Part shown: positions 1 to 64,000 of the stretch, piece by piece
How the letters are laid out: each line of letters starts with the position of its first letter
How positions within the stretch are numbered: the stretch's first letter is position 1
Source of the DNA: Macrostomum lignano
Taxonomy: Eukaryota
Reading direction: 5' to 3'
Length of the DNA stretch: 64,000 nucleotides
Assembly: GCA_002269645.1 (NCBI GenBank)
Contig: NIVC01000376.1
Location: 124,001 to 188,000 of the forward strand
The notes under the pieces: model-generated
What the model was told of the DNA's origin: nothing
The model's input: only the letters and a program-made list of their open reading frames with translations
The model's database searches: none
Program-made: the position numbers and the translations under genes

Positions 1-1633
1 AAAAATTAGGCTTGGTGTAAATACTTGGCATAAGAATTAATAGAAAAATGGGATGCATGCAAATTCGGCAACAAACAAATTTGGCAACAGAAATTTAACA
101 TAGACAAATTTGGGGGAAACAGTTTTCCCCATAGTGCAGCAGTTTTCGGCATTATGAAAATTTGGTCTTATAAAGTTTTGATCTTGTAAAGGGTAGTGCT
201 TTTTGGCATTGTGAAATTTTGGTCTTATGAAAGCAACCCATTTTCCATGGTCAAGAAGGTGCACCGTGTGTGCCACAATAAATCTTTCATAATTTTTTTA
301 ACTGTGTACTGTGTGCTAAAAATTTACGTATTTATGTAGGGCCTATATAATTTTACATGTTTTTTAATTTTTTGTTTTGAGTTTAAAAAAATAATAATTG
401 TTATAATATTTTTAGGTAGGCCTACACATATAATGGTACTATATTTTAAAAACCTTTTTGTGCCATTTTAAATTGAAAAAAGCAAGTTTGTCATTGTGTT
501 TCATCTTTTACATGTGAACTAAGAAGTTAATACAGTATAGACTGCACCAGGTAAGACACTCTGTGTATTGTATGTGCACACATAGTACACAATAAATTTT
601 CTTCTGTGCCATTTGTGCCATGTGCGCCAAAAATCCCCTGTATACGCCGCATTTTTGCGTGAAATCTACTACCTTCCTGACTATGGCCTATTTTTATAGT
701 TATAAATTATAGACTTAATATTAGTTTACCATAGTTATATACTGTCATAGAAAAATATTTTAAGACATCCAAGTTGATTTATTGTAGTTGGTGTTGCACA
801 AAGTATATTTTTCATAATTGAATTGACATGGCCTTATAATTATATAAGCCATAACTACTTATTTTTGTATATATAATAAGGTAGACAATAATGTCATTAG
901 TTTTTGCTTAAATTGTGACTATCACTTTAATTTTTTAGCTAGGCTGTAATCTCATTCTTAGTTTATCTCATTCTTATTTCAATACTAAATATTCACAGTT
1001 GGATTAAGAACTTAACTAGGAATATGCTTCAATTTTTCTAGTTAAAATGCATTAGACTTGTATTGGTATTCTATACGCATGTATACTAATGTATTTGTAT
1101 AGTTCAATGGGGTCCATTTATTTTACTCACTGCTTTTAATAAACCATTTACTAAGCAGTTGCTATGCCTAAATTATTTCTAGTATTTGAAGTATTAGCCT
1201 TATAGACCTCAGTATTTGGTGTGCTATATTGAAAAAGAGCTTGTTGATAAGCAAATAGAACTAAAATTTCCCTTGCTAAGCTTTATATTTTAGCATATAA
1301 TGACAGCTCTCTAAGTCCCTACTAGAATAAATTTTAAAAACTTGCAGACGCGCGCTTTAGAAAAAGAGTCAAATTTTTTTACCATGCTTTAGGATTTTTA
1401 GAAATCATTTTCTGTCAAAATCAAATTTCAGAAAAACAAAGTTTATTGTGACCAAAACTCACTTTTTTACTCTTGATTTACTGCTTATTCAAAACAAAAT
1501 ACATGTATCTATAGCACAAATTAGTTTTTTTAGCCACTCTTATAATCTTCCAAAATTTTGACTTCCAAATTTTTTTGTAATCAAAATTCACTCTTAAAAA
1601 TTCCAAATTTTGAAAAATCAAAATTGAAATTTT

Positions 1634-1645
1634 GGAACATCTCTA
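1634..1645. mobile_element. Orphan right TIR (GGAACATCTCTA) of the same hAT-MITE family as 2104-9475; left end not seen in window
   Basis: Identical to the 12-bp right TIR at 9464-9475 and preceded by similar GAAA/TTTC-rich subterminal sequence. Confidence 0.6.
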
Positions 1646-3107
1646 AGCATTATACAAAAAATTACAAGTGTGTAGGCCCCTTTCACAAAGGTATTAGACC
1701 CTCTTTCATGTATATTTATTTGCTAGAGCAGCAACCAGCAGAAATAGACAGCATACTATGCGCTACAAGTGCTGCGCGCCTGTGTGCACACTACACTAGA
1801 AAAATTTCAAAAGTGCATTGGACACCATCCACAGTTTTACAACTTTTTTCCTATAGGGCTCAAAGTCATTATTAGTCCAAATGACCTGACATAAATATAT
1901 AAAATACTGCTGTTTTAACTGTTTTAGTGTTTAGAGTAAAGGTAGATATGAGTGGAGTAGGTTGCAATATAGCTGCTAGTAGCCATCTCAAGCAGTTAGT
2001 CAACTCATGCTTGAAAGTTTTGGTCATTTAAAGTGCTGGTGTCCTTTTGCAGTGCCATGATTTTGTTGTCCCTATTATCTAAGGCTCTTTCCTTAGTGTT
2101 GCATAGAGATGTTCCGAAATTTCGATTTCGATTTTCCGAAATTCAGATTTTTTTAGAGCAAATTTCGATTTCAAAAAAATTTCGGAAGTCAAAATTTCGG
2201 AAGTGCCTACTTCCGAAATTTTTATCTGATTTTAGTTTTTTTAGAACTTCGTTACTGTCTTTTATCAGTGATCTTATACAGTTTTTACATGTAAAACTTT
2301 TTGAATTTGTTAAAACTGTTCCATGCATGTAGGACATGTAACATGGTAGTTTGTACATGTGGAACTATAAATTTTCGTAAATTTTGTTGCACTTTAAAGC
2401 TGCAAAAGCGTCTGCTGATATATTGCATATTTTTGCATTTTACAGTATATATATGTACATTTACCGTACATGTACATGCATTATCGTTTACACGATCTCA
2501 GTTATTGCTAGTCATGCAGTACTGATACATGTACATTTTAACTGTACATTTTATACATGTACAACTCAGTATACACCCTATACCCTACCGCCTAGATGGA
2601 TAAAGGCAGAGAAATTTGTTTTGTCTAGCAGGGAAAAGGCGCGCTTTGCTCCCGTGCTTTAATACCGTCTAGTAATGCAATATATGCGCCTTAGTGTTTC
2701 TTTTAAAGGCACTAGTTCAAATAAATTACTTAACACATTTACAGTATATGTAGTTTTTGCGTCGAAAAAAAATTTTGCATTTAAAAGTGGCAATGAGGGA
2801 TTCTACTTATTTAGTGGCCGAAAATAAACGAACTTCTGCTAAACATACATGTATTTTGTTTTGCATGAGCAGTAAATCGAAAGTAGAAAAGTGAGCATAC
2901 ATGCGCAACAGTCGGCCGAGTCGGCCGATCCGGCCGACCGATTTGGCGGCCAACCAAGTAAGTCGCAAAATTGATTAACCGCCAAAAAAAAACAAAAAAA
3001 CAAAAGACGAAAAAGGGGAAAGGAAAAGGAAAAAATGAGAAAAAGGGAGCAAAGAGAAAGAGAAAAACACAAAAAGAGTTGTAAGTGCTGTAAGTTGCAG
3101 CACTGAA

Positions 3108-4612
3108 GACAAGGTAAGTCGCACTGAGGGCAAGCTAAGTCGCACCGAGGGCAAGCTAAGTCGCAGCAGGACCGAGCTAAGTCGCATCGAGGGCGAACTA
3201 AGTCGCACCGAGCGAGAGCTAAGTCGCACCGAGGGCGAGCTAAGTCGCACCGAGGGCAAAATAAGTCGCACCGAGCGAGAGCTAAGTCGCACTAAGTCGC
3301 AGCAGGACCGAGCTAAGTCGCACCGAGGGCGAGCTAAGTCGCAGCAGGACCGAGCTAAGTCGCACCGAGGGCGAACTAAGTCGCACCGAGCGAGAGCTAA
3401 GTCGCACTAAGTCGCAGCAGGACCAAGCTAAGTCGCACCGAGGGCGAGCTAAGTTGCAGCAGGACCGAGCTAAGTCGCACCGAGGGCGAACTAAGTCGCA
3501 CCGAGCGAGAGCTAAGTCGCACTGAGGGCGAGCTAAGTCGCAGCAGGACCGAGCTAAGTCGCACCGAGGGCGAACTAAGTCGCACCGAGCGAGAGCTAAG
3601 TCGCACTAAGTCGCAGCAGGACCAAGCTAAGTCGCACCGAGGGCGAGCTAAGTTGCAGCAGGACCGAGCTAAGTTGCACCGAGGGCGAACTAAGTCGCAC
3701 CGAGCGAGAGCTAAGTCGCACTGAGGGCGAGCTATGTCGCAGCAGGACCGAGCTAAGTCGCACTAAGGGCGAGCTAAGTCGCACCGAGGGCAAAATAAGT
3801 CGCACCGAGCGAGAGCTAAGTCGCACTAAGTCGCAGCAGGACCGAGCTAAGTCGCACCGAGGGCGAGCTAAGTTGCAGCAGGACCGAGCTAAGTCGCACC
3901 GAGGGCGAACTAAGTCGCACCGAGCGAGAGCTAAGTCGCACTGAGGGCGAGCTAAGTCGCAGCAGGACCGAGCTAAGTCGCACTAAGGGCGAGCTAAGTC
4001 GCACCGAGGGCAAAATAAGTCGCACCGAGCGAGAGCTAAGTCGCACTAAGTCGCAGCAGGACCGAGCTAAGTCGCACCGAGGGCGAGCTAAGTCGCAGCA
4101 GGACCGAGCTAAGTCGCACCGAGGGCGAACTAAGTCGCACCGAGCGAGAGCTAAGTCGCACTAAGTCGCAGCAGGACCGAGCTAAGTCGCACTAAGTCGC
4201 AGCAGGACCGAGCTAAGTCGCACCGAGGGCGAGCTAAGTCGCACCGAGCGAGAGCTAAGTCGCACCGAGGGCGAGCTAAGTCGCAGCAGGACCGAGCTAA
4301 GTCGCATCGAGGGCGAACTAAGTCGCACCGAGCGAGAGCTAAGTCGCACTGAGGGCGAGCTATGTCGCAGCAGGACCGAGCTAAGTCGCACTAAGGGCGA
4401 GCTAAGTCGCACCGAGGGCAAAATAAGTCGCACCGAGCGAGAGCTAAGTCGCACTAAGTCGCAGCAGGACCGAGCTAAGTCGCACCGAGGGCGAGCTAAG
4501 TCGCACCGAGGGCGAGCTAAGTCGCACCGAGCGAGAGCTAAGTCGCACTGAGGGCGAGCTAAGTCGCAGCAGGGCCGAGGTAAGTCGCAGCAGGACTGAG
4601 TTAAGTCGCAGA
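3108..4612. repeat. ~21-bp minisatellite (CTAAGTCGCACCGAGGGCGAG variants) with ~220-bp higher-order unit, inside the inner hAT
   Basis: Tandem copies read directly; near-identical repeat ORFs at 3596-3826 and 3816-4046 are offset by 220 bp. Confidence 0.95.
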
Positions 4613-4814
4613 GCATCTTTAGGATTATTAGGATAGGATTAGTTTAGGATGAATTTAATGTATCACTTACTAGGGTGTAGGCTACGTGTGCATTAACGCA
4701 TCAATTTGAAAAATTAAGAATTACGAAGCCAGAAATGGCTAAGGAATAGAAATAGGGATAGAATAACTTATAAGCAGTAATTTTTCAGCCCTATTACAAT
4801 TGCAAATCATACTT

Positions 4815-7069
4815 TTAATAATATTTAATTAGCAAATTAAAACTGCAAGATTCTAACGGTCTTATATATGAACTTAGAAGAACTGTAGTCTGACCAGAGA
4901 TTGTCCTTTCTGTAGCGCGTTCTGAAGCATCTGCATCTCTAGAGTCTGAATCAGAAAGATGGTCCTCTGTTTCAGATTCAGAGCTGTCATCTTCCATTCC
5001 AAACCGTCTAGCAAGAGGTATGATTCTCGAACTGTATGTAAAGACAGTATGTAATGTTTCAGCATTAGGCAATAACACTGGGTTGAGCACATTAAATATT
5101 GAGTAGTCATCCTCAGGAAAATAATTACGCAGCTGATCAATTATGCTATCAATGATTCGACTGCGAATCTCATCCAGTGCTGGATAAGCTCCCATGTCAA
5201 CAACACTGCCACGTCCACTAGCATCAAATAATCTATTTCTTAGAGATCTGTCTGCAGCAGAACCTGGTTGCTTCAACTCAAACCTCTCTGTTGGATCGCT
5301 GCTTCCAGGGCCGGAAGGACAAGCAAAGTTAGAATAAGATAGGTCTCTTGTGTGACATCCTGAATGGTATTCCAGCTGCGGATATCCATCTGCAGTTCCC
5401 AAAACTCGACGACACTTGCAGGAAGCCAAAAAGTCCACAATGCGAGGACCATTGTTCGTTTTTAAGGTTTCTAGTGAATGGATAAGGTTAGTGTGGCGTT
5501 CTTGCAAGCCAATAAATGTACCCTTGGCTCTTTGAAACTGCAAGGACTCAAATTCCAGTAATTTTAGAATGTCCATGAGAAATAGATGTAATGAATAATA
5601 CCGGACATTTTGCAATGTTTTCAATAATCCAGAGGCAGTTGCTTTACTTTCGTCATCAAAGCCTGAGGAAGGTGATTTGATATTTTCTAAATTTGTCAGA
5701 AGCAAGTAGTACGACTTTCGAATCACATCAAGAGCAGACACTTCCGATGCAACCCACCTGATGCGATATATTCTTTTTAATTCATAGAAAACCAAGTTGA
5801 GTGCTTCCGAAGTTTGTGCCAAAGATGCCTTACGTTTAACAGCGTGGCTCATATAAAATTTGTGTAGAGAATTTATATTCTTATCGAGATGTTGCATAAA
5901 TGGGAAGATTTCAAAGGCATGATAGATTGAAAGTTCTAACTTATGCGCTGCACAATGGTGCTGAAAAAATTGTTTGCTAGCCCAAGGCCTCAGTTGACTT
6001 ATTAATCCCACTCGACTTCCTGTCATTACGGATGCACCATCAGTTGTCACCCCCAATAGCCTTCGTTTGATTTCATCTTCTAGCTTGTCATCCGAAAATA
6101 AACGGATGAGAAGTTCATAAATGCTTCGTCCAGTCTCTACTTCAGTCAGACGTTTAAACCGATAAAAAACATCAAATGTTGGCTGTTTTCAAGAACTCTG
6201 AAGTATATCATGACGTAGCTGTTTGAATGAATATCAGACGTTGTATCTAGTACAATAGAAATCGGAAGATTGTCAGCACTTTTAATGTAATTCACAAATG
6301 TCCGATGCATTGTATTACTGATTGATTCCACCATTGCTGCGGCACTTTTGCGATGCTTATGATGGCTCCCCATATCCAACCCATTTTTTACTTGTAAATC
6401 AATCATATTTGGATGAGCACTGAATGGAATATTAGATTTGACTTCGGCATAAACTGTTGTCAAAACTCGGGCTGTTATTTCATCTCGTTTAGTTTTAGCT
6501 AGTCTAGCGGCCTCATTCATCTGTTTGAGTTGCTTTGCAAGAACTGAAGTATGTTTTTCCTTCATCCACTTTATGGCGTCACTGAAGTGTATTTGATGAA
6601 TGTTCCTGTAGTTTTCTTTGTACGCTATCTTTTGCATGACCTTTGGGAATGTAGCCTTGTTCTGTTGCAAAAGTTAACTTACGTTGGCTCTCTAGATTTG
6701 TCTCCTTTTTCTTATGTGCATTCAAAAATTTTCTGCAGATCCGACATTGTATTCCAGATCTTGATAGATCTTCGGTGTTTTGAACATATTGAAACCATGT
6801 CTTCATTTCTTGTGACACAAATTTTCTTGAAAATGATCTGCAATGGTCAAATTAGAGAATATTTTGGGATTTGGACTATTTGTGAGTATCTAAAAGCAAT
6901 ATGCTAATAAGTGCAATACACAATACACTATACATTAATTTACAGTTCGTCAGTTTCCATTTACTTACTGTGACTGGTGCATCTCCAAAGAATGTAACCA
7001 CTCCTCTCGAAAACCAGATGTATCCTCCCAGTCCTTTTTAGGGAAAACTTCAATATTTTCGCCCATCAT
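4815..7069 (-). pseudogene. ZNF862-like hAT transposase, frameshifted (~6580, ~6185) and apparently lacking the C-terminal dimerisation domain
   Basis: CRIC zinc-finger region (6579-6818); SIVLDTTSD first catalytic Asp region (6146-6670); GVTTDGASVMTG and HCAAHKLEL motifs (4815-6056); putative intron 6838-6968 (GTAAGT...TTGCAG). Confidence 0.85.
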
Positions 7070-7129
7070 AGAGGAAGACGAGGGCTTTGATGCTGAAGTG
7101 GCTAGACATGCGTCTGCAGATGTGCTTAT

Positions 7130-8596
7130 TCATGGTATTTTTTTTTGCGATGGCCCTGCTTCTGCAGTATTTACTTGTACTATTTCAACATCACCTGAAC
7201 CCCTTGAGTTGCTCGAATCTAAATCAACAATAGGACTTTGGCAAAGTGATCGTTTCGTTGATTGTCTTTGAATATTTACTTGCCTAATAATTTCCACTTG
7301 TAGTTTGCTTGTTTGCTGGTCATTCTCCAACAACTCTCTTCTTTCCTGTACATTTGCAGCAGAGCAAAAATTAGAAGTTTCTGCAGCAGCAGTTTGAACA
7401 GCATGATCTCGATTAGCTGCTATTTGCTCTGAAAATTCATAGGACCTGGCCAATTCACTACGGTGTGAGCTTTCAGAACATGGAGCTGGAGCAGGAGCTA
7501 GTCGCATTTCGATTCTTTCTGTTGCTGATGAAGCAGATGCTAATGCTGAGTCTGCCAATGTACCTGCTTCTCTTGAAGGTGTATTTATGATGGCTTCAAT
7601 ATTGTCCTCTAAAATCCAATGAGCACCTGAGCAGTCATTTTCTCTACCTGGAGTCAACTGTCCAAGTTTCCACCTTGTAAAAAGCAAAGGCTTTCGTAAC
7701 TCACTGCTGGATTCAGGGCACCGGTTTATTGAATAGTCCTCATGACCAAGTTCATCCCATTCTCTTGCTGGCTTTAAGATGTAGTTGGGCTTGTCTCTTA
7801 GCCTACGATAAATGGACTAAAAAAATGTGCACCTGTTATTTTGTGTACTTCGTGCATAGATGATCATGTCATGCACATTGTTCCTAATAATTTCAGCTAA
7901 TGAGTTATCAATGATAATTTTATCTTCATAAACAGGTCTTCTTTGTGTTGCATGCATTTTAGCTAGTCGCAGTTTTCCAATGCTACTGGCAGTTGTGGAA
8001 CTTGAACTGTCCGATTCTGATCTAGAAAAGTCTCGTTGATACAAGAGAATAATGGCCATAGCACTTTTACCATTCCCATTCTTTAATGCATTTGGTTCTG
8101 TTAAAATTGTCTTACTAGCAGACTTGAAAAAATCAATGATGGATGACTGCAATGATCCACTAGGAGCGGAACTTGGCAGCCCATGTCTAGTTTTTCCCTG
8201 ATACCCAATAGATGTATCGGTAAAAAACATATCTGCTGCTTCCTGCTTCTCTTTTGATGCAATAACAAAGAAACTGCTGTCCGTTTTGAAGCCCGAGGAC
8301 CGATAGAAGTCAGCAGAAAATGAAACCACAGGTCGTCTAAAATCGCCGCTATATTCTTGAACTCCAATCAGAAGAAAATCACGGAGTCTCACTGGCACTG
8401 ATCCTAATAGCATTGCAGTTGTGGAACAAACTTTCTTCAGCTCAATGAACTCTGAAAATTCTTGAGATCCAATATTAGGCTCATCAGTATTTAACTCATT
8501 TATAACAATTGAGCACTCACTCTCAGCTAGAATACCATTGATAGCTAGGATGCCACTTAGAATCAGTAGGCAAAGACAACTAAGGCTGTACATCAT
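7130..8596 (-). pseudogene. Transposon cargo: signal-peptide protein with lamin-tail-domain-like (INELN...EFIEL...TPG.ENDC) module; one in-frame TAG at 7817-7819
   Basis: ORFs 7817-8677 and 7130-7687 are in the same frame, separated only by one TAG, and the 43 intervening codons are open; hydrophobic N-terminus MMYSLSCLCLLILSGILAINGILA. Confidence 0.6.
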
Positions 8597-9699
8597 TCTG
8601 TGAAAGATTAAGTCGAGTATATGATTTTGGTGATAAAATAAAATTGATTTATGAGTATTACTATATAAATAAAACATTTAAAAGCCCTTACCTTTACCAA
8701 TTCATGTACAGAAAGTAAGTGTAAATACAACCAATTGCCTTGGTAGTTTAGTTATATGCTCGTATCAGATGCAGGCAGACAGCATAGGCTGCCAAGGTGC
8801 TATAAGTTAAGGTTAACTTTCACTATTTGGCTTTACAGACTGCTTTTATCGCTGCATGCATTGACTTAGCCTTAGCTTGTGCCATCATACTCATACAGCT
8901 ATATATACATATGTATCTCTGCCACTCCCCACTTTTGCAACCTTACACTGTACAATCATGCCTAAAACACTCCGTGTCAAGTGTACTGTTCTAGTGCCAC
9001 ATGGGGTACAAATACGATTAGGAATGACAAGAGTCAAAACCATACATTCACAATAGTTGGCCGATATGGACGACTGATTTGGTGGCCAACCAAGGTAAGT
9101 TGCAAAAATGCCCACCCAAATAAATACCAAAGTAGTATTAAGTAGCTGACGAAGCATTTTGCCTTAATAAAGACAGTTATAGTTACTCCTGCCGTTTACC
9201 CAAAGTTGCGTTAATTTTGCTTTTAGGTTTTTTTCATGTAAGTCGCATTTTTGGCCAAAAACTACGTCGCATTTTTGTTAAAACTAAGTCGCACGGCCGA
9301 CCAAATTTTGGAGGTTGCGCATGTATGAAAGTGAGTGTCGGTTGTACTAAACTTTGTTTTTCTGAATTATGATTTCGGAAAATTTCGATTTCGATTTCGA
9401 TTTCGATTTTGGAAAGTAGCGAATTTCGATTTCGATTTCAATTTCGACAGAAAATTCACTTTTGGAACATCTCTAGTGTTGCAGCCAAGCATTTCTACAT
9501 GTTTTGATAGTTGGCACTTGAAAGTTATTGATACTAGCTGGTCTATTATGGGCATGCAAAATTGCTAGAACAATTTTGCTCTACTAAATTTTTTTAAGTG
9601 GCAGTGGTATCCTCTTTCACTGAGTTGAGCAACATGCATAAAAAACATCGCAGTGTATATGTATCCTAGGTATTACAGATAGTGAGTCAGTCAGAGACA

Positions 9700-11300
9700 G
9701 TGCATTAAAACACAGGGGCTAGTAGATATATAGCAATGCAAAAGAGAAAAGTAGAACAATTGAATGTAAAATGGCAAGGCAGATTGCTTATACATTAAAA
9801 ATGTTTAAAACAACATGCTTTACCCATCTATTATTAGTGTATAAATGAAAGTTTATATGCACGATAATGTCTTTTTTCAGTTCCATCATCATAGTATGTT
9901 GTCTGCAAGCCTAGCTACTAATTGTAGTGCCAAATAGCCTGCCTATAGGCCTAGTATAAGACATATCTACAAATTGATGTTTATAGAAAGACAATTAAGT
10001 TGGCTTTTCAAATGGTGGCCTCAAATTTGAAAATGAAGCCCTTAGGTTCTGCATGGAAGACAATGGCCTTAAGTGCTTAATTTGATAATGTAATTTCTTA
10101 TCTAAAGTACTTGCTTATTATCTTTGCAGCTTCTTCCAAGAAGGCAAGAGGTACTTGTTTCATATCATATCTCTGTTATAGACAAATGCATGGATTTAAT
10201 AAAGCTGCTAGAATGGCTATTGGCAGTGTTGCCACAGCTGCACAGCGCAAATATGCAAAAAATGTGCTAGACCCTAAATTTCTGCACAAATTAGACATTT
10301 TTGGATTGTTGACAATATGGCAGAAGCAAAATGTCCAAGTCCACTTTAAATGATGATACATTGATATTTCACTTGTCAGCTATTGCTGCTTTTTGTTTGC
10401 ACTTAAAATTAAAAACACAATTTTATACTATTTTGTTCATTTTCAAGCATTAAACAATTGATTTATCCTTTGATTCAATTTAGGAAAGTTTTTAGGGATT
10501 TGAAAGTTTTTAAAGTTGTGACTAAGAAAAATTAGGACAAGAAAAAAAGGATGCTGGACTGAATTTCTTCATTTGTTTCTTCATTTTACTAACAATAATC
10601 AGCTTAGGTTTCTACCCGCACAATTTTTTACCCTGCACAAAAAATAATTTTGTTTTGAGTGGCAGCACTGGCTATTGGTTAACATTGAAAATACCATTTA
10701 TATACTACCATTTGGCTCATGTCAGCAGCAATAGCATGTCATCTTTTGCAAATATGATGTGGCAATGGCCATTCACATGAATGTCACTATGGAGAAAGTT
10801 GTTAAGAATGGCATTCATGTCAATGTCAAAGTTAATTGTATCTGGCTTTTCTGGGTAGTCTTTGAAATAGTCTCAGTTGGCAACCTGTGCAAGGTTGTCA
10901 GGACTTGGCATTTTTAAAGCACCTTGAAAGTCATTAAGCACTTGCAGCAACTTGTCTTGTGCAATGTGAGGCACCAACAGATTTGAGCAGAAACAGCTTT
11001 TGTTGCACCTGAGTTTTAACATGCTGCTTTAACTTCCTCTCTGTTGGCCTATTAATTGGAAGGTAGATGTGGTGACTGTGGCCTTTTTGAAATGTTGCCT
11101 TTCTGAATCACTGTGGTGCCACTGTGTGCTTTGCACTATGAGCACTGCCAATATGCATTGTCACCATGTCGGGGATACACCAAAGCTGTACTGACTGTCA
11201 ACAATTTTAACATCCTTCTTGTTTAAGCCATCAAGAATCAACTCAAAATCTGAAACTTCATGTGCTGTGATCACTAAAGTAGCTAGATCTCAAATGTTAA
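9700..11300 (-). pseudogene. Highly decayed MULE (Mutator-like) transposase
   Basis: Minus-strand motifs in the expected order: PSPDNLAQVAN (~10880-10915), HIIFAKDDMLLLLT*AKW*YINGIF (~10690-10763), IHAFV...MKQVPLAF (~10150-10196), FEATI*KA, LGLQTTYYDDGT (~9881-9915); boundaries approximate. Confidence 0.7.
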
Positions 11301-12406
11301 TGCTAGCATCCATTGGCATACCATCCTAACTGACATCATTCCTATCCTCATCCTCGTTCACATCCTCACCTTGCGTGAGCATGACATCCTCATCATCAAA
11401 AATTACCTCCATTGATGGTTTTTGATATGCATCCTGCTCCGGAGCATTATCATTGGCAGAGTCCTTTTGCTGCAGGATATTGCAGTTGCTGTTGCATGTG
11501 TAATTTTGCAATGGCAGCCATCGCACTGCAAACCTTGCTGACATTAGCAGACCTCATTTTTGCAAATGATGCACAAGCTATGTATTTTAGGGAAATCAAT
11601 ATTCAATCAATTTTCTACCTATATATGCACCTAGATATCCAATAGCTCATATACATTCACAGTTCAATAGCCCTTACCCCATTCTCCCCATTCATCAAAA
11701 TAATGTACATCATTAAATCAATAAATAGAATCACATAGCCCTAGTTGGACTAGAACTTTTGGACCACAACTAAATCATAAGCTGAACTCTTACAGACAGT
11801 AAAGAGCAGTTTTTTATTCAGGCATGGGAACTGCTCAGTGGATTGGTCTACTAAAGGCAGTGAATGAAAAAATACCCCCCACGGAACATTACTCTACACA
11901 CATGCAGAATACCAGCATGTGCAAGTATGAGCTTATAATACATTTTTAATATTGTAAATTTTAACAACAAGTCCTGATGTATCACCCTTTTGATCAGCTC
12001 CATTGATTTCTTGTTTGGCATAAAATTGCTAAGAAGCTTAAATCATAAAAATAAACAACTTACATGTAGTTTATTCATTTTTTTCTTTGCTGCCTACCTT
12101 TATGGAGGGTGCAGATTGGTTTTTTAATCTAAAATGTTTTTCTAAATATATATTGCCAATGGGTATATAGTAGTCATAATTACAAAGTTTCAAAGTTTCT
12201 TTGTGTTTATAGGTTGTTAAAATGCTTTATTTTTCTTTGCTTTTGATTTTCTATGCTAAGATAAACTTATACAGAAAAAGTTGTTAATAATCTAATTTGC
12301 TAACTGTATCATAGATATTATCTCGATGGCAAACACACCCTAGAAATTTGAAAAGCGCCATAAATTACAATACTGACTTTCATATTCCTTGCTCCACTGC
12401 CCCTAG

Positions 12407-13073
12407 TGAAAATTGGCAACATGCGGGTTCCTGGCAATCGCAGCCGCAACTCTAGCAACAGCGAAAAAGCTGCCCAGGAGCCGCAGGCGGCCGCTACTGG
12501 CGACGATAAAAATGAGCAAGAGGGCGAGTCCAACTCTGGCGAAGTGGCTGAACAACCTAAACAAGTAAGATGCTTGTGGCCTATCATTTTCGAGTAGTTT
12601 AAAGTCGCCAAATCTTTCTCCTGGCTTAAATATCCCCAAGCTTCACAATCCCCAGGCTTCAAAATCCCCAAGCTTCACAATCCGCAAGCGTCACGATCCT
12701 TAAGCTTCACATTCTCTAAGCTTCACAATCCCCAAGCTTCACAATCTACAAGCTTCACAATCTACAAGCTTCACAATCCTCAAACTTCACATTCCCCAGA
12801 CTTCACAATCCCCAAGCTTCACAATCCCCAAGCTTCACAATCCCTTAGCTTCGCAATCATCAAGCTTCACAATCCCCAAGCTTCACAATCCCTAAACATC
12901 CCTAAAAATGTAAGTAATTTTTAACCCAGGGCCAGATCATCTCTGGAGCCGTGGTCTCTGAAAACAAGGCGTTCACGCCGGCCGCCGTGAAATCTTTTCA
13001 CGAGAAGCCGCAGCCGACTCACGAGAAGTCGCACGCGCCGCCGGCGCATCACATTCACCAGCCCAGGAAGTGA
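12407..13073 (+). CDS. DAP: Death-associated protein 1 family, last two coding exons (12407-12564, 12930-13073); first exon not located
   Basis: Spliced translation VKIGNMRV...IISGAVVSENKAFTPAAVKSFHEKPQPTHEK...HIHQPRK* matches the DAP1 hallmarks (VKAGGMRI, FISG, HQKP, HIQQPRK); GT-AG intron in phase 0. Confidence 0.9.
12636..12900. repeat. 16-bp minisatellite (AAGCTTCACAATCCCC) filling the DAP intron
   Basis: Tandem copies read directly. Confidence 0.9.
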
Positions 13074-13314
13074 ACAGCCTGTGCAAGAAAAGACAAGCTA
13101 TAGGGTTTCGGTGTGGTGACTTGAACTACTATTGCATTGCCGCTTGAAAAGTAATCCAACTTTATGCAAAAATCAATTCGGGATTCAGGAACATTGACTC
13201 TTATTTAAAGCTTCTACAAACTCACTGTAGTAAATTGTCATTTTTGGTTTTCAATTTTTCCTCTATTTTGTTATTTATATATTCTGCATTAAATCAGTCA
13301 ACAGGACAGAAGCT

Positions 13315-13318
<4 letters not shown>

Positions 13319-13403
<85 letters not shown>
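13319..13403. repeat. (AG)n microsatellite
   Basis: Direct. Confidence 0.95.
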
Positions 13404-13404
<1 letters not shown>

Positions 13405-14109
13405 TCAGCACCTAACTGTCTGACTACTTATTTAATTCAAGTCATTGCTGACCATGTCAGCAGAAACAGTTCTTACATTTCGAACTAGTGCTGTTATCTT
13501 AAATTTGTTTTAATACAATAGACTTTTTCCTGGCAAAATAGACAGACTTATATCTTTATCTCTCTCTCACCCCTCCCCTTACTTGATTACTTAGCGAGTT
13601 CGCTCGTAAGGGTAGTAGTAAAGGTAAGTTAATGCCTCGTTGTACTTCTTTGTGCTTTGTCTATTTATATATTTTACCGAATCAACCCTTAACGTTCTTA
13701 TAAAGCAGCCAGACCAATCGCATAAATAAAAAAACAACTTTTTCCTAAAATGTTTCTATCGCCAAACGATTTTTCTTTAGTTACGAGTATTTAAGCCTGT
13801 TGTACTTTACGTATATAATTTTTCTCCTATTTTTATTATTCATTCTTCAGCAAGATTACATAGCCACACTTTTGGTTGTAGTTGGTATTTTTTAAATATA
13901 TTAATATAGTGAGTAGCATTCATTTGGCATCGGCAAAACTTACGTTTAACAATTATATCAACTTCTTGATCAATAAAACTTTCGAAATCTGATTGCTTGT
14001 GCAGCAGCCAAGCTATTTGACCTGTCATCATTCATCAAGCACCTGAGTATGTCTTTTATTTATGGGTGACAAATGCAGTTAAATAAAGTTATGTTATTAG
14101 CCGTTTCAC

Positions 14110-14315
14110 TATCAATGTACACACTCCCTTACCCCTCTGCCTATCAATGTACACACTCCCTTACCCCTCTGACTATCAATGTACACACTCCCTACCCCTA
14201 TGACTATCAATGTACACACTCCCTATGACTATCAATGTGCACACTCCTTTACCCCTCTGACTCTCAATGTACACTCTCCCTCACCCCTCTGACAATCAAT
14301 GTACACACTTCCTAC
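14110..14315. repeat. ~32-bp minisatellite (TATCAATGTACACACTCCCTTACCCCTCTGAC)
   Basis: About 6 degenerate tandem copies. Confidence 0.85.
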
Positions 14316-14533
14316 TCCTTAAAAATGTATCTAAACATAATCCTGCTATCTAAGTTCTAGAATAGATAAAACTTCACCAACAATTGAACTAGCGCAGGTT
14401 CTATAGATAAGCTTGTAAATTTGTTATTCTTTATATTAACGGTGTTGTCGATTCAAATTTTATTGCAGCTTGCCAGTGAAATTTCAACCGTCTGACTCAG
14501 TTTGTCGAATCTATCAGTTATTTAGTCAATAAA

Positions 14534-17309
14534 ATGCACCACAGACATATTAAGAAGGACTCGGGCAGCGACTATCAGTTTAACAAGTCCGGCAAAGCCT
14601 CTGGTGACAGTGCCGACGACGCCAATTCTTATCAGTCGGGTAAGTCTGTCTATTTAATAATATTTAGTAGTCTTTTACTGGCACTCTCTCCCAGGAGTTT
14701 CTCAGTAGTCCTTGGCTGACTCTCCGAAAGGGTCTTAATAGTCCTTGGCAAAATCTCAATCCAAGTGATGAGTTCCTTATTACCAGTCCTCTACTGTAAT
14801 CAAGGAACAATCACTTCTAGCTCTGTAGCTAGACAACCCAGTAAGTTAACTGAAGGTATTCAATTACCTTTAATCCGGATGTGTAGATCTCTTCCTTGAG
14901 TTGATCTCGAACGTAGATCTCGCTGACTGTCGTTCACAGTTGATCTGTCGATCTGGCGCCTTGTATCTCCTGTTGCTCTGGTCCTGATTCTTCTTTGTCT
15001 CTAGCCGGCCGGTATCTGCTTCGCTCGCTCTTTCTCGCTATCTACTATCTATAGCCAGGACCTGCACCGGAGCGGTTACGAAAATTAGATTTCTCGGTAG
15101 TTGCACGTACTCTTTTGCACTACTTGAGTAGTCTGATTTTCGTTCGGCATGGCTGGTTCCAGCAGGTAGTTCCTCTGGATAAAAGCGCTTACCGCGCCCA
15201 TTGGCTTTCCAGCTGCCTTAATCGTTTCCGGTGATCTTGTGTGCGTGCTTTCAGCTTGATTGGCTGCGGCAAGCAAGCTCGAAAGAGCTCTCTTCGCTCG
15301 CTCTTTCTCGCTATCTACTATCTATAGCCAGGACCTGCACCGGAGCGGTTACGAAAATTAGATTTCTCGGTAGTTGCACGTACTCTTTTGCACTACTTGA
15401 GTAGTCTGATTTTCGTTCGGCATGGCTGGTTCCAGCAGGTAGTTCCTCTGGATAAAAGCGCTTACCGCGCCCATTGGCTTTCCAGCTGCCTTAATCGTTT
15501 CCGGTGATCTTGTGTGCGTGCTTTCAGCTTGATTGGCTGCGGCAAGCAAGCTCGAAAGAGCTCGCTTCGCTCGCTCTTTCTCGCTATCTACTATCTATAG
15601 CCAGGACCTGCACCGGAGCGGTTACGAAAATTAGATTTCTCGGTAGTTGCACGTACTCTTTTGCACTACTTGAGTAGTCTGATTTTCGTTCGGCATGGCT
15701 GGTTCCAGCAGGTAGTTCCTCTGGATAAAAGCGCTTACCGCGCCCATTGGCTTTCCAGCTGCCTTAATCGTTTCCGGTGATCTTGTGTGCGTGCTTTCAG
15801 CTTGATTGGCTGCGGCAAGCAAGCTCGAAAGAGCTCGCTTCGCTCGCTCTTTCTCGCTATCTACTAATAATATTTAGTAGTCTTTTACTGGCACTCTCTC
15901 CCAGGAGTTTCTCAGTAGTCCTTGGCTGACACTACGAAAGGGTCTTAATAGTCCTTGGCAAAATCTCAATCCAAGTGATGAGTTCCTTATTACCAGTCCT
16001 CTACTGTAATCAAGGAACAATCACTTCTAGCTCTGTAGCTAGGCAACCCAGTAAGTTAACTGAAGGTATTCAATTACCTTTAATCCGGATGTGTAGATCT
16101 CTTCCTTGAGTTGATCTCGAACGTAGATCTCGCTGACTGTCGTTCACAGTTGATCTGTCGATCTGGCGCCTTGTATCTCCTGTTGCTCTGGTCCTGATTC
16201 TTCTTTGTCTCTAGCCGGCCGGTATCTGCAGTCAGGACCAATCAGAGGCCTCGTATCAACAATGGGTACCCTGCGCCGAACTGCGGTTTGAATTTAGCCT
16301 CCTTCTAGCAGTGCCTCTATGCACTCTAGGTATAGCTCCGGAAACCACTGATAGTCTTCTAAGATCTATCAGGGGCAGTCCTTCTGGAGACTGCAACCAG
16401 TAAAGTCTAAACAGACTCAAGAGTCTCAACAGACTCAACTAAACTCAAGTCACACTAGACTTGAGCGAGACGTCTCTAACACAACGGGCGCAAATAAGGA
16501 AGGCTTACCGCAACAACTCGACCGAGTCTCGATTGACTGGGTGATCAGGAAGTCCTCCTAAGGCTTCCTCTTCGGAGCTTCTCCTATCGTCGGGAGTTGG
16601 CTCCTGGTCCGCTTCGGACCGCTTGTATTTATAGGCGAATTTGCAGTCCAAAATAGCAGCATTACAACTCATGTGTTGCGCTAAAAGGGGTAACATAACT
16701 CATCGCGTATTGTATGGTAACATGATTCATTTAAGATTTAGGTGCGCATGCGTGTACTTACTTACTTACAGTAGCATCCTACGATTAACTTCTTTTACCT
16801 TTTTTACGGGAGGTGGAACACTCTACACAAGGTCTTAGTAGTCCTTGGCTAAATCTCACTCCACGGTCTTAGTAGTCCTTGGCTAAATCTCACACCGAGA
16901 AGTATCTTGTAGTCCCTGAATTAAAAAAGTACCTAAAGTCCTTTGCGAAGTTTTCGTAGTAGTGCTTAAATTGCGTAACAGTGGTCTAGTAGTCCTTGGC
17001 TTTAACACCCTGTCCACTACTTCCATTCCAGAAGCCGCATCAGCCGAGGCCGCCGACTCCGCCAGCGCCGAGCCCGGCCTTGTTGGTCGCTTAGCCGGCG
17101 GCGTCGCCTCCGCTGCCGCCAGCACGGCCACCTACGGCTGGGGCGCCATGAAATGGGGCGCCTCGATTGGCGCCTCGGCAACTGGCGCCGTGGCCAGCCG
17201 GCTGCCGGTGGTGAATCGGTTTGTTGGCAGCGGCGCCGAATCCGCCGATAGCAGCACCAGCGGCAGCGGCAGCAGAGGCGGCGGGCAGCAGGACAAGAAG
17301 AAAGAGTGA
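14534..17309 (+). CDS. TMEM263: Small Gly/Ala/Ser-rich protein, TMEM263-like (exons 14534-14639, 17032-17309)
   Basis: Phase-1 donor (G|GTAAGT) joins phase-1 acceptor (CAG|AA) in frame; PGLVGRLAGGVAS...GAVASRLPV...DKKKE resembles TMEM263 PGMLSRVTGG...SAVVNKVP...KKKDKSD. Confidence 0.55.
14655..16229. repeat. Composite intronic repeat A-B-B-B-b-A: 365-bp direct repeats (14655-15019, 15865-16229) around three 273-bp tandem units
   Basis: Near-identical sequence read directly; identical 63-aa ORFs at 15085, 15358 and 15631 confirm the 273-bp period. Confidence 0.9.
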
Positions 17310-17469
17310 CGGCTGCTTTAACCGCTTGCTGTCCTTATCAGCGCTTCGGTTTCTTCAATGCTTTGACCTCGTTTTTTGCTGCTGCGCATCTTCCAGCAGC
17401 TGGGCTTTGTCACACCTGTTTCTAGGATGTATGTTAATTAGCTCCTTCGAACTAGTTGCTTAGTAGCTT

Positions 17470-17760
17470 GGCCAGTTGCTAAGACCAAGCCTCCCAGATC
17501 CTCAGTTGCTAAGCCAAGCCTCTTAAATCCTCGGTTGCTAAGGCCAAGTCTCCCAGATCCTCGGTTGCTAAGGCCAAGTCTCCCAGATCCTCAGTTGCTA
17601 AGGCCAAATCTCCCAGATCCTCGGTTGCTAAGGCCAAGCCTCCCAGATCCTCAGTTGCTAAGGCCAAGCCTCCCAGATCCTCAGTTGCTAAGGCCAAGTC
17701 TCCCAGATCCTTAGTTGCTAAGGCCAAGTCTCCCAGATCCCTATTTGCTAAACCGCGGCA
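17470..17760. repeat. 30-bp minisatellite (CTCCCAGATCCTCAGTTGCTAAGGCCAAGT)
   Basis: Direct. Confidence 0.9.
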
Positions 17761-18429
17761 CTGCCCAGCCGTTGCTAGTCAAAAATCGATGTCATAAGAA
17801 AAACAGCAAAAAGCTAAATTTTAACAGCCTTTCATTTTGTGTTCAGATCTGCTTCTTTATCTTGCTAACTTGTCTTGGTGGTTTTTTTTGCTTGCGTGAT
17901 ATAATTTTGCTTATATTAGCCTAGCGATCAGGTTTATGTGTGTGTGCGTGTTGTTTAATGATAATCGTAGCGATTAGAAAAAAATTGGTTTTTGATTCAT
18001 CGTGAATTAAATCGTTTACAGTCGCGACCTAAACTGACTAATTAATCATCTAACCAAACAGCCAAAGCTTTTGTTCTGATATTTTATTCATCTTTAAGCA
18101 CTCAATAAAGATATAATTATTATTCACATAGCTGAGAAAAGTGTATATCATTTTTCATCTAACTTGTACATTGTTTGCTCTGCGTTATTTTGCTTTGATT
18201 ATTCATTTTTAAAAATCCCATTGTTACTACTTATCGGCTACTAGTCGAGTAGTAAAATACGCTTTTTGAGCCATTCAGAATTCGAGTGTCTGAAATAAAT
18301 TGTTTGTACATGTGAGGCTGCAATTTATTATTTGCTTAGAGGTTTCGGGATCATAGTAATTCCATGCTATTTTACCTCTTCAACTTAGTGCTTTATAATA
18401 TGAGCTAGTTGATAGTGACCTGTGCAGCC

Positions 18430-19145
18430 AGCGTTGCTTGCTTCAGTTGCTGGGCCAGTCTCCCAGATCCTCAGTTTCTGGGCCAGCTTCCCAGATCCTC
18501 AGTTGCTGGGCCAGCCTCCCAGAGTGTCAGTTGCTGGGCCAGCCTCCCAGATCCTCAGCTGCTGAGCCAGCCTCCCAGAGTGTCAGTTGCTGGGCCAGCC
18601 TCCCAGATCCTCAATTGCTGAGCCAGCCTCCCAGAGTGTCAGTTGCTGGGCCAGCCTCCCAGAGTGTCAGTTGCTGGGCCAGCCTCCCAGTGTCAGTTGC
18701 TGGGCCAGCCTCCCAGATCCTCAGTTGCTGGGCCAGCATCCCAGATCCTCACTTGCTGGGCCAGCCTCCCAGAGTGTCAGTTGCTGGGCCAGCCTCCCAG
18801 AGTGTCAGTTGCTGGGCCAGCCTCCCAGTGTCAGTTGCTGGGCCAGCCTCCCAGATCCTCAGTTGCTGGGCCAGCATCCCAGATCCTCACTTGCTGGGCC
18901 AGCCTCCCAGAGTGTCAGTTGCTGGGCCAGCCTCCCAGTGTCAGTTGCTGGGCCAGCCTCCCAGATCCTCAGTTGCTGGGCCAGCATCCCAGATCCTCAC
19001 TTGCTGGGCCAGCCTCCCAGAGTGTCAGTTGCTGGGCCAGCCTCCCAGTGTCAGTTGCTGGGCCAGCCTCCCAGATCCTCAGTTGCTGGGCCAGCCTCAG
19101 GGATCTTCAGTTGCTGAGCCAGCCTCCCAGATCCTCAGTTGCTGC
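18430..19145. repeat. Related minisatellite (GGGCCAGCCTCCCAGATCCTCAGTTGCT variants)
   Basis: Direct; shares the CTCCCAGATCCTCAGTTGCT core with the 17470 array. Confidence 0.9.
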
Positions 19146-19884
19146 TTGACATCTGCCGTGTTAGAACTACAAGTATTTTTCTCTAATTATCGTTAAACCT
19201 GGTTAGCAGGAATGATCTAGATCAGAAAGAAACTGAATAAATTTTAGTCCCGTAGAAGTTTCCTTGCATTTTTGTTTTACTGTAGTGCCCGCTTCTGGTG
19301 TTGGAACCCGCCCGTTCATGTTTAATTTCGTTGATAAATTTATTTCGGTTTGAGAATGACAATAATTTTGATGGAGTTGGCGAATTCAGCTAATAGTATT
19401 TATGCCTGCCATCCTGCTTACCGTTCTCATTTTGTTTATTAATCTATACTAATATCTATACCGGTATATATACATGTATGCATTCATATTTGCTTGCGCT
19501 CATTGTTTTAAAAACAATTTGGTCAATCGGTTTATGAATTTAAATTTTTTCGTGTCTATTGCGCAATGTTTTGGACTTTGGTTGGGATACTTACACATTA
19601 TCTATTCAGTTCGTATTGTACTACCGTCAAAGAAATCTTTTGCTTAAAGTCAAGTCAATTTTATGCTAAATAGTCGTAATATACATGATACCAATTTCAT
19701 GCTGTTTATTGCACTAGCTGATGGATGTATGGATTGCGTTAACACTATAAACTTTTAATATGTGGTACTTGCATGCACCTATATTTGTCTTTTTAATTTT
19801 AGCTCAGTAGTATTAGTTCACAAGTCGTGAGAGTCGGTACATTGATGGAAAGCAAATAAGCTTTAACCCGGGTAGACTGACTGG

Positions 19885-19922
19885 TTGGTAGGTAGATAGA
19901 TAGACAGATAGATAGATAGATG

Positions 19923-19954
<32 letters not shown>

Positions 19955-20238
19955 TAGATAGGTAGATATATATAGGTAGGTAGGTAGATAGATAGATAGG
20001 TAGATAGATAGATAGGTAGATAGATAGATAGGTAGATAGATGGATAGATAGATAGATAGATATAGATAGATAGGTAGATAGATAGATAGGTAGATAGATA
20101 GGTAGATAGATACATGGATAGATAGATAGATAGGTAGATAGATAGATAGATAGATAGATAGATGGATAGATAGATAGATAGATAGACAGATAGATAGATA
20201 GATATATAGATAAATAGACAGATAGATAGATAGATAGA
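19885..20238. repeat. (GATA)n microsatellite
   Basis: Direct. Confidence 0.95.
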
Positions 20239-21604
20239 CCGTGACCAGAATCGCTAAAAAAGCCGTTGCAAACAAGTCTCAAGTGACTTTAGCAACTCTT
20301 GTGTGACTTTTAACGATTCCAATGAGACAGATTCGACTGTGGAGTCATCAACACGTACGCTGATCTAGAGTCGTGTTAAAACTATTATACTAACTTAAGT
20401 AGGCTAATAAGATTGTAGTAGACCGCTCTGACTATTTATGCGACTAATTGATATAGCGACGCTAATGTGCTTCAGGCGCAATTCAGCGATTCTAACACGC
20501 CTTAGCTACTATCACACGCCCCCAAAGTCTTGTACATGCGACTTGTGCATGTACCGTGACATCTCATCGTTTTACGGTTCTGTAGAGTCGTCCAAGAATC
20601 ATTGGCTTTTTTCCTATGTTGCCTGAAACGGACTCTTGACGTAGATTTCCTCGGGATTAACGGATTTGTGAAGGTGCTTCCGCTTTATTATGTATGCCGG
20701 ATCTGGCTTCCAGTCCATTGCTACTAATTCATAGTCTAGAAGTCCCTGGAATTGGCGTGTTGTCGCCCCAGGACTTGCAGCTGTTTTCCAACTCTGTGTG
20801 TGGTCGACAGATTTTTGTTAACTTACTTTTTCTCGGATCGCCCAGCATCGCGCGATTGCATAGCATACAGACCCGCAGTCTCTAATGCAAGACGCTTGTC
20901 GCTAAAGAATTGTAAAGCTTCTACCGGGATCTGATTTACCTGAAATGACTGTTGCAGGCATTTCTGAGGCCTCGCCTGCGCCTGTGTCCGCCTCGCACTT
21001 CGCGGCGGCTGTTGGCAAAGCTGAATTGTCCGTATCTTGTTGAAGCCACAAGTCCCGGTTGCAGCTACAGACTGCACACACTGGCAGTTCATCTTACGCG
21101 AAAGGGATCATTCCTTTGCGGTGCTAGCTTCCCGAAGACTGGGTAACACGAAGAATTCCAAGCAGAGAAATCTATGCGTCCCTGGTGTGACGCAGACTTT
21201 GCCAACTGCCGTCTGGAAGTTGTTGACTTGGCAGTTCATTTTGTTGCGAAACTATCAAAAGTAGCTACAGGAGATACAGGAATTATCAGGGGAACGGCCG
21301 GGTCCCAGAGGGAGAGGCACGTATTGTTTTCATGTCTCGTGTGTCCGCGCGTAAAAGAAGAAAATTTATGGCGAACAATGACGCCTTCGCGCGGGTCTAA
21401 ACAGCAACAAAAAAGCAAACTTCGCGTTGCGGATTGTAATCGATGCTGACTTGCGTCAAATGCTGTTGGTGACTTGAAAATAAGCTAAAACTTCAAAGCA
21501 ACTGTCGCTCGTATTTTTAATCCATTTTAAAGATTTTTATTCCTTGATTGATAAACGAATTGATATAAAAATGGCCTGCTAGACGATAAACAAAAACTGG
21601 CTTT

Positions 21605-22580
21605 GGGACATCCGTGTTTAACAGGTCGGTCGGACATCGGTATTTAGCGGGTGGGAAATCTTTTGTGTCTAACAGGGGATCCGTATCTAACAGGTAGGTA
21701 GGACATCCGTGTCTAACAGGTAGGACATCCGTGTCTAACAGGTACACATGTAGGACATCAGTGTGGAACAGGTAGGACATCCGTATCTAACAGGTAGAAC
21801 ATCCGTGTCTAACAGGTAAAAATCCGTGTCTAACAGGTAGAACATCCGTGTCTAACAGTAGGTAGGACATCCGTGTCTAACAGGTAGGACATCCGTGTCT
21901 AACAGTAGGTAGGACATCCGTGTCTAACAGGTAGGACATCCCTGTCTAACAGGTACACATGTAGGACATCAGAGTGGAACATGTAGGACATCTGTGTCTA
22001 ACATGTAGGACATCCGTATCTAACAGGTAGGACATCCGTGTCTAACAGTAGGTAGGACATCCGTGTCTAACAGGTAGGACATCCGTGTCTAACAGGTACA
22101 CATGTAGGACATAGTGGGGAACAGGTAGGACATCCGTATCTAACAGGTAGGTAGGACATCCGTGTCTAACAGGTAGGACATCCGTGTCTAACAGGTACAC
22201 ATGTAGGACATCAGTGTGGAACAGGTAGGACATCCGTATCTAACAGGTAGAACATCCGTGTCTAACAGGTAGGACATCCGTGTCTAACAGTAGGTAAGAC
22301 ATCCGTGTCTAACAGGTAGGACATCCGTGTCTAACAGGTACACATGTAGGACATCAGTGTGGAACAGGTAGGACATCCGTATCTAACAGGTAGAAAATCC
22401 CTGTCTAACATGTAGGACATATGTATCTAACTGGTAGGACATCTGTGTCTAACAGGTAAACATGTAGGACATCAGTGTATAACAGGTAGGACATCCGTAT
22501 CTAACAGGTAGAACATCCGTGTCTAACAGGTAGGACATCCGTGTCTAACAGGTAGGACATCCGTGTCTAACAGGTAGGAC
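21605..22580. repeat. ~22-bp minisatellite (AGGTAGGACATCCGTGTCTAAC)
   Basis: Direct. Confidence 0.95.
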
Positions 22581-23244
22581 GTACGTGTCATGAAAGTTAA
22601 TAAATTTCGATAACGATGCAGTCCTTTTATTCGAAGATGAAATGTACAGAAACGAAATAAGTATAATTATATTTGCAAATAAAAATTGCAGATGTTAAAA
22701 AACAGTTTTTCTAGCAAAGCTGGTTTGCACAATTCTTAGAAGCGAAACTATAATTTTCCAAACACTGCATGTGACAGTTTTTGTGAATTATTGATATTTT
22801 TGGTTGAGAAAATATCTGTGTTGAAAGCAGTCGACAGAGGTTTTATGAGGAAAGCTGGCTAAATAAAAACAAAAATGACTCTAACAACGAAATTGCCTAA
22901 AGATCAGGTAAGTGAAAAAATACATTAAAATCTGAGAGAAAAATACTGTTTGAAATATTTCGCAGAGGATATTTTACCAAGCTAGTGAGTTAATGGCCAC
23001 TAAAGTGGAAGCAGGTGGGGTTCATGTCTGGTGTTTTGTGCCAGATTGCTTCACAGGTTGAATACATTCAATAACAGACATTCGGAGGAGGGCGCTGAGG
23101 CAATTCTGTCTACTCGGCTGACTCCTGAGAACGGCACAAGCGCTCCAATACTGTACGCCGGCACGAACTCATACACACGCTCACACAGGGTGTACCGCGC
23201 GGCTTTGACTTTCGAATCGTTGCTCGAGAGTTGTAAACCAATTA

Positions 23245-23876
23245 TAGCTTTTTGCAGCCCTTTTTGCAGCGCATATACTCGTAGTTTAATCCAAGATATA
23301 TAGGTTTGCCAATGCAACGGAGCTTTTGTCTATGGTAGCAAACTCAAATGAATGCCATCGACTTGCGATCGAAGAACTTGACAGAGGTGAACACCTAAAG
23401 GACATTGCTAGGTTGCTGAATGTAAAAGGAAAGATGGTTTACAGCATCCATCAGCGCGTTGAAACCACTGGCAGCAGTGGTCGCCTATGAAAGGGTGTCT
23501 ATCGCCGAGGCAAGTTGCTCGAGAGCCTCAGATCCAACTGCTATATTTTCAATTGAGACGACTCTTGTTGACGTTGCAGAAAATGCAGCAGAAGTTGAAG
23601 GAACAGTTCCAGTTGTTTATCAGACTTCGGCTGTCAGCAGAGCTCTGGAAAAGCGACCGAAAGTTGTTGATAGAGACGCTGACATTCCACATTGTACGCA
23701 ACGACCGCAGACGGTTGTGAGAAGACAGGAGTTTGCCGAATGGCTCACGAGCGTTTGGACCAAATTAAATGCCGCTGTGCCAGCCTTACTACCACAGACA
23801 AAAGCTCCATTGCATTGGCAATCATATCTTAGATTAAATTCAATGCGCATACGCTCAAATGGGCTGCAAAAAGCTA
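23245..23876 (+). mobile_element. Decayed IS630/Tc1/mariner-type remnant (N-terminal HTH part only)
   Basis: Frameshifted GEHLKDIARLLNV...VYSI, LTLQKMQQKLKEQF and RND/PQTVVRRQEFAEW motifs; perfect 16-bp inverted repeat at 23245-23260 and 23861-23876. Confidence 0.5.
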
Positions 23877-24414
23877 AATTACGAGTAAATCCTTTATTTA
23901 AGGACAAAAGATGAACTGAGGTTCAGCCGCGGAACTTTGTCTCTGGTAGAATTATATAGAATACGATTGCTTCTTTAGTTGTTGTTTAATTCTATCATTC
24001 TGAACTAGGATTCCATAGTCTATGGTAAAAAGTCTTTAAGAGTACACGCTTCGCTCGCCTCGAGACTAATAAATGCAGCCTCGGGCTTTCTATCCATAGA
24101 ATGCGAACTAAACGGCGTTCATGGTAGCTATACTTAATGAAAGCTGGCAGAGAAAAAGCGTAGTTTAGAAAAAGTGTAGCTGGTAAGCGCAATTACTGTA
24201 TTTCAAAAAAATTGTTTTGTGTCTCAGAGTCTTGGTTATGCCGCTGGCATAGGAGACAGGGTCTCTTCTAATCAGATATAAACTCGTCAGTTTGTTGTCT
24301 GCACTGTCAAATCGTGATGACCAGCCTGCATGTTTGTTTTGCTCATTTTAATGTGTAAATAGTAAAGTATAGAGTGCACTTAGTCATACTGTGGCGCCCT
24401 CGTATAGCATAAAG

Positions 24415-24715
24415 TAGCACCCGTATCCGATAGAGTGGCGCCCCGTATCCGATAGAGTGGCGCCCTGTATATTACAGAGTGGCGCCCCGTATCCGATAGA
24501 GTGGCGCCCCGTATCCGATAGAGTGGCGCCCCGTATATTACAGAGTGGTGCCCCGTATCTACAGAGTGGCGTCCCTTATCCTATAGAGCGGCGCCCCATA
24601 TCCGATAGAGTGGCACCCCGCATCCTATAGAGAGTAACGCTCCGTATCCTCTAGAGTGGCGCCCGCATCCTATAATAGAGTCACTAGAGTGGCGCCCCGC
24701 ATCCTATAGAGTGGC
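24415..24715. repeat. 22-bp minisatellite (AGAGTGGCGCCCCGTATCCGAT)
   Basis: Direct. Confidence 0.9.
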
Positions 24716-24806
24716 GATGCATATTTCTATTTTGATTTGTAGACCCCTTTGTGAGCTCTCTGAGTCTGGCGGCTGACCTGTTTTCCAATAGCGGCCGGTT
24801 TTCCTT

Positions 24807-25625
24807 TTAGCGGCCGCCGCACACACAGACCTCGCTGACCACGCTGATCTCGTGCGGCGCCCAGCGGCACTCGAACTCGCCAGCCACCACGGACAGCCGC
24901 TCGGCGATGCTGCGCATTCGCTTGTTCCACCGCCTGCTCTTCTTCTTCTTCCTTTGCTCTGCCGAATTCCTCCGCTTCTGCTGCGCCTTCTTGTCCCGTC
25001 GTTGGCGTCGTCGCCTACGCAGTCGACGCAGTCGGCGCCGTAGCTGGCGCTTGAAGCTGTTCGAGCAGCGCCAGCGCAGCAGCTGCAGCCGGCGCGGCCG
25101 CCGTCGACGCTGGGCGCCGCAGCGCAGCAGGCCGGGCGGCCAACCGCAGGAGGCACCGCCGCCGCATTCGACGCTGCGAGCCCAGCGCGGCCAGACAGCG
25201 TCGCCCAGATCCGTCCAATTAGCCCGGCCCGGACAGGCGGCCAGGCGCGTCAGCCAGCCGCGGACGGACTGCGGCGAGGCGTTGACGGCGGCCAGCTGCC
25301 TGTTTAGCAGAGTCTGCTGCTCCGGCTGAAGCTCGACGAACTCGCCGCCAGGGTTTGCAACTCGCGGCCGGACGGACAGCCAGCCGAGCCGGAGGTCCTC
25401 TTGGCCGCCGCTGCCCAGCAGCTTGGTCAGCTTGCCGCGGCGCAGCTCTTTTTGACTCGGCTTCGGTGGCTGCGGCTTCGGCAGCTGCCGCTCCGGTGGC
25501 TGCTGCAGAGTCAGCCGGACCGACACCCCGCCTGTGCGGTCCGCATTTTGCAGCTGGGCGTTGGCGACGCGTGCAATTTGAGGCTGGCACAGCAGCAGGT
25601 GAACCAGAAGCAGCAGTAGATTCAT
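24807..25625 (-). CDS. nlg: Noggin-like protein (single exon, 272 aa) with a basic insertion in the cystine-knot domain
   Basis: Signal peptide; WLTRLAACPGRANWTDLGDAVWPRW...C...SCGWPPGL.C...LLRWRC...ECRW...VVSEVCVC aligns by eye with the noggin motif [25 protein letters not shown]...SCSVPEGM.C...VLRWRC...CGW...IISECKC. Confidence 0.9.
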   Translation of the reverse strand: MNLLLLLVHLLLCQPQIARVANAQLQNADRTGGVSVRLTLQQPPERQLPKPQPPKPSQKELRRGKLTKLLGSGGQEDLRLGWLSVRPRVANPGGEFVELQPEQQTLLNRQLAAVNASPQSVRGWLTRLAACPGRANWTDLGDAVWPRWARSVECGGGASCGWPPGLLRCGAQRRRRPRRLQLLRWRCSNSFKRQLRRRLRRLRRRRRQRRDKKAQQKRRNSAEQRKKKKSRRWNKRMRSIAERLSVVAGEFECRWAPHEISVVSEVCVCGGR

Positions 25626-26728
25626 GGCTTGGGCATGCAGCTCTCACACCTCCGACTGGCACGCTGTGGCAACTCTGGGATGATGTGGGGATTTTGTCCC
25701 GTTCCCCACCTCCGCTACCCCCGATTTGAAAACTCGAGCTCTCGACCAACGGCTGAATTCGGCCAATGACGAATGAATTTTCGAGAGGGGTCGGCCTTCA
25801 AGGGCTTGAAAAAGGCCAGAGAGTCGGGCGCGTTGCTGTACGCAGTCACGCACTCATACACACGCTCATTCAGGGTGTACCGCGGCCCTGGCTTTCTAAT
25901 CGTCCGGTATTCACACTCTGTGCCTTTAGGGGATCCGATGGGTGTGAATCGACCGATAGCCCCCTGGCTAATGTCCGTGCACAAGCCCCAAGTTAATGCG
26001 GTCGAGTGGGGTCGAGCCGAGTTACTCTGCTCCCTTATACGAGCTCAAAAACTATCGCACTTACTATAATTACAGTAGTAGTACAAAATATAAATCAATA
26101 AATTTTTAACCAATTTTTGGGCACTGATATCTGGCATCGTTCAAGTTTCTCTTGTTAGTGCGCTTTCCCATGTATTCTGTTTTATCAGATAGATGTCAGC
26201 AACATTTTTTATAGCTAGCTGCTGCTGAAGTGAAGAAAAGCCATGGTGTCACGGTTGCTTACAATAGCATGTAACAAGATGGTTTCTCTCTTAATTACTC
26301 ATAACAAATACGGATGGATAAATTTCTACTTAATGCTTAGCTGAACAGTTAACACGAAATCTGGCGAACTTGTTGACAAGGCGTGTACCAGTTGCTATTT
26401 ATAAACAAGCGATATGCGCAGTTCAGCCAAAGCTCTGCAGAGTTTCACATAGCTAAGATAGCTAAGTAACTGTCTTTGACTGACTGCCGTGACTGCTTGC
26501 TTTCTATTAGTATTTTATCTACACAGATCTGCAAATGAAGTCCACGCGTACAGCTCTGGCAACTCTCTTATCTAACTTTCTAAAATTCAAATCACTTTCT
26601 TCAGACTGCGCGCTTAAAATTTAGTTCGAAATCAAAATTTCCGGTTTTTAGAAATTTTAAAGTTAAAGAAAACACATTGCGAAAGGCCTTCAGTTTAGTA
26701 CAATCTCCGAAACTGTCAAGCAGCAGAC

Positions 26729-29670
26729 ATGAAGATACACGCTGCGTCCCTGACTGTCGTCATTGCTGTCGTCTGCTTGTGGCAGCCTGTGTCTGCCACC
26801 ACCAGCTTCTGGAACAGCCAGTACTCAACTGCCGAGTTTGCTCAGTTCCGCTACAAGAACCAGTTTATGTTGTCGATCTTCCAGCATCTGACTAAGAACA
26901 ACACGTTTTACATCACGCCTCTGGTGCTGCTCGACCACCGGTCTGGCAGTCTGATGCACAATCCGTTTACCGAGTACTGGGAGCTTCGTTTCAGCGTCAT
27001 CATGTGGGACATGGAGTTGCAAGGTGAGTTTGAGCGGCTTTGTCGTTGTTTGACTTTCAGTTATCAGTAACAAGGACGCCAGCATCAAAGGCAAGAATGA
27101 AAGGCAAGAACTAATGACTCTGAATTAGTCGAATTTTCAGGTATCAGCTCATGCCTACAAACCAGGAGTACAAACGTTACTCTTCCATTTTTCAGCCAGT
27201 GTCTACAACTTCCTGACCACCGTCAAAGGCGTTCGCAACCCGGACGTGAAGCTGCTCCCGATGGAACGCGTCCGCTTCCAGTGGCAGTCGCGCAGCCGGC
27301 CCATCGTGAAAAAGCTCGTGATGGAAACCGAGTTCATCGCCACGCACCATCTGCCTCGGCTTCTCACTCTGACGTTCGCCTGCAAGAACCAGTCGCAGTG
27401 CGCCATGCTCAAAGACAAGGTCAGAGAGGATCCGGAGTCGCTCGACAGTTTAAAGCTGGACTGCTTCCTGACTGCGCAGAAGACGGCTAGTAAGACTGTG
27501 CGAGTCACCACTGACAACCTGATGCAGTCTACAACGTTCTCGAAGCTGCTAATGCTGCCTAAGGATGGAAATTACAGGTGAGGATAGCGCTTGATTTACA
27601 TCTCAAAAAGGGGCTCTCTGCTAGCAAATGAGTCGCCGATCGCATAAGGTCCAAAAGACTCTTGTAGCGCGACTTGTGTCCTATTCGAGGTGTGACCAAA
27701 TTAGTTAGGGATGATTTATTAGAACATTATAACATATACCATACTATGTAAATGTAAGTGCCTCACTATTAGAAAATTAAAGTGCAGAAGTGGAATGTCA
27801 GCACTGTATCTTTGTCAGTTCCTTGTCTTTGGTCCTGCAAGGTACATGCGAGCCGACGACTTCAACAACCTGGTTCAAGAGACCTACTCGTCGGTTCGGG
27901 CCACAACTATTCGATCCACCGAATACGTTGAAAAGTACGATGAGCTAAACATAGTACGCTTGATCGAGAGCGCGCTGAAGCAGGACGAGGTCATCACCAG
28001 CACTCTCAGCCAAACGCAGTGGCAGAGCGTCTTCTGGGATCCGACATTCGCTCGACCAGACAAAGTCGTAAGAGAGGCAGCCAAAACGTTCAAAAAAGAG
28101 GACTCTACAGGACAACTTCGGGTCGATAGGGCGTACCTGAGAAGCAACGAGGAGGCCAGGAAACTGTTTGGCTCAAGCAGGTCCCTCAGTGGCTCGGTTG
28201 GGGGCTCCTGGAGAGGTTTGAGTAGCGGTTCAATCAGCGGAGAGAGCTCCCGTAGGGCTGGTGACTCTATCAGCGGCAGCCTGTCGCACTTGAACGACCG
28301 CTACACAATGGACGAGCTCAACCGGAAGCTGTCTGACGCTAATCTGAACGTCGAATGGAACGGTGAACGGTTTATTGTGAGCCCGATGCGTCTGGTTCGA
28401 ATCAACGAGCAGGCCTACCGGTCCCGAAGGGAGCTGATCAGCAACAACATGCAGCTGACCATCTACCAGCAGAGCGCTTCGTTGAGCGTAATTGTTAGGC
28501 AGGAGCACAACGAGACCGCCATGATGAGGGAGACCGCCGCGACAGTGGGTGAGTTGGACGATGGGTTGGATATTTAACTACAATTTTAATAGCTATAATT
28601 AGGAAGTACCTGTAGCTACCTGTATAAATGAACATCATATCAACATTAAGCATTGTTGACCCGAAGTTTCAATTGAAGCTTGAATTTCCTGACCTTTACA
28701 TAGAATTGCTAGGCTCAGTTTCAAACCAATTAATTAATACTGCCATAATCCAATTAGTCAGCACTAATTTTCAACCTGTTTTAGAACCCGTTACTGCGGT
28801 ACATCATATGTACCTTTAAAATTCGAATATTAGACTTTGTCATAAACCCTAAATTGCTCCTGATGTCGCAGCTGTTATAAAATTTCTGTGGCAATCAAGC
28901 TGGTGTGGTTATAAACTTCCACAAACGATACCAGCTCATTAGGCACCAGAATGGAGCTTAAATCAAGGAGCACAGTAATGTTTTATAGACACTCATAAAA
29001 CGCAAGGCTTATGATTTCACGGTTCGGGGAAAAAGTAACGATTGGCTACCGAGATATAGGAAATTTTTTAAAATATTTATTGCTAAGCTGTCATCGGGGA
29101 ATCGCTGAAATGATGTGGCTCATCGGGGGGGGGGGGTTGTTTGCTGAGATACCAAAGGGCAATTTGGATTTGTTGATAGGCCTAACGTCAAAAGGAGAGT
29201 CAGGGTTCAGCCACGTCTTAAAGGAGGAGATGGCTTTTACTGGTCGGACAAATTATTTATTTCAATCGTTTAAGTAAGCATTAGATTTATTTGATATCCT
29301 ATGAGTACTTAGCTGTTCTCGTTAATCTTGTTAAACAATAAAGTTGGACTCTGAGCTTAGTTAATTATCATGAATCATCATAATTGCATAAAACATGCAC
29401 TAAACACATTCCCTCCACGCAGGCGCTTTCCCCACCGAGTACAGCTACTGCCTGCTGTCGAACGGCGGCAGCTGTCCTCCGGGATTCACCCGCAGCTCCG
29501 GCTTCATGAAGTCCATCAGGCTGGACACCAGCAGCAGCGGCATGATCAGCAAGGCCAAGCTGGGCGACTCGGCCATCAAGTGCCACAGTCCCGGAGACTC
29601 GGACGACTGCTCGTTCAGAGGCTGGGAGCCGTTCAAGGGCGAGCTGCATCTGCACGTTTGCTGCCGTTGA
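26729..29670 (+). CDS. Secreted 543-aa protein, paralog 1 (exons 26729-27023, 27196-27577, 27842-28548, 29423-29670); unknown N-terminal domain with Ser/Gly hairpin plus ApeC-like C-terminus
   Basis: All four exons join in frame (phases 1,2,1; total 1632 nt); signal peptide; same exon structure as paralog 2. The functional call is inference. Confidence 0.85.
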
Positions 29671-30225
29671 ATGTCGAGGAAGTCATTGCTAACCTTACTG
29701 CCGATTGTGACCATTTCAAAACTGGTCGCGGAAAGTTTTTCAATAATATTCAGTAGTAGAATATAAACAATGTGCCTGATTTGAATTTTATTCTGGCTCT
29801 GTCAAACAATTCTGTTTGTTACTCGTAATTGGTAGCTATGCGATTAATTTGTAATTTATTGTCAAATAAGTCTCATTGCATCCAACACATTTATTTGGCT
29901 GTAAATGGCAATAAATTAATTTAATTTAAAAAAAAACTCAGACAAGCACACCATCGTCTGAACTTGGCGAGCAATTCCGGCTATTGAAAATGTAAATCTT
30001 CGAATAGCGAATTATTTACCTAACGTTTCGCGCATTTTTTTTACTTTTCGGTACATCACGTGTGCTAGTTGTGCACACTGCTAAACCGCTGGTATTCAGA
30101 TAAATGTTCTGAAAATGCACCCAGGATTTTATGGATTTTATGGTGGGGGGACAATGCCAAGAATTCTACGAGCCGTACAGAGTCGATTCCTACATTTTTT
30201 AAAATCTGTGTTGTTAGCGCTCATT

Positions 30226-30830
30226 TTGGCACCGCAGGCACTCATTTTAGCGCCGCAGGCACTCATTTTGGCACCGCAGACACTCATTTTAGCGCCACAG
30301 GCACTCATTTTGGCACCGCAGACACTCATTTTAGCGCCACAGGCACTCATATCGGCGCCGCAGGCACTCATTTTGGCACCGCAGGCACTCATATCGGCGC
30401 CGCAGGGCACCGCAGGCACTCATATCGGCGCCGCAGGCACTCATATCGGCGCCGCAGGCACTCATTTTGGCACCGCAGACACTCATTTTAGCGCCGCAGG
30501 CACTCATTTTGGCACCGCAGGCACTCATTTTGGCACCGCAGGCACTCATTTTGGCACCGCAGACACTCATTTTGGCACCGCAGACACTCATTTTAGCGCC
30601 GCAGGCACTCATTTTAGCGCCGCAGGCACTCATTTTGGCACCGCAGGCACTCATTTTGGCACCGCAGGCACTCATTTTGGCACCGCAGGCACTCATTTTG
30701 GCACCGCAGGCACTCATATCGGCGCCGCAGGCACTCATTTTGGCACCGCAGGCACTCATTTTGGCACCGCAGGCACTCATATCGGCGCCGCAGGCACTCA
30801 TTTTGGCACCGCAGACACTCATTTTAGCGT
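30226..30830. repeat. 21-bp minisatellite (GGCACCGCAGGCACTCATTTT)
   Basis: Direct. Confidence 0.95.
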
Positions 30831-31250
30831 TGGCCTTAGTGGAAGTCTTTTGCCACTAATGACACCATTTATAAAATATGCAGGATTTGCAAAATAGTTA
30901 GTTTTTTACAAAAAAACTCCAATCGCACTACTGCTGTTAGCGAACGCGGCAGAGCATGTGATTCGCGATCTTATCAGTCTGCCCAAATCATTTGATCACC
31001 TGCGCCTCTCCGCTCGTGCGGCCTGGCCTTATCAGTTGTTTTTGTGAAATTTTCAGTGCACGCCAGGCTTCCAGATCCAAGTGCTTTGTCTAAACAGAAA
31101 CTGAATTTCGACTGTGTGCGCACCCAAATACAGTGCAAGTCAAGCAAGCAAACTTCTAAATTGGCAGGTATTTCCGTTTCACCTTGATAACCGTCTTGGT
31201 TAAGCAGCTCTGCAGCCAAGTTGGGCCAAAATTACACGGATACGAAAATC

Positions 31251-34200
31251 ATGGCAAAGCACTTGGCAAGTTCAGTCGCTTTGATTTTGTCAGCTGCCAT
31301 CTGCCTGTGGCAGCCGGCGAACTGCGTCAGCTTCTGGGACAGTCAGTACTCGACTAGTGAGTTCGCTCAGTTCCGCTACAAGAACCAGTTTACCGTGTCC
31401 ATCTTCCAGCACCTTACCAAGAACAGGACATTCTATATCACGCCTCTGGTGCTGCTGGATCACACATCCGGCTCGCTGACTTACAATGACTTCACAGAGT
31501 TCTGGGAACTCCGCTTCGACGTCATCATGTGGGATAGCGAGATGCAGAGTAAGAAAAATGCTTTCCATAATATAAAATAAGACCCTTTTAAATATTTTAA
31601 AGGTTTAAAGGGATTTTTGGACACCTTTGCAGCAAAATAGTACACGTATGTGAATGGTGTATAAGTAGCTGTGTGATTGAGTCTGCCGGGATCCTGCAAA
31701 CTGCACTGACTGAGGGCTTAAAAAACCAAGAACTAACCTCATCGAACATCCTGTACCAATTGCCAACCCTCGCGAACATTGCAGCCAGCGTCGTCGACTT
31801 TCTAACCCGGGTGAAAAAGGTCGCCAGACCGGATGTGCGGCTGCTGCCTCTGGAGAAGGTCCGCTTTCAATGGCAATCTCGCAACCGACCCTTGAAGAAG
31901 AACATCATCTTGGAGAACGAGTTCTTGGCCACCAATCACCTATGGGATCCGTTGAAACTAATTTTTGCTTGCAAAAACGAGACTTACTGCGCCAGACTGC
32001 TGACGAAAGTCAGAAACAACCCGAGGTCTCTCGACAGCCTCGTTCTGGACTGCTTCTTGACCGCACAGAAATCTGTTAGCAAAACTGTGACAGTCACTAC
32101 TGACAATCTCATGGAGACAACTGCCTTTTCGAAGCTGATGCTGCTGCCTCCTGATGGAAATTACAGGTTATTATGTCACGTGTAGTCATATTGTATGTAA
32201 TTAAAGATGCCAGGTCCTGAATTAACAATGACTGTTATTTCTCATTGATCAAAAAGTGGCACTCAAAACTGGAGTCGTGTAGGCCTCTACTGATTAGTAG
32301 AACTACTCTCGTAAATGTATCAACGCCATCGAAGCTAATTGAGTACAATACTTCCTAACGCAGGTATATGCGAGCCGACGACTTCAACAACCTGGTGCAA
32401 GAGACCTACTCGTCGGTTCGGGCCACCACAATCCGGTCGACTGAATACGTTGAAAAGAAAGACGAATTCGACATCATGCGTCTCATCGAGGGCGCTTTGA
32501 AGCAAGACGAAATCTACGCCAACAGACTAAGCGAGACCAAGTGGCGCAGCGTCTTCTGGGACCCGGTGTACGCACGTCCGGATCGCGTTGTGCACGAAGC
32601 CTCAAGAACCTTTAAAAAGGACGAGTCCACGGGTTTAATGAAGATCGACAGGGATTACCTGAGAAGCAGCGACGAGGCTAAGAAACTATTCGGCAGCACA
32701 TCGAGCACCAGCTGGTCAGCTGGCGGTTCGGCTTTCCTTTTCTCTGCCAAAGTTGGCTCGAGCAGGACAGTGACGGATAGGGGCTCGGAGAGCTCCAGAC
32801 GGTCTTATCAGCGAGACTCTTTCACAGGCGAGGAGCTCAACAATAAGCTATCCGAACGCAACCTGAATGTCCAGTGGAATGGCGAGCGATTCGAAGTGCG
32901 CCCACTGCGGCTGGTTCGAATCAACGAGCAGTCGTTCCGCTCCCGTCGAGAGCTGGTCAGCAACAACATGCAGCTTACAATCTACCAGCAGACTACCACG
33001 TTCAAAGTGATCACTGTACCGGAGCGAAACAGCAGCTTGTTGCTTAGGGATCTCGCCAGTGCTGGTAAGCAATTAGTACTCCTCGATTGCTACACGTCAG
33101 TATCTTATTTAGTTGAACTAGAACACGATGAAAATAATTGATTTACATTCGATGGTTTTTCTCAAGGTTTACCTAGTTTACCATATGAAAACATGCACTT
33201 ATAACAAATTATTTCTAGTCAAGCAGCAGCATCACGAGACATGGCATCGGAGAACTTAAATCCCATTTAGCCTTAGTACAGCTCAGTACTCCCATTGAGA
33301 CATAGCACCTCAGTAAATGTAATTACGCTTTTTAAAGTTATAAATGTCAACGAGCCTTTAGTAGTCAGAATCCATCTCAGCTAGCAAACGCAGCCCACTA
33401 CAACAGCTCCAAGGTTTTAAATGTCATGGGAAAAGGCAAACAAAGAACTAAAACGATAAAGTTTGCTTTCAGCCCCAAAAGTGCTTCGATTAGGTTCCCT
33501 GATCGTAACCAAATACTATTGAAGACGAAGCCCTTGACTTACTTGACTTAGCTGCAGGGCTGTCCCGGAGGGGACACAGCGGGAAGGCGCGGGCGCCCAT
33601 TCCGCTAGTCCCTGAACGGCCGACGCGTCGCTATGGACGGAGGGTTGGCGCCGCCCAGGGAGGTCCCCCAGTGTCGCCAGCAGCTATAGTGCTCTCTGGA
33701 AAGGAGAGTTCAGCCCTGCGGGTGGCCCGAAGGTAGCGCATGAGCTGATTAAAGTTTTCGGGTTTGCACGCTTCAGTAATAGATGTGTGTGGCCCGAGGT
33801 AAGTGAGTCTGGCCCGCGTGAAGGCGGGACAGATGCTGACGAAATGCTCAGCGGTTTCGTCACCTGAGTTGCAGAAACTACAGGTGGCGTTGGTGGCGTT
33901 GCCCTGCAGGTACTGGTGCCTGGAGAAGCAGCCGTGACCAGAGAGGGTCATGGTGGCAGCCCGGATGTCTCTGCGCGAGAGGCGCAAGAGGAGCTTCCGG
34001 AGCTGGTGAGAGGGCTGAGGGACAGCGCCTCTGGATTGCCTGCAGTTCGTGCGGTTCGCCCAAGTCGAGCGGTGCTGAGTCCTGATCCACGCTTTGATGC
34101 GCGAGTCGATGACACAGCCAGGAACCGGGACAAGAGGTTCGGGGCCGAGAGAGGAGCCGGAGGCACCAACTTTTGCAAGGGTGTCAGCCAACTCATTTCC

Positions 34201-35313
34201 TCGGATCCCCACATGCCCCGGAACCCACTTAAGGGTAATTTTGTTGGCGGAACCCAACACGTTGAGGAGTTTGATACAGTCGAGGACTGTAGCAGAGTTG
34301 GTGCTGCAGCCACTGATGGCGTGCAAGGCAGCTTGGCTGTCCGAATGGAAAATGATGTTCTTACCAGTAACGCCAGTGGCGAGAAGCTCTGCAGTGCAGG
34401 AGCTGATGGCCAGAACTTCATTTTGGAAAACACTGGAATTGACCCCAGTGTATTGAGCGTGGGTAGCGATGACCCTCCCGTTCAGAAAGATTCCAACACC
34501 AAAGCCGGTGTTGGCTGACTGCTTAGAACCGTCGGTGTAGCAATGAAGCTCACCAGGGTTCCATTGGTCATTGATGTTATCGCGCGAGTCGATAGCTACG
34601 GAGTAGCGCTGTCTCAGGTTGAGCGTTGAGGCAATGCCATCGGTGAAGACGCGATTGGCCTGACACTCGTTGAGAAAGTTGAGGCACAGATCGCTATGCG
34701 GGACAAGGTTCCGCTTAGCAGGTGCTCTCATGTAAATGAATTTGACGCCGGCATCAATTAGACGCCGCGTCGTTCTAGCCGCCTCACCCCTGATGAAGAG
34801 GTCAAGAGGCGGAAGATTAAGGAAGGCCCCATGCCAGCAAAGGGCGTGGACCTGGTGGCAAGACGAAGCCCAATTGATTGTTAATCTACAGCTGCCCCCG
34901 AAGTAAGTTCTTCCAGGCGGTCCTTGAACGCAAAATTGTAAGATGGAATGTATGCAGGTACTAAATTCTATCTCAAGCCATTCCTTTCATAAAACTATTC
35001 TATCTGAATCTGCGAAATAAATACAACAATGTTCCACCATAACAAATCTCTTGCATACGCTTCAGGAGAATTCCCCAGCAAGTACAGCTACTGCCTGCTG
35101 TCGAACGGCGGCAGCTGTCCTCCGGGCTTCACCCGCAGCTCCGGCTTCATGAAGTCCATCAGGCTGGACACCAGCAGCAGCGGCATGATCAGCAAGGCCA
35201 AGCTGGGCGACTCGGCCATCAAGTGCCACAGTCCCGGAGACTCGGACGACTGCTCGTTCAGAGGCTGGGAGCCGTTCAAGGGCGAGCTGCATCTGCACGT
35301 TTGCTGCCGTTGA
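31251..35313 (+). CDS. Secreted 542-aa protein, paralog 2 (exons 31251-31548, 31785-32166, 32364-33064, 35066-35313)
   Basis: In-frame GT-AG splicing with the same phases as paralog 1 (total 1629 nt); clear protein similarity throughout. Confidence 0.85.
33534..34859 (-). mobile_element. 5'-truncated non-LTR retrotransposon with RNase H and C-terminal zinc-knuckle-like region (I/R1/Loa-type), in intron 3 of paralog 2
   Basis: ORF 33631-34731 with YTDGS, AI...HSDSQAAL and WVPGH.GI.GNELAD; 12-bp TSD AAGACGAAGCCC at 33522-33533 and 34860-34871; short AAGTC-type tandem 3' tail. Confidence 0.9.
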
Positions 35314-37091
35314 ATGTCGAGGAAGCCATCGCTATCCTTACGACTCTCTCCATTACATGCGCATATTTCAAAAACTGCTAGCGGAAAACTCTGCTCCCAA
35401 CACTTTCCGAGTTAATTTTCGTATCTCTACTGATTCAAAGATATAAAGGTAAAACGCTTTATAACTAACTAATCAAGGACTTTATTTTCGACATTTTACG
35501 AGCGTATATTTATATGATTAATAATTTTCAATAATGCATGCAATTTCTATCCAACTCTAAATTATGACTCCTCCTTGGTGGAATGTGATTCGAAATACAA
35601 ATTCGTAAAATTTTATTCGAGTTTCGATCAGACTTGTTCAAGGCACCAGTTATTAATAGCAAATGCTAGGCTGCGTGCCATCAGAAGGTTGCGCAATGAA
35701 CTCATTTTTATGATGCTATACAGGATACGTAAGAACTAATAGTGATGAATAGATAAATGTATCTGTAGCTCGTAATGATATTAACTTCTTAACTTCATTC
35801 AGAATTGGAGAATAATTCGATCGAAACTTGAATGACTTGCTCAGTGGAGCGAGTTCATGTCAATTCTGCAGCCGAAGCTGAAATCTAATTGACATTCGAT
35901 TAAAGCTGAGATTGCAATCGAATTCAACCCATTGAATCCACGCATGTCAATTCTCGGTTTGTTCTTCTTCTGAGGACCTCTAGAGCAGTTAGCGATTGCT
36001 AAATCGAAAAGTCATTGAACTCAAAGAGAGTTTTGTTAGCTATAGCTTCCAAGTAGGCATTTCCAGGGACTTGCTGCACTTACACTTTGCTGCACCCTGC
36101 GATGCTGCATAGAGCCTTCATCGGAGCTTTGGGTTGGTTAGTTAGCGTGCGCGGCTGGGCTTAGGGCTCTGCTGCAAGTCAAAAGCAACAGTCCACCTGC
36201 AGAGAGCGACTCTCCGAGACGTCTTACGAGGGCCAACCCTCAAGGCACAGAAAGTGTATACATTCCTGACGATCAGAAAATCAGGGCCGCTGTATATCAT
36301 ACACCCTGTTGTGAGCGTGTGTACATGTATGCAGTGCTCATCAGGAGTCGGATGTCTGGGCAGAATTGCAGTCAAATCAGCTGGTTGCGGGACGATGTCG
36401 ACAGCGTTGCATCTTCCAGGCCGATGAGCTGCTCTGTTGCCGAGCTTGGGTTGGTACTCAGTGCCAATTGCCCCGGCTCCAAATGATGGCGCCGTTTTTA
36501 TCAAACATGTTTATACGAGTGCAAACTATAGGAAGTCTTCCTAGACTAAACTAACAGCAGCGAAAATAATCCTTGATTAACACACTTGATTAACACCCAA
36601 CCTCTGGATGCCGAGATTCCCTTGATTGATGAGAGATTGGAGGCAGGTGTTAATCAAGGCTTACTGTCGTTGCTTACCCTTTTCAATTTAAAGGATATAA
36701 GAGGGTACAAAGATAAATTAAGGGATTTCTTTGTTTGATAAACGTGACATTGTCATTTTACAGCCAAAAAAAACTGCGCGAAAAATTTTAAGCTTGTATC
36801 TCGTTAGTGCATTTTGTAGGGAAAAGCGGCCTTTTATTAAAATTTCTATTAAAATAAAGACTCTAAGTCTCGTTTAAAGAGATATCTTCCGGGCGTTTCT
36901 TGGTTGAATTTGCTCGTCTTTTCAAGCTAGCTACTTACTAGAACAGTAGCTTGAATGCTTATCAATTCTAACGTCTTTCGTAACATTCTCAATTTATTGC
37001 AGCGATTTTGACAGTTTCCAATTCAAAAGCCACCACCAGAGCTGTAAATTTTTAATATTCGACTGTGTTTTTACTCGTAACAACGATTTCT

Positions 37092-37368
37092 TCAGATGCC
37101 GCACTGGAAGTCGCAGTACTTCATCCGCTCCCAGCACAGGTCGGCACAGCGCTGGCCTACTCGGTTGCTGCCGTCACCACAGGCGACTGGCGAAGCTTGG
37201 AGACAAGTCAGACGCTGGCGCTGGCAGCAGGTGTAGCAGCCCAGCTGGTCCATGGCCGACCGCCAGCAATCCACCTGCGGCGGCTGCTGATGCGGCCGCT
37301 GCTGCTGAGCCGGTGAGGCTTCAACTGAGGCCGCCAGGATAGCAGTCAGGGCGATAAGAATTGTCAGG
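37092..37368 (-). CDS. Last exon of a small secreted 10-cysteine peptide; first exon not located
   Basis: TTGCAG acceptor at 37369; open frame LTILIALTAILAASVEA-SPAQQQ...DCWRSAMDQLGCYTCCQRQRLTCLQASPVACGDGSNRVGQRCADLCWERMKYCDFQCGI*; GC-rich island in AT-rich flanks. Confidence 0.75.
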
Positions 37369-37483
37369 CTGCAAGCGGGTGGTCAGTGCTCTGATGTTAT
37401 TTTTATCGATTGATTGATTGATTGGTTGGTTGGTTGAATGAATGAATTAATTAATTAATTTTTTGTTGGTTGTTTCAATCGTT

Positions 37484-38215
<732 letters not shown>

Positions 38216-38682
38216 GATACTGGTAATTCAGTAGTCAGCAATACATCCTATTGGAATGCTGTCTCACTAATGACACATGTCGCAAATCAATAAATCATTC
38301 ATATCTCACTGCAGCTTTGAGAGTTAATGTCTGCTGAGGAGGCTAATCACCAATAACTCTAATGAGTGTTATTAAGAGCTTGAAAAATAAATGAGCCGCA
38401 GGCGCCGACACTGGGCGCCATCGAAACTTACTAATGTCCAGACATGCTGATGGAAATTTGTCTTGCTCAGCGAATACTTTTTTGTTTTTAAGGTTCGAAG
38501 GCTGGATGCAAAATTCTCTTGCATGCCTGCCGCCATTCTGGGGTAGAAGTATCTCAGTTGAGTTTCCTCCTTCGGTTCTTATTGGATGCTGCTTGAAGAG
38601 GGATATTTCTTTTTTGTGTACCAGCCAATGCCATGAGGGAAGTGGAATTGGAACCCCTGAATCCTCAATGAGGGCTGATGTT

Positions 38683-39775
38683 CTTCCTGAACCTTCAGTG
38701 AGAGTTGCTACTCCCTTTCCTGAACCTTCAGTGAGAGTTGCTACTCCCTTTCCTGAACCTTCAATGGGAGTTGCTACTCCCTTTCCTGAACCTTCAATGG
38801 GAGTTGCTACTCCCTTTCCTGAACCTTCAATGGGAGTTGCTACTCCCTTTCCTGAACCTTCAATGGGAGTTGCTACTCCCTTTCCTGAACCTTCAGTGAG
38901 AGTTGCTACTCCCTTTCCTGAACCTTCAATGGGAGTTGCTACTCCCTTTCCTGAACCTTCAGTGGGGGCTGCTACTTCCTTTCCTGAACCTTCAGTGAGG
39001 GCTGCTACTTCCTTTCCTGAACCTTCAGTGGGGGCAGTGGGGGCTGCTACTCCCTTTCCTGAACCTTCAATGGGAGTTGCTACTTCCTTTCCTGAACCTT
39101 CAGTGGGGGCTGCTACTTCCTTTCCTGAACCTTCAGTGGGGGCTGCTACTTCCTTTCCTGAACCTTCAGTGAGGGCTGCTACTTCCTTTCCTGAACCTTC
39201 AATGGGAGTTGCTACTCCCTTTCCTGAACCTTCAGTGAGAGTTGCTACTCCCTTTCCTGAACCTTCAGTGAGAGTTGCTACTCCCTTTCCTGAACCTTCA
39301 ATGGGAGTTGCTACTCCCTTTCCTGAACCTTCAGTGAGAGTTGCTACTCCCTTTCCTGAACCTTCAATGGGAGTTGCTACTCCCTTTCCTGAACCTTCAG
39401 GGAGAGTTGCTACTCCCTTTCCTGAACCTTCAATGGGAGTTGCTACTTCCTTTCCTGAACCTTCAGTGAGAGTTGCTACTCCCTTTCCTGAACCTTCAAT
39501 GGGAGTTGCTACTCCCTTTCCTGAACCTTCAATGGGAGTTGCTACTTCCTTTCCTGAACCTTCAGTGGGGGCTGCTACTTCCTTTCCTGAACCTTCAGTG
39601 GGGGCTGCTACTTCCTTTCCTGAACCTTCAGTGGGGGCTGCTACTTCCTTTCCTGAACCTTCAGTGGGGGCTGCTACTTCCTTTCCTGAACCTTCAATGG
39701 GAGTTGCTACTTCCTTTCCTGAACCTTCAGTGAGAGTTGCTACTCCCTTTCCTGAACCTTCAGTGGGGGCTGCTA
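38683..39775. repeat. 33-bp minisatellite (TTCCTGAACCTTCAGTGAGAGTTGCTACTCCCT variants)
   Basis: Direct; translates as PEPSVRVATPF repeats. Confidence 0.95.
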
Positions 39776-40302
39776 CCCTCCGAAACTTGCAGTTGGTGGT
39801 TATGCCAATTAATTATTAAAAAATTTCCTTTTTCAAAACCAGCCCAGTTTCAAAGGAAGATCCTTTCTATATTCGAAAACCGACAGAAAAGTGCAAAAAC
39901 AGAGAAGCTTGGGGGCCATTTGTTTTTCCGCTATAATTAAAATATTTATGACAAAATTTTAGTTAATTGAATTGCATTAAAGCTCTACCAGCTTTCGAGT
40001 ATTTCTCGTCTATTTTTTTAGACTCAGATGCCCCTTCAAAGAGCTGCTTCGCGGTGCTATTCATAATTCATCATTTTTCTCCGTTTCCAACCATCATTGA
40101 AGGCTCTCGAAGCAGGGCCCGAGAGAAGTTCGGGTTGGGAAAAAAGACTGCCTCTTTGAAAAACGTGACGTCACAACTGGATAAATATGGCTTAGAATGA
40201 TGACGTCACAGCACTGCCTTCCGATGTGGTAGCACCTATGGAGTATTTGCAATGAAAGGCACCACATCTTCAGACTCTAATGTCTGTTTGCCTGTCCGCG
40301 TG

Positions 40303-40635
<333 letters not shown>

Positions 40636-42189
40636 ACTAATTGAATTTGAAGCTTTGATTTATGGAAAGTAAGACGCAAGAATTAGGTCGCATGTGACAG
40701 TAGGAATTTTTGAGGAGCTAGAGCTTGTGAAAGCGACTCTCCTGATCAGAATCGTAATGGGATGGAAAAAAGAGAAGCATGGACGACTGAAGTGGAAGGA
40801 CGCTATGCATTCGATTTTCGTATAAATGAGCTGGAGGCCGCGTTAAAGAACGCATATCAAAATTGTCACAACGCTAGTGCATTTAGTATGCTGTGGAGAA
40901 TGTACAGCGCTGCAGAATTGGGCTTAGCCAGAGACAAATTCGAGTCGAGAAAATTCAGCGCTAAAAAATCCAATTCTCTCTCTCCGTTAGGCGCCCGAGG
41001 ATTTCTCATTAACGCTTGCAAAGCATGGGTATTACTATTATTGTGCCATAGACATTTGTGTCCTTAACAAAGTGGAACAAAATTAGTGGGCAGTTAATGA
41101 CATTAACTGCCCGCTAATTTGCATTAAAGTAAGTTTGAAATAGACCATCGGGCGTTAAATGTCATTAACTGCCCGCTAATTTGAATTAAAGTAAGTTTGA
41201 CTCCTGCAAGCGGGCTTAAATGTAGTCTATGGCATTAAAAGGCAAGAATAAGTGCCCAGCGGGTACAAAGGTCATGGTACAATGTATGTCTGTAAGTTTT
41301 TTAATTCGATCATGGGATTCATGGCTGTTTATGCCTGCCAATTCTTGTTCAAGTTGAACAAAATCGCTTAAAACTTTCAACACAGTAGCTAAGGCATACG
41401 AGTATAGTGACTTTTTGCGCAACATAACGCTTATTTAACTAAGTATAGTCCAGAAACAAAAGCCTTAAAAACGCGAACTTGGCACAGAAACAAAGCAGGC
41501 CTCCGTCAATAGAAAAAATGTTTCGAACTTCAATCTATATTTGGCTTAAAGCAGACTTTGGCGTTCGTGCGCCCTTATGGACGCGAAGCCTTTGGAGTCT
41601 GGACCAGTTTTGCTTTGTTGCCAGAGCTCGGCAAACCAAGCTCCTTTAGTTTCCCTCGCAGTGGTGGCACAGTTGTGGGGACGGAATCGGCTGACTGGCT
41701 ACGGGTGCGGTTCATGACTCAGCAAAATGTTTATTCTAAGTCAAAGAAATTTCACTGCGAGAAGGCAAAGTGATCCGCCAGTAGAGCGCGACGGGGGTTA
41801 AAAACACACCCCCTGCCACCCAAAGGGGGGGGGTTTGCGACGATGTACAAATCAACGCGCTGGGCACTAATGTGCGGTTTATACTTAATTTAACTAAGTA
41901 TAGCGTACAACGACTCTTATACTTCTCAAGCTCTAGCTGTCACGCGTTTTAAATCAAAAGTCGCGTGTCTTTTTCTTAGCACGTTCTCTTACTTAATCTT
42001 TAATGTTCGAGTCGCACGCTGTTTAGGTAGTCAGCCCAACCCGGCCCCTGGAGAATGCAACTGGCAAATTCTATATAGCCACCTCCAAAAACCTATAGAC
42101 CCACCCAGTTGAAAACAATTGCCAATAAGTTAAACTCAACTATTTGGACTATCTCTAATTAATATAATAAATCGAATACCTGCATAAGC

Positions 42190-43689
42190 ATGAACGAATT
42201 CCTGCAAAATCAGCTCACATCGCGCAATGCTTTGATTGGAGCGGGTGCTCTGGCTGCGGCCTACACGTTGCGGTCTCTGTACCGCTCCTCGCAGCTGCCG
42301 CCCGGGCCGCTGGGCCTTCCGCTCCTCGGCCGACTGCCCTGGCTGGACACAGACCACTTCAACGAGAGCGAGGAGGCAATGCGCCAGAAGTATGGACCGA
42401 TTTACTCGTTCCGGGCCGGACAGAGGCTGATGATTGTGGTGTCCTCCTACGAGATGCTGAAGGAGATGCTGAAGGACGACATGTTCTCGGGTAGGTTGTG
42501 GCCGCCACAAGCCGCCGAGCTGTCAGATGGTTGCGGCATCATCTTTAGCGAAGGTAAAACCTGGAGCGAGCAGCGTCGAGTTGGACTGCGCATGCTGCGC
42601 GAGTTTGGTTTCGGTAAGAATGAGTCGCTTGCGTTGATTAACGAGGAGGTCGCAGCCATCCTGGCTTCCATTGAGAGCTGCAACAGCGAGGTGGATTCAT
42701 CCCGCCTGTTTAGCGATCTGGCTAATGGCGTGATTGCTATGCTGGTGTTCGGTAAGCGCTATGCGAACGAAAACCCAAATTATGAGAGCTTCCTGATCAA
42801 TGCTAAAAGATTGCTGAACGACAGTCTGGCGAGCAGTCTTACTCTGCTATTTCCGACCTTTGCTCCGCTGCTAAAGAGGCTGTCCATCACACAGCAGGCT
42901 TCAACAGCTACGCTGGCAATGCATCAATTCTTCCAGGAAGAGATCAAGAAAAAGGAGGCCGAGCTTACTGACCCGAACGCTGAGCCACTCTGCATATGTG
43001 ACGCCTACATTCAAGAAAGACGTCGGTATGAAGCCAAAGGAGACTTCTACACCCACAGGCCGTTCCATCTGGTGCGCATCTGCATGGAGATGTTCATCGC
43101 CGGCACCGACACCACCTCGAAGTCGATGGAGTGGCTGTTGGCTCACATGTGCCTGTACCCGCAAGTGCAGGCGAAGGTGCAGCAGGAATTGGACGAAGTC
43201 GTGGGACGCGAGCGTCGACCTCAGATCAACGACAGGCCACAGCTGCACTACATGCAGGCAGTTATTGATGAGAGCTTGAGATACGCCTCGCTTGCATTCA
43301 ATAGTCTGACGCATCGAGCAATGAAAGATACAACGTTCCGCGGCTACAGAATACCTGCGGATGCTATAATAGTTCCATTTGTATACGGCGCTCATCGCGA
43401 CGCCTCAATCTGGGAGAAACCGGATCAGTTTTATCCTGAGCATTTCCTTGACTGCGAAGGCAAGTACTCGCCATCAAAATATTTGATCCCATTTTCGATC
43501 GGCCGAAGGATTTGTCCAGGTGAATCTTTGGCTAGACTGGAGATCTACATGGCATTCGCAGCCATCATGCAGAAGTACAGTGTGACACTTGCAGCCTCTT
43601 GCAAAGATAAAGCTGCTGACGTTGAGCGCGGATTGACTACGACACCAAGGCAACCAGGCTGGCACAAGCTGCACTTTGTAAAGCGATGA
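42190..43689 (+). CDS. Cytochrome P450, clan-2-like, intronless (499 aa)
   Basis: N-terminal anchor, PPGPLGLP hinge, WSEQRR C-helix, AGTDTT I-helix, ESLR (ExxR), PEHF, FSIGRRICPG heme motif. Confidence 0.97.
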   Translation: MNEFLQNQLTSRNALIGAGALAAAYTLRSLYRSSQLPPGPLGLPLLGRLPWLDTDHFNESEEAMRQKYGPIYSFRAGQRLMIVVSSYEMLKEMLKDDMFSGRLWPPQAAELSDGCGIIFSEGKTWSEQRRVGLRMLREFGFGKNESLALINEEVAAILASIESCNSEVDSSRLFSDLANGVIAMLVFGKRYANENPNYESFLINAKRLLNDSLASSLTLLFPTFAPLLKRLSITQQASTATLAMHQFFQEEIKKKEAELTDPNAEPLCICDAYIQERRRYEAKGDFYTHRPFHLVRICMEMFIAGTDTTSKSMEWLLAHMCLYPQVQAKVQQELDEVVGRERRPQINDRPQLHYMQAVIDESLRYASLAFNSLTHRAMKDTTFRGYRIPADAIIVPFVYGAHRDASIWEKPDQFYPEHFLDCEGKYSPSKYLIPFSIGRRICPGESLARLEIYMAFAAIMQKYSVTLAASCKDKAADVERGLTTTPRQPGWHKLHFVKR

Positions 43690-43819
43690 AGTCTTTCCGT
43701 ACTGACTGCGCGGTTTTTATATTAATACAAATTTATTTCTTATTAAGACATTAAAACAAATTATCAATTTTTTTGACTACATGTACGTTTGATTTATACT
43801 TTTCGTAGTGAACTTTCAT

Positions 43820-44300
43820 GTCCATGTGGTAGGCAAGGCCTCCCGCTGTTCCCACCGGACGAAAATTGCTTTTACAAGTTACACTATACCCGCATGACGT
43901 CATTTCCCTGCGTGGAAATCCCTATTTTACCCCTTATATTTCGGGTGCTCATCCGCTGTAATTTTCGTTTTACTGTTGATTTGAATGGGGTTACACCCCA
44001 GTGTTTAGTCGTTACCACCCGGTGTACCCAGTGTTTCCATTACGTAAAACTCTCTTTCCACCCGGTGGGGTAACCCTTTTCCTCCCGGTGGCTCATGAGA
44101 GCTCTATAAAAGTCTGCTGAGCACCCCCTTTCCCGCGGCCAGACTCGAATTAAAATATACCAACCGTCCGTGCCTGGAATTGGAATATACCCCGTCAGTG
44201 ACTCGGGAGGAATAATGACTCGCCAGTAACTCCCAAATTCCAATATTCGAGGACCCTAAGTGTAAGCCCAGTTATCCCTGACCCGACCAGCTCCTCATTC
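43820..44300 (+). mobile_element. Possible solo LTR or other repeat fragment
   Basis: GC-richer island with CTATAAAAG and an ATTAAA-like signal; no TSD could be confirmed. Confidence 0.3.
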
Positions 44301-44959
44301 TAATAATTTAGCTGTTTAATTTTGCATTACTTCTAGTGTGCTTAAAAAAGACCGATTTAGAATTTTCGAACGCGCATTTCCATTAAGCGCGGTACATTAT
44401 TTTAATCCGTAATTGAGACTTCGAGACCTTTGAAAGCATTAATAGATCTAATCAACAAGAGGAGTTCTTAGGCTAATTCAAGCAAATTAAGTCTTAAAGC
44501 TTTTCTCCGCGAATTACCGCGGTGGTGGCAGCAAACTACTAGTTTTAGTACGAGCTACTACGATACATCAAGAATTTAGTTATTTTATTAAGTTCTCCGT
44601 AGCGGCTAAATCTGCATTTGGCATTCTGAGTGACGGCATCAACTGGCTAGACTGAACTAGCAGTGGCATCTTTTGCATATTGAATATGGCTATAGTAAGA
44701 CTTTCTATTTTTATATATTGATTGAAAAAGTATTCAATTTTGAATCGCCGCAACAGAACAATTTGATTTAGGCCTACTGATAATATAATATGTTCATGAA
44801 AATATCAACAACAACAACAACAAACTACAGCAACCCTCTGGGCAAGGCAAGTTAGGTTGCTGTTAAAAGGCGCGCGCAAGCGTAGATTTGCACAGAACAG
44901 CGAGTCCGCGAGGGCCAGAGATTTCAGCGTCTCTTAGAAGCAGGTCGACAAAACGCAGA

Positions 44960-46400
44960 CTTCTCGCCTAACCAAGCCGCCGCGGTCCTTGAAGGGATAG
45001 CAGCGGCACGTCCTGAAGCGGCTCATTGCAGTACTGCTCTTGCCCGGATGACGTGGCCGGCCAGCTGTAGGCACTGGATGCGCAGCAGCTGGCTGGGTCG
45101 GGAGAGCTGGGCCCGTCGGTAAAGCTCGTCATCACTGGTGTTGGTGGTGGCGGTCGGCGAGTAGTGGACACCGAAGGCGGCTCTCAGGAGTCCAGCGTGA
45201 GCGGCGTCGAGTTGCCGCTCCTGCGGGCCGGTCAGTGTTCACGTTTAAGCATAGTAAAGGAGGACGGTTTCTATGACGGCCTGGGACAGCCGCCCTCTCA
45301 GCCGATGCGGCAGCGCGGGCCTTTGCAGGACAGTCCGCACGGTGCGGAATGCGCCCCAGGCAAGCGCCCTGCGCCGTGCCATGTCGTCCGTGATGCTTGG
45401 CACCAGACCGCCGAGGTAGACGAACTCTTTGCAGCGGGGCAGCAACGCCACCTGCCCGTTCGTGCAGCGGCAGTAGACCTCAGCTGGGAGGTCTGTCGGC
45501 ACGGTAAGCACCATTGTCTTTTTGGTATTCACGGACAGTAGTCCGATCGCAGGGGCCGCCGCCGTCAGCTGGTCTAGCAGGCGTTCAGCTCCTTCAGCGC
45601 TAGGTCGTCCGCGTAGGTTAGGACGGAGAGTCGCTTCTCGGGGTGTCGCCTGCTTGTTCTGCGGCAGAGCAAGAATCCTTTGGAGTCGTCAGGGAGGCCA
45701 GTGCGCAGTACCCAGTCCAGGAACAGGACGAACAGAAAAGGAGCCAAGTTTTCCCCTTCGAGAACGCCGGAGGACTTGTCGAAAAAGTCGGAAAGGCCAT
45801 CCGGTGTCACAACTGCCGCCCTAGTCTCCTGGTACAGAGCTAACACAGCCGTCACCAGCTGCTCAGGTACATGATACGCGCGCAGGATGTTCGCGATGAC
45901 CCGCCTCGACACCGAGTCAAAGACCCTTAATTAGGAAGTCTACGAAAATGCAGATGATGGTCGACTGGTGGATGCGGGCCTCTTCTAGAATTCGACGTAG
46001 ATCGAGAATTTGAGTCACGGTGCCTCTGCCTCGCCGGAATCCATTTTGCTCGCGCCGGAGGAACGGGTCCAGCACTGGCTGCAGCCGCGACAGCAGAACT
46101 CTGTTAAACAGCTTAGCCGTGCAGGACATTAGTGAAATCCCGCGAAGTTTTTCGATCTTGACGGAACCTGGTTGGGATCCCGACGAAATGCGCAGTCCGC
46201 CACTCAGCAGGGGCGGGGCCCCAGCTAGCACGCAGTCATCACTCGCCTGACTTCCAGCGCCACCTGCGGGAGGAGCAGCACCTCGACAGGCACGTCGTCG
46301 GGTCCAGTAGCCTTGTTGCCTGACGTCTTCTTTGCAAGTTGGAGCACCTCGTCGATGGTGATGGGGCTGATGTTAGGGAGCTCTCCTCCGGCAGCTTAAC
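44960..46400 (-). mobile_element. Decayed RTE-like LINE reverse transcriptase
   Basis: RGISLMSCTAKLFN, QNGFRRGRGT, FVDF, GVLEGENLAPFLF, YADDLAL, NTKKT and FVYLG across several frames; boundaries approximate. Confidence 0.9.
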
Positions 46401-47800
46401 CTAAACAGAAGAAGGTCCGCAGCTCGTTTCGCCGAGGCGGCGGCGCCTGCAATAAATAGAGTCTTCGATCGCAGTAAGAAACCGTCTAATTTTTTTTTTA
46501 ATATTCGAAGTTAAGATTAAGTCTTTAAGATGCTGCATTGTATTGTATTATAAGTTATATTTTCTTTCAAATAAAAAATGTTGTGCAGCGACACTGCATT
46601 ACACCTGACTGACACTCAAGATTTATAATGATGCCACTTTACCAACCGTACGTTCATGGTAGCGTTCTTAGCTAATAACCTTGGCCTGAGCGGTTTTACT
46701 GGTATATGTACTATTCGCCAGTCCGGGCGTTACCAAGATTTAGAGGGTCACGGCGCTTGCTTTTAGCATTTACTTCTAATGCATATACTCCTCGAGTGTC
46801 TCTTATGAACACTTCTTAGAATCTCTTACTGTAAAATGACTACTCTAAGAATGGCTTTCAGTGAACAAGTTTCTAAGCTTTTTGCTTGAGAGCAAACAAG
46901 TTTTTCTTTTTTCTAAAACTTCGCTCCTAATTTATACTAGTTTTTGGGTATATTTGTAACAAATTTTAAAAACTGAGAAAATTTCGTACATTATAACAAA
47001 AATATTATATCTTGCGAAAATTTAAAAGTAGGCTTTCCTAGAAACATAAATAGCGCTTCTATAAAATTGCACCTTGAAATTGGGCAGTGGGTGAAATTTT
47101 GCACCTGGTCTTTGGCGAAAAATAAAACCCAGTTAAAGGCATATTAAATTAATCTGAAAAGCATGCCTCATTATGGGAAAAATGCACAAATCAGCACAAT
47201 CATTTGGGAAGATTTTGTACTAGAATATATTATCCAGGGCCATAGTCTATACCTAACATATTCTACTTACAATGAAAATGTCTTATGGAACTATCTAAGC
47301 CTCTCAAAAAGCCATAAAACTAGGTGTAGATATTTTCTCTCTTTAACAAACAATTGCCATACCACACTTCATTATCATTTCCTTCTTTTTTGTTACATGT
47401 AGGTATAATGGGTCTATTTGAAAGTGTAGCTATTGCCATTGGCCAGTTATAAAATATGGCTTATTCTCTAACTGGGGTTAAAAGCTATATGTACATAGAA
47501 TTATCAAGCTATATGTACATAGAACTATCAAGCCTTAATTTGCTTTGCTATACCCAAAAACCTTTATATCATAGACAAAGTTATTATCCCATTGTGGCAT
47601 TAAAACTAGAACTATTTTATGTACCCACTATACTAGCCAAAAGTAAAAAAACACAATAAAATTATTGAAAATCAAAATAGAAAGTTTTGCTATAATTTTA
47701 ATTAAAAATAATAACATTGATATAAAATTTGTTAACTTATGCTTTTTTGCTTTATTTCAGATTTTTCTCTAATAACCTAATAAATACATTTAAGATCTAT

Positions 47801-50800
47801 ATGAGCCACCCAAAACTGGGCATTGGACTAGGAGCTACTGCTGATGATACTGACTCTGAGGAGGAACTGCCTGCTGGTTGGGAGGTTCGAGCCTCGCTTG
47901 ATGGACAAGTTTATTATTTAAAGTAAGTTTTAGAACGTTATAAATTATGTATTGCAACATAGCATTTTTTATAATAAGCCTGCCTTAGTATATCAGCAAT
48001 TCCCCCATAAGCCTTGACATATCAGCAATTCCCCCCAAAAGCCCTGACACATCAGCAATTCCCCCCAAAAGCCTTGACATAAATTAGCAATTCCCTCCAA
48101 ATCCTTGACATCTCAGCAATTCCCCCATAAGCCTTGAAATATCAGCAATTCCCCCCAAAAGCCTTGACATCTCAGCAATTCCCCCATAAGCCTTGACATA
48201 TCAGCAATTCCCCCCAAAAGCCCTGACATATCAGCAATTCCCCCTAAAGCCCTGACAAATCAGCAATTCCCCCCAAAAGCCTTGACATATCAGCAATGCC
48301 CCCCAAAAGCCCTGACATATCAGCAATTCCCCCCAAAAGCCTTGACATCTCAGCAATTCCCCCATAAGCCTTGACATCTCAGCAATTCCCCCATAAGCCT
48401 TGACATATCAGCAATTCCCCCCAAAAGCCTTGACATCTCAGCAATTCCCCTATAAGCCTTGACATCTCAGCAATTCCCCCATAAGCCTTGACATATCAGC
48501 AATTCCCCCCAAAAGCCCTGACATCTCAGCAATTCCCCCAAAAGCCTTGACATCTCAGCAATTCCCCCATAAGCCTTGACATATCAGCAATTCCCCCCAA
48601 AAGCCTTGACATCTCATCAATTCCCCCCAAAAGCCTTGACATATTAGCAATTCCCCCCAAAAGCCCTGACATATCAGCAATTCCCCCATAAGCCTTGACA
48701 TATCAGCAATTCCCCCCAAAAGCCTTGACATATCAGCAATTCCCTCCGAAAGCCTTGACATATCAGCAATTCCCCCCAAAAGCCTTGACATATCAGCAAT
48801 TCCCTCCGAAAGCCTTGACATATCAGCAATTCCCTCCGAAAGCCTTGACATATCAGCAGATATTTTAATTTCTGAAAATTTCTCTCGTTTAACTTAAAAA
48901 TCTGTTAAATAGTAGTGGCACATGCATTTTATTCAGCATTGGTTTGAATGCCAACAACTAATAATAAATTTCTTATCAATTGCTCAACTAGCAGCTGGCA
49001 CAGTAATGAATCTTATCTAATTGAATTTAATGCAGCCACCAGGCCAAGAGCTCGCACTGGGAGCACCCAATTACTGGCAAGCGAAGCTTTATTAAGCCCG
49101 ACCTGCCACCTGGCTGGGAGATGACAGCCACTGACTACGGCAACCTACTTTTCTTTGAGTGAGTCTTTCCATATATCTGTTTGTTTTTTGTTGCATTTAC
49201 AGCAAAGTAAATTTTAATTAAAACAGCATGTATTGCTTTTGGAGATCTGACTGATTGGTTTTAGGAGAATCCCCCTCCCCTAGACACTTACCTGTTTTAG
49301 GAAAATCGTTCTTAAAGATCGTATCATCTACCCTTTTTCGTAAATTTGTCCTGCAGATCTGCCCGTTTTCGGAAAATCGCCCTTAGAGATCTGCCCGTTT
49401 TCGGAAAATCGCCCTTAGAGATCTCCCCGTTTTCGGAAAATCGCCCTTAGAGATCTGCCCGTTTTCGGAAAATCGCCCTTAGAGATCTCCCCGTTTTCGG
49501 AAAATCGCCCTTAGAGATCTGCCCGTTTTCGGAAAATCGCCCTTAGAGATCTGCCCGTTTTCGGAAAATCGCCCTTAGAGATCTGCCCGTTTTCGGAAAA
49601 TCGCCCTTAGAGATCTGCCCGTTTTCGGAAAATCGCCCTTAGAGATCTGCCCGTTTTCGGAAAATCGCCCTTAGAGATCTACCCGTTTTCTAAAAATGAC
49701 TGAAAATCTATTGTATCTTGTCTCGGAATTGCCTTCAACATTAGAACATTGATAACTTAATAAGAAATCGAGTTCAGGACCTCTCTTGGACAGAAAAAAC
49801 CAGCAATTCAGTAGCTTTTAAATCATAATAATCTACTCATTGAAGTATTATATCAATGTATCTATATTCTCGATTATTACATCTTAAAGATTTTAGACTA
49901 AACCTCGGCAAATTCTAATCTTAAAACGAAATGTCAGCCTCTGCAATCATTGATTCAATTATTGGACTCGTCCTGTTCGCCTACAGAATGCTGATTGTGC
50001 GGCCAATTCGCCTGATTGTTAAGTAAGATATCAGATATTACTAGTAGTAGCTGCTCTGACTGCTCTATTTTAATTGTAGAGCCTCTTCACAAAACAATGT
50101 TATTCTGAGTTTCTTAGGATCAGAGTTTTTGATCCTGATTCCCCGGTATTTTAAAAGGGATGTTGATCTTAATTCCCCGGTCATTTAGGAGGGAATGTTG
50201 ATCTTAATTCCCCGGTCATTTAGGAGGGAATGTTGATTTTAATTCCCCGATCATTTAGGAGGGAATGTTGATCTTAATTCCCCGGTCCTTTAGGATGCAT
50301 TGTTGATCTTAATTCCCCGGTCGTTTAGGAGGGAATGTTGATTTTAATTCCCCGATCATTTAGGAGGGAATGTTGATCTTAATTCCCCGGTCCTTTAGGA
50401 GGGAATGTTTCTCTTAACTCTCGTACTTTCAAATCTCTGTAGCTCTTAATTCTCATTGCTCTTTAGGATTTCTTAATAATCTGTTTAATTAGCGTCGGCT
50501 CTACAATAGTGTATATTGTATTGTAATACAATAATAGTGTATTGTAATACAATAGTGTATTCGCCCCAATTTCTGCAGTCGAGTTCGCGGCCTGCAGTCG
50601 CACACTGATCCCAGGCTAGCATTCAGCAAGGCCGAGCACTCCCGCACCACCTGGCGCCAGCAGTTTGACAGTCACTCCACCGCTCTGCAGGTGCTGGCTA
50701 ATCACGACCTGACTGGTCGGGTTGCTATGGTTACTGGAGCCAGCTCCGGTATTGGTTTTGAGACCGCCAGAGCCATTGCAATTCGCGGCGCTAAAGTTAT

Positions 50801-53800
50801 CTTGGCATGCCGTTGCCCGCAGTTGGGAACCGCTGCTGTGAGTTGCTGCTGAGACCGCAGGCTCCCTTCCCTTCTTCCTCTCCTCTCGATTCCTGTCAAT
50901 TTCCCGGTTATTTTCAGTTTTGTCTTTAGCATTCCATTTGCTTTTTCTCTCCTTTTCTATCTTCCACGCTTCATCATCATTGCAATTTTGTGAGTCTGAG
51001 ATAAAAATTGCACACAATGCTGGCATTCTCCTCTTGTCATGGGATTTCAACTAGGTGACTAGAATATGTTATGTAACATTGATTTTACTTGTTGCTATTC
51101 AATATTTGAATAGGATTAGCATATAGGACTTTTCAGTGAATGGGAATTGGGATAATGTCTATCATAATTAGGATCGTGTCTATCGGAATTGGAGTAATGT
51201 CTAAAGGAATTGGGATTGTGTCTATGGGAATTGGGATAATGTCTATGGGAATTGGAATATTGTCTATGGGAATTGGGATAATGTCTATGGTAATTAGGAT
51301 CATGTCTATGAGAATTGGGATAATGTCTATGGGAATTGGGATAATGTCTATCGTTATTGGGATCGTGTCTATTGGAATAAAGATAGTGTCTATGGGAATA
51401 AGGATAATGTCTGTGGGAATTGGGATAGTGTCTATGGGAACTGGAATAGTGTCTATGGGGATTGGGATAATGTCTATGGGAATGGGGATAATGTCTTTGG
51501 GAATTGGGATAGTGTCTTTGGGAATTGGGATAGTGTCTATGGGAATCGGGATAGTGTCTATGGGAATCGGGTCATCGGGATAGTGTCTATGGGAATAGGA
51601 TAATGTCTATGGGAATAGGATAATGTCTATGGGAATTGGGAAAGTGTCTATGGGAATCGGGATAATGTCTATGGGAATAGGATAATGTCTATGGGAATTG
51701 GGAAAGTGTCTCTGGGAATCGGGATAGTGTCTATGGGAATCGGGATAATGTCTATGGGAATAAGATAATGTCTATGGGAATTGGGATAGTGTCTATGGGA
51801 ATTGGGAAAGTGTCTATGGGAATTGGAATAGTGTCAATGGGAATCGGGATAGTGTCTATGGGAATCGCGATAGTGTCTATGGGAATCGGGATAATGTCTA
51901 TGGGAATAATATAATGTCTATGGGAATTGGGATAGTGTCTATGGGAATTAAGAAAGTGTCTATGGGAATTGGAAGTGTCAATGGGAATCGGGATAGTGTC
52001 TATGGGAATCGGGATAGTGTCTATGGGAATCGGGATAGTGTCTGTGGGAATCGGGATAATGTCTATGGAATCGGGATAGTGTCTATGGGAATTGGGAAAG
52101 TGTCTATGGGAATTGGAATAGTGTTTTTTTAGAGTTATAGATAATAGAGCTATTTTATTTTGACTCTTGCAGTTCACTAACTCTGTTACTTTCTTACGGC
52201 TACGAGCCGGATTTAAATATACAATCGTATGCACTTTTATCTGTCAAACCTGACAAACCTATTCCGACTCACTCTGACACAACAAATGGCGACGAGGACG
52301 ACAATGGAATCTTTTAACTGCAGCAATCCGCGCAGCTGGGACGAGTACGAAGAAAGACTTGAATTTTACCTGGCGGCAAACAAAATTACGGATGAGGCGC
52401 TAAAGAGAGCTACTCTGCTCACGTTGATTGGTGAGGAAGCATTCTCAATATTACGGAATTCAATCGCTCCTCAGAAGTGCAAGGATAAGACCTACGATGA
52501 GCTACTTAAAGCACTCAAATCTCAGTTTGCGCCCACAATGAGTTCGATTGCACAAAGATTTGTGTTTGCCCAACGGAAGCAAAGGGATGGTGAAACAGTT
52601 GCCGAATTCGTGGTAAGTCTACGAAGTCTCAGTGCAAGCTGTAATTTCGACACCTTCTTGGATCAGGCCCTCCGAGACGCTTTTGTTTTCGGTCTCCGAG
52701 ACGAGCAAATGCTGAACAGACTGCTTAAATCATTAGAAGATAAGTCTTCATTTAAGGACGCAGTTGAAGCAGCTCAGGTGATTGAAAATGCGTGCAAAAA
52801 TGCACGAAGCATTCAAGGCCTTGCAAGCGATGTGAAGAGATTGGACACAAGAAAAGTGAAGCCTCAGACACATGAGCCATCCACATTTCGAGGCCCTACT
52901 GGAACTGCTGCATTTCCATTCAAGTCGCGCCCAACTAATAAGTCAGCAAATCAACGGAAGTGCTATCGGTGTTCCGCTTTGGACCACTTGGCAAACACTT
53001 GTTCGCACCGCAACAAACAATGCAAGAAGTGCGGTAAGGTAGGCCATTTGGGAATAGCTTGCAGATCAACAGTACCATCAAAAGGATTTCATAATAAGCA
53101 AATCGTAGACATCACACCCCTCCCTTTCCTCGATTCGATCATTGAGAGAAATCTTTGCAAGATTTGGTTTACCACGAGTGCTTCATTCTGACAATGGTTC
53201 TCCATTCACGTCATATCAATTTAAGGATTTTTTAAGACGGAATGGTATTCGACACTCTTTGAGTAGTCCTGCTCACCCAAGGTCAAATGGATTGGCTGAA
53301 AATATGGTAAAGCAAGTAAAAAAGGCTTTAAAAGCATCAGGCGAAGGCGACATACTAAAGCAGCTAGCAAACTTCCTGTTCCGGGCCAGAGCTACACCTC
53401 ACAGCACAATTGGAAAGACTCCATCGGAACTTCTGTTTGGTAGAAATCTGAGAACAAAACTGTAGTTGCTCTTTCCCGATGCGGAATCAAAGGTCTTGTG
53501 CGCCCAAGACAAACAAAAAGAGCGACATGACACTAAACTAACGGCGTCAGTGGACTTTTTCGTTGGAGAGAGAGTTCTGGTTCAGGATTTACGAAGAGGA
53601 AAAGACAGATGGGCTCTTGGAACTATTCTGAGACGTACAGCCCCGTTGACTTACTCTGTTCGAGTTGGTGATTTACTTAGGAAACGTCACGCGGATCAGC
53701 TTCTGAAGACAGGACAACGACTACAAGAGACTATTGAGCCAAAGCTGATATCGAATGATTCTAAAGTGAAGGATTCTGTTGAGACAGAACAATATGCTTC

Positions 53801-56800
53801 ACAGCTTACAGAAAAGGCTGATGGAAATTTCGGTCAACTACCAGAGAAGTTTGAAACTGACCAGCGACCCGGACCTGGTTACAATCTCCGGAATAGAGCA
53901 TTGTTAAAAAGGCCAACACGTTACAATTCAGGAAAGGGAGGGGTGTGATGTCTATGGTATTGAATACGAGCTTTTTATTTTGACTCTTGCAGTTCACTAA
54001 CTCTGTTACTTTCTAAAACAAGACTGCGCCTTTTCTTACGGCTACGAGCCGGATTCAAATATACAATCGTATGCACTTTTATCTGTCAAACCTGACAAAC
54101 CTATTCCGACTCACTCCGACACAACACTATGGGAATCGGGATAATGTCTATGCGAATCGGGATAATGTCTATGGGAATAATATAATGTCTATGGGAATTG
54201 GGATAGTGTCTATGGGAATTAAGAAAGTGTCTATGGGAATTGGATGTCTATGGGAATTGGGATAATGTCTATGGGAATTGGGATAGTGTCTATGGGAATT
54301 GGGATACTGTCTATGGGAATTGGGATAATATCTATGGGAATTGGGATAGTGTCTATGGGAATCGGGATAATGTCTATGGGAATTGGGATAATGTCTATGG
54401 GAATCGGGATAATGTCTATGGGAATTGGGATATTTTCTAAAAGCTTCAAAAAAATGTTTTTAAAACTTTGTAGGCAAACAAAATTCGCACCGAGCTGCCC
54501 TCAGCCAGCGTAGAAGTCTGGCAGGTTGAGCTGGCCTCGCTTCGCTCCGTGCTGAGCTTCTGCCGGCGGTACATGGCTTCTGGCTATCCTCTGCATGTCC
54601 TCATACTCAATGCAGGCGTGTGCGGCCCGGCTCACACCATCACTGAGGATGGAATTGAACTGCAGTTTCAGGTGAGTCAGATTTAAGTCTGAGCTAGATG
54701 AGTTTTGGCCATAGACACCTACCACTTGGTTGCTAAAATTAATGGGGGGTTTTCTGGAAGTGAGAATTCATGGTCATGGCCATAGACACGAGCGGCGATA
54801 GTGTCTATGGCCATTACCATGAATTCACTTCCAGCTAACTTCATTGGTCAATTTGTCCATCAGGATCCGAGTTGGGAAGGGGGAATGGGGGTGTGGGGGC
54901 GAAGCCCCACTTACAACCATAGACTATTTTATTTTACGCTCATAGACTCGTTCGTTTTCTAAAATGATATCCCGGTAAATTGCTTTATTGTCAATTTCAA
55001 ACAATGACTGGTCATTGCTGGAATATCATTGCCTTAACGTAAATTACCATAGACATTTTGAACAATGGTCACGCAGTTTCATGCTGGTGTCTTGCTGGTG
55101 GCTCAGTAAAAGTTCATGGCTCCTAGTTGAAGCCTAAACGACTTAATCTGCATGGTATGAAAAAAGGGCTAGAAGGCCTAAGTGCTTGTTTCAGAACCTA
55201 TACATACTCGGTATGATAGCGACGTTAAAATTTCAACCTAAATTTTTTGAAACCTCTCCTCGTCCAGCGGTACATTTGAGTAGTATTGGAAGCTTTTTGG
55301 GTAGTACTCAACTAAAAGCAGGCATGTACTTTAAGATAATTCATAAATAATTCCAGTCTGCATGGTTGCACCGTAAATTCAGTGACAATTATTTAGTGTG
55401 TGCATGCATTCGACTTTGGCAACAGTGACACGGTCATTTGGAATTAAAATTGTCATGAAAATTGAAGACTTTGACGTTGACTTGAGCTGAGAGCTTAGCG
55501 CATGTTCAGTGTGTTTATTATAAAAATTATCTGAATAAAAACCTGAATCGGATAATTCGGAAGTTCAGTGGGTGCAACAAGGCATCAGTTTTTAGTGCTG
55601 AGAAAGAGAAGCTAAAAACACTTCCTGTTTTGGCCATTGTATTTTGAGTAAAAAAACTGCCTAGCGCTAAAAACTTGAGTCGTAGTGCAAATTCCTGATA
55701 TTTGAAGTAGAAAATAATTGCAGATGACTTGACTTGCTAAAGCCCCTTGGTGCTAAAGCCCCTTGGTGCTAAAGCCCCTTGGTGCTAAAGCCCCTTGGTG
55801 CTAAAGCCCCTTGGTGCTAAAGCCCCTTGGTGCCAAAGCCCCTTGGTGCTAAAGCCCCTTGGTGCTAAAGAACACATGCCACAAACCGACCCTCAAAGCC
55901 AACTGAGGATGTATATATATGCCTGACAATGACAAAATTCTGCGCCTGAAATTCCAGCATTTCCTTTTTGTCGGTTTTTTTATTTTAATGGTTTATTAGC
56001 CGTAGCAGATGTACGACAGATGTAAATGTTCGCAGGCAATTACGAGTAAAAAGATGGTTACCATTTAACTGAGCACCTGAACTTGCACTCGTGCAAAGTA
56101 CTCGTACAAATACTTCTCAAGTTAAGTATTCTGAGGCATTTAAATTGATCTATTGTGGTGAATTTTCAAGGCCTAACTTTGCTTCAAATGTAATTGAAAT
56201 CTCTTTTAGTTCTCAAAATATCTATTGACAATTGAAACAATAAAAGCTAATATCGTTTCGGACGGGAAATAAGTGAAATACAGCCCATGACCACACTTTT
56301 GGTGCAATCACACATAAGCACACTTAAGATGGCCTCATAAATACACTAAGGGTAGCCCCATAAAACACTAAAAATAGCCTCATAAACACACAATGGATAG
56401 CCCCATAAACACACTATGGATAGCCTCATAAACACACTATGGATAGCCTCATAAACACACAATGGATAGCCTCATAAACACACAATGGATAGCCTCATAA
56501 ACACACAATGGATAGCCTCATAAACACACAATGGATAGCCCCATAAACACACTATGGATAGCCTCATAAACACACTATGGATAGCCTCATAAACACACAA
56601 TGGATAGCCCCATAAACACACTATGGATAGCCTCATAAACACACTATGGATAGCCCCATAAACACACTATGGATAGCCTCATAAACACACAATGGATAGC
56701 CTCATAAACACACAATGGATAGCCTCATAAACACACAATGGATAGCCCCATAAACACACTATGGATAGCCTCATAAACACACTATGGATAGCCTCATAAA

Positions 56801-58975
56801 CACACAATGGATAGCCTCATAAACACACAATGGATAGCCCCATAAACACACTATGGATAGCCTCATAAACACACAATGGATAGCCTCATAAACACACAAT
56901 GGATAGGCCCATAAACACACTATGGGATAGCCTCATAAACACACTATGGATAGCCTCATAAACACACAATGGATAGCCCCATAAACACACAATGGATAGC
57001 CTCATAAACACACAATGGATAGCCTCATAAACACACAATGGATAGCCCCATAAACACACTATGGATAGCCTCATAAACACACAATGGATAGCCCCATAAA
57101 CACACTATGGATAGCCTCATAAACACACTATGGATAGCCCCATAAACACACTATGGATAGCCTCATAAACACACAATGGATAGCCTCATAAACACACTAT
57201 GGATAGCCTCATAAACACACTATGGATAGCCTCATAAACAAACAATGGATAGGCCCATAAACACACTATGGATAGCCTCATAAACACACTATGGATAGCC
57301 TCATAAACACACCATGGATAGCCCCATAAACACACTAAGAATAGCCCCATAAACCAAATATAAATGGCTAAGAATCGCCAAACCGCCAATCGCAATCCAG
57401 GTGAACCACCTGTCCCAGCTGTACCTCATGCGCCTGTTGCTACCCACTCTGCTGGCCTCGGCTCCTGCTCGAGTAGTGCTAGTCAGCTCGGAGAGTCACC
57501 GATCCACTTCAATTACGAGGGAGACGTTTGACGAGGCCCACCTGAACCAGACCAATCCGAGGCTGTACCGGGGCACCGCCGGCCTTCCCCAGTACGGCGA
57601 CTCCAAACTCTGCAATGTGCTCACCGCTAGATTTGTTGATAAACATTTTGCATCTCGCGGTATTCGGGCTTTCTCTGTGCACCCTGGCAACATGGTGTTC
57701 ACCGGCATTCAGCGACAGTGGTGGCTCAGTCGGCTGGTCTTTGTTTTGGCTAGGCCGTTTACAAAGACTGTGGTATGTTGTAATAATGCTAATCTAATCT
57801 ACCTCAGGAATAGATCAGATATCTACCCTGAGAATCGGCCCCAATCTACCCTGAGAATCGGCCCCAATCTACCCAGAGAATCGGCCCCAATCTACCCAGA
57901 GAATCGGGTCCCATCTACCCTGAGAATCAGGTCCAATCTAACCTGAGAATAGGCCCTAATCTACCCTGAGAATCGGCCCCAATCTACCCAGAGAATCGGC
58001 CCCAATCTACCCAGAGAATCGGGTCCAATCTACCCTGAGAATCAGGTCCAATCTATTCAGAGAATCGGCCCCAATCTACCCTGAGAATCGGCCCCAATCT
58101 ACCGTGAGAATCAGGCCCAATCTATTCAGAGAATCGGCCTCAATCTACCCTGTAAATCGGCCCCAATCTACCGTGAGAATCGGCCCCAATCTACCCTGAG
58201 AATCGGCCTCAATCTACCCTGAGAATCGGCCTCAATCTACCCTGAGAATCGGCCTCAATCTACCCTGAGAATCGGGCTCAATCTACCCTGAGAATCGGCC
58301 CCAATCTACCCTGAGAATCAGATCCAATCTACCCTGAGAATCAGATCCAATCTACCCTGAGAATCGGCCTCAATCTACCCTGAGAATCGGCCTCAATCTA
58401 CCCTGAGAATCGGCCTCAATCTACCCTGAGAATCAGGTCCAATCTACCCTGAGAATCGGCCTCAATCTACCCTGAGAATCGGCCTCAATCTACCCTGAGA
58501 ATCGGCCTCAATCTACCCTGAGAATCGGCCTCAATCTACCCTGAGAATCAGGTCCAATCTACCCTGAGAATCGGCCTCAATCTACCCTGAGAATCGGCCT
58601 CAATCTACCCTGAGAATCGGCCTCAATCTACCCTGAGAATCAGGTCCAATCTACCCTGAGAATCGGCCTCAATCTACCCAGAGAATCGGCCCCAATCTAC
58701 CCTGAGAATCGGGCTCAATCCCGCAGGAGCAGGGCGCGGCCACCTCAGTGCTTGCCGCCTTCGACCCCACCATCGAGCAATACGGCGGCGGCTACTTCAA
58801 CAACTGCACGCCCTGCGAGACCAGCGATCTTGGCCGCGACCCTCAGCTGACCGACAGGCTGTGGCGCATCAGCGACAGCCTTCTGCGCCGCTGCGAGTCC
58901 GAGTGGCTGGCCGAGGCCCCCGCGGGTGCCGGCGCTGGCGTCTCTCCGCTGGACGAGTGCGCTGTTGACCTTTAG
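47801..58975 (+). CDS. WWOX: WW domain-containing oxidoreductase, 440 aa (exons 47801-47922, 49036-49158, 50579-50837, 54474-54671, 57401-57772, 58727-58975)
   Basis: DDTDSEEELPAGWE WW1, WW2 ending DPRL, TGASSGIG, NAG, VVLVSSESHR, YGDSK (YxxxK); all six exons join in frame (1323 nt). Confidence 0.95.
47990..48855. repeat. ~30-bp minisatellite in WWOX intron 1
   Basis: TCAGCAATTCCCCCCAAAAGCCTTGACATA copies. Confidence 0.95.
49355..49695. repeat. 32-bp minisatellite in WWOX intron 2
   Basis: GATCTGCCCGTTTTCGGAAAATCGCCCTTAGA copies. Confidence 0.95.
50158..50410. repeat. 35-bp minisatellite in WWOX intron 2
   Basis: TGTTGATCTTAATTCCCCGGTCATTTAGGAGGGAA copies. Confidence 0.9.
52286..53191 (+). 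CDS. Gypsy Gag with two CCHC zinc knuckles (runs into the deletion junction)
   Basis: WDEYEERLEFYLAAN, FVFAQRKQRDGETVAEF, LRDAFVFGL, CYRCSALDHLANTC and CKKCGKVGHLGIAC. Confidence 0.9.
   Translation: MATRTTMESFNCSNPRSWDEYEERLEFYLAANKITDEALKRATLLTLIGEEAFSILRNSIAPQKCKDKTYDELLKALKSQFAPTMSSIAQRFVFAQRKQRDGETVAEFVVSLRSLSASCNFDTFLDQALRDAFVFGLRDEQMLNRLLKSLEDKSSFKDAVEAAQVIENACKNARSIQGLASDVKRLDTRKVKPQTHEPSTFRGPTGTAAFPFKSRPTNKSANQRKCYRCSALDHLANTCSHRNKQCKKCGKVGHLGIACRSTVPSKGFHNKQIVDITPLPFLDSIIERNLCKIWFTTSASF
52287..52298 (+). promoter_or_regulatory. Primer-binding site complementary to the tRNA-Ser(GCU) 3' end
   Basis: TGGCGACGAGGA two bases after the LTR end; the eukaryotic tRNA-Ser(GCU) 3' end ...UCCUCGUCGCCA is recalled, not looked up. 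Confidence 0.7.
53142..53948 (+). pseudogene. Gypsy integrase C-terminal half with one in-frame stop (53463-53465)
   Basis: FARFGLP...SDNG.PFTS..F..F...NGI.H....PAHPRSNGLAE, YRA-like FRARATPHST, GPY-like region. Confidence 0.9.
55736..55868. repeat. 16-bp minisatellite in WWOX intron 4
   Basis: AGCCCCTTGGTGCTAA copies. Confidence 0.95.
56330..57355. repeat. 23-bp minisatellite in WWOX intron 4
   Basis: ATGGATAGCCTCATAAACACACT copies. Confidence 0.95.
57795..58720. repeat. 23-bp minisatellite filling WWOX intron 5
   Basis: AATCTACCCTGAGAATCGGCCTC copies. Confidence 0.95.
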
Positions 58976-59164
58976 TGACCTTGTGCCGATGCAAGCGTGT
59001 AGAATTTGGAATTACTAATTTTTAATGCTGGATTGTTACTGTATTTTGAGAGTTGATAAAACTATTACTAAAGTCCCTACCGGTAATGGTTGCCTATCTG
59101 TATAGTCTGTAGTGTCACTAGTTTTTACTTTGTAAAGTGTATAATTTCACTGCTTTACTCTGTA

Positions 59165-59200
59165 AATCTGTCTGTCTGCGTGTCCATCTGTCTGTCTGCC

Positions 59201-59241
<41 letters not shown>

Positions 59242-59244
59242 GAC

Positions 59245-59284
<40 letters not shown>

Positions 59285-59322
59285 CATCTGTCTGTCTGTC
59301 TGTCTGTCTCTCTGCGTGTCCA

Positions 59323-59381
<59 letters not shown>

Positions 59382-59390
59382 GTCTGTCTA

Positions 59391-59421
<31 letters not shown>

Positions 59422-59500
59422 GACTGTCTGTCTGACTGTCTGTCTGTCTGACTGTCTGTCTGTCTGTCTGTCTTAGTGTCTGTCTGAGTGTCTGTCTGTC
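59165..59500. repeat. (TCTG)n microsatellite
   Basis: Direct. Confidence 0.95.
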
Positions 59501-60146
59501 AATTTAGGCCATCTGAATGTACTTATCGGTGGAAATTTGATTTTAATAAACCAGTGAGCGGCAGTAACCGGCTGGCTGATTAAGTATCAAACTGATTATC
59601 TTTTCGCCACACCCGTTGTTAATTTCTGTTAGCCTAAGGTGCTGCATTAGGTTTATCTGCAAGGGATTAACAGGTTCAGTTGCAATTTTGGTAGCGACTT
59701 TTCGATCGTTACAACTGTCGTATAGCTGTAGAGATGCAACAAGGGACTATTTCAGCGGGAAAAGCTCCGATAATCCTTGCTTTTTATGAAAACTATTTCA
59801 ACCGGGTCAAAGCTACAATTGAAGCAGTTTCACCCCAGAGAAAATACGCCAGTACAAGAGGCTAGTCTGTTATCAACAGTGGATGTTGAATTCTGCTTTG
59901 AGCCATTGTCTTCATGCTCTGAAGAAGCCAAGAAGCTTTGTTGCATTGCATTTTCACATTGTCAAGCTTTTTTCCTAAGGGATGCCCGTAGTGGCATCAG
60001 CTGGTTTTCTGTCCGTCCCAACCAATGAGGAACACTCTCGCCCTTATAAGTACTGTATTTTCGACTCAGCTCAACCCGCTTCCTGATGCCCTCTGGTTCG
60101 AGCGTCCTAGCTTGTGAACTTGTCCCGCGATTCGACTCTCGTTGCC

Positions 60147-63094
60147 ATGCGCTTGGCGATTCTTTTTGCTGTTTTCCTCTGCGCGACTTGGGAATTCGGA
60201 CACTGCAGCGACTGTCCGAGTTTCACCCGCCGGCTAGCTCGACTCTGCCTTCGAGACGAGTTCCTTATCAACGCTTCGTCGGTTCGCGTTGCTAACGACG
60301 CCACCTGCGGTCTGGCCTGCATCGAGCGAGGCCCGCGGTGCCAGGGTTACCGGTTGGCAACCAGCGTTGGCTGTCAGCTGTTCGAGTTTGACAGGTGCAG
60401 CGTGGCGGTGAACGTGCCCGAGAGCGAGTGCAGTCTGCGGAAACTTGACTGGGTCTTTGTCCGGCACCGGGCCGGCCTGCCCAGGGGACGGCTCTGCCCG
60501 GACGGCTTTGGCCACGGCTGGCTGGGCTCGGTGTACAAGCTGCTGGACGTTGCCGACTGGAACGAGGGTCTGGCCAGGTGCGACCGGGTGTCCGAGGGTC
60601 TTAAAGCAAGTTTTACAGGGGTGGATGGGTGTGCGAGAGTTTCTCTGGCTTAATTTATCATTCTCTTTGGCCGAAAAGTTTAACTGGTCTCTGGCTTTGG
60701 ACTGTCTGCCAACTGCTCCAAGACCATAAATTGGCTGCAGTCCCTAACAATATCTTAACCCGACCCTGACCTAAACCTTACCCTACCCTGACCTTAACCT
60801 ACCCTGGCATAAACCTAACTCTACCCTACCCTGACCTAACCCTACCCTACCCTGACCTAAACCTACCCTGGCCTAAACCTAACCCTACCCTACCCTGACC
60901 TAACCCTACCCTACCCTGACCTAAACCTACCCTACCCTGACCTAACCCTACCCTGGTTTAAACCTAACCCTACCCTACCCTGACCTAACCCTACCCTACC
61001 CTGACCTAAACCTAACTCTACCCTACCCTGACCTAACCCTACCCTGACCTAACCCTACCCTACCCTGACCTAAACCTAACTCTACCCTACCCTGACCTAA
61101 CCCTACCCTACCCTGACCTAACCCTACCCTGGTTTAAACCTAACCCTACCCTACCCTGACCTAACCCTACCCTACCCTGACCTAAACCTACCCTGGCCTA
61201 AACCTAACCCTACCCCGACCCAACCCTAACCCTAACTCAGTCATTGCTAATCAGTCAAAAGTCGGGAATCGGAGATGAAATTCTGTTAAATCAGCTCAAG
61301 TTGTAAATTGAACTCATTTAACTCACCTGAAATCTGTGCTCATTTATGGAGGCCTTGTATTTTTCTCGCCTCCTGCCAGAGAATGATTACACGAGAATGT
61401 GATTTACATGTGCATGTCTTAAGTGCTAGCAATGTGCTAAGGTAATACAATAGATTCTCATGAATAAATATTAAGACTTAGCTGGTACTTTTAAAACCGT
61501 GGTGTGCAAACTGCCAAAGCATTGGCAAGCAAACTATTGCGTGGAAATCTCATAGATCCTTGTTCAGACTGCCTCCATTACTAATTGCAGCTTACAGATT
61601 TTTTGAGTTTGCAGGTGCAAATGCGTATTTTAGTGTATTGTGCTTCGGAGCTGCATCTCGAGACTCTCGATATTTGAGAAACCTATTTGAGCAGCTAAGG
61701 CCCCTCGAGCGTTATCGCAAATAGCTCTGTAGCTGCCCCTGTCTCCCACTGCTGCAATACTTCTAGCTGAAACGTTTCCTTTAGCATATAAAATACGTGT
61801 ACTGTGTGTACTACGAGTATGAGCATCTCTGTCAACGATCTTGCAGAAGCGGGCTAACGGCTGAAACGACGGCCCCCGATGTCGCGCGGCTTTCTCACAG
61901 TTACTGATAAAAATCCTGGCTTTGCCCAAGAGTTTCAGACACATTTACATAGATTTAGGACACATTTAGATGCATTTAGGACACATTTAGATGCATTTAG
62001 GACACATTTAGGACACGTTTCGATACACATTTAGATACACTTAGGACACATTCGGACACATTTAGGATACATTTAGCACATGTAGATACATTTAGCACAT
62101 TTAGATACATTTAGGACACATTTAGCCACATTTAAGACACATTTGGAAACATTTAGGGCAAATTTAGATACATTTATATACATTTAGCACACATTTAGGA
62201 TACATTTAGGACACATTTAGCACATGTAGATACATTTAGCACATTTAGATACATTTAGCACATTTAGATACATTTAGGACACATTTAGCCACATTTAAGA
62301 CACATTTGGAAACATTTAGGGCAAATTTAGATACATTTATATACATTTAGCACACATTTAGGATACATTTAGGAAACATCGAGGCATATTTAGCGCATAT
62401 TTAAATACATTTAGGACACATTGAGACACATTTATATGTACACACAAACTTCTTTAACCATTTCTTGAAACATAATTATATAAATGTATCTAAATATTTA
62501 AGGCACATTTGAGGACACATTCTGATAAGATCAGGACACATTTAGGACACATGTAGACAGAAGACACTCATTAAGAAGTCTTTGAAACAAATTACTGCCA
62601 GATTTAGACACCATCATAAAAATATGAGAAGCAGATGCTCGGGGGGGGAGCATTAGTCTCATGTTAACAGTCATTTAGTTGATTTATAGACTGATTTTTA
62701 CAACCATGACGCTATATGGCCATTCAAGACAACTCTAAATGACTACTCCAGATGCGAGTCCATGACCAACCACGGCCTGACCAAATTTGCTGACGGTAAC
62801 AACGCTGCTGAGGTGACCCACCTGCACTGGATCAAGGCGAACGTCAACTCTGGTCGGTCGTTCTTTGTCGGCGGATTCCGACCGGGCGGGTCCACCTGGG
62901 ACCCCTGGTTCTGGCGCGGCTGCAACTCCTCCTTCCTGCCGGAGGTCTGGGGCTACGGGCAGCCCAACGAAGGCGTCAGCGCCGACCGGAGCAACGTGTG
63001 GTCAACCCACTCGTCCGGCATAGATGACGTAACCTACAAATACTCTTCCATTGGCCAGGCTCTGTGCGAGTGCGTGGATCCATTTGCTGATTGA
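60147..63094 (+). CDS. Secreted PAN/apple-like + C-type lectin domain protein, 257 aa (exons 60147-60577, 62752-63094)
   Basis: Signal peptide; TCGLACIERGPRCQGY...GCQL (PAN-like); CPDGF...YKL...WNEGLARC, spliced AG|A to CES...FFVGG...WFW...WGYGQPN...ALCE. Confidence 0.8.
60760..61235. repeat. CCCTAA-related degenerate minisatellite (CCTAACCCTACCCTACCCTGA)
   Basis: Direct. Confidence 0.9.
61945..62560. repeat. Degenerate ACATTTAG(G)A-type repeat
   Basis: Direct. Confidence 0.85.
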
Positions 63095-63139
63095 GATTGA
63101 GAAATGTTTCAGATTACAAGGCGATTCAGGCACAGCCTT

Positions 63140-63880
63140 TGATTAGGGGAGGCTTAGACAGTTTTTAGGGGAGACTTAGATAGTTTTTAGGGGAGACTTA
63201 GACAGTTTTTAGGGGGAGTTAAGTCCATTTTAGGGGAGACTTAGACAGTTTTTAGGGGGAGTTAAGTCCATTTTAGGGGAGACTTAGACAGTTTTTAGGG
63301 GGAGTTAAGTCCATTTTAGGGGAGACTTAGACAGTTTTTAGGGGGAGTTAAGTCCATTTTAGGGGAGGCTTAGACAGTTTTTAGGGGAGACTTAGACAGT
63401 TTTTAGGGGAGGCTTAGACAGTTTTTAGTGGAGACTTAGACAGTTTTTAGGGGAGGCTTAGACAGTTTTTAGGGGAGGCTTAGACAGTTTTTAGGGGAGA
63501 CTTAGACAGTTTTTAGGGGAGACTTGGACAGTTTTTAAGGGAGGCTTAGACAGTTTTTAGGGGAGACTTAGACAGTTTTTAGGGGAGACTGAGACAGTTT
63601 TTACGGGGAGTTAAGTCCATTTTAGGGGAGACTTAGACAGTTTTTAGGGGAGGCTTAGACAGTTTTTAGGGGAGACTTAGACAGTTTTTAGGGGAGACTT
63701 AGACAGTTTTTAGGGGAGGCTTAGACAGTTTTTAGAAGAGGCTTAGACAGTTTTTAGGGGAGGCTTAGACAGTTTTTAGGGGAGACTTAGATAGTTTTTA
63801 GGGGAGACTTAGACAGTTTTCAGGGGAGACTTAGATAGTTTTTAGGGGAGGCTTAGACAGTTTTTAGGGGAGATTTAGAC
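63140..63880. repeat. ~22-bp minisatellite (AGACAGTTTTTAGGGGAGACTT)
   Basis: Direct. Confidence 0.95.
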
Positions 63881-64000
63881 AATTTTATTGATTTGTGGGA
63901 GGTTCCCACGGAAATTAATTCTCAGAGTTGATGGAAAGTTAATAAAGGCCAGATTTTAATTTTAATGAAAATGCATTAGCAAGATATTTGGTTCCTGCTT

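What the first reader, a model, noticed from the sequence alone, without database searches (positions are those of the whole stretch)
4815..8596. hAT transposon carrying a signal-peptide/lamin-tail-like ORF that is in frame with, and spliceable to, its transposase
Seen: inside the TIR/TSD-defined element one reading frame runs from 8596 (signal peptide, INELN..EFIEL..TPG.ENDC) through a TAG at 7817 and a TGA at 7130, and stays open for 53 more codons to a GTAAGT donor (6968). The phase-2 donor joins the TTGCAG acceptor (6838) exactly in frame with the transposase zinc-finger exon. Either the ancestral element encoded a paradoxical secreted-domain-transposase fusion, or it is a two-gene element with the transposase starting at ATG 7069, just 60 nt after the cargo stop. 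A secreted cargo travelling in a hAT would be a little-described arrangement.
Basis: partly seen in the sequence, partly recalled or inferred. Interest (0 to 1): 0.8.

Follow-up and report, generated by a model that had tools for sequence, protein, structure and literature searches.

The report
Dead hAT transposon, unusual transposase N-terminus
The "cargo" gene is really the first exon of the transposase gene of a decayed flatworm hAT transposon, and it belongs to a large, undescribed group of hAT transposases that start with a signal-peptide-like leader and a cysteine-containing beta-rich domain, which is odd for a protein that must act in the nucleus.

Summary
The element is a 6,432-bp hAT transposon (window 2896..9327, 14-bp TIRs, 8-bp TSD AAAGTGAG) from Macrostomum lignano or a close relative.

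The "cargo" is not cargo. It is exon 1 of the transposase gene, joined to the zinc-finger/transposase exon by removal of a 131-nt phase-2 intron.
- A sister element in M. lignano (L009) is intact. Its GenBank model PAA51197.1 (1,313 aa, from an RNA-seq-guided annotation) uses exactly this junction.
- 38 related proteins carry the same N-terminal module and the hAT core in one uninterrupted ORF.

The two-gene alternative is refuted. The TGA at 7130 is private to this copy, the TAG at 7817 is shared with only one other copy, and neither candidate start Met is conserved.

The window copy is dead: two stops, two frameshifts, a ~505-bp deletion of the hAT dimerisation domain and an expanded 1.5-kb minisatellite.

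The N-terminal module has no significant Pfam, PDB or Foldseek match. Its lamin-tail resemblance is sub-threshold. The hydrophobic leader and a covarying cysteine pair look secretory, while a conserved basic cluster looks nuclear. That paradox is real, family-wide and unexplained.

The parts
2888..2895 (.). Target-site duplication AAAGTGAG (3' side of the gene)
   Evidence: Identical 8 bp at 9328..9335.
2896..2909 (+). Terminal inverted repeat CATACATGCGCAAC (3' end of the element in gene orientation)
   Evidence: Exact match, one of only two in the window. The same TIR bounds the elements in L005, L006, L009, L010 and L012.
2910..3099 (-). 3' subterminal region with a purine-rich tract (about 2985..3060) and an AAGTCGCA motif
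   Evidence: Homologous to L005 12304..13013.
3100..4620 (.). Expanded minisatellite built from the subterminal motif CTAAGTCGCA (21/42-bp units; higher-order periods of about 200-220 bp)
   Evidence: TRF rows 3115..4610. The window element has 73 AAGTCGCA copies against 28 in L005. The extra ~470 bp is absent from four sister copies.
4621..4890 (-). Remnant of the 3' untranslated region, downstream of the internal deletion. The apparent ORF tail (...TTVLLSSYIRPLES...*) and the stop at 4815 are read-through into this region.
   Evidence: The window reads ...TCTGGTCAG|ACTACAGTTC. L005 has about 505 bp between those two points.
4890..4891 (-). Junction of a ~505-bp internal deletion. It removes the last ~135 codons (hAT C-terminal dimerisation domain with the catalytic Glu), the stop codon and the start of the 3' UTR.
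   Evidence: tblastn of P0003 residues 516..650 finds nothing in the window. Breakpoint read.
4891..6837 (-). Exon 2: BED-like zinc finger (CxxC at 6746..6735; His pair near 6600..6580) and the hAT RNase-H-like core (LDTTSD Asp about 6247..6245, TTDGAS Asp about 6041..6039, HCAAHKLEL). It is broken by a 2-nt deletion at about 6585 and a 1-nt deletion in a T-run at about 6170.
   Evidence: 98.6% identical to the M. lignano protein P0003 in two frames. Indels against L005/L010. Frames.
6838..6968 (-). 131-nt phase-2 GT-AG intron (GTAAGT...TTGCAG). The in-frame TAA created by the donor ends the unspliced ORF.
   Evidence: Same position and phase in L001, L004, L006 and L009. Identity to the L009 intron is 53.8%, which is the shuffled level, against 65% and 78% for the flanking exons.
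6969..7594 (-). Exon 1, linker. It is predicted to be partly helical and partly disordered. It carries two family-conserved Cys, a decayed basic cluster (SQKKIP* at about 7150..7130; SQRKRPC in L001) and the conserved KDWEDTSGFREEWLHSLEMHQ motif (7039..6969). It contains the private TGA at 7132..7130.
7595..8518 (-). Exon 1, N-terminal module: a beta-rich domain of about 308 aa (C-x-VINELN, EFIEL, NGNGKSAMAIILLY, DMIIY, NRC, INRC, TPGxENDC). It contains TAG at 7819..7817 (Glu in all outgroups; TAG also in L010).
   Evidence: Profile search gave 184 relatives. AlphaFold2 domain model: pLDDT 82.5, pTM 0.85. dN/dS 0.13. Codon states.
8519..8596 (-). Exon 1, start codon and hydrophobic signal-peptide-like leader (MMYSLSCLCLLILSGILAINGILAES)
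   Evidence: Leaders of this kind occur in 39 of 57 Met-started family members, against 2.8% of internal 25-aa windows.
8597..9313 (-). 5' non-coding region (presumed promoter and 5' UTR) with two subterminal AAGTCGCA motifs near the end (9240, 9286). An acceptor-like TTTCACAG lies just upstream of the ATG.
   Evidence: 98% identical to L005 7131..7848.
9314..9327 (-). Terminal inverted repeat (5' end in gene orientation)
9328..9335 (.). Target-site duplication AAAGTGAG

Best explanation
Window 2896..9327 is one decayed, non-autonomous copy of a hAT DNA transposon of Macrostomum lignano or a very close relative.

The family has a single gene on the minus strand. Exon 1 (8596..6969) encodes four things in order:
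- a hydrophobic leader;
- a ~300-aa beta-rich domain with conserved cysteines;
- a ~200-aa linker carrying a basic NLS-like cluster;
- a WEDTSxF...W...HQ motif.

A 131-nt phase-2 intron is removed. Exon 2 continues in frame with a BED-like zinc finger, the RNase-H-like DDE core and, in intact copies, the hAT C-terminal dimerisation domain. The full protein is about 1,300 aa. The so-called cargo is therefore the N-terminal third of the transposase itself, and this holds across a whole clade of hAT elements.

This copy cannot make the protein. It has two nonsense codons, two frameshifts and no dimerisation domain. It keeps both TIRs and the subterminal AAGTCGCA repeats, so it could at most be moved in trans by an intact relative such as the L009 element.

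Shown here: element boundaries, splice geometry, homology, fusion in relatives, lesions, and purifying selection on exon 1.

Inferred: the module is needed for the element's life cycle. My preferred reading, held at about even odds, has two parts. The leader is a genuine ER signal peptide and the first Cys pair a disulfide, so at least part of the protein pool enters the ER/nuclear-envelope lumen. The basic cluster and zinc finger serve the nuclear, DNA-cutting role of whatever fraction reaches the nucleus. How the two are reconciled is not known.

The confidence given (0.9) applies to the gene structure and the identity of the element, not to the function of the module.
For: Element:
- Exact 14-bp TIRs and an 8-bp TSD.
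- The same TIRs with different 8-bp TSDs bound five further full-size copies, and a 297-bp MITE carries them too.
- The transposase is 98% identical to M. lignano P0003.
- Intact relatives pass Pfam's threshold for Dimer_Tnp_hAT. The only solved relative is Hermes.

Single gene:
- In L009 the CDS 4001..8046 minus one 104-nt GTAAGA..TTTTAG intron translates exactly to PAA51197.1/P0185, 1,313 aa, with the junction ...HQSA|YFSRKFVTNEMKTWFQY.
- That annotation was built from RNA-seq-guided transcript assembly (PMC5730564).
- The equivalent join in the window, L005 and L006 is in frame.
- L007 has no intron there and reads through in one ORF.
- 38 proteins have the N-module and the transposase in one ORF; 21 of them are at least 1,000 aa.
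- The intron is unconstrained while the flanking exons are conserved.
- The residues between the acceptor and the Met (FSRKFV) are conserved, whereas the Met is K or R in relatives.

Selection: dN/dS is 0.13 in the module, 0.5 in the linker, and 0.23 for window versus L001.

Lesions.

Leader and cysteines:
- 39 of 57 leaders pass the hydrophobicity test against 2.8% of internal windows.
- The leader is present in the same ORF as the transposase in at least 7 full-length members.
- The first two Cys are both present in 63 members, both absent in 12 and discordant in 2.
- A basic cluster upstream of the WE.T motif is conserved.
Against: - I saw no RNA-seq reads directly. The spliced junction rests on one automated, transcript-based GenBank model in a sister subfamily about 70% identical at the DNA level.
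- GenBank models of the window's own subfamily (P0179, P0172) start at the exon-2 Met. None of the five genomic copies of that subfamily has an intact exon 1. In this subfamily the N-module may therefore already have been dispensable, or supplied in trans.
- A cleavable signal peptide on a nuclear enzyme has no known mechanism here. There is no stop-transfer segment in the linker.
- SignalP was not available and my leader test is a crude hydrophobicity rule.
- The Cys co-occurrence is not corrected for phylogeny, and conserved Cys could bind zinc instead.
Confidence: 0.9

Rival explanations
1. Two products rather than one. Exon 1 is translated alone from unspliced or separately processed RNA, because the donor itself creates a TAA stop. 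This would give a ~560-aa secreted or regulatory protein. The transposase would be made separately from the exon-2 Met (MKTWFQY), for example after SL trans-splicing onto the 6838 acceptor. The fusion would be a minor isoform or none at all.
For: - Contigs L001-L004 carry the intron, and their ORFs end at the TAA inside GTAAGT.
- GenBank models P0004, P0172 and P0179 start at MKTWFQY.
- M. lignano trans-splices tens of thousands of transcripts and has polycistronic precursors (PMC5730564).
- Many ~370-aa family hits end at ...WETT.xF[QE]*, which is the same kind of donor-stop.
Against: - In-frame TAA is an automatic consequence of a phase-2 GTAA donor.
- The Met is not conserved (K or R in relatives), and conserved residues precede it.
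- Intronless relatives have only the fused ORF.
- P0185 is a transcript-based fused model.
- The exon-2-only models come from copies whose exon 1 is broken.
Confidence: 0.1
2. The leader is not a working signal peptide, and the N-module is a nuclear, lamin-tail-like DNA- or chromatin-binding accessory domain of the transposase. LTDs accompany nucleases in bacteria. The conserved cysteines would bind zinc or be structural. This is a rival for the function of the module, not for the gene structure.
For: - LTD (PF00932) is the only Pfam family hit by more than one member: 3 of 25, best E 0.007, covering the VINE-N...EFIEL strands.
- The model is beta-rich, and the weak Foldseek hits are Ig-like sandwiches.
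- A conserved NLS-like cluster, a zinc finger and the DDE core require nuclear action.
- Several full-length members lack a hydrophobic leader (P0087, P0148, P0117).
Against: - All LTD tests are sub-threshold: 15-17 bits against a cutoff of 34.3, no LTD structure among the top Foldseek hits, hhalign probability 0.14%.
- The leaders look like textbook n/h/c signal peptides that end just before a conserved Cys.
- The paired gain and loss of the first two Cys is the pattern of a disulfide, not a zinc site.
Confidence: 0.4
3. One-off capture: a host gene fragment for a secreted protein was picked up by this particular element (transduplicated cargo).
For: None beyond the first impression of a secreted-type ORF inside a transposon.
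Against: - The module is present in every subfamily examined in Macrostomum (L001, L004, L005, L009, L010, L012), truncated in L006.
- It is also present in 150+ distant clusters, 38 of them fused to the transposase.
- No stand-alone host homologue was found. The short hits are exon-1 fragments ending at a donor.
Confidence: 0.01

Closest known systems
hAT superfamily DNA transposons (Ac, hobo, Hermes, Tol2, Buster)
   Same: Short TIRs, 8-bp TSD, subterminal short repeats, an N-terminal BED-like CxxC...HxxxxH finger, an RNase-H-like DDE core with the C/DxxH motif, and a C-terminal hAT dimerisation domain (PF05699). Hermes is the only solved relative.
   Different: A ~550-aa extension upstream of the zinc finger: hydrophobic leader, ~300-aa Cys-containing beta domain and linker. 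It is not recorded for any hAT transposase I could find. The 14-bp TIR starts CATAC rather than the usual YARNG-type end (from my own knowledge, not tested).
ZNF862 / KIAA1586 / C17orf113 / FAM200-ZBED5 type hAT-derived proteins (PF27073, DUF4371)
   Same: These are the nearest named relatives of the catalytic part, at 24-30% identity, and they share the precomputed PF27073 hit.
   Different: They are host or 'like' genes. None of the listed ones matched the N-module profile, and the element here has TIRs, TSDs and multiple near-identical copies, so it is a transposon.
Lamin tail domain (LTD, PF00932), including the LTDs of bacterial secreted nucleases
   Same: The opening strands [VIL][VIL]INE[IL]N ... 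EFIEL ... L.GY.L align to LTD profile positions 4-48. Later motifs (NGN..A..LL, D.V.Y, S.NRC, TPG..N) resemble the bacterial LTD signature as I recall it. That recollection is a lead, not a test. LTDs often carry signal peptides and sit next to nucleases.
   Different: Scores of 15-17 bits against a gathering score of 34.3. The match covers only the first 45 residues. The domain is about three times LTD length with helical insertions. No LTD structure was retrieved by Foldseek, and hhalign to the lamin A tail was not significant.
Transposons regulated by intron retention or alternative splicing (P element third intron; En/Spm TnpA/TnpD)
   Same: An unspliced transcript would end at a stop created by the donor and give a truncated N-terminal protein.
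   Different: There is no evidence here that the truncated product exists or regulates anything. Intronless relatives lack the option altogether.
Cargo-carrying eukaryotic transposons (Pack-MULEs, Helitron captures, Mavericks with fusogens)
   Different: Not applicable. The ORF is part of the transposase polypeptide and is as old as the clade.

Membership tests
hAT superfamily transposon | Terminal inverted repeats at both ends | tested here: met
   14/14 exact at 2896..2909 and 9314..9327. The same TIR occurs in six other elements.
hAT superfamily transposon | 8-bp target-site duplication | tested here: met
   AAAGTGAG (window), CTTGGGTT, AATTTAAA, TAACATCC, TCCAGAAA, GCAACTAG, TGTATAAT at seven insertions.
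hAT superfamily transposon | hAT C-terminal dimerisation domain (PF05699) carrying the catalytic Glu | tested here: not met
   It is deleted from the window copy. It is present above Pfam's threshold in the intact relatives P0185 (32.4 bits) and P0179 (30.2 bits) against a cutoff of 21.4. The family is therefore hAT, and this copy is a defective member.
hAT superfamily transposon | RNase-H-like core with two Asp and the C/DxxH motif | tested here: met
   LDTTSD, TTDGAS and HCAAHKLEL can be read in the window frames. There is a precomputed PF27073 hit on 98%-identical P0003. The local Pfam copy gave no hit on the broken window ORFs.
hAT superfamily transposon | N-terminal BED-type zinc finger | tested here: inconclusive
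   zf-BED E=0.065, 13.7 bits against a cutoff of 20.6. The CxxC...HxxxxH pattern is visible once the 2-nt deletion is allowed for.
Lamin tail domain (PF00932) | Match to the Pfam LTD profile at or above the gathering score | tested here: not met
   No hit for the window or P0001. 3 of 25 members hit, with best E 0.007 and 15-17 bits against 34.3, covering profile positions 4-48 only.
Lamin tail domain (PF00932) | Ig-like LTD fold superposable on solved lamin tails or LTDs | tested here: inconclusive
   The domain model is confident (pLDDT 82.5, pTM 0.85) and beta-rich. Foldseek's best PDB hits are antibody V domains at E 0.02 and TM 0.2-0.4, with no LTD entry in the top 50. hhalign against the lamin A tail gives probability 0.14%.
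Secretory protein with cleavable signal peptide | N-terminal n/h/c-region leader of about 16-30 aa | tested here: met
   Tested with a heuristic only. 39 of 57 Met-started members pass a hydrophobicity/uncharged-run test against 2.8% of internal windows. Leaders typically end 1-4 residues before a conserved Cys.
Secretory protein with cleavable signal peptide | Prediction by a trained tool (SignalP/DeepTMHMM) and experimental ER targeting or cleavage | not testable with these tools
Secretory protein with cleavable signal peptide | Disulfide-bonded cysteines | tested here: inconclusive
   The Cys before VINE and the Cys after EFIEL co-occur in 63 members, are jointly absent in 12 and are discordant in 2 (Fisher p 4.5e-12, not corrected for phylogeny).

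The most novel reading that the evidence does not exclude
A widespread clade of hAT transposases is built as a secretory-pathway protein: a cleavable ER signal peptide, a disulfide-bonded LTD-like beta-sandwich, then a basic cluster (NLS or convertase site) and a complete DNA transposase. The enzyme would be co-translationally routed into the ER/nuclear-envelope lumen, or dual-targeted. That implies an unknown step in transposon biology, such as regulated release to the nucleus, self-limitation by mis-sorting, or cell-to-cell (soma-to-germline) delivery.
Probability: 0.25. Interest if true: 0.85.

Novelty: new variant of a known kind. Interest (0 to 1): 0.6.

Why it matters
Transposases act on nuclear DNA. 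A conserved signal-peptide-like leader and an apparently disulfide-bonded domain at the front of an otherwise ordinary hAT transposase is hard to reconcile with that. It recurs in more than 150 sequence clusters, so it is not an accident of one copy.

It defines an uncharacterised protein domain: no significant Pfam hit, no solved relative, and no paper found describing it. It also poses a concrete, testable question about how this transposase is localised or regulated.

There is a practical side. M. lignano is a transgenesis model for which transposon tools are being sought (PMC5730564, PMC8717057). The sister element in NIVC01003487.1 has intact TIRs, a TSD, a full 1,313-aa ORF and a nearby MITE, so it is a candidate active endogenous hAT.

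For genome annotation, the result shows that ~370-580-aa 'secreted orphan' ORFs next to hAT transposases in invertebrate and metagenomic assemblies are usually exon 1 of the transposase.

Tried and rejected
- Pfam on the window ORFs: nothing significant for the cargo or the broken transposase pieces.
- Profile search of the family against PDB sequences: only low-complexity noise.
- Foldseek of the full-length and domain-only models against PDB and BFVD: no match at E <= 0.001.
- hhalign of the domain profile against the lamin A tail: not significant.
- Third word-indexed protein search with the domain alignment: only 7 hits and no organism names.
- Literature: no paper combining hAT or transposase with lamin tail or LTD. 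The 'hAT superfamily' plus 'signal peptide' hits are unrelated. The SRA/ENA accessions of the relatives do not appear in the searched text, so apart from Macrostomum the host organisms are unknown.
- TIR search around the full-length relative in L008: inconclusive.
- My earlier working claim that both window stops are private was rejected. TAG 7817 is shared with L010.
- An intron after 'TISGQ' leading to a downstream hATC exon was rejected. L005 is colinear there and the window simply has a deletion.
- A type I or type III membrane topology that would leave the transposase nucleoplasmic was rejected. The linker has no hydrophobic segment, and the charge distribution of the leaders is N-in.


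Full report
**1. What is in the window**

On the minus strand an ATG at 8596 opens a frame that begins with a hydrophobic leader. The frame continues through IVINELN...EFIEL...TPGRENDC. It is interrupted by TAG (7819..7817) and TGA (7132..7130). It then stays open for 53 codons plus 2 nt up to CA|GTAAGT, with the G of the donor at 6968.

The acceptor TTGCAG ends at 6838. Joining 6969 to 6837 gives ...WLHSLEMHQSQ-SFSRKFVSQEMKTWFQYVQNTEDLSRSGIQCRICRKF..., in frame with the zinc-finger ORF.

The element they assumed is real.
- CATACATGCGCAAC occurs exactly only at 2896..2909 (+) and 9314..9327 (-).
- Both ends are flanked by AAAGTGAG.
- The element is therefore 2896..9327, 6,432 bp. That is wider than the 4815..8596 of the finding.
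- It includes a 1.5-kb minisatellite (3100..4620) made of the subterminal motif CTAAGTCGCA.

**2. Organism and copies**

The stitched transposase is 98% identical to 'hypothetical protein BOX15_Mlig001790g1' of Macrostomum lignano and 69% identical to a second M. lignano protein.

I fetched five further full-size elements with the same 14-bp TIR and different 8-bp TSDs from the M. lignano assembly GCA_002269645.1. These are L005, L006, L009, L010 and L012. A sixth locus, L011, shows only one recognisable TIR. A 297-bp MITE also carries the same TIRs.

The window, L005, L010, L011 and L012 are 99.3-99.9% identical, so this is a young subfamily. L006 and L009 belong to a sister subfamily about 70% identical at the DNA level.

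**3. The 'cargo' is exon 1 of the transposase gene**

Four independent lines support this.

(a) L009 holds an intact element (2539..8902, TSD TAACATCC). Its annotated CDS 4001..8046, minus one 104-nt GTAAGA...TTTTAG intron at the homologous position, translates exactly to GenBank PAA51197.1 (P0185, 1,313 aa). That protein runs leader, INELN/EFIEL domain, linker...KDWEDTSSFQEQWLDSLETHQSA|YFSRKFVTNEMKTWFQY..., zinc finger, hAT core, hATC. The M. lignano annotation was derived from genome-guided transcript assembly of RNA-seq (PMC5730564), so this junction has transcript support.

(b) In L007, a Logan contig whose transposase is only 34% identical, the same architecture is one uninterrupted ORF with no intron at that point.

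(c) A profile of the two closest exon-1 proteins was searched against 1.84 billion representatives. It found 184 relatives.
- 21 of those are at least 1,000 aa and cover nearly the whole transposase.
- Five of eight tested hit PF05699.

(d) The donor position and phase are conserved in L001 (CA|GTAAGT), L004 (GT|GTAAGT) and L006/L009 (GC|GTAAGA).
- The intron sequence itself is at shuffled-level identity (53.8%) between subfamilies, while the flanking exons are 65% and 78% identical.
- The residues between the acceptor and the exon-2 Met (FSRKFV) are conserved, and that Met is K or R in relatives.

Many ~350-400-aa hits end at '...EWETT.xF[QE]*'. These are exon-1 fragments ending at a phase-2 GTAA donor, which automatically creates an in-frame TAA.

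**4. The two-gene alternative fails**

- TGA 7130 is TGC in L010, L005 and L001.
- The Met at 7069 is Ile/Met in P0001 and absent in P0002.
- TAG 7817 is Glu (GAG or GAA) in L001, L005/L012, L009, L004 and L007. It is, however, shared with L010, so it arose before those two copies separated and is not private.

**5. State of this copy**

Relative to its sisters the window copy has the following lesions:
- TAG at codon 260;
- a private TGA at codon 489;
- a private 2-nt deletion at about 6585 that breaks the His half of the zinc finger;
- a private 1-nt deletion in a T-run at about 6170;
- a private ~505-bp deletion at 4890/4891 that removes the dimerisation domain, the stop codon and the start of the 3' UTR;
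- about 470 bp of extra minisatellite (73 AAGTCGCA motifs against 28 in L005).

The apparent end of the transposase ORF at 4815 is read-through into 3' UTR. The copy is dead but retains both ends.

L005, L011 and L012 share a different set of lesions (39-nt and 1-nt deletions, and a 2-nt insertion). L005 and L012 have different TSDs, so a defective copy has been moved in trans. None of the five copies of this subfamily has an intact exon 1. The only intact full-length gene I saw is in the sister subfamily (L009).

**6. Selection**

Exon 1 evolved under purifying selection.
- L001 versus L004: dN/dS 0.13 in the domain and 0.5 in the linker.
- Window versus L001: dN/dS 0.23.

**7. What the N-terminal module is**

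There is no Pfam hit for the window protein or P0001 and no sequence relative in the PDB.

AlphaFold2 with a 58-sequence alignment gives pLDDT 77 for the whole exon-1 protein. It predicts a long N-terminal helix, a confident beta-rich domain and a partly helical, partly disordered linker. The domain alone gives pLDDT 82.5 and pTM 0.85.

Foldseek finds nothing at E <= 0.001 in PDB or BFVD. The best hits are antibody V domains (E 0.02, TM 0.2-0.4), and no lamin-tail entry appears.

LTD (PF00932) is the only Pfam family hit by more than one member. It is hit by 3 of 25 members at 15-17 bits against a threshold of 34.3, and only over the first two strands. hhalign to the lamin A tail gives 0.14% probability.

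I therefore treat 'lamin-tail-like' as an unproven lead. The later motifs (NGN..A..LL, D.V.Y, S.NRC, TPG..N) do resemble the bacterial LTD signature as I remember it, but that is memory and not a test.

**8. The paradox**

Secretory-looking features:
- The leader is a family trait. 39 of 57 Met-started members pass a hydrophobicity/uncharged-run test, against 2.8% of internal windows.
- Basic residues tend to sit at the N-side, and the leaders end just before a conserved Cys.
- At least seven full-length single-ORF members carry the leader on the same polypeptide as the transposase.
- The Cys before the VINE strand and the Cys after EFIEL are both present in 63 members, both absent in 12 and discordant in 2. 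This is the pattern expected of a disulfide, although the count is not corrected for shared ancestry.

Nuclear-looking features:
- A basic cluster (RRKRKLS, KKKRV, QRKRP) is conserved just upstream of the WE.T..F motif.
- A zinc finger and the DDE core follow it.

There is no hydrophobic stop-transfer segment in the linker. A functional signal peptide would therefore take the whole protein into the ER lumen. I cannot resolve this with sequence tools.

I give roughly even odds to a genuine secretory or dual-targeted N-terminus against a nuclear LTD-like accessory domain whose leader is not used as a signal peptide.

**9. Comparison with known systems and novelty**

The element meets the hAT criteria: TIRs, 8-bp TSD, DDE core, and hATC in intact relatives. 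Hermes is the only solved relative.

The catalytic part is nearest to ZNF862/KIAA1586/C17orf113/FAM200-ZBED5-type proteins.

The 550-aa N-terminal extension is not described in any paper I could find. The fused protein exists in GenBank only as 'hypothetical protein'.

I rate this a new variant of a known kind. The finding as a locus is an ordinary dead transposon copy. The interest lies in the family-wide architecture it exposes.

Noticed in passing
L009 9122..9418 (NIVC01003487.1): A 297-bp MITE with the same 14-bp TIRs and its own TSD (TCCAGAAA) lies 220 bp downstream of the intact 6.4-kb element. This is evidence that the family has spawned short non-autonomous derivatives.
   Followed up: partly
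L005 7117..13011, L012 2117..8011, L011 from 2115: Three copies share identical disabling lesions: 39-nt and 1-nt deletions in exon 1, and a 2-nt insertion in exon 2. L005 and L012 sit at different sites with different TSDs (L011's TSD was not determined, because its second TIR was not found), so a defective copy has been mobilised in trans.
   Followed up: partly
L007 about 2026..3147: The distant relative's transposase ORF is interrupted by about 1.1 kb. Removing it at AG|GC...CAG|G restores the frame exactly (…VTSR|MIRTVYTEVK). It is either a GC-AG intron or a nested insertion. Not resolved.
   Followed up: no
C-termini of P0185, P0003, P0005, P0028, P0032, P0099, P0117, P0134, P0142: Full-length family members end in a conserved tail of the form S-x-[LIM]-F (…SGLF, …SRLF, …SNLF). 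I know of no assigned function for this C-terminal motif.
   Followed up: no
Linker of family members (e.g. P0043, P0057, P0063); window 7150..7130: The conserved basic cluster upstream of the WE.T motif (NRRKRRLS, ERKRKLS) fits a nuclear localisation signal. It also fits an R-x-K/R-R proprotein-convertase site, which would matter if the protein really enters the secretory pathway.
   Followed up: no
window 24807..25625 (-): A 272-aa ORF with a Noggin domain (PF05806, E 1.7e-7).
   Followed up: no
window 27795..28577, 30115..30897, 32368..33141 (+): Three ~260-aa ORFs of similar length on the same strand at about 2.3-kb spacing, with no Pfam hit. They look like a tandem gene array.
   Followed up: no
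window 42190..43689 (+): An uninterrupted 499-aa cytochrome P450 ORF (PF00067, E 1e-101).
   Followed up: no
window 33631..34731 (-) and 52229..53191 (+): An RNase H ORF and a retrotransposon gag/PNMA-like ORF, which are remnants of retroelements elsewhere in the window.
   Followed up: no
L008 14750..16345: Downstream of another full-length family member (P0087) there is a tandem array with a period of about 210 bp. It echoes the 3' subterminal minisatellite of the Macrostomum elements. No TIRs were found for that element.
   Followed up: no

Follow-up and report, generated by a model that had tools for sequence, protein, structure and literature searches.

The closest described counterparts of the Macrostomum lignano proteins analyzed here are the ApeC proteins (ACPs), such as the MACPF-ApeC protein apextrin and the short-form ACPs of amphioxus and molluscs, which are secreted invertebrate proteins, as those described here probably are, and likewise combine a non-lectin N-terminal region with a Cys-rich module at the C-terminus. 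The ApeC domain spans about 200 residues and in its full form is able to bind peptidoglycan and to agglutinate bacteria (PMC9585378, PMC8361754). ACPs are reported in flatworms, tardigrades, and nematodes (PMC8361754), phyla that are also represented in the present family. A modular plan with a targeting domain is also shared with the lectin-coupled beta-pore-forming toxins (beta-PFTs), which include the aerolysin-type natterin, Dln1, and biomphalysin as well as anthrax PA/binary-toxin B components. The ApeC domain has eight cysteines, in contrast to the tail found here, which is about 75 aa long with six cysteines, four of them family-conserved, and the N-terminal domain is not MACPF and is unrelated to the N-regions of the ACPs CgACP1 and BgACP1. 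The likeness to lectin-coupled beta-PFTs extends to a Ser/Thr/Gly-rich segment of about 45 aa, whose center is hydrophobic and Gly-rich in many family members, but there is no sequence or fold match, and the fold predicted here is alpha/beta with a loop of variable length and a weak alternation signal. Collectin/C1q-type pattern-recognition proteins, built from a coiled-coil stalk and a C-terminal head, resemble many relatives of our proteins in this respect. They differ in that a large conserved globular N-terminal domain here replaces the collagen or Cys-rich oligomerization segment, and in that genes 1 and 2 have no coiled coil.

The window analyzed is a 64,000-nucleotide stretch of the M. 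lignano contig NIVC01000376.1, and all positions below are on its forward strand. Rebuilding the gene models from the sequence gave spliced open reading frames with GT-AG introns for two four-exon genes, as proposed in a first-pass annotation of this DNA. Gene 1 (26729..29670; exons 26729-27023, 27196-27577, 27842-28548, and 29423-29670) encodes 543 aa, and gene 2 (31251..35313; exons 31251-31548, 31785-32166, 32364-33064, and 35066-35313) encodes 542 aa. The two genes share the positions and phases of their introns, and their products are 70% identical. The annotated M. lignano protein BOX15_Mlig026829g5 is the gene 1 product (reported 100% identity over 100% of the length), while the annotated paralog BOX15_Mlig026829g2 (542 aa) is near-identical to the gene 2 product and 70% identical to gene 1; both annotated counterparts are hypothetical proteins. 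When the window, translated in all six frames, was scanned with a profile, genes 1 and 2 were the only family copies to emerge. Literature searches found no mention of their locus tags and no published description of a comparable protein family. Genes 1 and 2 are tandem paralogs from an old family of modular animal proteins that lacks annotation.

Both N-termini read as typical signal peptides, in keeping with the first-pass annotation: MKIHAASLTVVIAVVCLWQPVSA and MAKHLASSVALILSAAICLWQPANC, at aa 1-23 of gene 1 (26729..26797) and aa 1-25 of gene 2 (31251..31325). That of gene 1 has a positively charged start, a hydrophobic core, and the small-residue cleavage motif VSA. On this reading, both proteins are probably secreted. 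The sequence strings quoted in the first-pass annotation are all present, STSSTSWSAGGSAFLFSAKVGSSRTVT being found in gene 2.

The large domain that follows was described in the first-pass annotation as belonging to no named family, and this assessment was borne out. The gene 1 and gene 2 proteins have no Pfam match at E<=1, the N-terminal domain has none across 71 family members, NCBIfam and PADLOC gave no match to it, and PDB sequences matched neither gene 1 nor the family profile (the latter at E<=10). One variant model, P0002, bears the UniRef label “VWFD domain-containing”, which Pfam did not reproduce at E<=10. A profile seeded with genes 1 and 2 nevertheless recovered 373 proteins at E<=1e-3 from 1.84 billion representatives, 160 of them at <=1e-10, and every match falls in residues ~25-450. 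The family ranges over flatworms, an acoel, nematodes, tardigrades (where paralogs are present in large numbers), a rotifer, and Daphnia. Members from Macrostomum, Convolutriloba, Plectus, Acrobeloides, Paramacrobiotus, Hypsibius, Didymodactylos, and Daphnia are all labeled “uncharacterized”, and Macrostomum, Hypsibius, and Daphnia are model animals. Other searches returned little. A single narrow pattern drawn from five close members retrieved no relatives from GTDB genomes or IMG/VR, which is a weak negative; a word-index search with the family alignment gave back only three M. lignano proteins, probably because low-complexity words swamped it or the query was too short for so large a database; and the contigs of metagenome-derived members gave no context information. 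The N-terminal domain defines a real family that is widely conserved yet unstudied.

The conserved domain has two lobes. The N-lobe of gene 1 (aa ~24-335; 26798..28169, introns included) contains the near-invariant residues D232, W286, W291, R297, P298, and D299 (gene 1 numbering), and in the C-lobe (aa 382-444 in both genes; 28308..28496 in gene 1 and 32827..33015 in gene 2) G400 and F403 are kept in >90% of the family. The family motifs W-x-SVFW-x5-RPD and W-x-G-E-[KR]-F, conserved at 72-99%, are present in both genes. The VEWNGERF string highlighted in the first-pass annotation is exact only in gene 1 (aa 396-403; 28350-28373) and reads VQWNGERF in gene 2 (32869-32892).

AlphaFold gave an unusable model from the two paralogs only (pLDDT 29.7), whereas a 108-sequence alignment produced a confident one (mean pLDDT 79.5, pTM 0.65, 293 residues at >=90, core >90). 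In this model, the N-terminal domain of about 420 aa is predicted to adopt a mixed alpha/beta fold of two lobes, with pLDDT mostly >90 in the N-lobe and about 89-96 in the C-lobe. Foldseek matched the model to no solved structure in the PDB (best E 0.34, TM <0.11), and no pore formers were among the best 50 PDB matches listed. The sole significant structural match was A0A7S7YF07 of Medusavirus stheno T3 (E 2.4e-15, probability 1.00, 478 aligned columns), an uncharacterized protein of 417 aa only 14% identical to the modeled protein; its low TM-score of 0.28-0.35 suggests that the lobes are placed differently or that the viral model is poor. Membership in the MACPF/CDC superfamily was considered and dropped, there being no match in Pfam or Foldseek. 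A search for a hidden MACPF-like helix-to-hairpin signature did not find one: the family-averaged two-residue periodicity lies on predicted strands, with a single weak window on a helix. With about 380 confidently modeled residues and no PDB match, the domain is a good target for structure determination, whatever its function.

The C-terminal modules of relatives vary widely. Pfam identified Xlink (5), tail Collar (4), C1q (2), SRCR (2), and AIG1-type GTPase (2) domains among the 71 members, and also C-type lectin and WSC, and 19 of the 159 retrieved family sequences end in CC, most of these having the CC[KR]-ended Cys tail also seen in genes 1 and 2. Many relatives place a coiled coil before a C1q, C-type lectin, tail-collar, or mini-ApeC head, whereas in genes 1 and 2 only about 20 residues separate the C-lobe from the tail. 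Such module swapping suggests a design in which a targeting module is joined to an effector, so that the first-pass annotation's view of a lectin-targeted effector family fits the relatives, although the pore-forming mechanism attached to it is not supported. A signal peptide, a large domain, and a small lectin-type tail make up an architecture typical of innate-immune effectors. Tardigrade members with a GTPase fusion lack a signal peptide, indicating that use of the N-terminal domain is not confined to the extracellular space. These fusions sit less easily with the reading of secreted, lectin-targeted defense proteins considered below, as do the Xlink and WSC partners, which, like the original apextrin, are also compatible with a role in the extracellular matrix.

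The Cys-rich tails (aa 468-543 in gene 1, 29440..29667; aa 467-542 in gene 2, 35083..35310) are identical in protein sequence, and both contain the expected YCLL..GGSCPPGF...CCR pattern. The first-pass annotation had called the tail ApeC-like, which holds for one part of the domain. A family-tail profile aligned with real ApeC sequences (from PMC9585378) at an hhalign probability of 96.2% (E 2.1e-9). We read the ApeC domains of oyster CgACP1 and of BgACP1 as three sub-units, and in hmmsearch the tail HMM covered the central one end to end in CgACP1 (residues 86-145; 27.9 bits) and scored 26.6 bits in BgACP1. The tail aligns solely to this sub-unit, with which it shares the framework WPxGxYC-x5-CPxGF...CC[RK]; of the six tail cysteines in genes 1 and 2, four are invariant among 11 family tails. 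It is not a full ApeC domain. Pfam ApeC (PF16977) matched neither the whole gene 1 and 2 proteins (E<=1) nor the isolated tail (E<=10), and the tails of three homologs reached 13.7-24.2 bits (E 3.5e-5 to 0.06, profile positions 72-96 of 208), below the gathering score of 26.5 bits. Neither the eight conserved cysteines nor the three DXED motifs of full ApeC domains are found in it, the string nearest to D-x-E-D being DSDD. Bacterial ApeC-like domains likewise carry four cysteines only (PMC8361754). By sequence comparison, the tail is homologous to the central ApeC sub-unit and corresponds to this one alone, without the first or third. The tail profile had no match among PDB sequences, and a word-index homolog search with the tail alignment also gave no matches, probably for the same reasons as the search with the family alignment. 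AlphaFold modeled the tail poorly (pLDDT <50 at residues 489-533), and we know of no solved ApeC structure. By analogy with full ApeC domains, the tail may bind glycans, which is an extrapolation because it has one of three ApeC sub-units and no DXED. The family shows that a single four-Cys sub-unit is enough to remain of the ApeC lectin domain, which could help to place its glycan-binding part.

The reading that we favor, though with confidence just short of even, is that these are secreted, lectin-targeted proteins of surface or innate defense. Once secreted, the protein would be docked by its mini-ApeC tail onto a carbohydrate surface, the best guess being a microbial cell wall because full ApeC domains bind peptidoglycan, and the conserved N-terminal domain would then supply an effector or assembly activity. 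The defense role is inferred, as is any effector chemistry. The first-pass annotation had gone further in proposing that the Ser/Gly/Thr-rich segment forms the membrane-inserting stem of a beta-PFT, a model in which it would refold to an amphipathic beta-hairpin in an oligomeric transmembrane barrel after the lectin tail binds, and this we now consider unlikely. The segment itself is real (aa 336-381 in gene 1, 28170..28307; aa 337-381 in gene 2, 32692..32826), contains much Ser, Thr, Gly, Ala, and Asn, and is found at the same site in almost every member, its median length being about 42 aa. In many members its center is a hydrophobic, Gly-rich motif (for example FLGFGG, FFGLF, WGFGG, or ILGMLGIGG), which resembles the tip of the 2b2-2b3 loop in anthrax PA. 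Animal pore formers are typically an effector joined to a lectin. The loop lies inside the conserved region, between the two lobes, and in the confident gene 1 model it is left as a disordered loop (pLDDT <50) with no solved structure matched, the outcome that the first-pass annotation itself had named as refuting the mechanism. Disorder of a pre-stem loop is legitimate in a monomer model, but the predicted fold combines alpha and beta elements and is not an elongated beta structure, and the Pfam and PDB-sequence searches were also empty. Loop length is not conserved either, ranging from 21 to 173 aa across the family alignment, with a mucin-like insertion of about 550 aa in the family member P0093 and near absence of the loop in P0055. 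The small/hydrophobic alternation described in the first-pass annotation proved borderline in gene 1 (z 1.9, p 0.06, in a binary polar/non-polar test) and absent in gene 2, the paralog from which it had been quoted (z -0.2). Alternation is modestly enriched in family loops (mean z 0.69, 16% at p<=0.05) relative to control segments (0.30, 6%), but known beta-PFT stems, used as controls, reach z 2.3 and 2.9 in the same test. This binary test was used in place of a Kyte-Doolittle beta-moment test, which lacked power and was dropped when the known stems did not stand out in it either. The loops of genes 1 and 2 also contain Arg and few hydrophobic residues; that of gene 2 has a hydrophobic patch, AFLFSAKV (hydrophobic-cluster z 3.4). 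The structure prediction thus does not support a beta-pore-forming mechanism, and we prefer to see the segment as a flexible, exposed loop that might be cleaved or might contact a membrane or ligand, rather than as a demonstrated beta-barrel stem.

A structural role in extracellular matrix, mucus, or adhesive, in which the N-terminal domain would serve as an assembly or scaffold unit and the tail would anchor it to the animal's own surface-coat glycans, seems unlikely to us. The Xlink (hyaluronan-type binding) and WSC partners, the mucin-like insertion, and the membrane anchor of P0093 would all suit it, as would the conserved residues, which are mainly aromatic or hydrophobic, Pro, or Gly and include no set that looks catalytic. 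A comparable role has been proposed for the original sea-urchin apextrin, which has been described in the apical extracellular matrix (PMC8361754). However, the C1q, SRCR, C-type lectin, and tail-collar partners and the cytosolic GTPase fusions suit recognition or defense better, and large paralog numbers such as those of the tardigrades are more usual in defense families. It is quite improbable that the proteins are enzymes with a carbohydrate-binding tail, laid out as catalytic domain, Ser/Gly linker, and binding module, in which D232, R297, and D299 would catalyze a reaction on a polysaccharide or on cell-wall material. These residues and W286 and W291 are conserved at least at 95%, the C-terminal modules are of carbohydrate-binding type, and carbohydrate-active enzymes often contain Ser/Gly linkers of low complexity. 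Against this, the loop lies between conserved lobes and not between domain and tail, no enzyme family was matched by sequence or fold, the conserved Asp residues lie at helix starts in the model, consistent with structural capping, and genes 1 and 2 depart from the family consensus at N306 and K406. A bolder reading, which we offer as speculation and regard as unlikely, is that the N-terminal domain is an unrecognized cytotoxic or membrane-attack effector of new fold, conserved in acoels, flatworms, nematodes, tardigrades, rotifers, and Daphnia as well as in a giant virus, secreted with recognition heads (lectin, C1q, SRCR, or mini-ApeC) or cytosolic with an immune-type GTPase, the loop being its activation or membrane-insertion element. 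If the favored reading of secreted, lectin-targeted defense proteins is true, the family would add a new effector domain to those of invertebrate innate immunity, modular with many recognition heads and, in tardigrades, with GTPases.

Comparison of the two genes indicates that both copies have been maintained: with dS at about 1.2, each lobe has a dN/dS of about 0.19. The Ser/Gly loop has a higher dN/dS of 0.49, versus 0.19 in the flanking lobes. Exon 4 and about 30 nt of the 3' UTR (35066..35343 in gene 2, shared with 29423-29700 in gene 1) form a gene-conversion tract, with a dS of 0.029 in the tail versus about 1.2 elsewhere, and about 98% nucleotide identity versus about 71% in the remaining coding sequence.

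Enumeration of GT-AG splice sites under the requirement of an open frame yielded models for two tandem plus-strand paralogs, gene 1 (exons 26729-27023, 27196-27577, 27842-28548, and 29423-29670; 543 aa) and gene 2 (exons 31251-31548, 31785-32166, 32364-33064, and 35066-35313; 542 aa), which share their intron positions and encode proteins with a typical signal peptide at the N-terminus. The annotated M. lignano protein BOX15_Mlig026829g5 is the gene 1 product, with a reported 100% identity over its full length, and the 542-aa paralog BOX15_Mlig026829g2 is the counterpart of gene 2; thus, the models agree with independent annotation. Every sequence string quoted in the first-pass annotation was recovered from these two proteins, and when all six reading frames of the window were scanned with the family profile, no copies besides them were detected. 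Intron 3 is longer in gene 2 (2001 bp) than in gene 1 (874 bp) because it has received an antisense insertion of a retroelement fragment, seen as a 366-aa minus-strand ORF with an RNase H domain (33631-34731, E 1.2e-11) in a GC-rich block. The intergenic region between the two genes holds a minisatellite of ~28 copies of the 21-bp unit CTCATTTTGGCACCGCAGGCA (30220-30825).

Neither protein has a match in Pfam at E ≤ 1 or among PDB sequences, and nothing was found for the large N-terminal domain (N-domain) in NCBIfam or PADLOC. A word-index homolog search returned M. lignano proteins only; an exhaustive profile search returned 373 representatives at E ≤ 1e-3, 160 of these at E ≤ 1e-10, with all matches lying within residues ~25-450 and none covering the tail. 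Named members of the family, all annotated as uncharacterized, come from another M. lignano locus (a WSC fusion), the acoel Convolutriloba, the nematodes Plectus and Acrobeloides, the tardigrades Paramacrobiotus and Hypsibius, the rotifer Didymodactylos, and Daphnia pulicaria. AlphaFold gave a pLDDT of 29.7 from two sequences alone and a mean pLDDT of 79.5 (pTM 0.65, 293 residues at or above 90) with a 108-sequence alignment. The model shows a mixed alpha/beta fold made up of an N-lobe (~30-335) and a small C-lobe (~382-445); pLDDT falls below 50 at the intervening Ser/Gly segment (340-373) and in most of the tail (489-533). Foldseek with the N-domain model found no match in the PDB (best E 0.34, TM <0.11), nor did PDB sequences match the family profile. 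In a Foldseek comparison against predicted viral structures, the sole significant structural match to the model was an uncharacterized Medusavirus stheno T3 protein (A0A7S7YF07, BFVD; E 2.4e-15), which hints that the family extends to amoebae or their viruses. An unannotated, widespread domain of ~420 aa without a solved relative is one of two new elements described here.

The second is found at the other end of these proteins, as a ~75-aa Cys-rich tail that the first-pass annotation had called ApeC-like. Neither gene has a tail that Pfam ApeC matches, and tails of three homologs gave sub-threshold matches confined to profile positions 72-96. Among the retrieved family sequences, 19 of 159 end in CC, and most of these 19 carry the frame W-P-x-G-x-Y-C ... 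C-P-x-G-F ... C-C-[KR]. When compared with the ApeC sequences of CgACP1 and BgACP1 (Supplementary Figure 2 of PMC9585378), each of which reads as three sub-units, exactly this frame is present in the middle sub-unit, SWPRGNYCIMRYGSSCPSGF...INYCCR. Alignment of the tail and ApeC alignments with hhalign gave a probability of 96.2% (E 2.1e-9), and the tail HMM aligned end to end on CgACP1 86-145. The shared frame and these two alignments identify the tail as a single central ApeC sub-unit. The likeness to ApeC thus holds as homology to that sub-unit, but the tail falls outside the published definition of an ApeC domain, a module of ~200 aa with eight Cys and three DXED motifs (PMC9585378, PMC8361754). 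The N-regions of CgACP1 and BgACP1 are unrelated to the N-domain. ApeC-containing proteins are already known in many architectures; what is new is an ApeC reduced to one sub-unit.

In all of 71 members compared, the N-domain is N-terminal and the C-terminus is variable, carrying Xlink, phage tail-collar, C1q, SRCR, C-type lectin, WSC, or mini-ApeC modules, often preceded by a coiled coil. Two members from Paramacrobiotus metropolitanus (P0024 and P0043) lack a signal peptide and follow the N-domain and loop with an AIG1/septin-like GTPase, a coiled coil, and a Cys/His-rich region, suggesting a cytosolic version of the module. A third protein from this species, P0093, has a membrane anchor at its N-terminus and an Xlink domain at its C-terminus. 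Innate-immune effectors and toxins targeted by lectins are built in this way, with recognition heads exchanged behind an N-terminal module that stays the same. This arrangement favors reading the products of genes 1 and 2 as secreted, glycan-targeted defense proteins, the leading but tentative assignment, drawn from architecture and published ApeC biochemistry. A role in extracellular matrix or mucus appears unlikely. The most conserved positions of the family are D232, W286, W291, R297, P298, D299, G400, and F403, and most of the remaining conserved positions are aromatic, Pro, Gly, or hydrophobic, a pattern that suggests a structural rather than a catalytic role. The least probable reading is that of an enzyme carrying a binding tail.

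The N-domain had also been proposed to be a beta-pore-forming toxin with the Ser/Gly loop as its stem. The position of this loop is constant in nearly all members (median length ~42 aa), and many carry a central hydrophobic Gly-rich motif (e.g., FLGFGG, FFGLF, WGFGG), which resembles the tip of the loop that anthrax PA inserts into membranes. Against this, loop length varies from 21 to 173 aa, the loop is nearly absent in one member, and P0093 has a ~550-aa Thr/Pro/Lys-rich mucin-like insertion at this position. Alternation of polar and non-polar residues is also weak, with z 1.9 (p 0.06) for the gene 1 loop, -0.2 for gene 2, and a mean of 0.69 for family loops versus 0.30 for control pieces; two real stems scored 2.3 and 2.9. 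Conserved two-residue periodicity falls on predicted strands, with one weak window on a helix, which argues against a hidden hairpin of the MACPF type. The model shows the outcome that the first-pass annotation had named as refuting the proposal, a disordered loop and no match to a beta-pore-forming toxin. However, a pre-stem loop may lack order as long as the protein is monomeric, and so we retain a pore-forming N-domain as a rather unlikely reading beside that of glycan-targeted defense.

The duplication that produced genes 1 and 2 is old, with dS ~1.2 in the conserved lobes, where dN/dS is ~0.19; purifying selection therefore acts on both paralogs. Change has been more rapid in the Ser/Gly loop (dN/dS 0.49), yet the string ESSRR recurs in this loop in each of the three M. 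lignano paralogs (gene 1 at 28250-28264, gene 2, and the family member P0004) and may be a dibasic processing site. Segments 29423-29700 and 35066-35343, comprising exon 4 and ~30 nt of 3' UTR, are ~98% identical in nucleotide sequence (dS 0.03), as compared to ~71% for coding sequence outside this tract. This is a short gene-conversion tract, which has kept the tails of the two proteins identical.

Elsewhere in the window, nearly the whole of a 461-aa plus-strand ORF (38434-39819) is made up of 11-aa repeats (VATPFPEPSMG/VR) encoded by a 33-nt tandem repeat; this ORF has a weak, sub-threshold Mucin-like match only and may be no gene. A plus-strand retrotransposon gag-like ORF (52229-53191) matches Retrotrans_gag, with a sub-threshold zinc-knuckle match. 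Just upstream of gene 1, a 58% GC block holds a 272-aa minus-strand ORF with a Noggin domain match (24807-25625, E 1.7e-7), and an intronless plus-strand ORF of 499 aa (42190-43689) encodes a cytochrome P450 (Pfam p450, E 1.3e-101).
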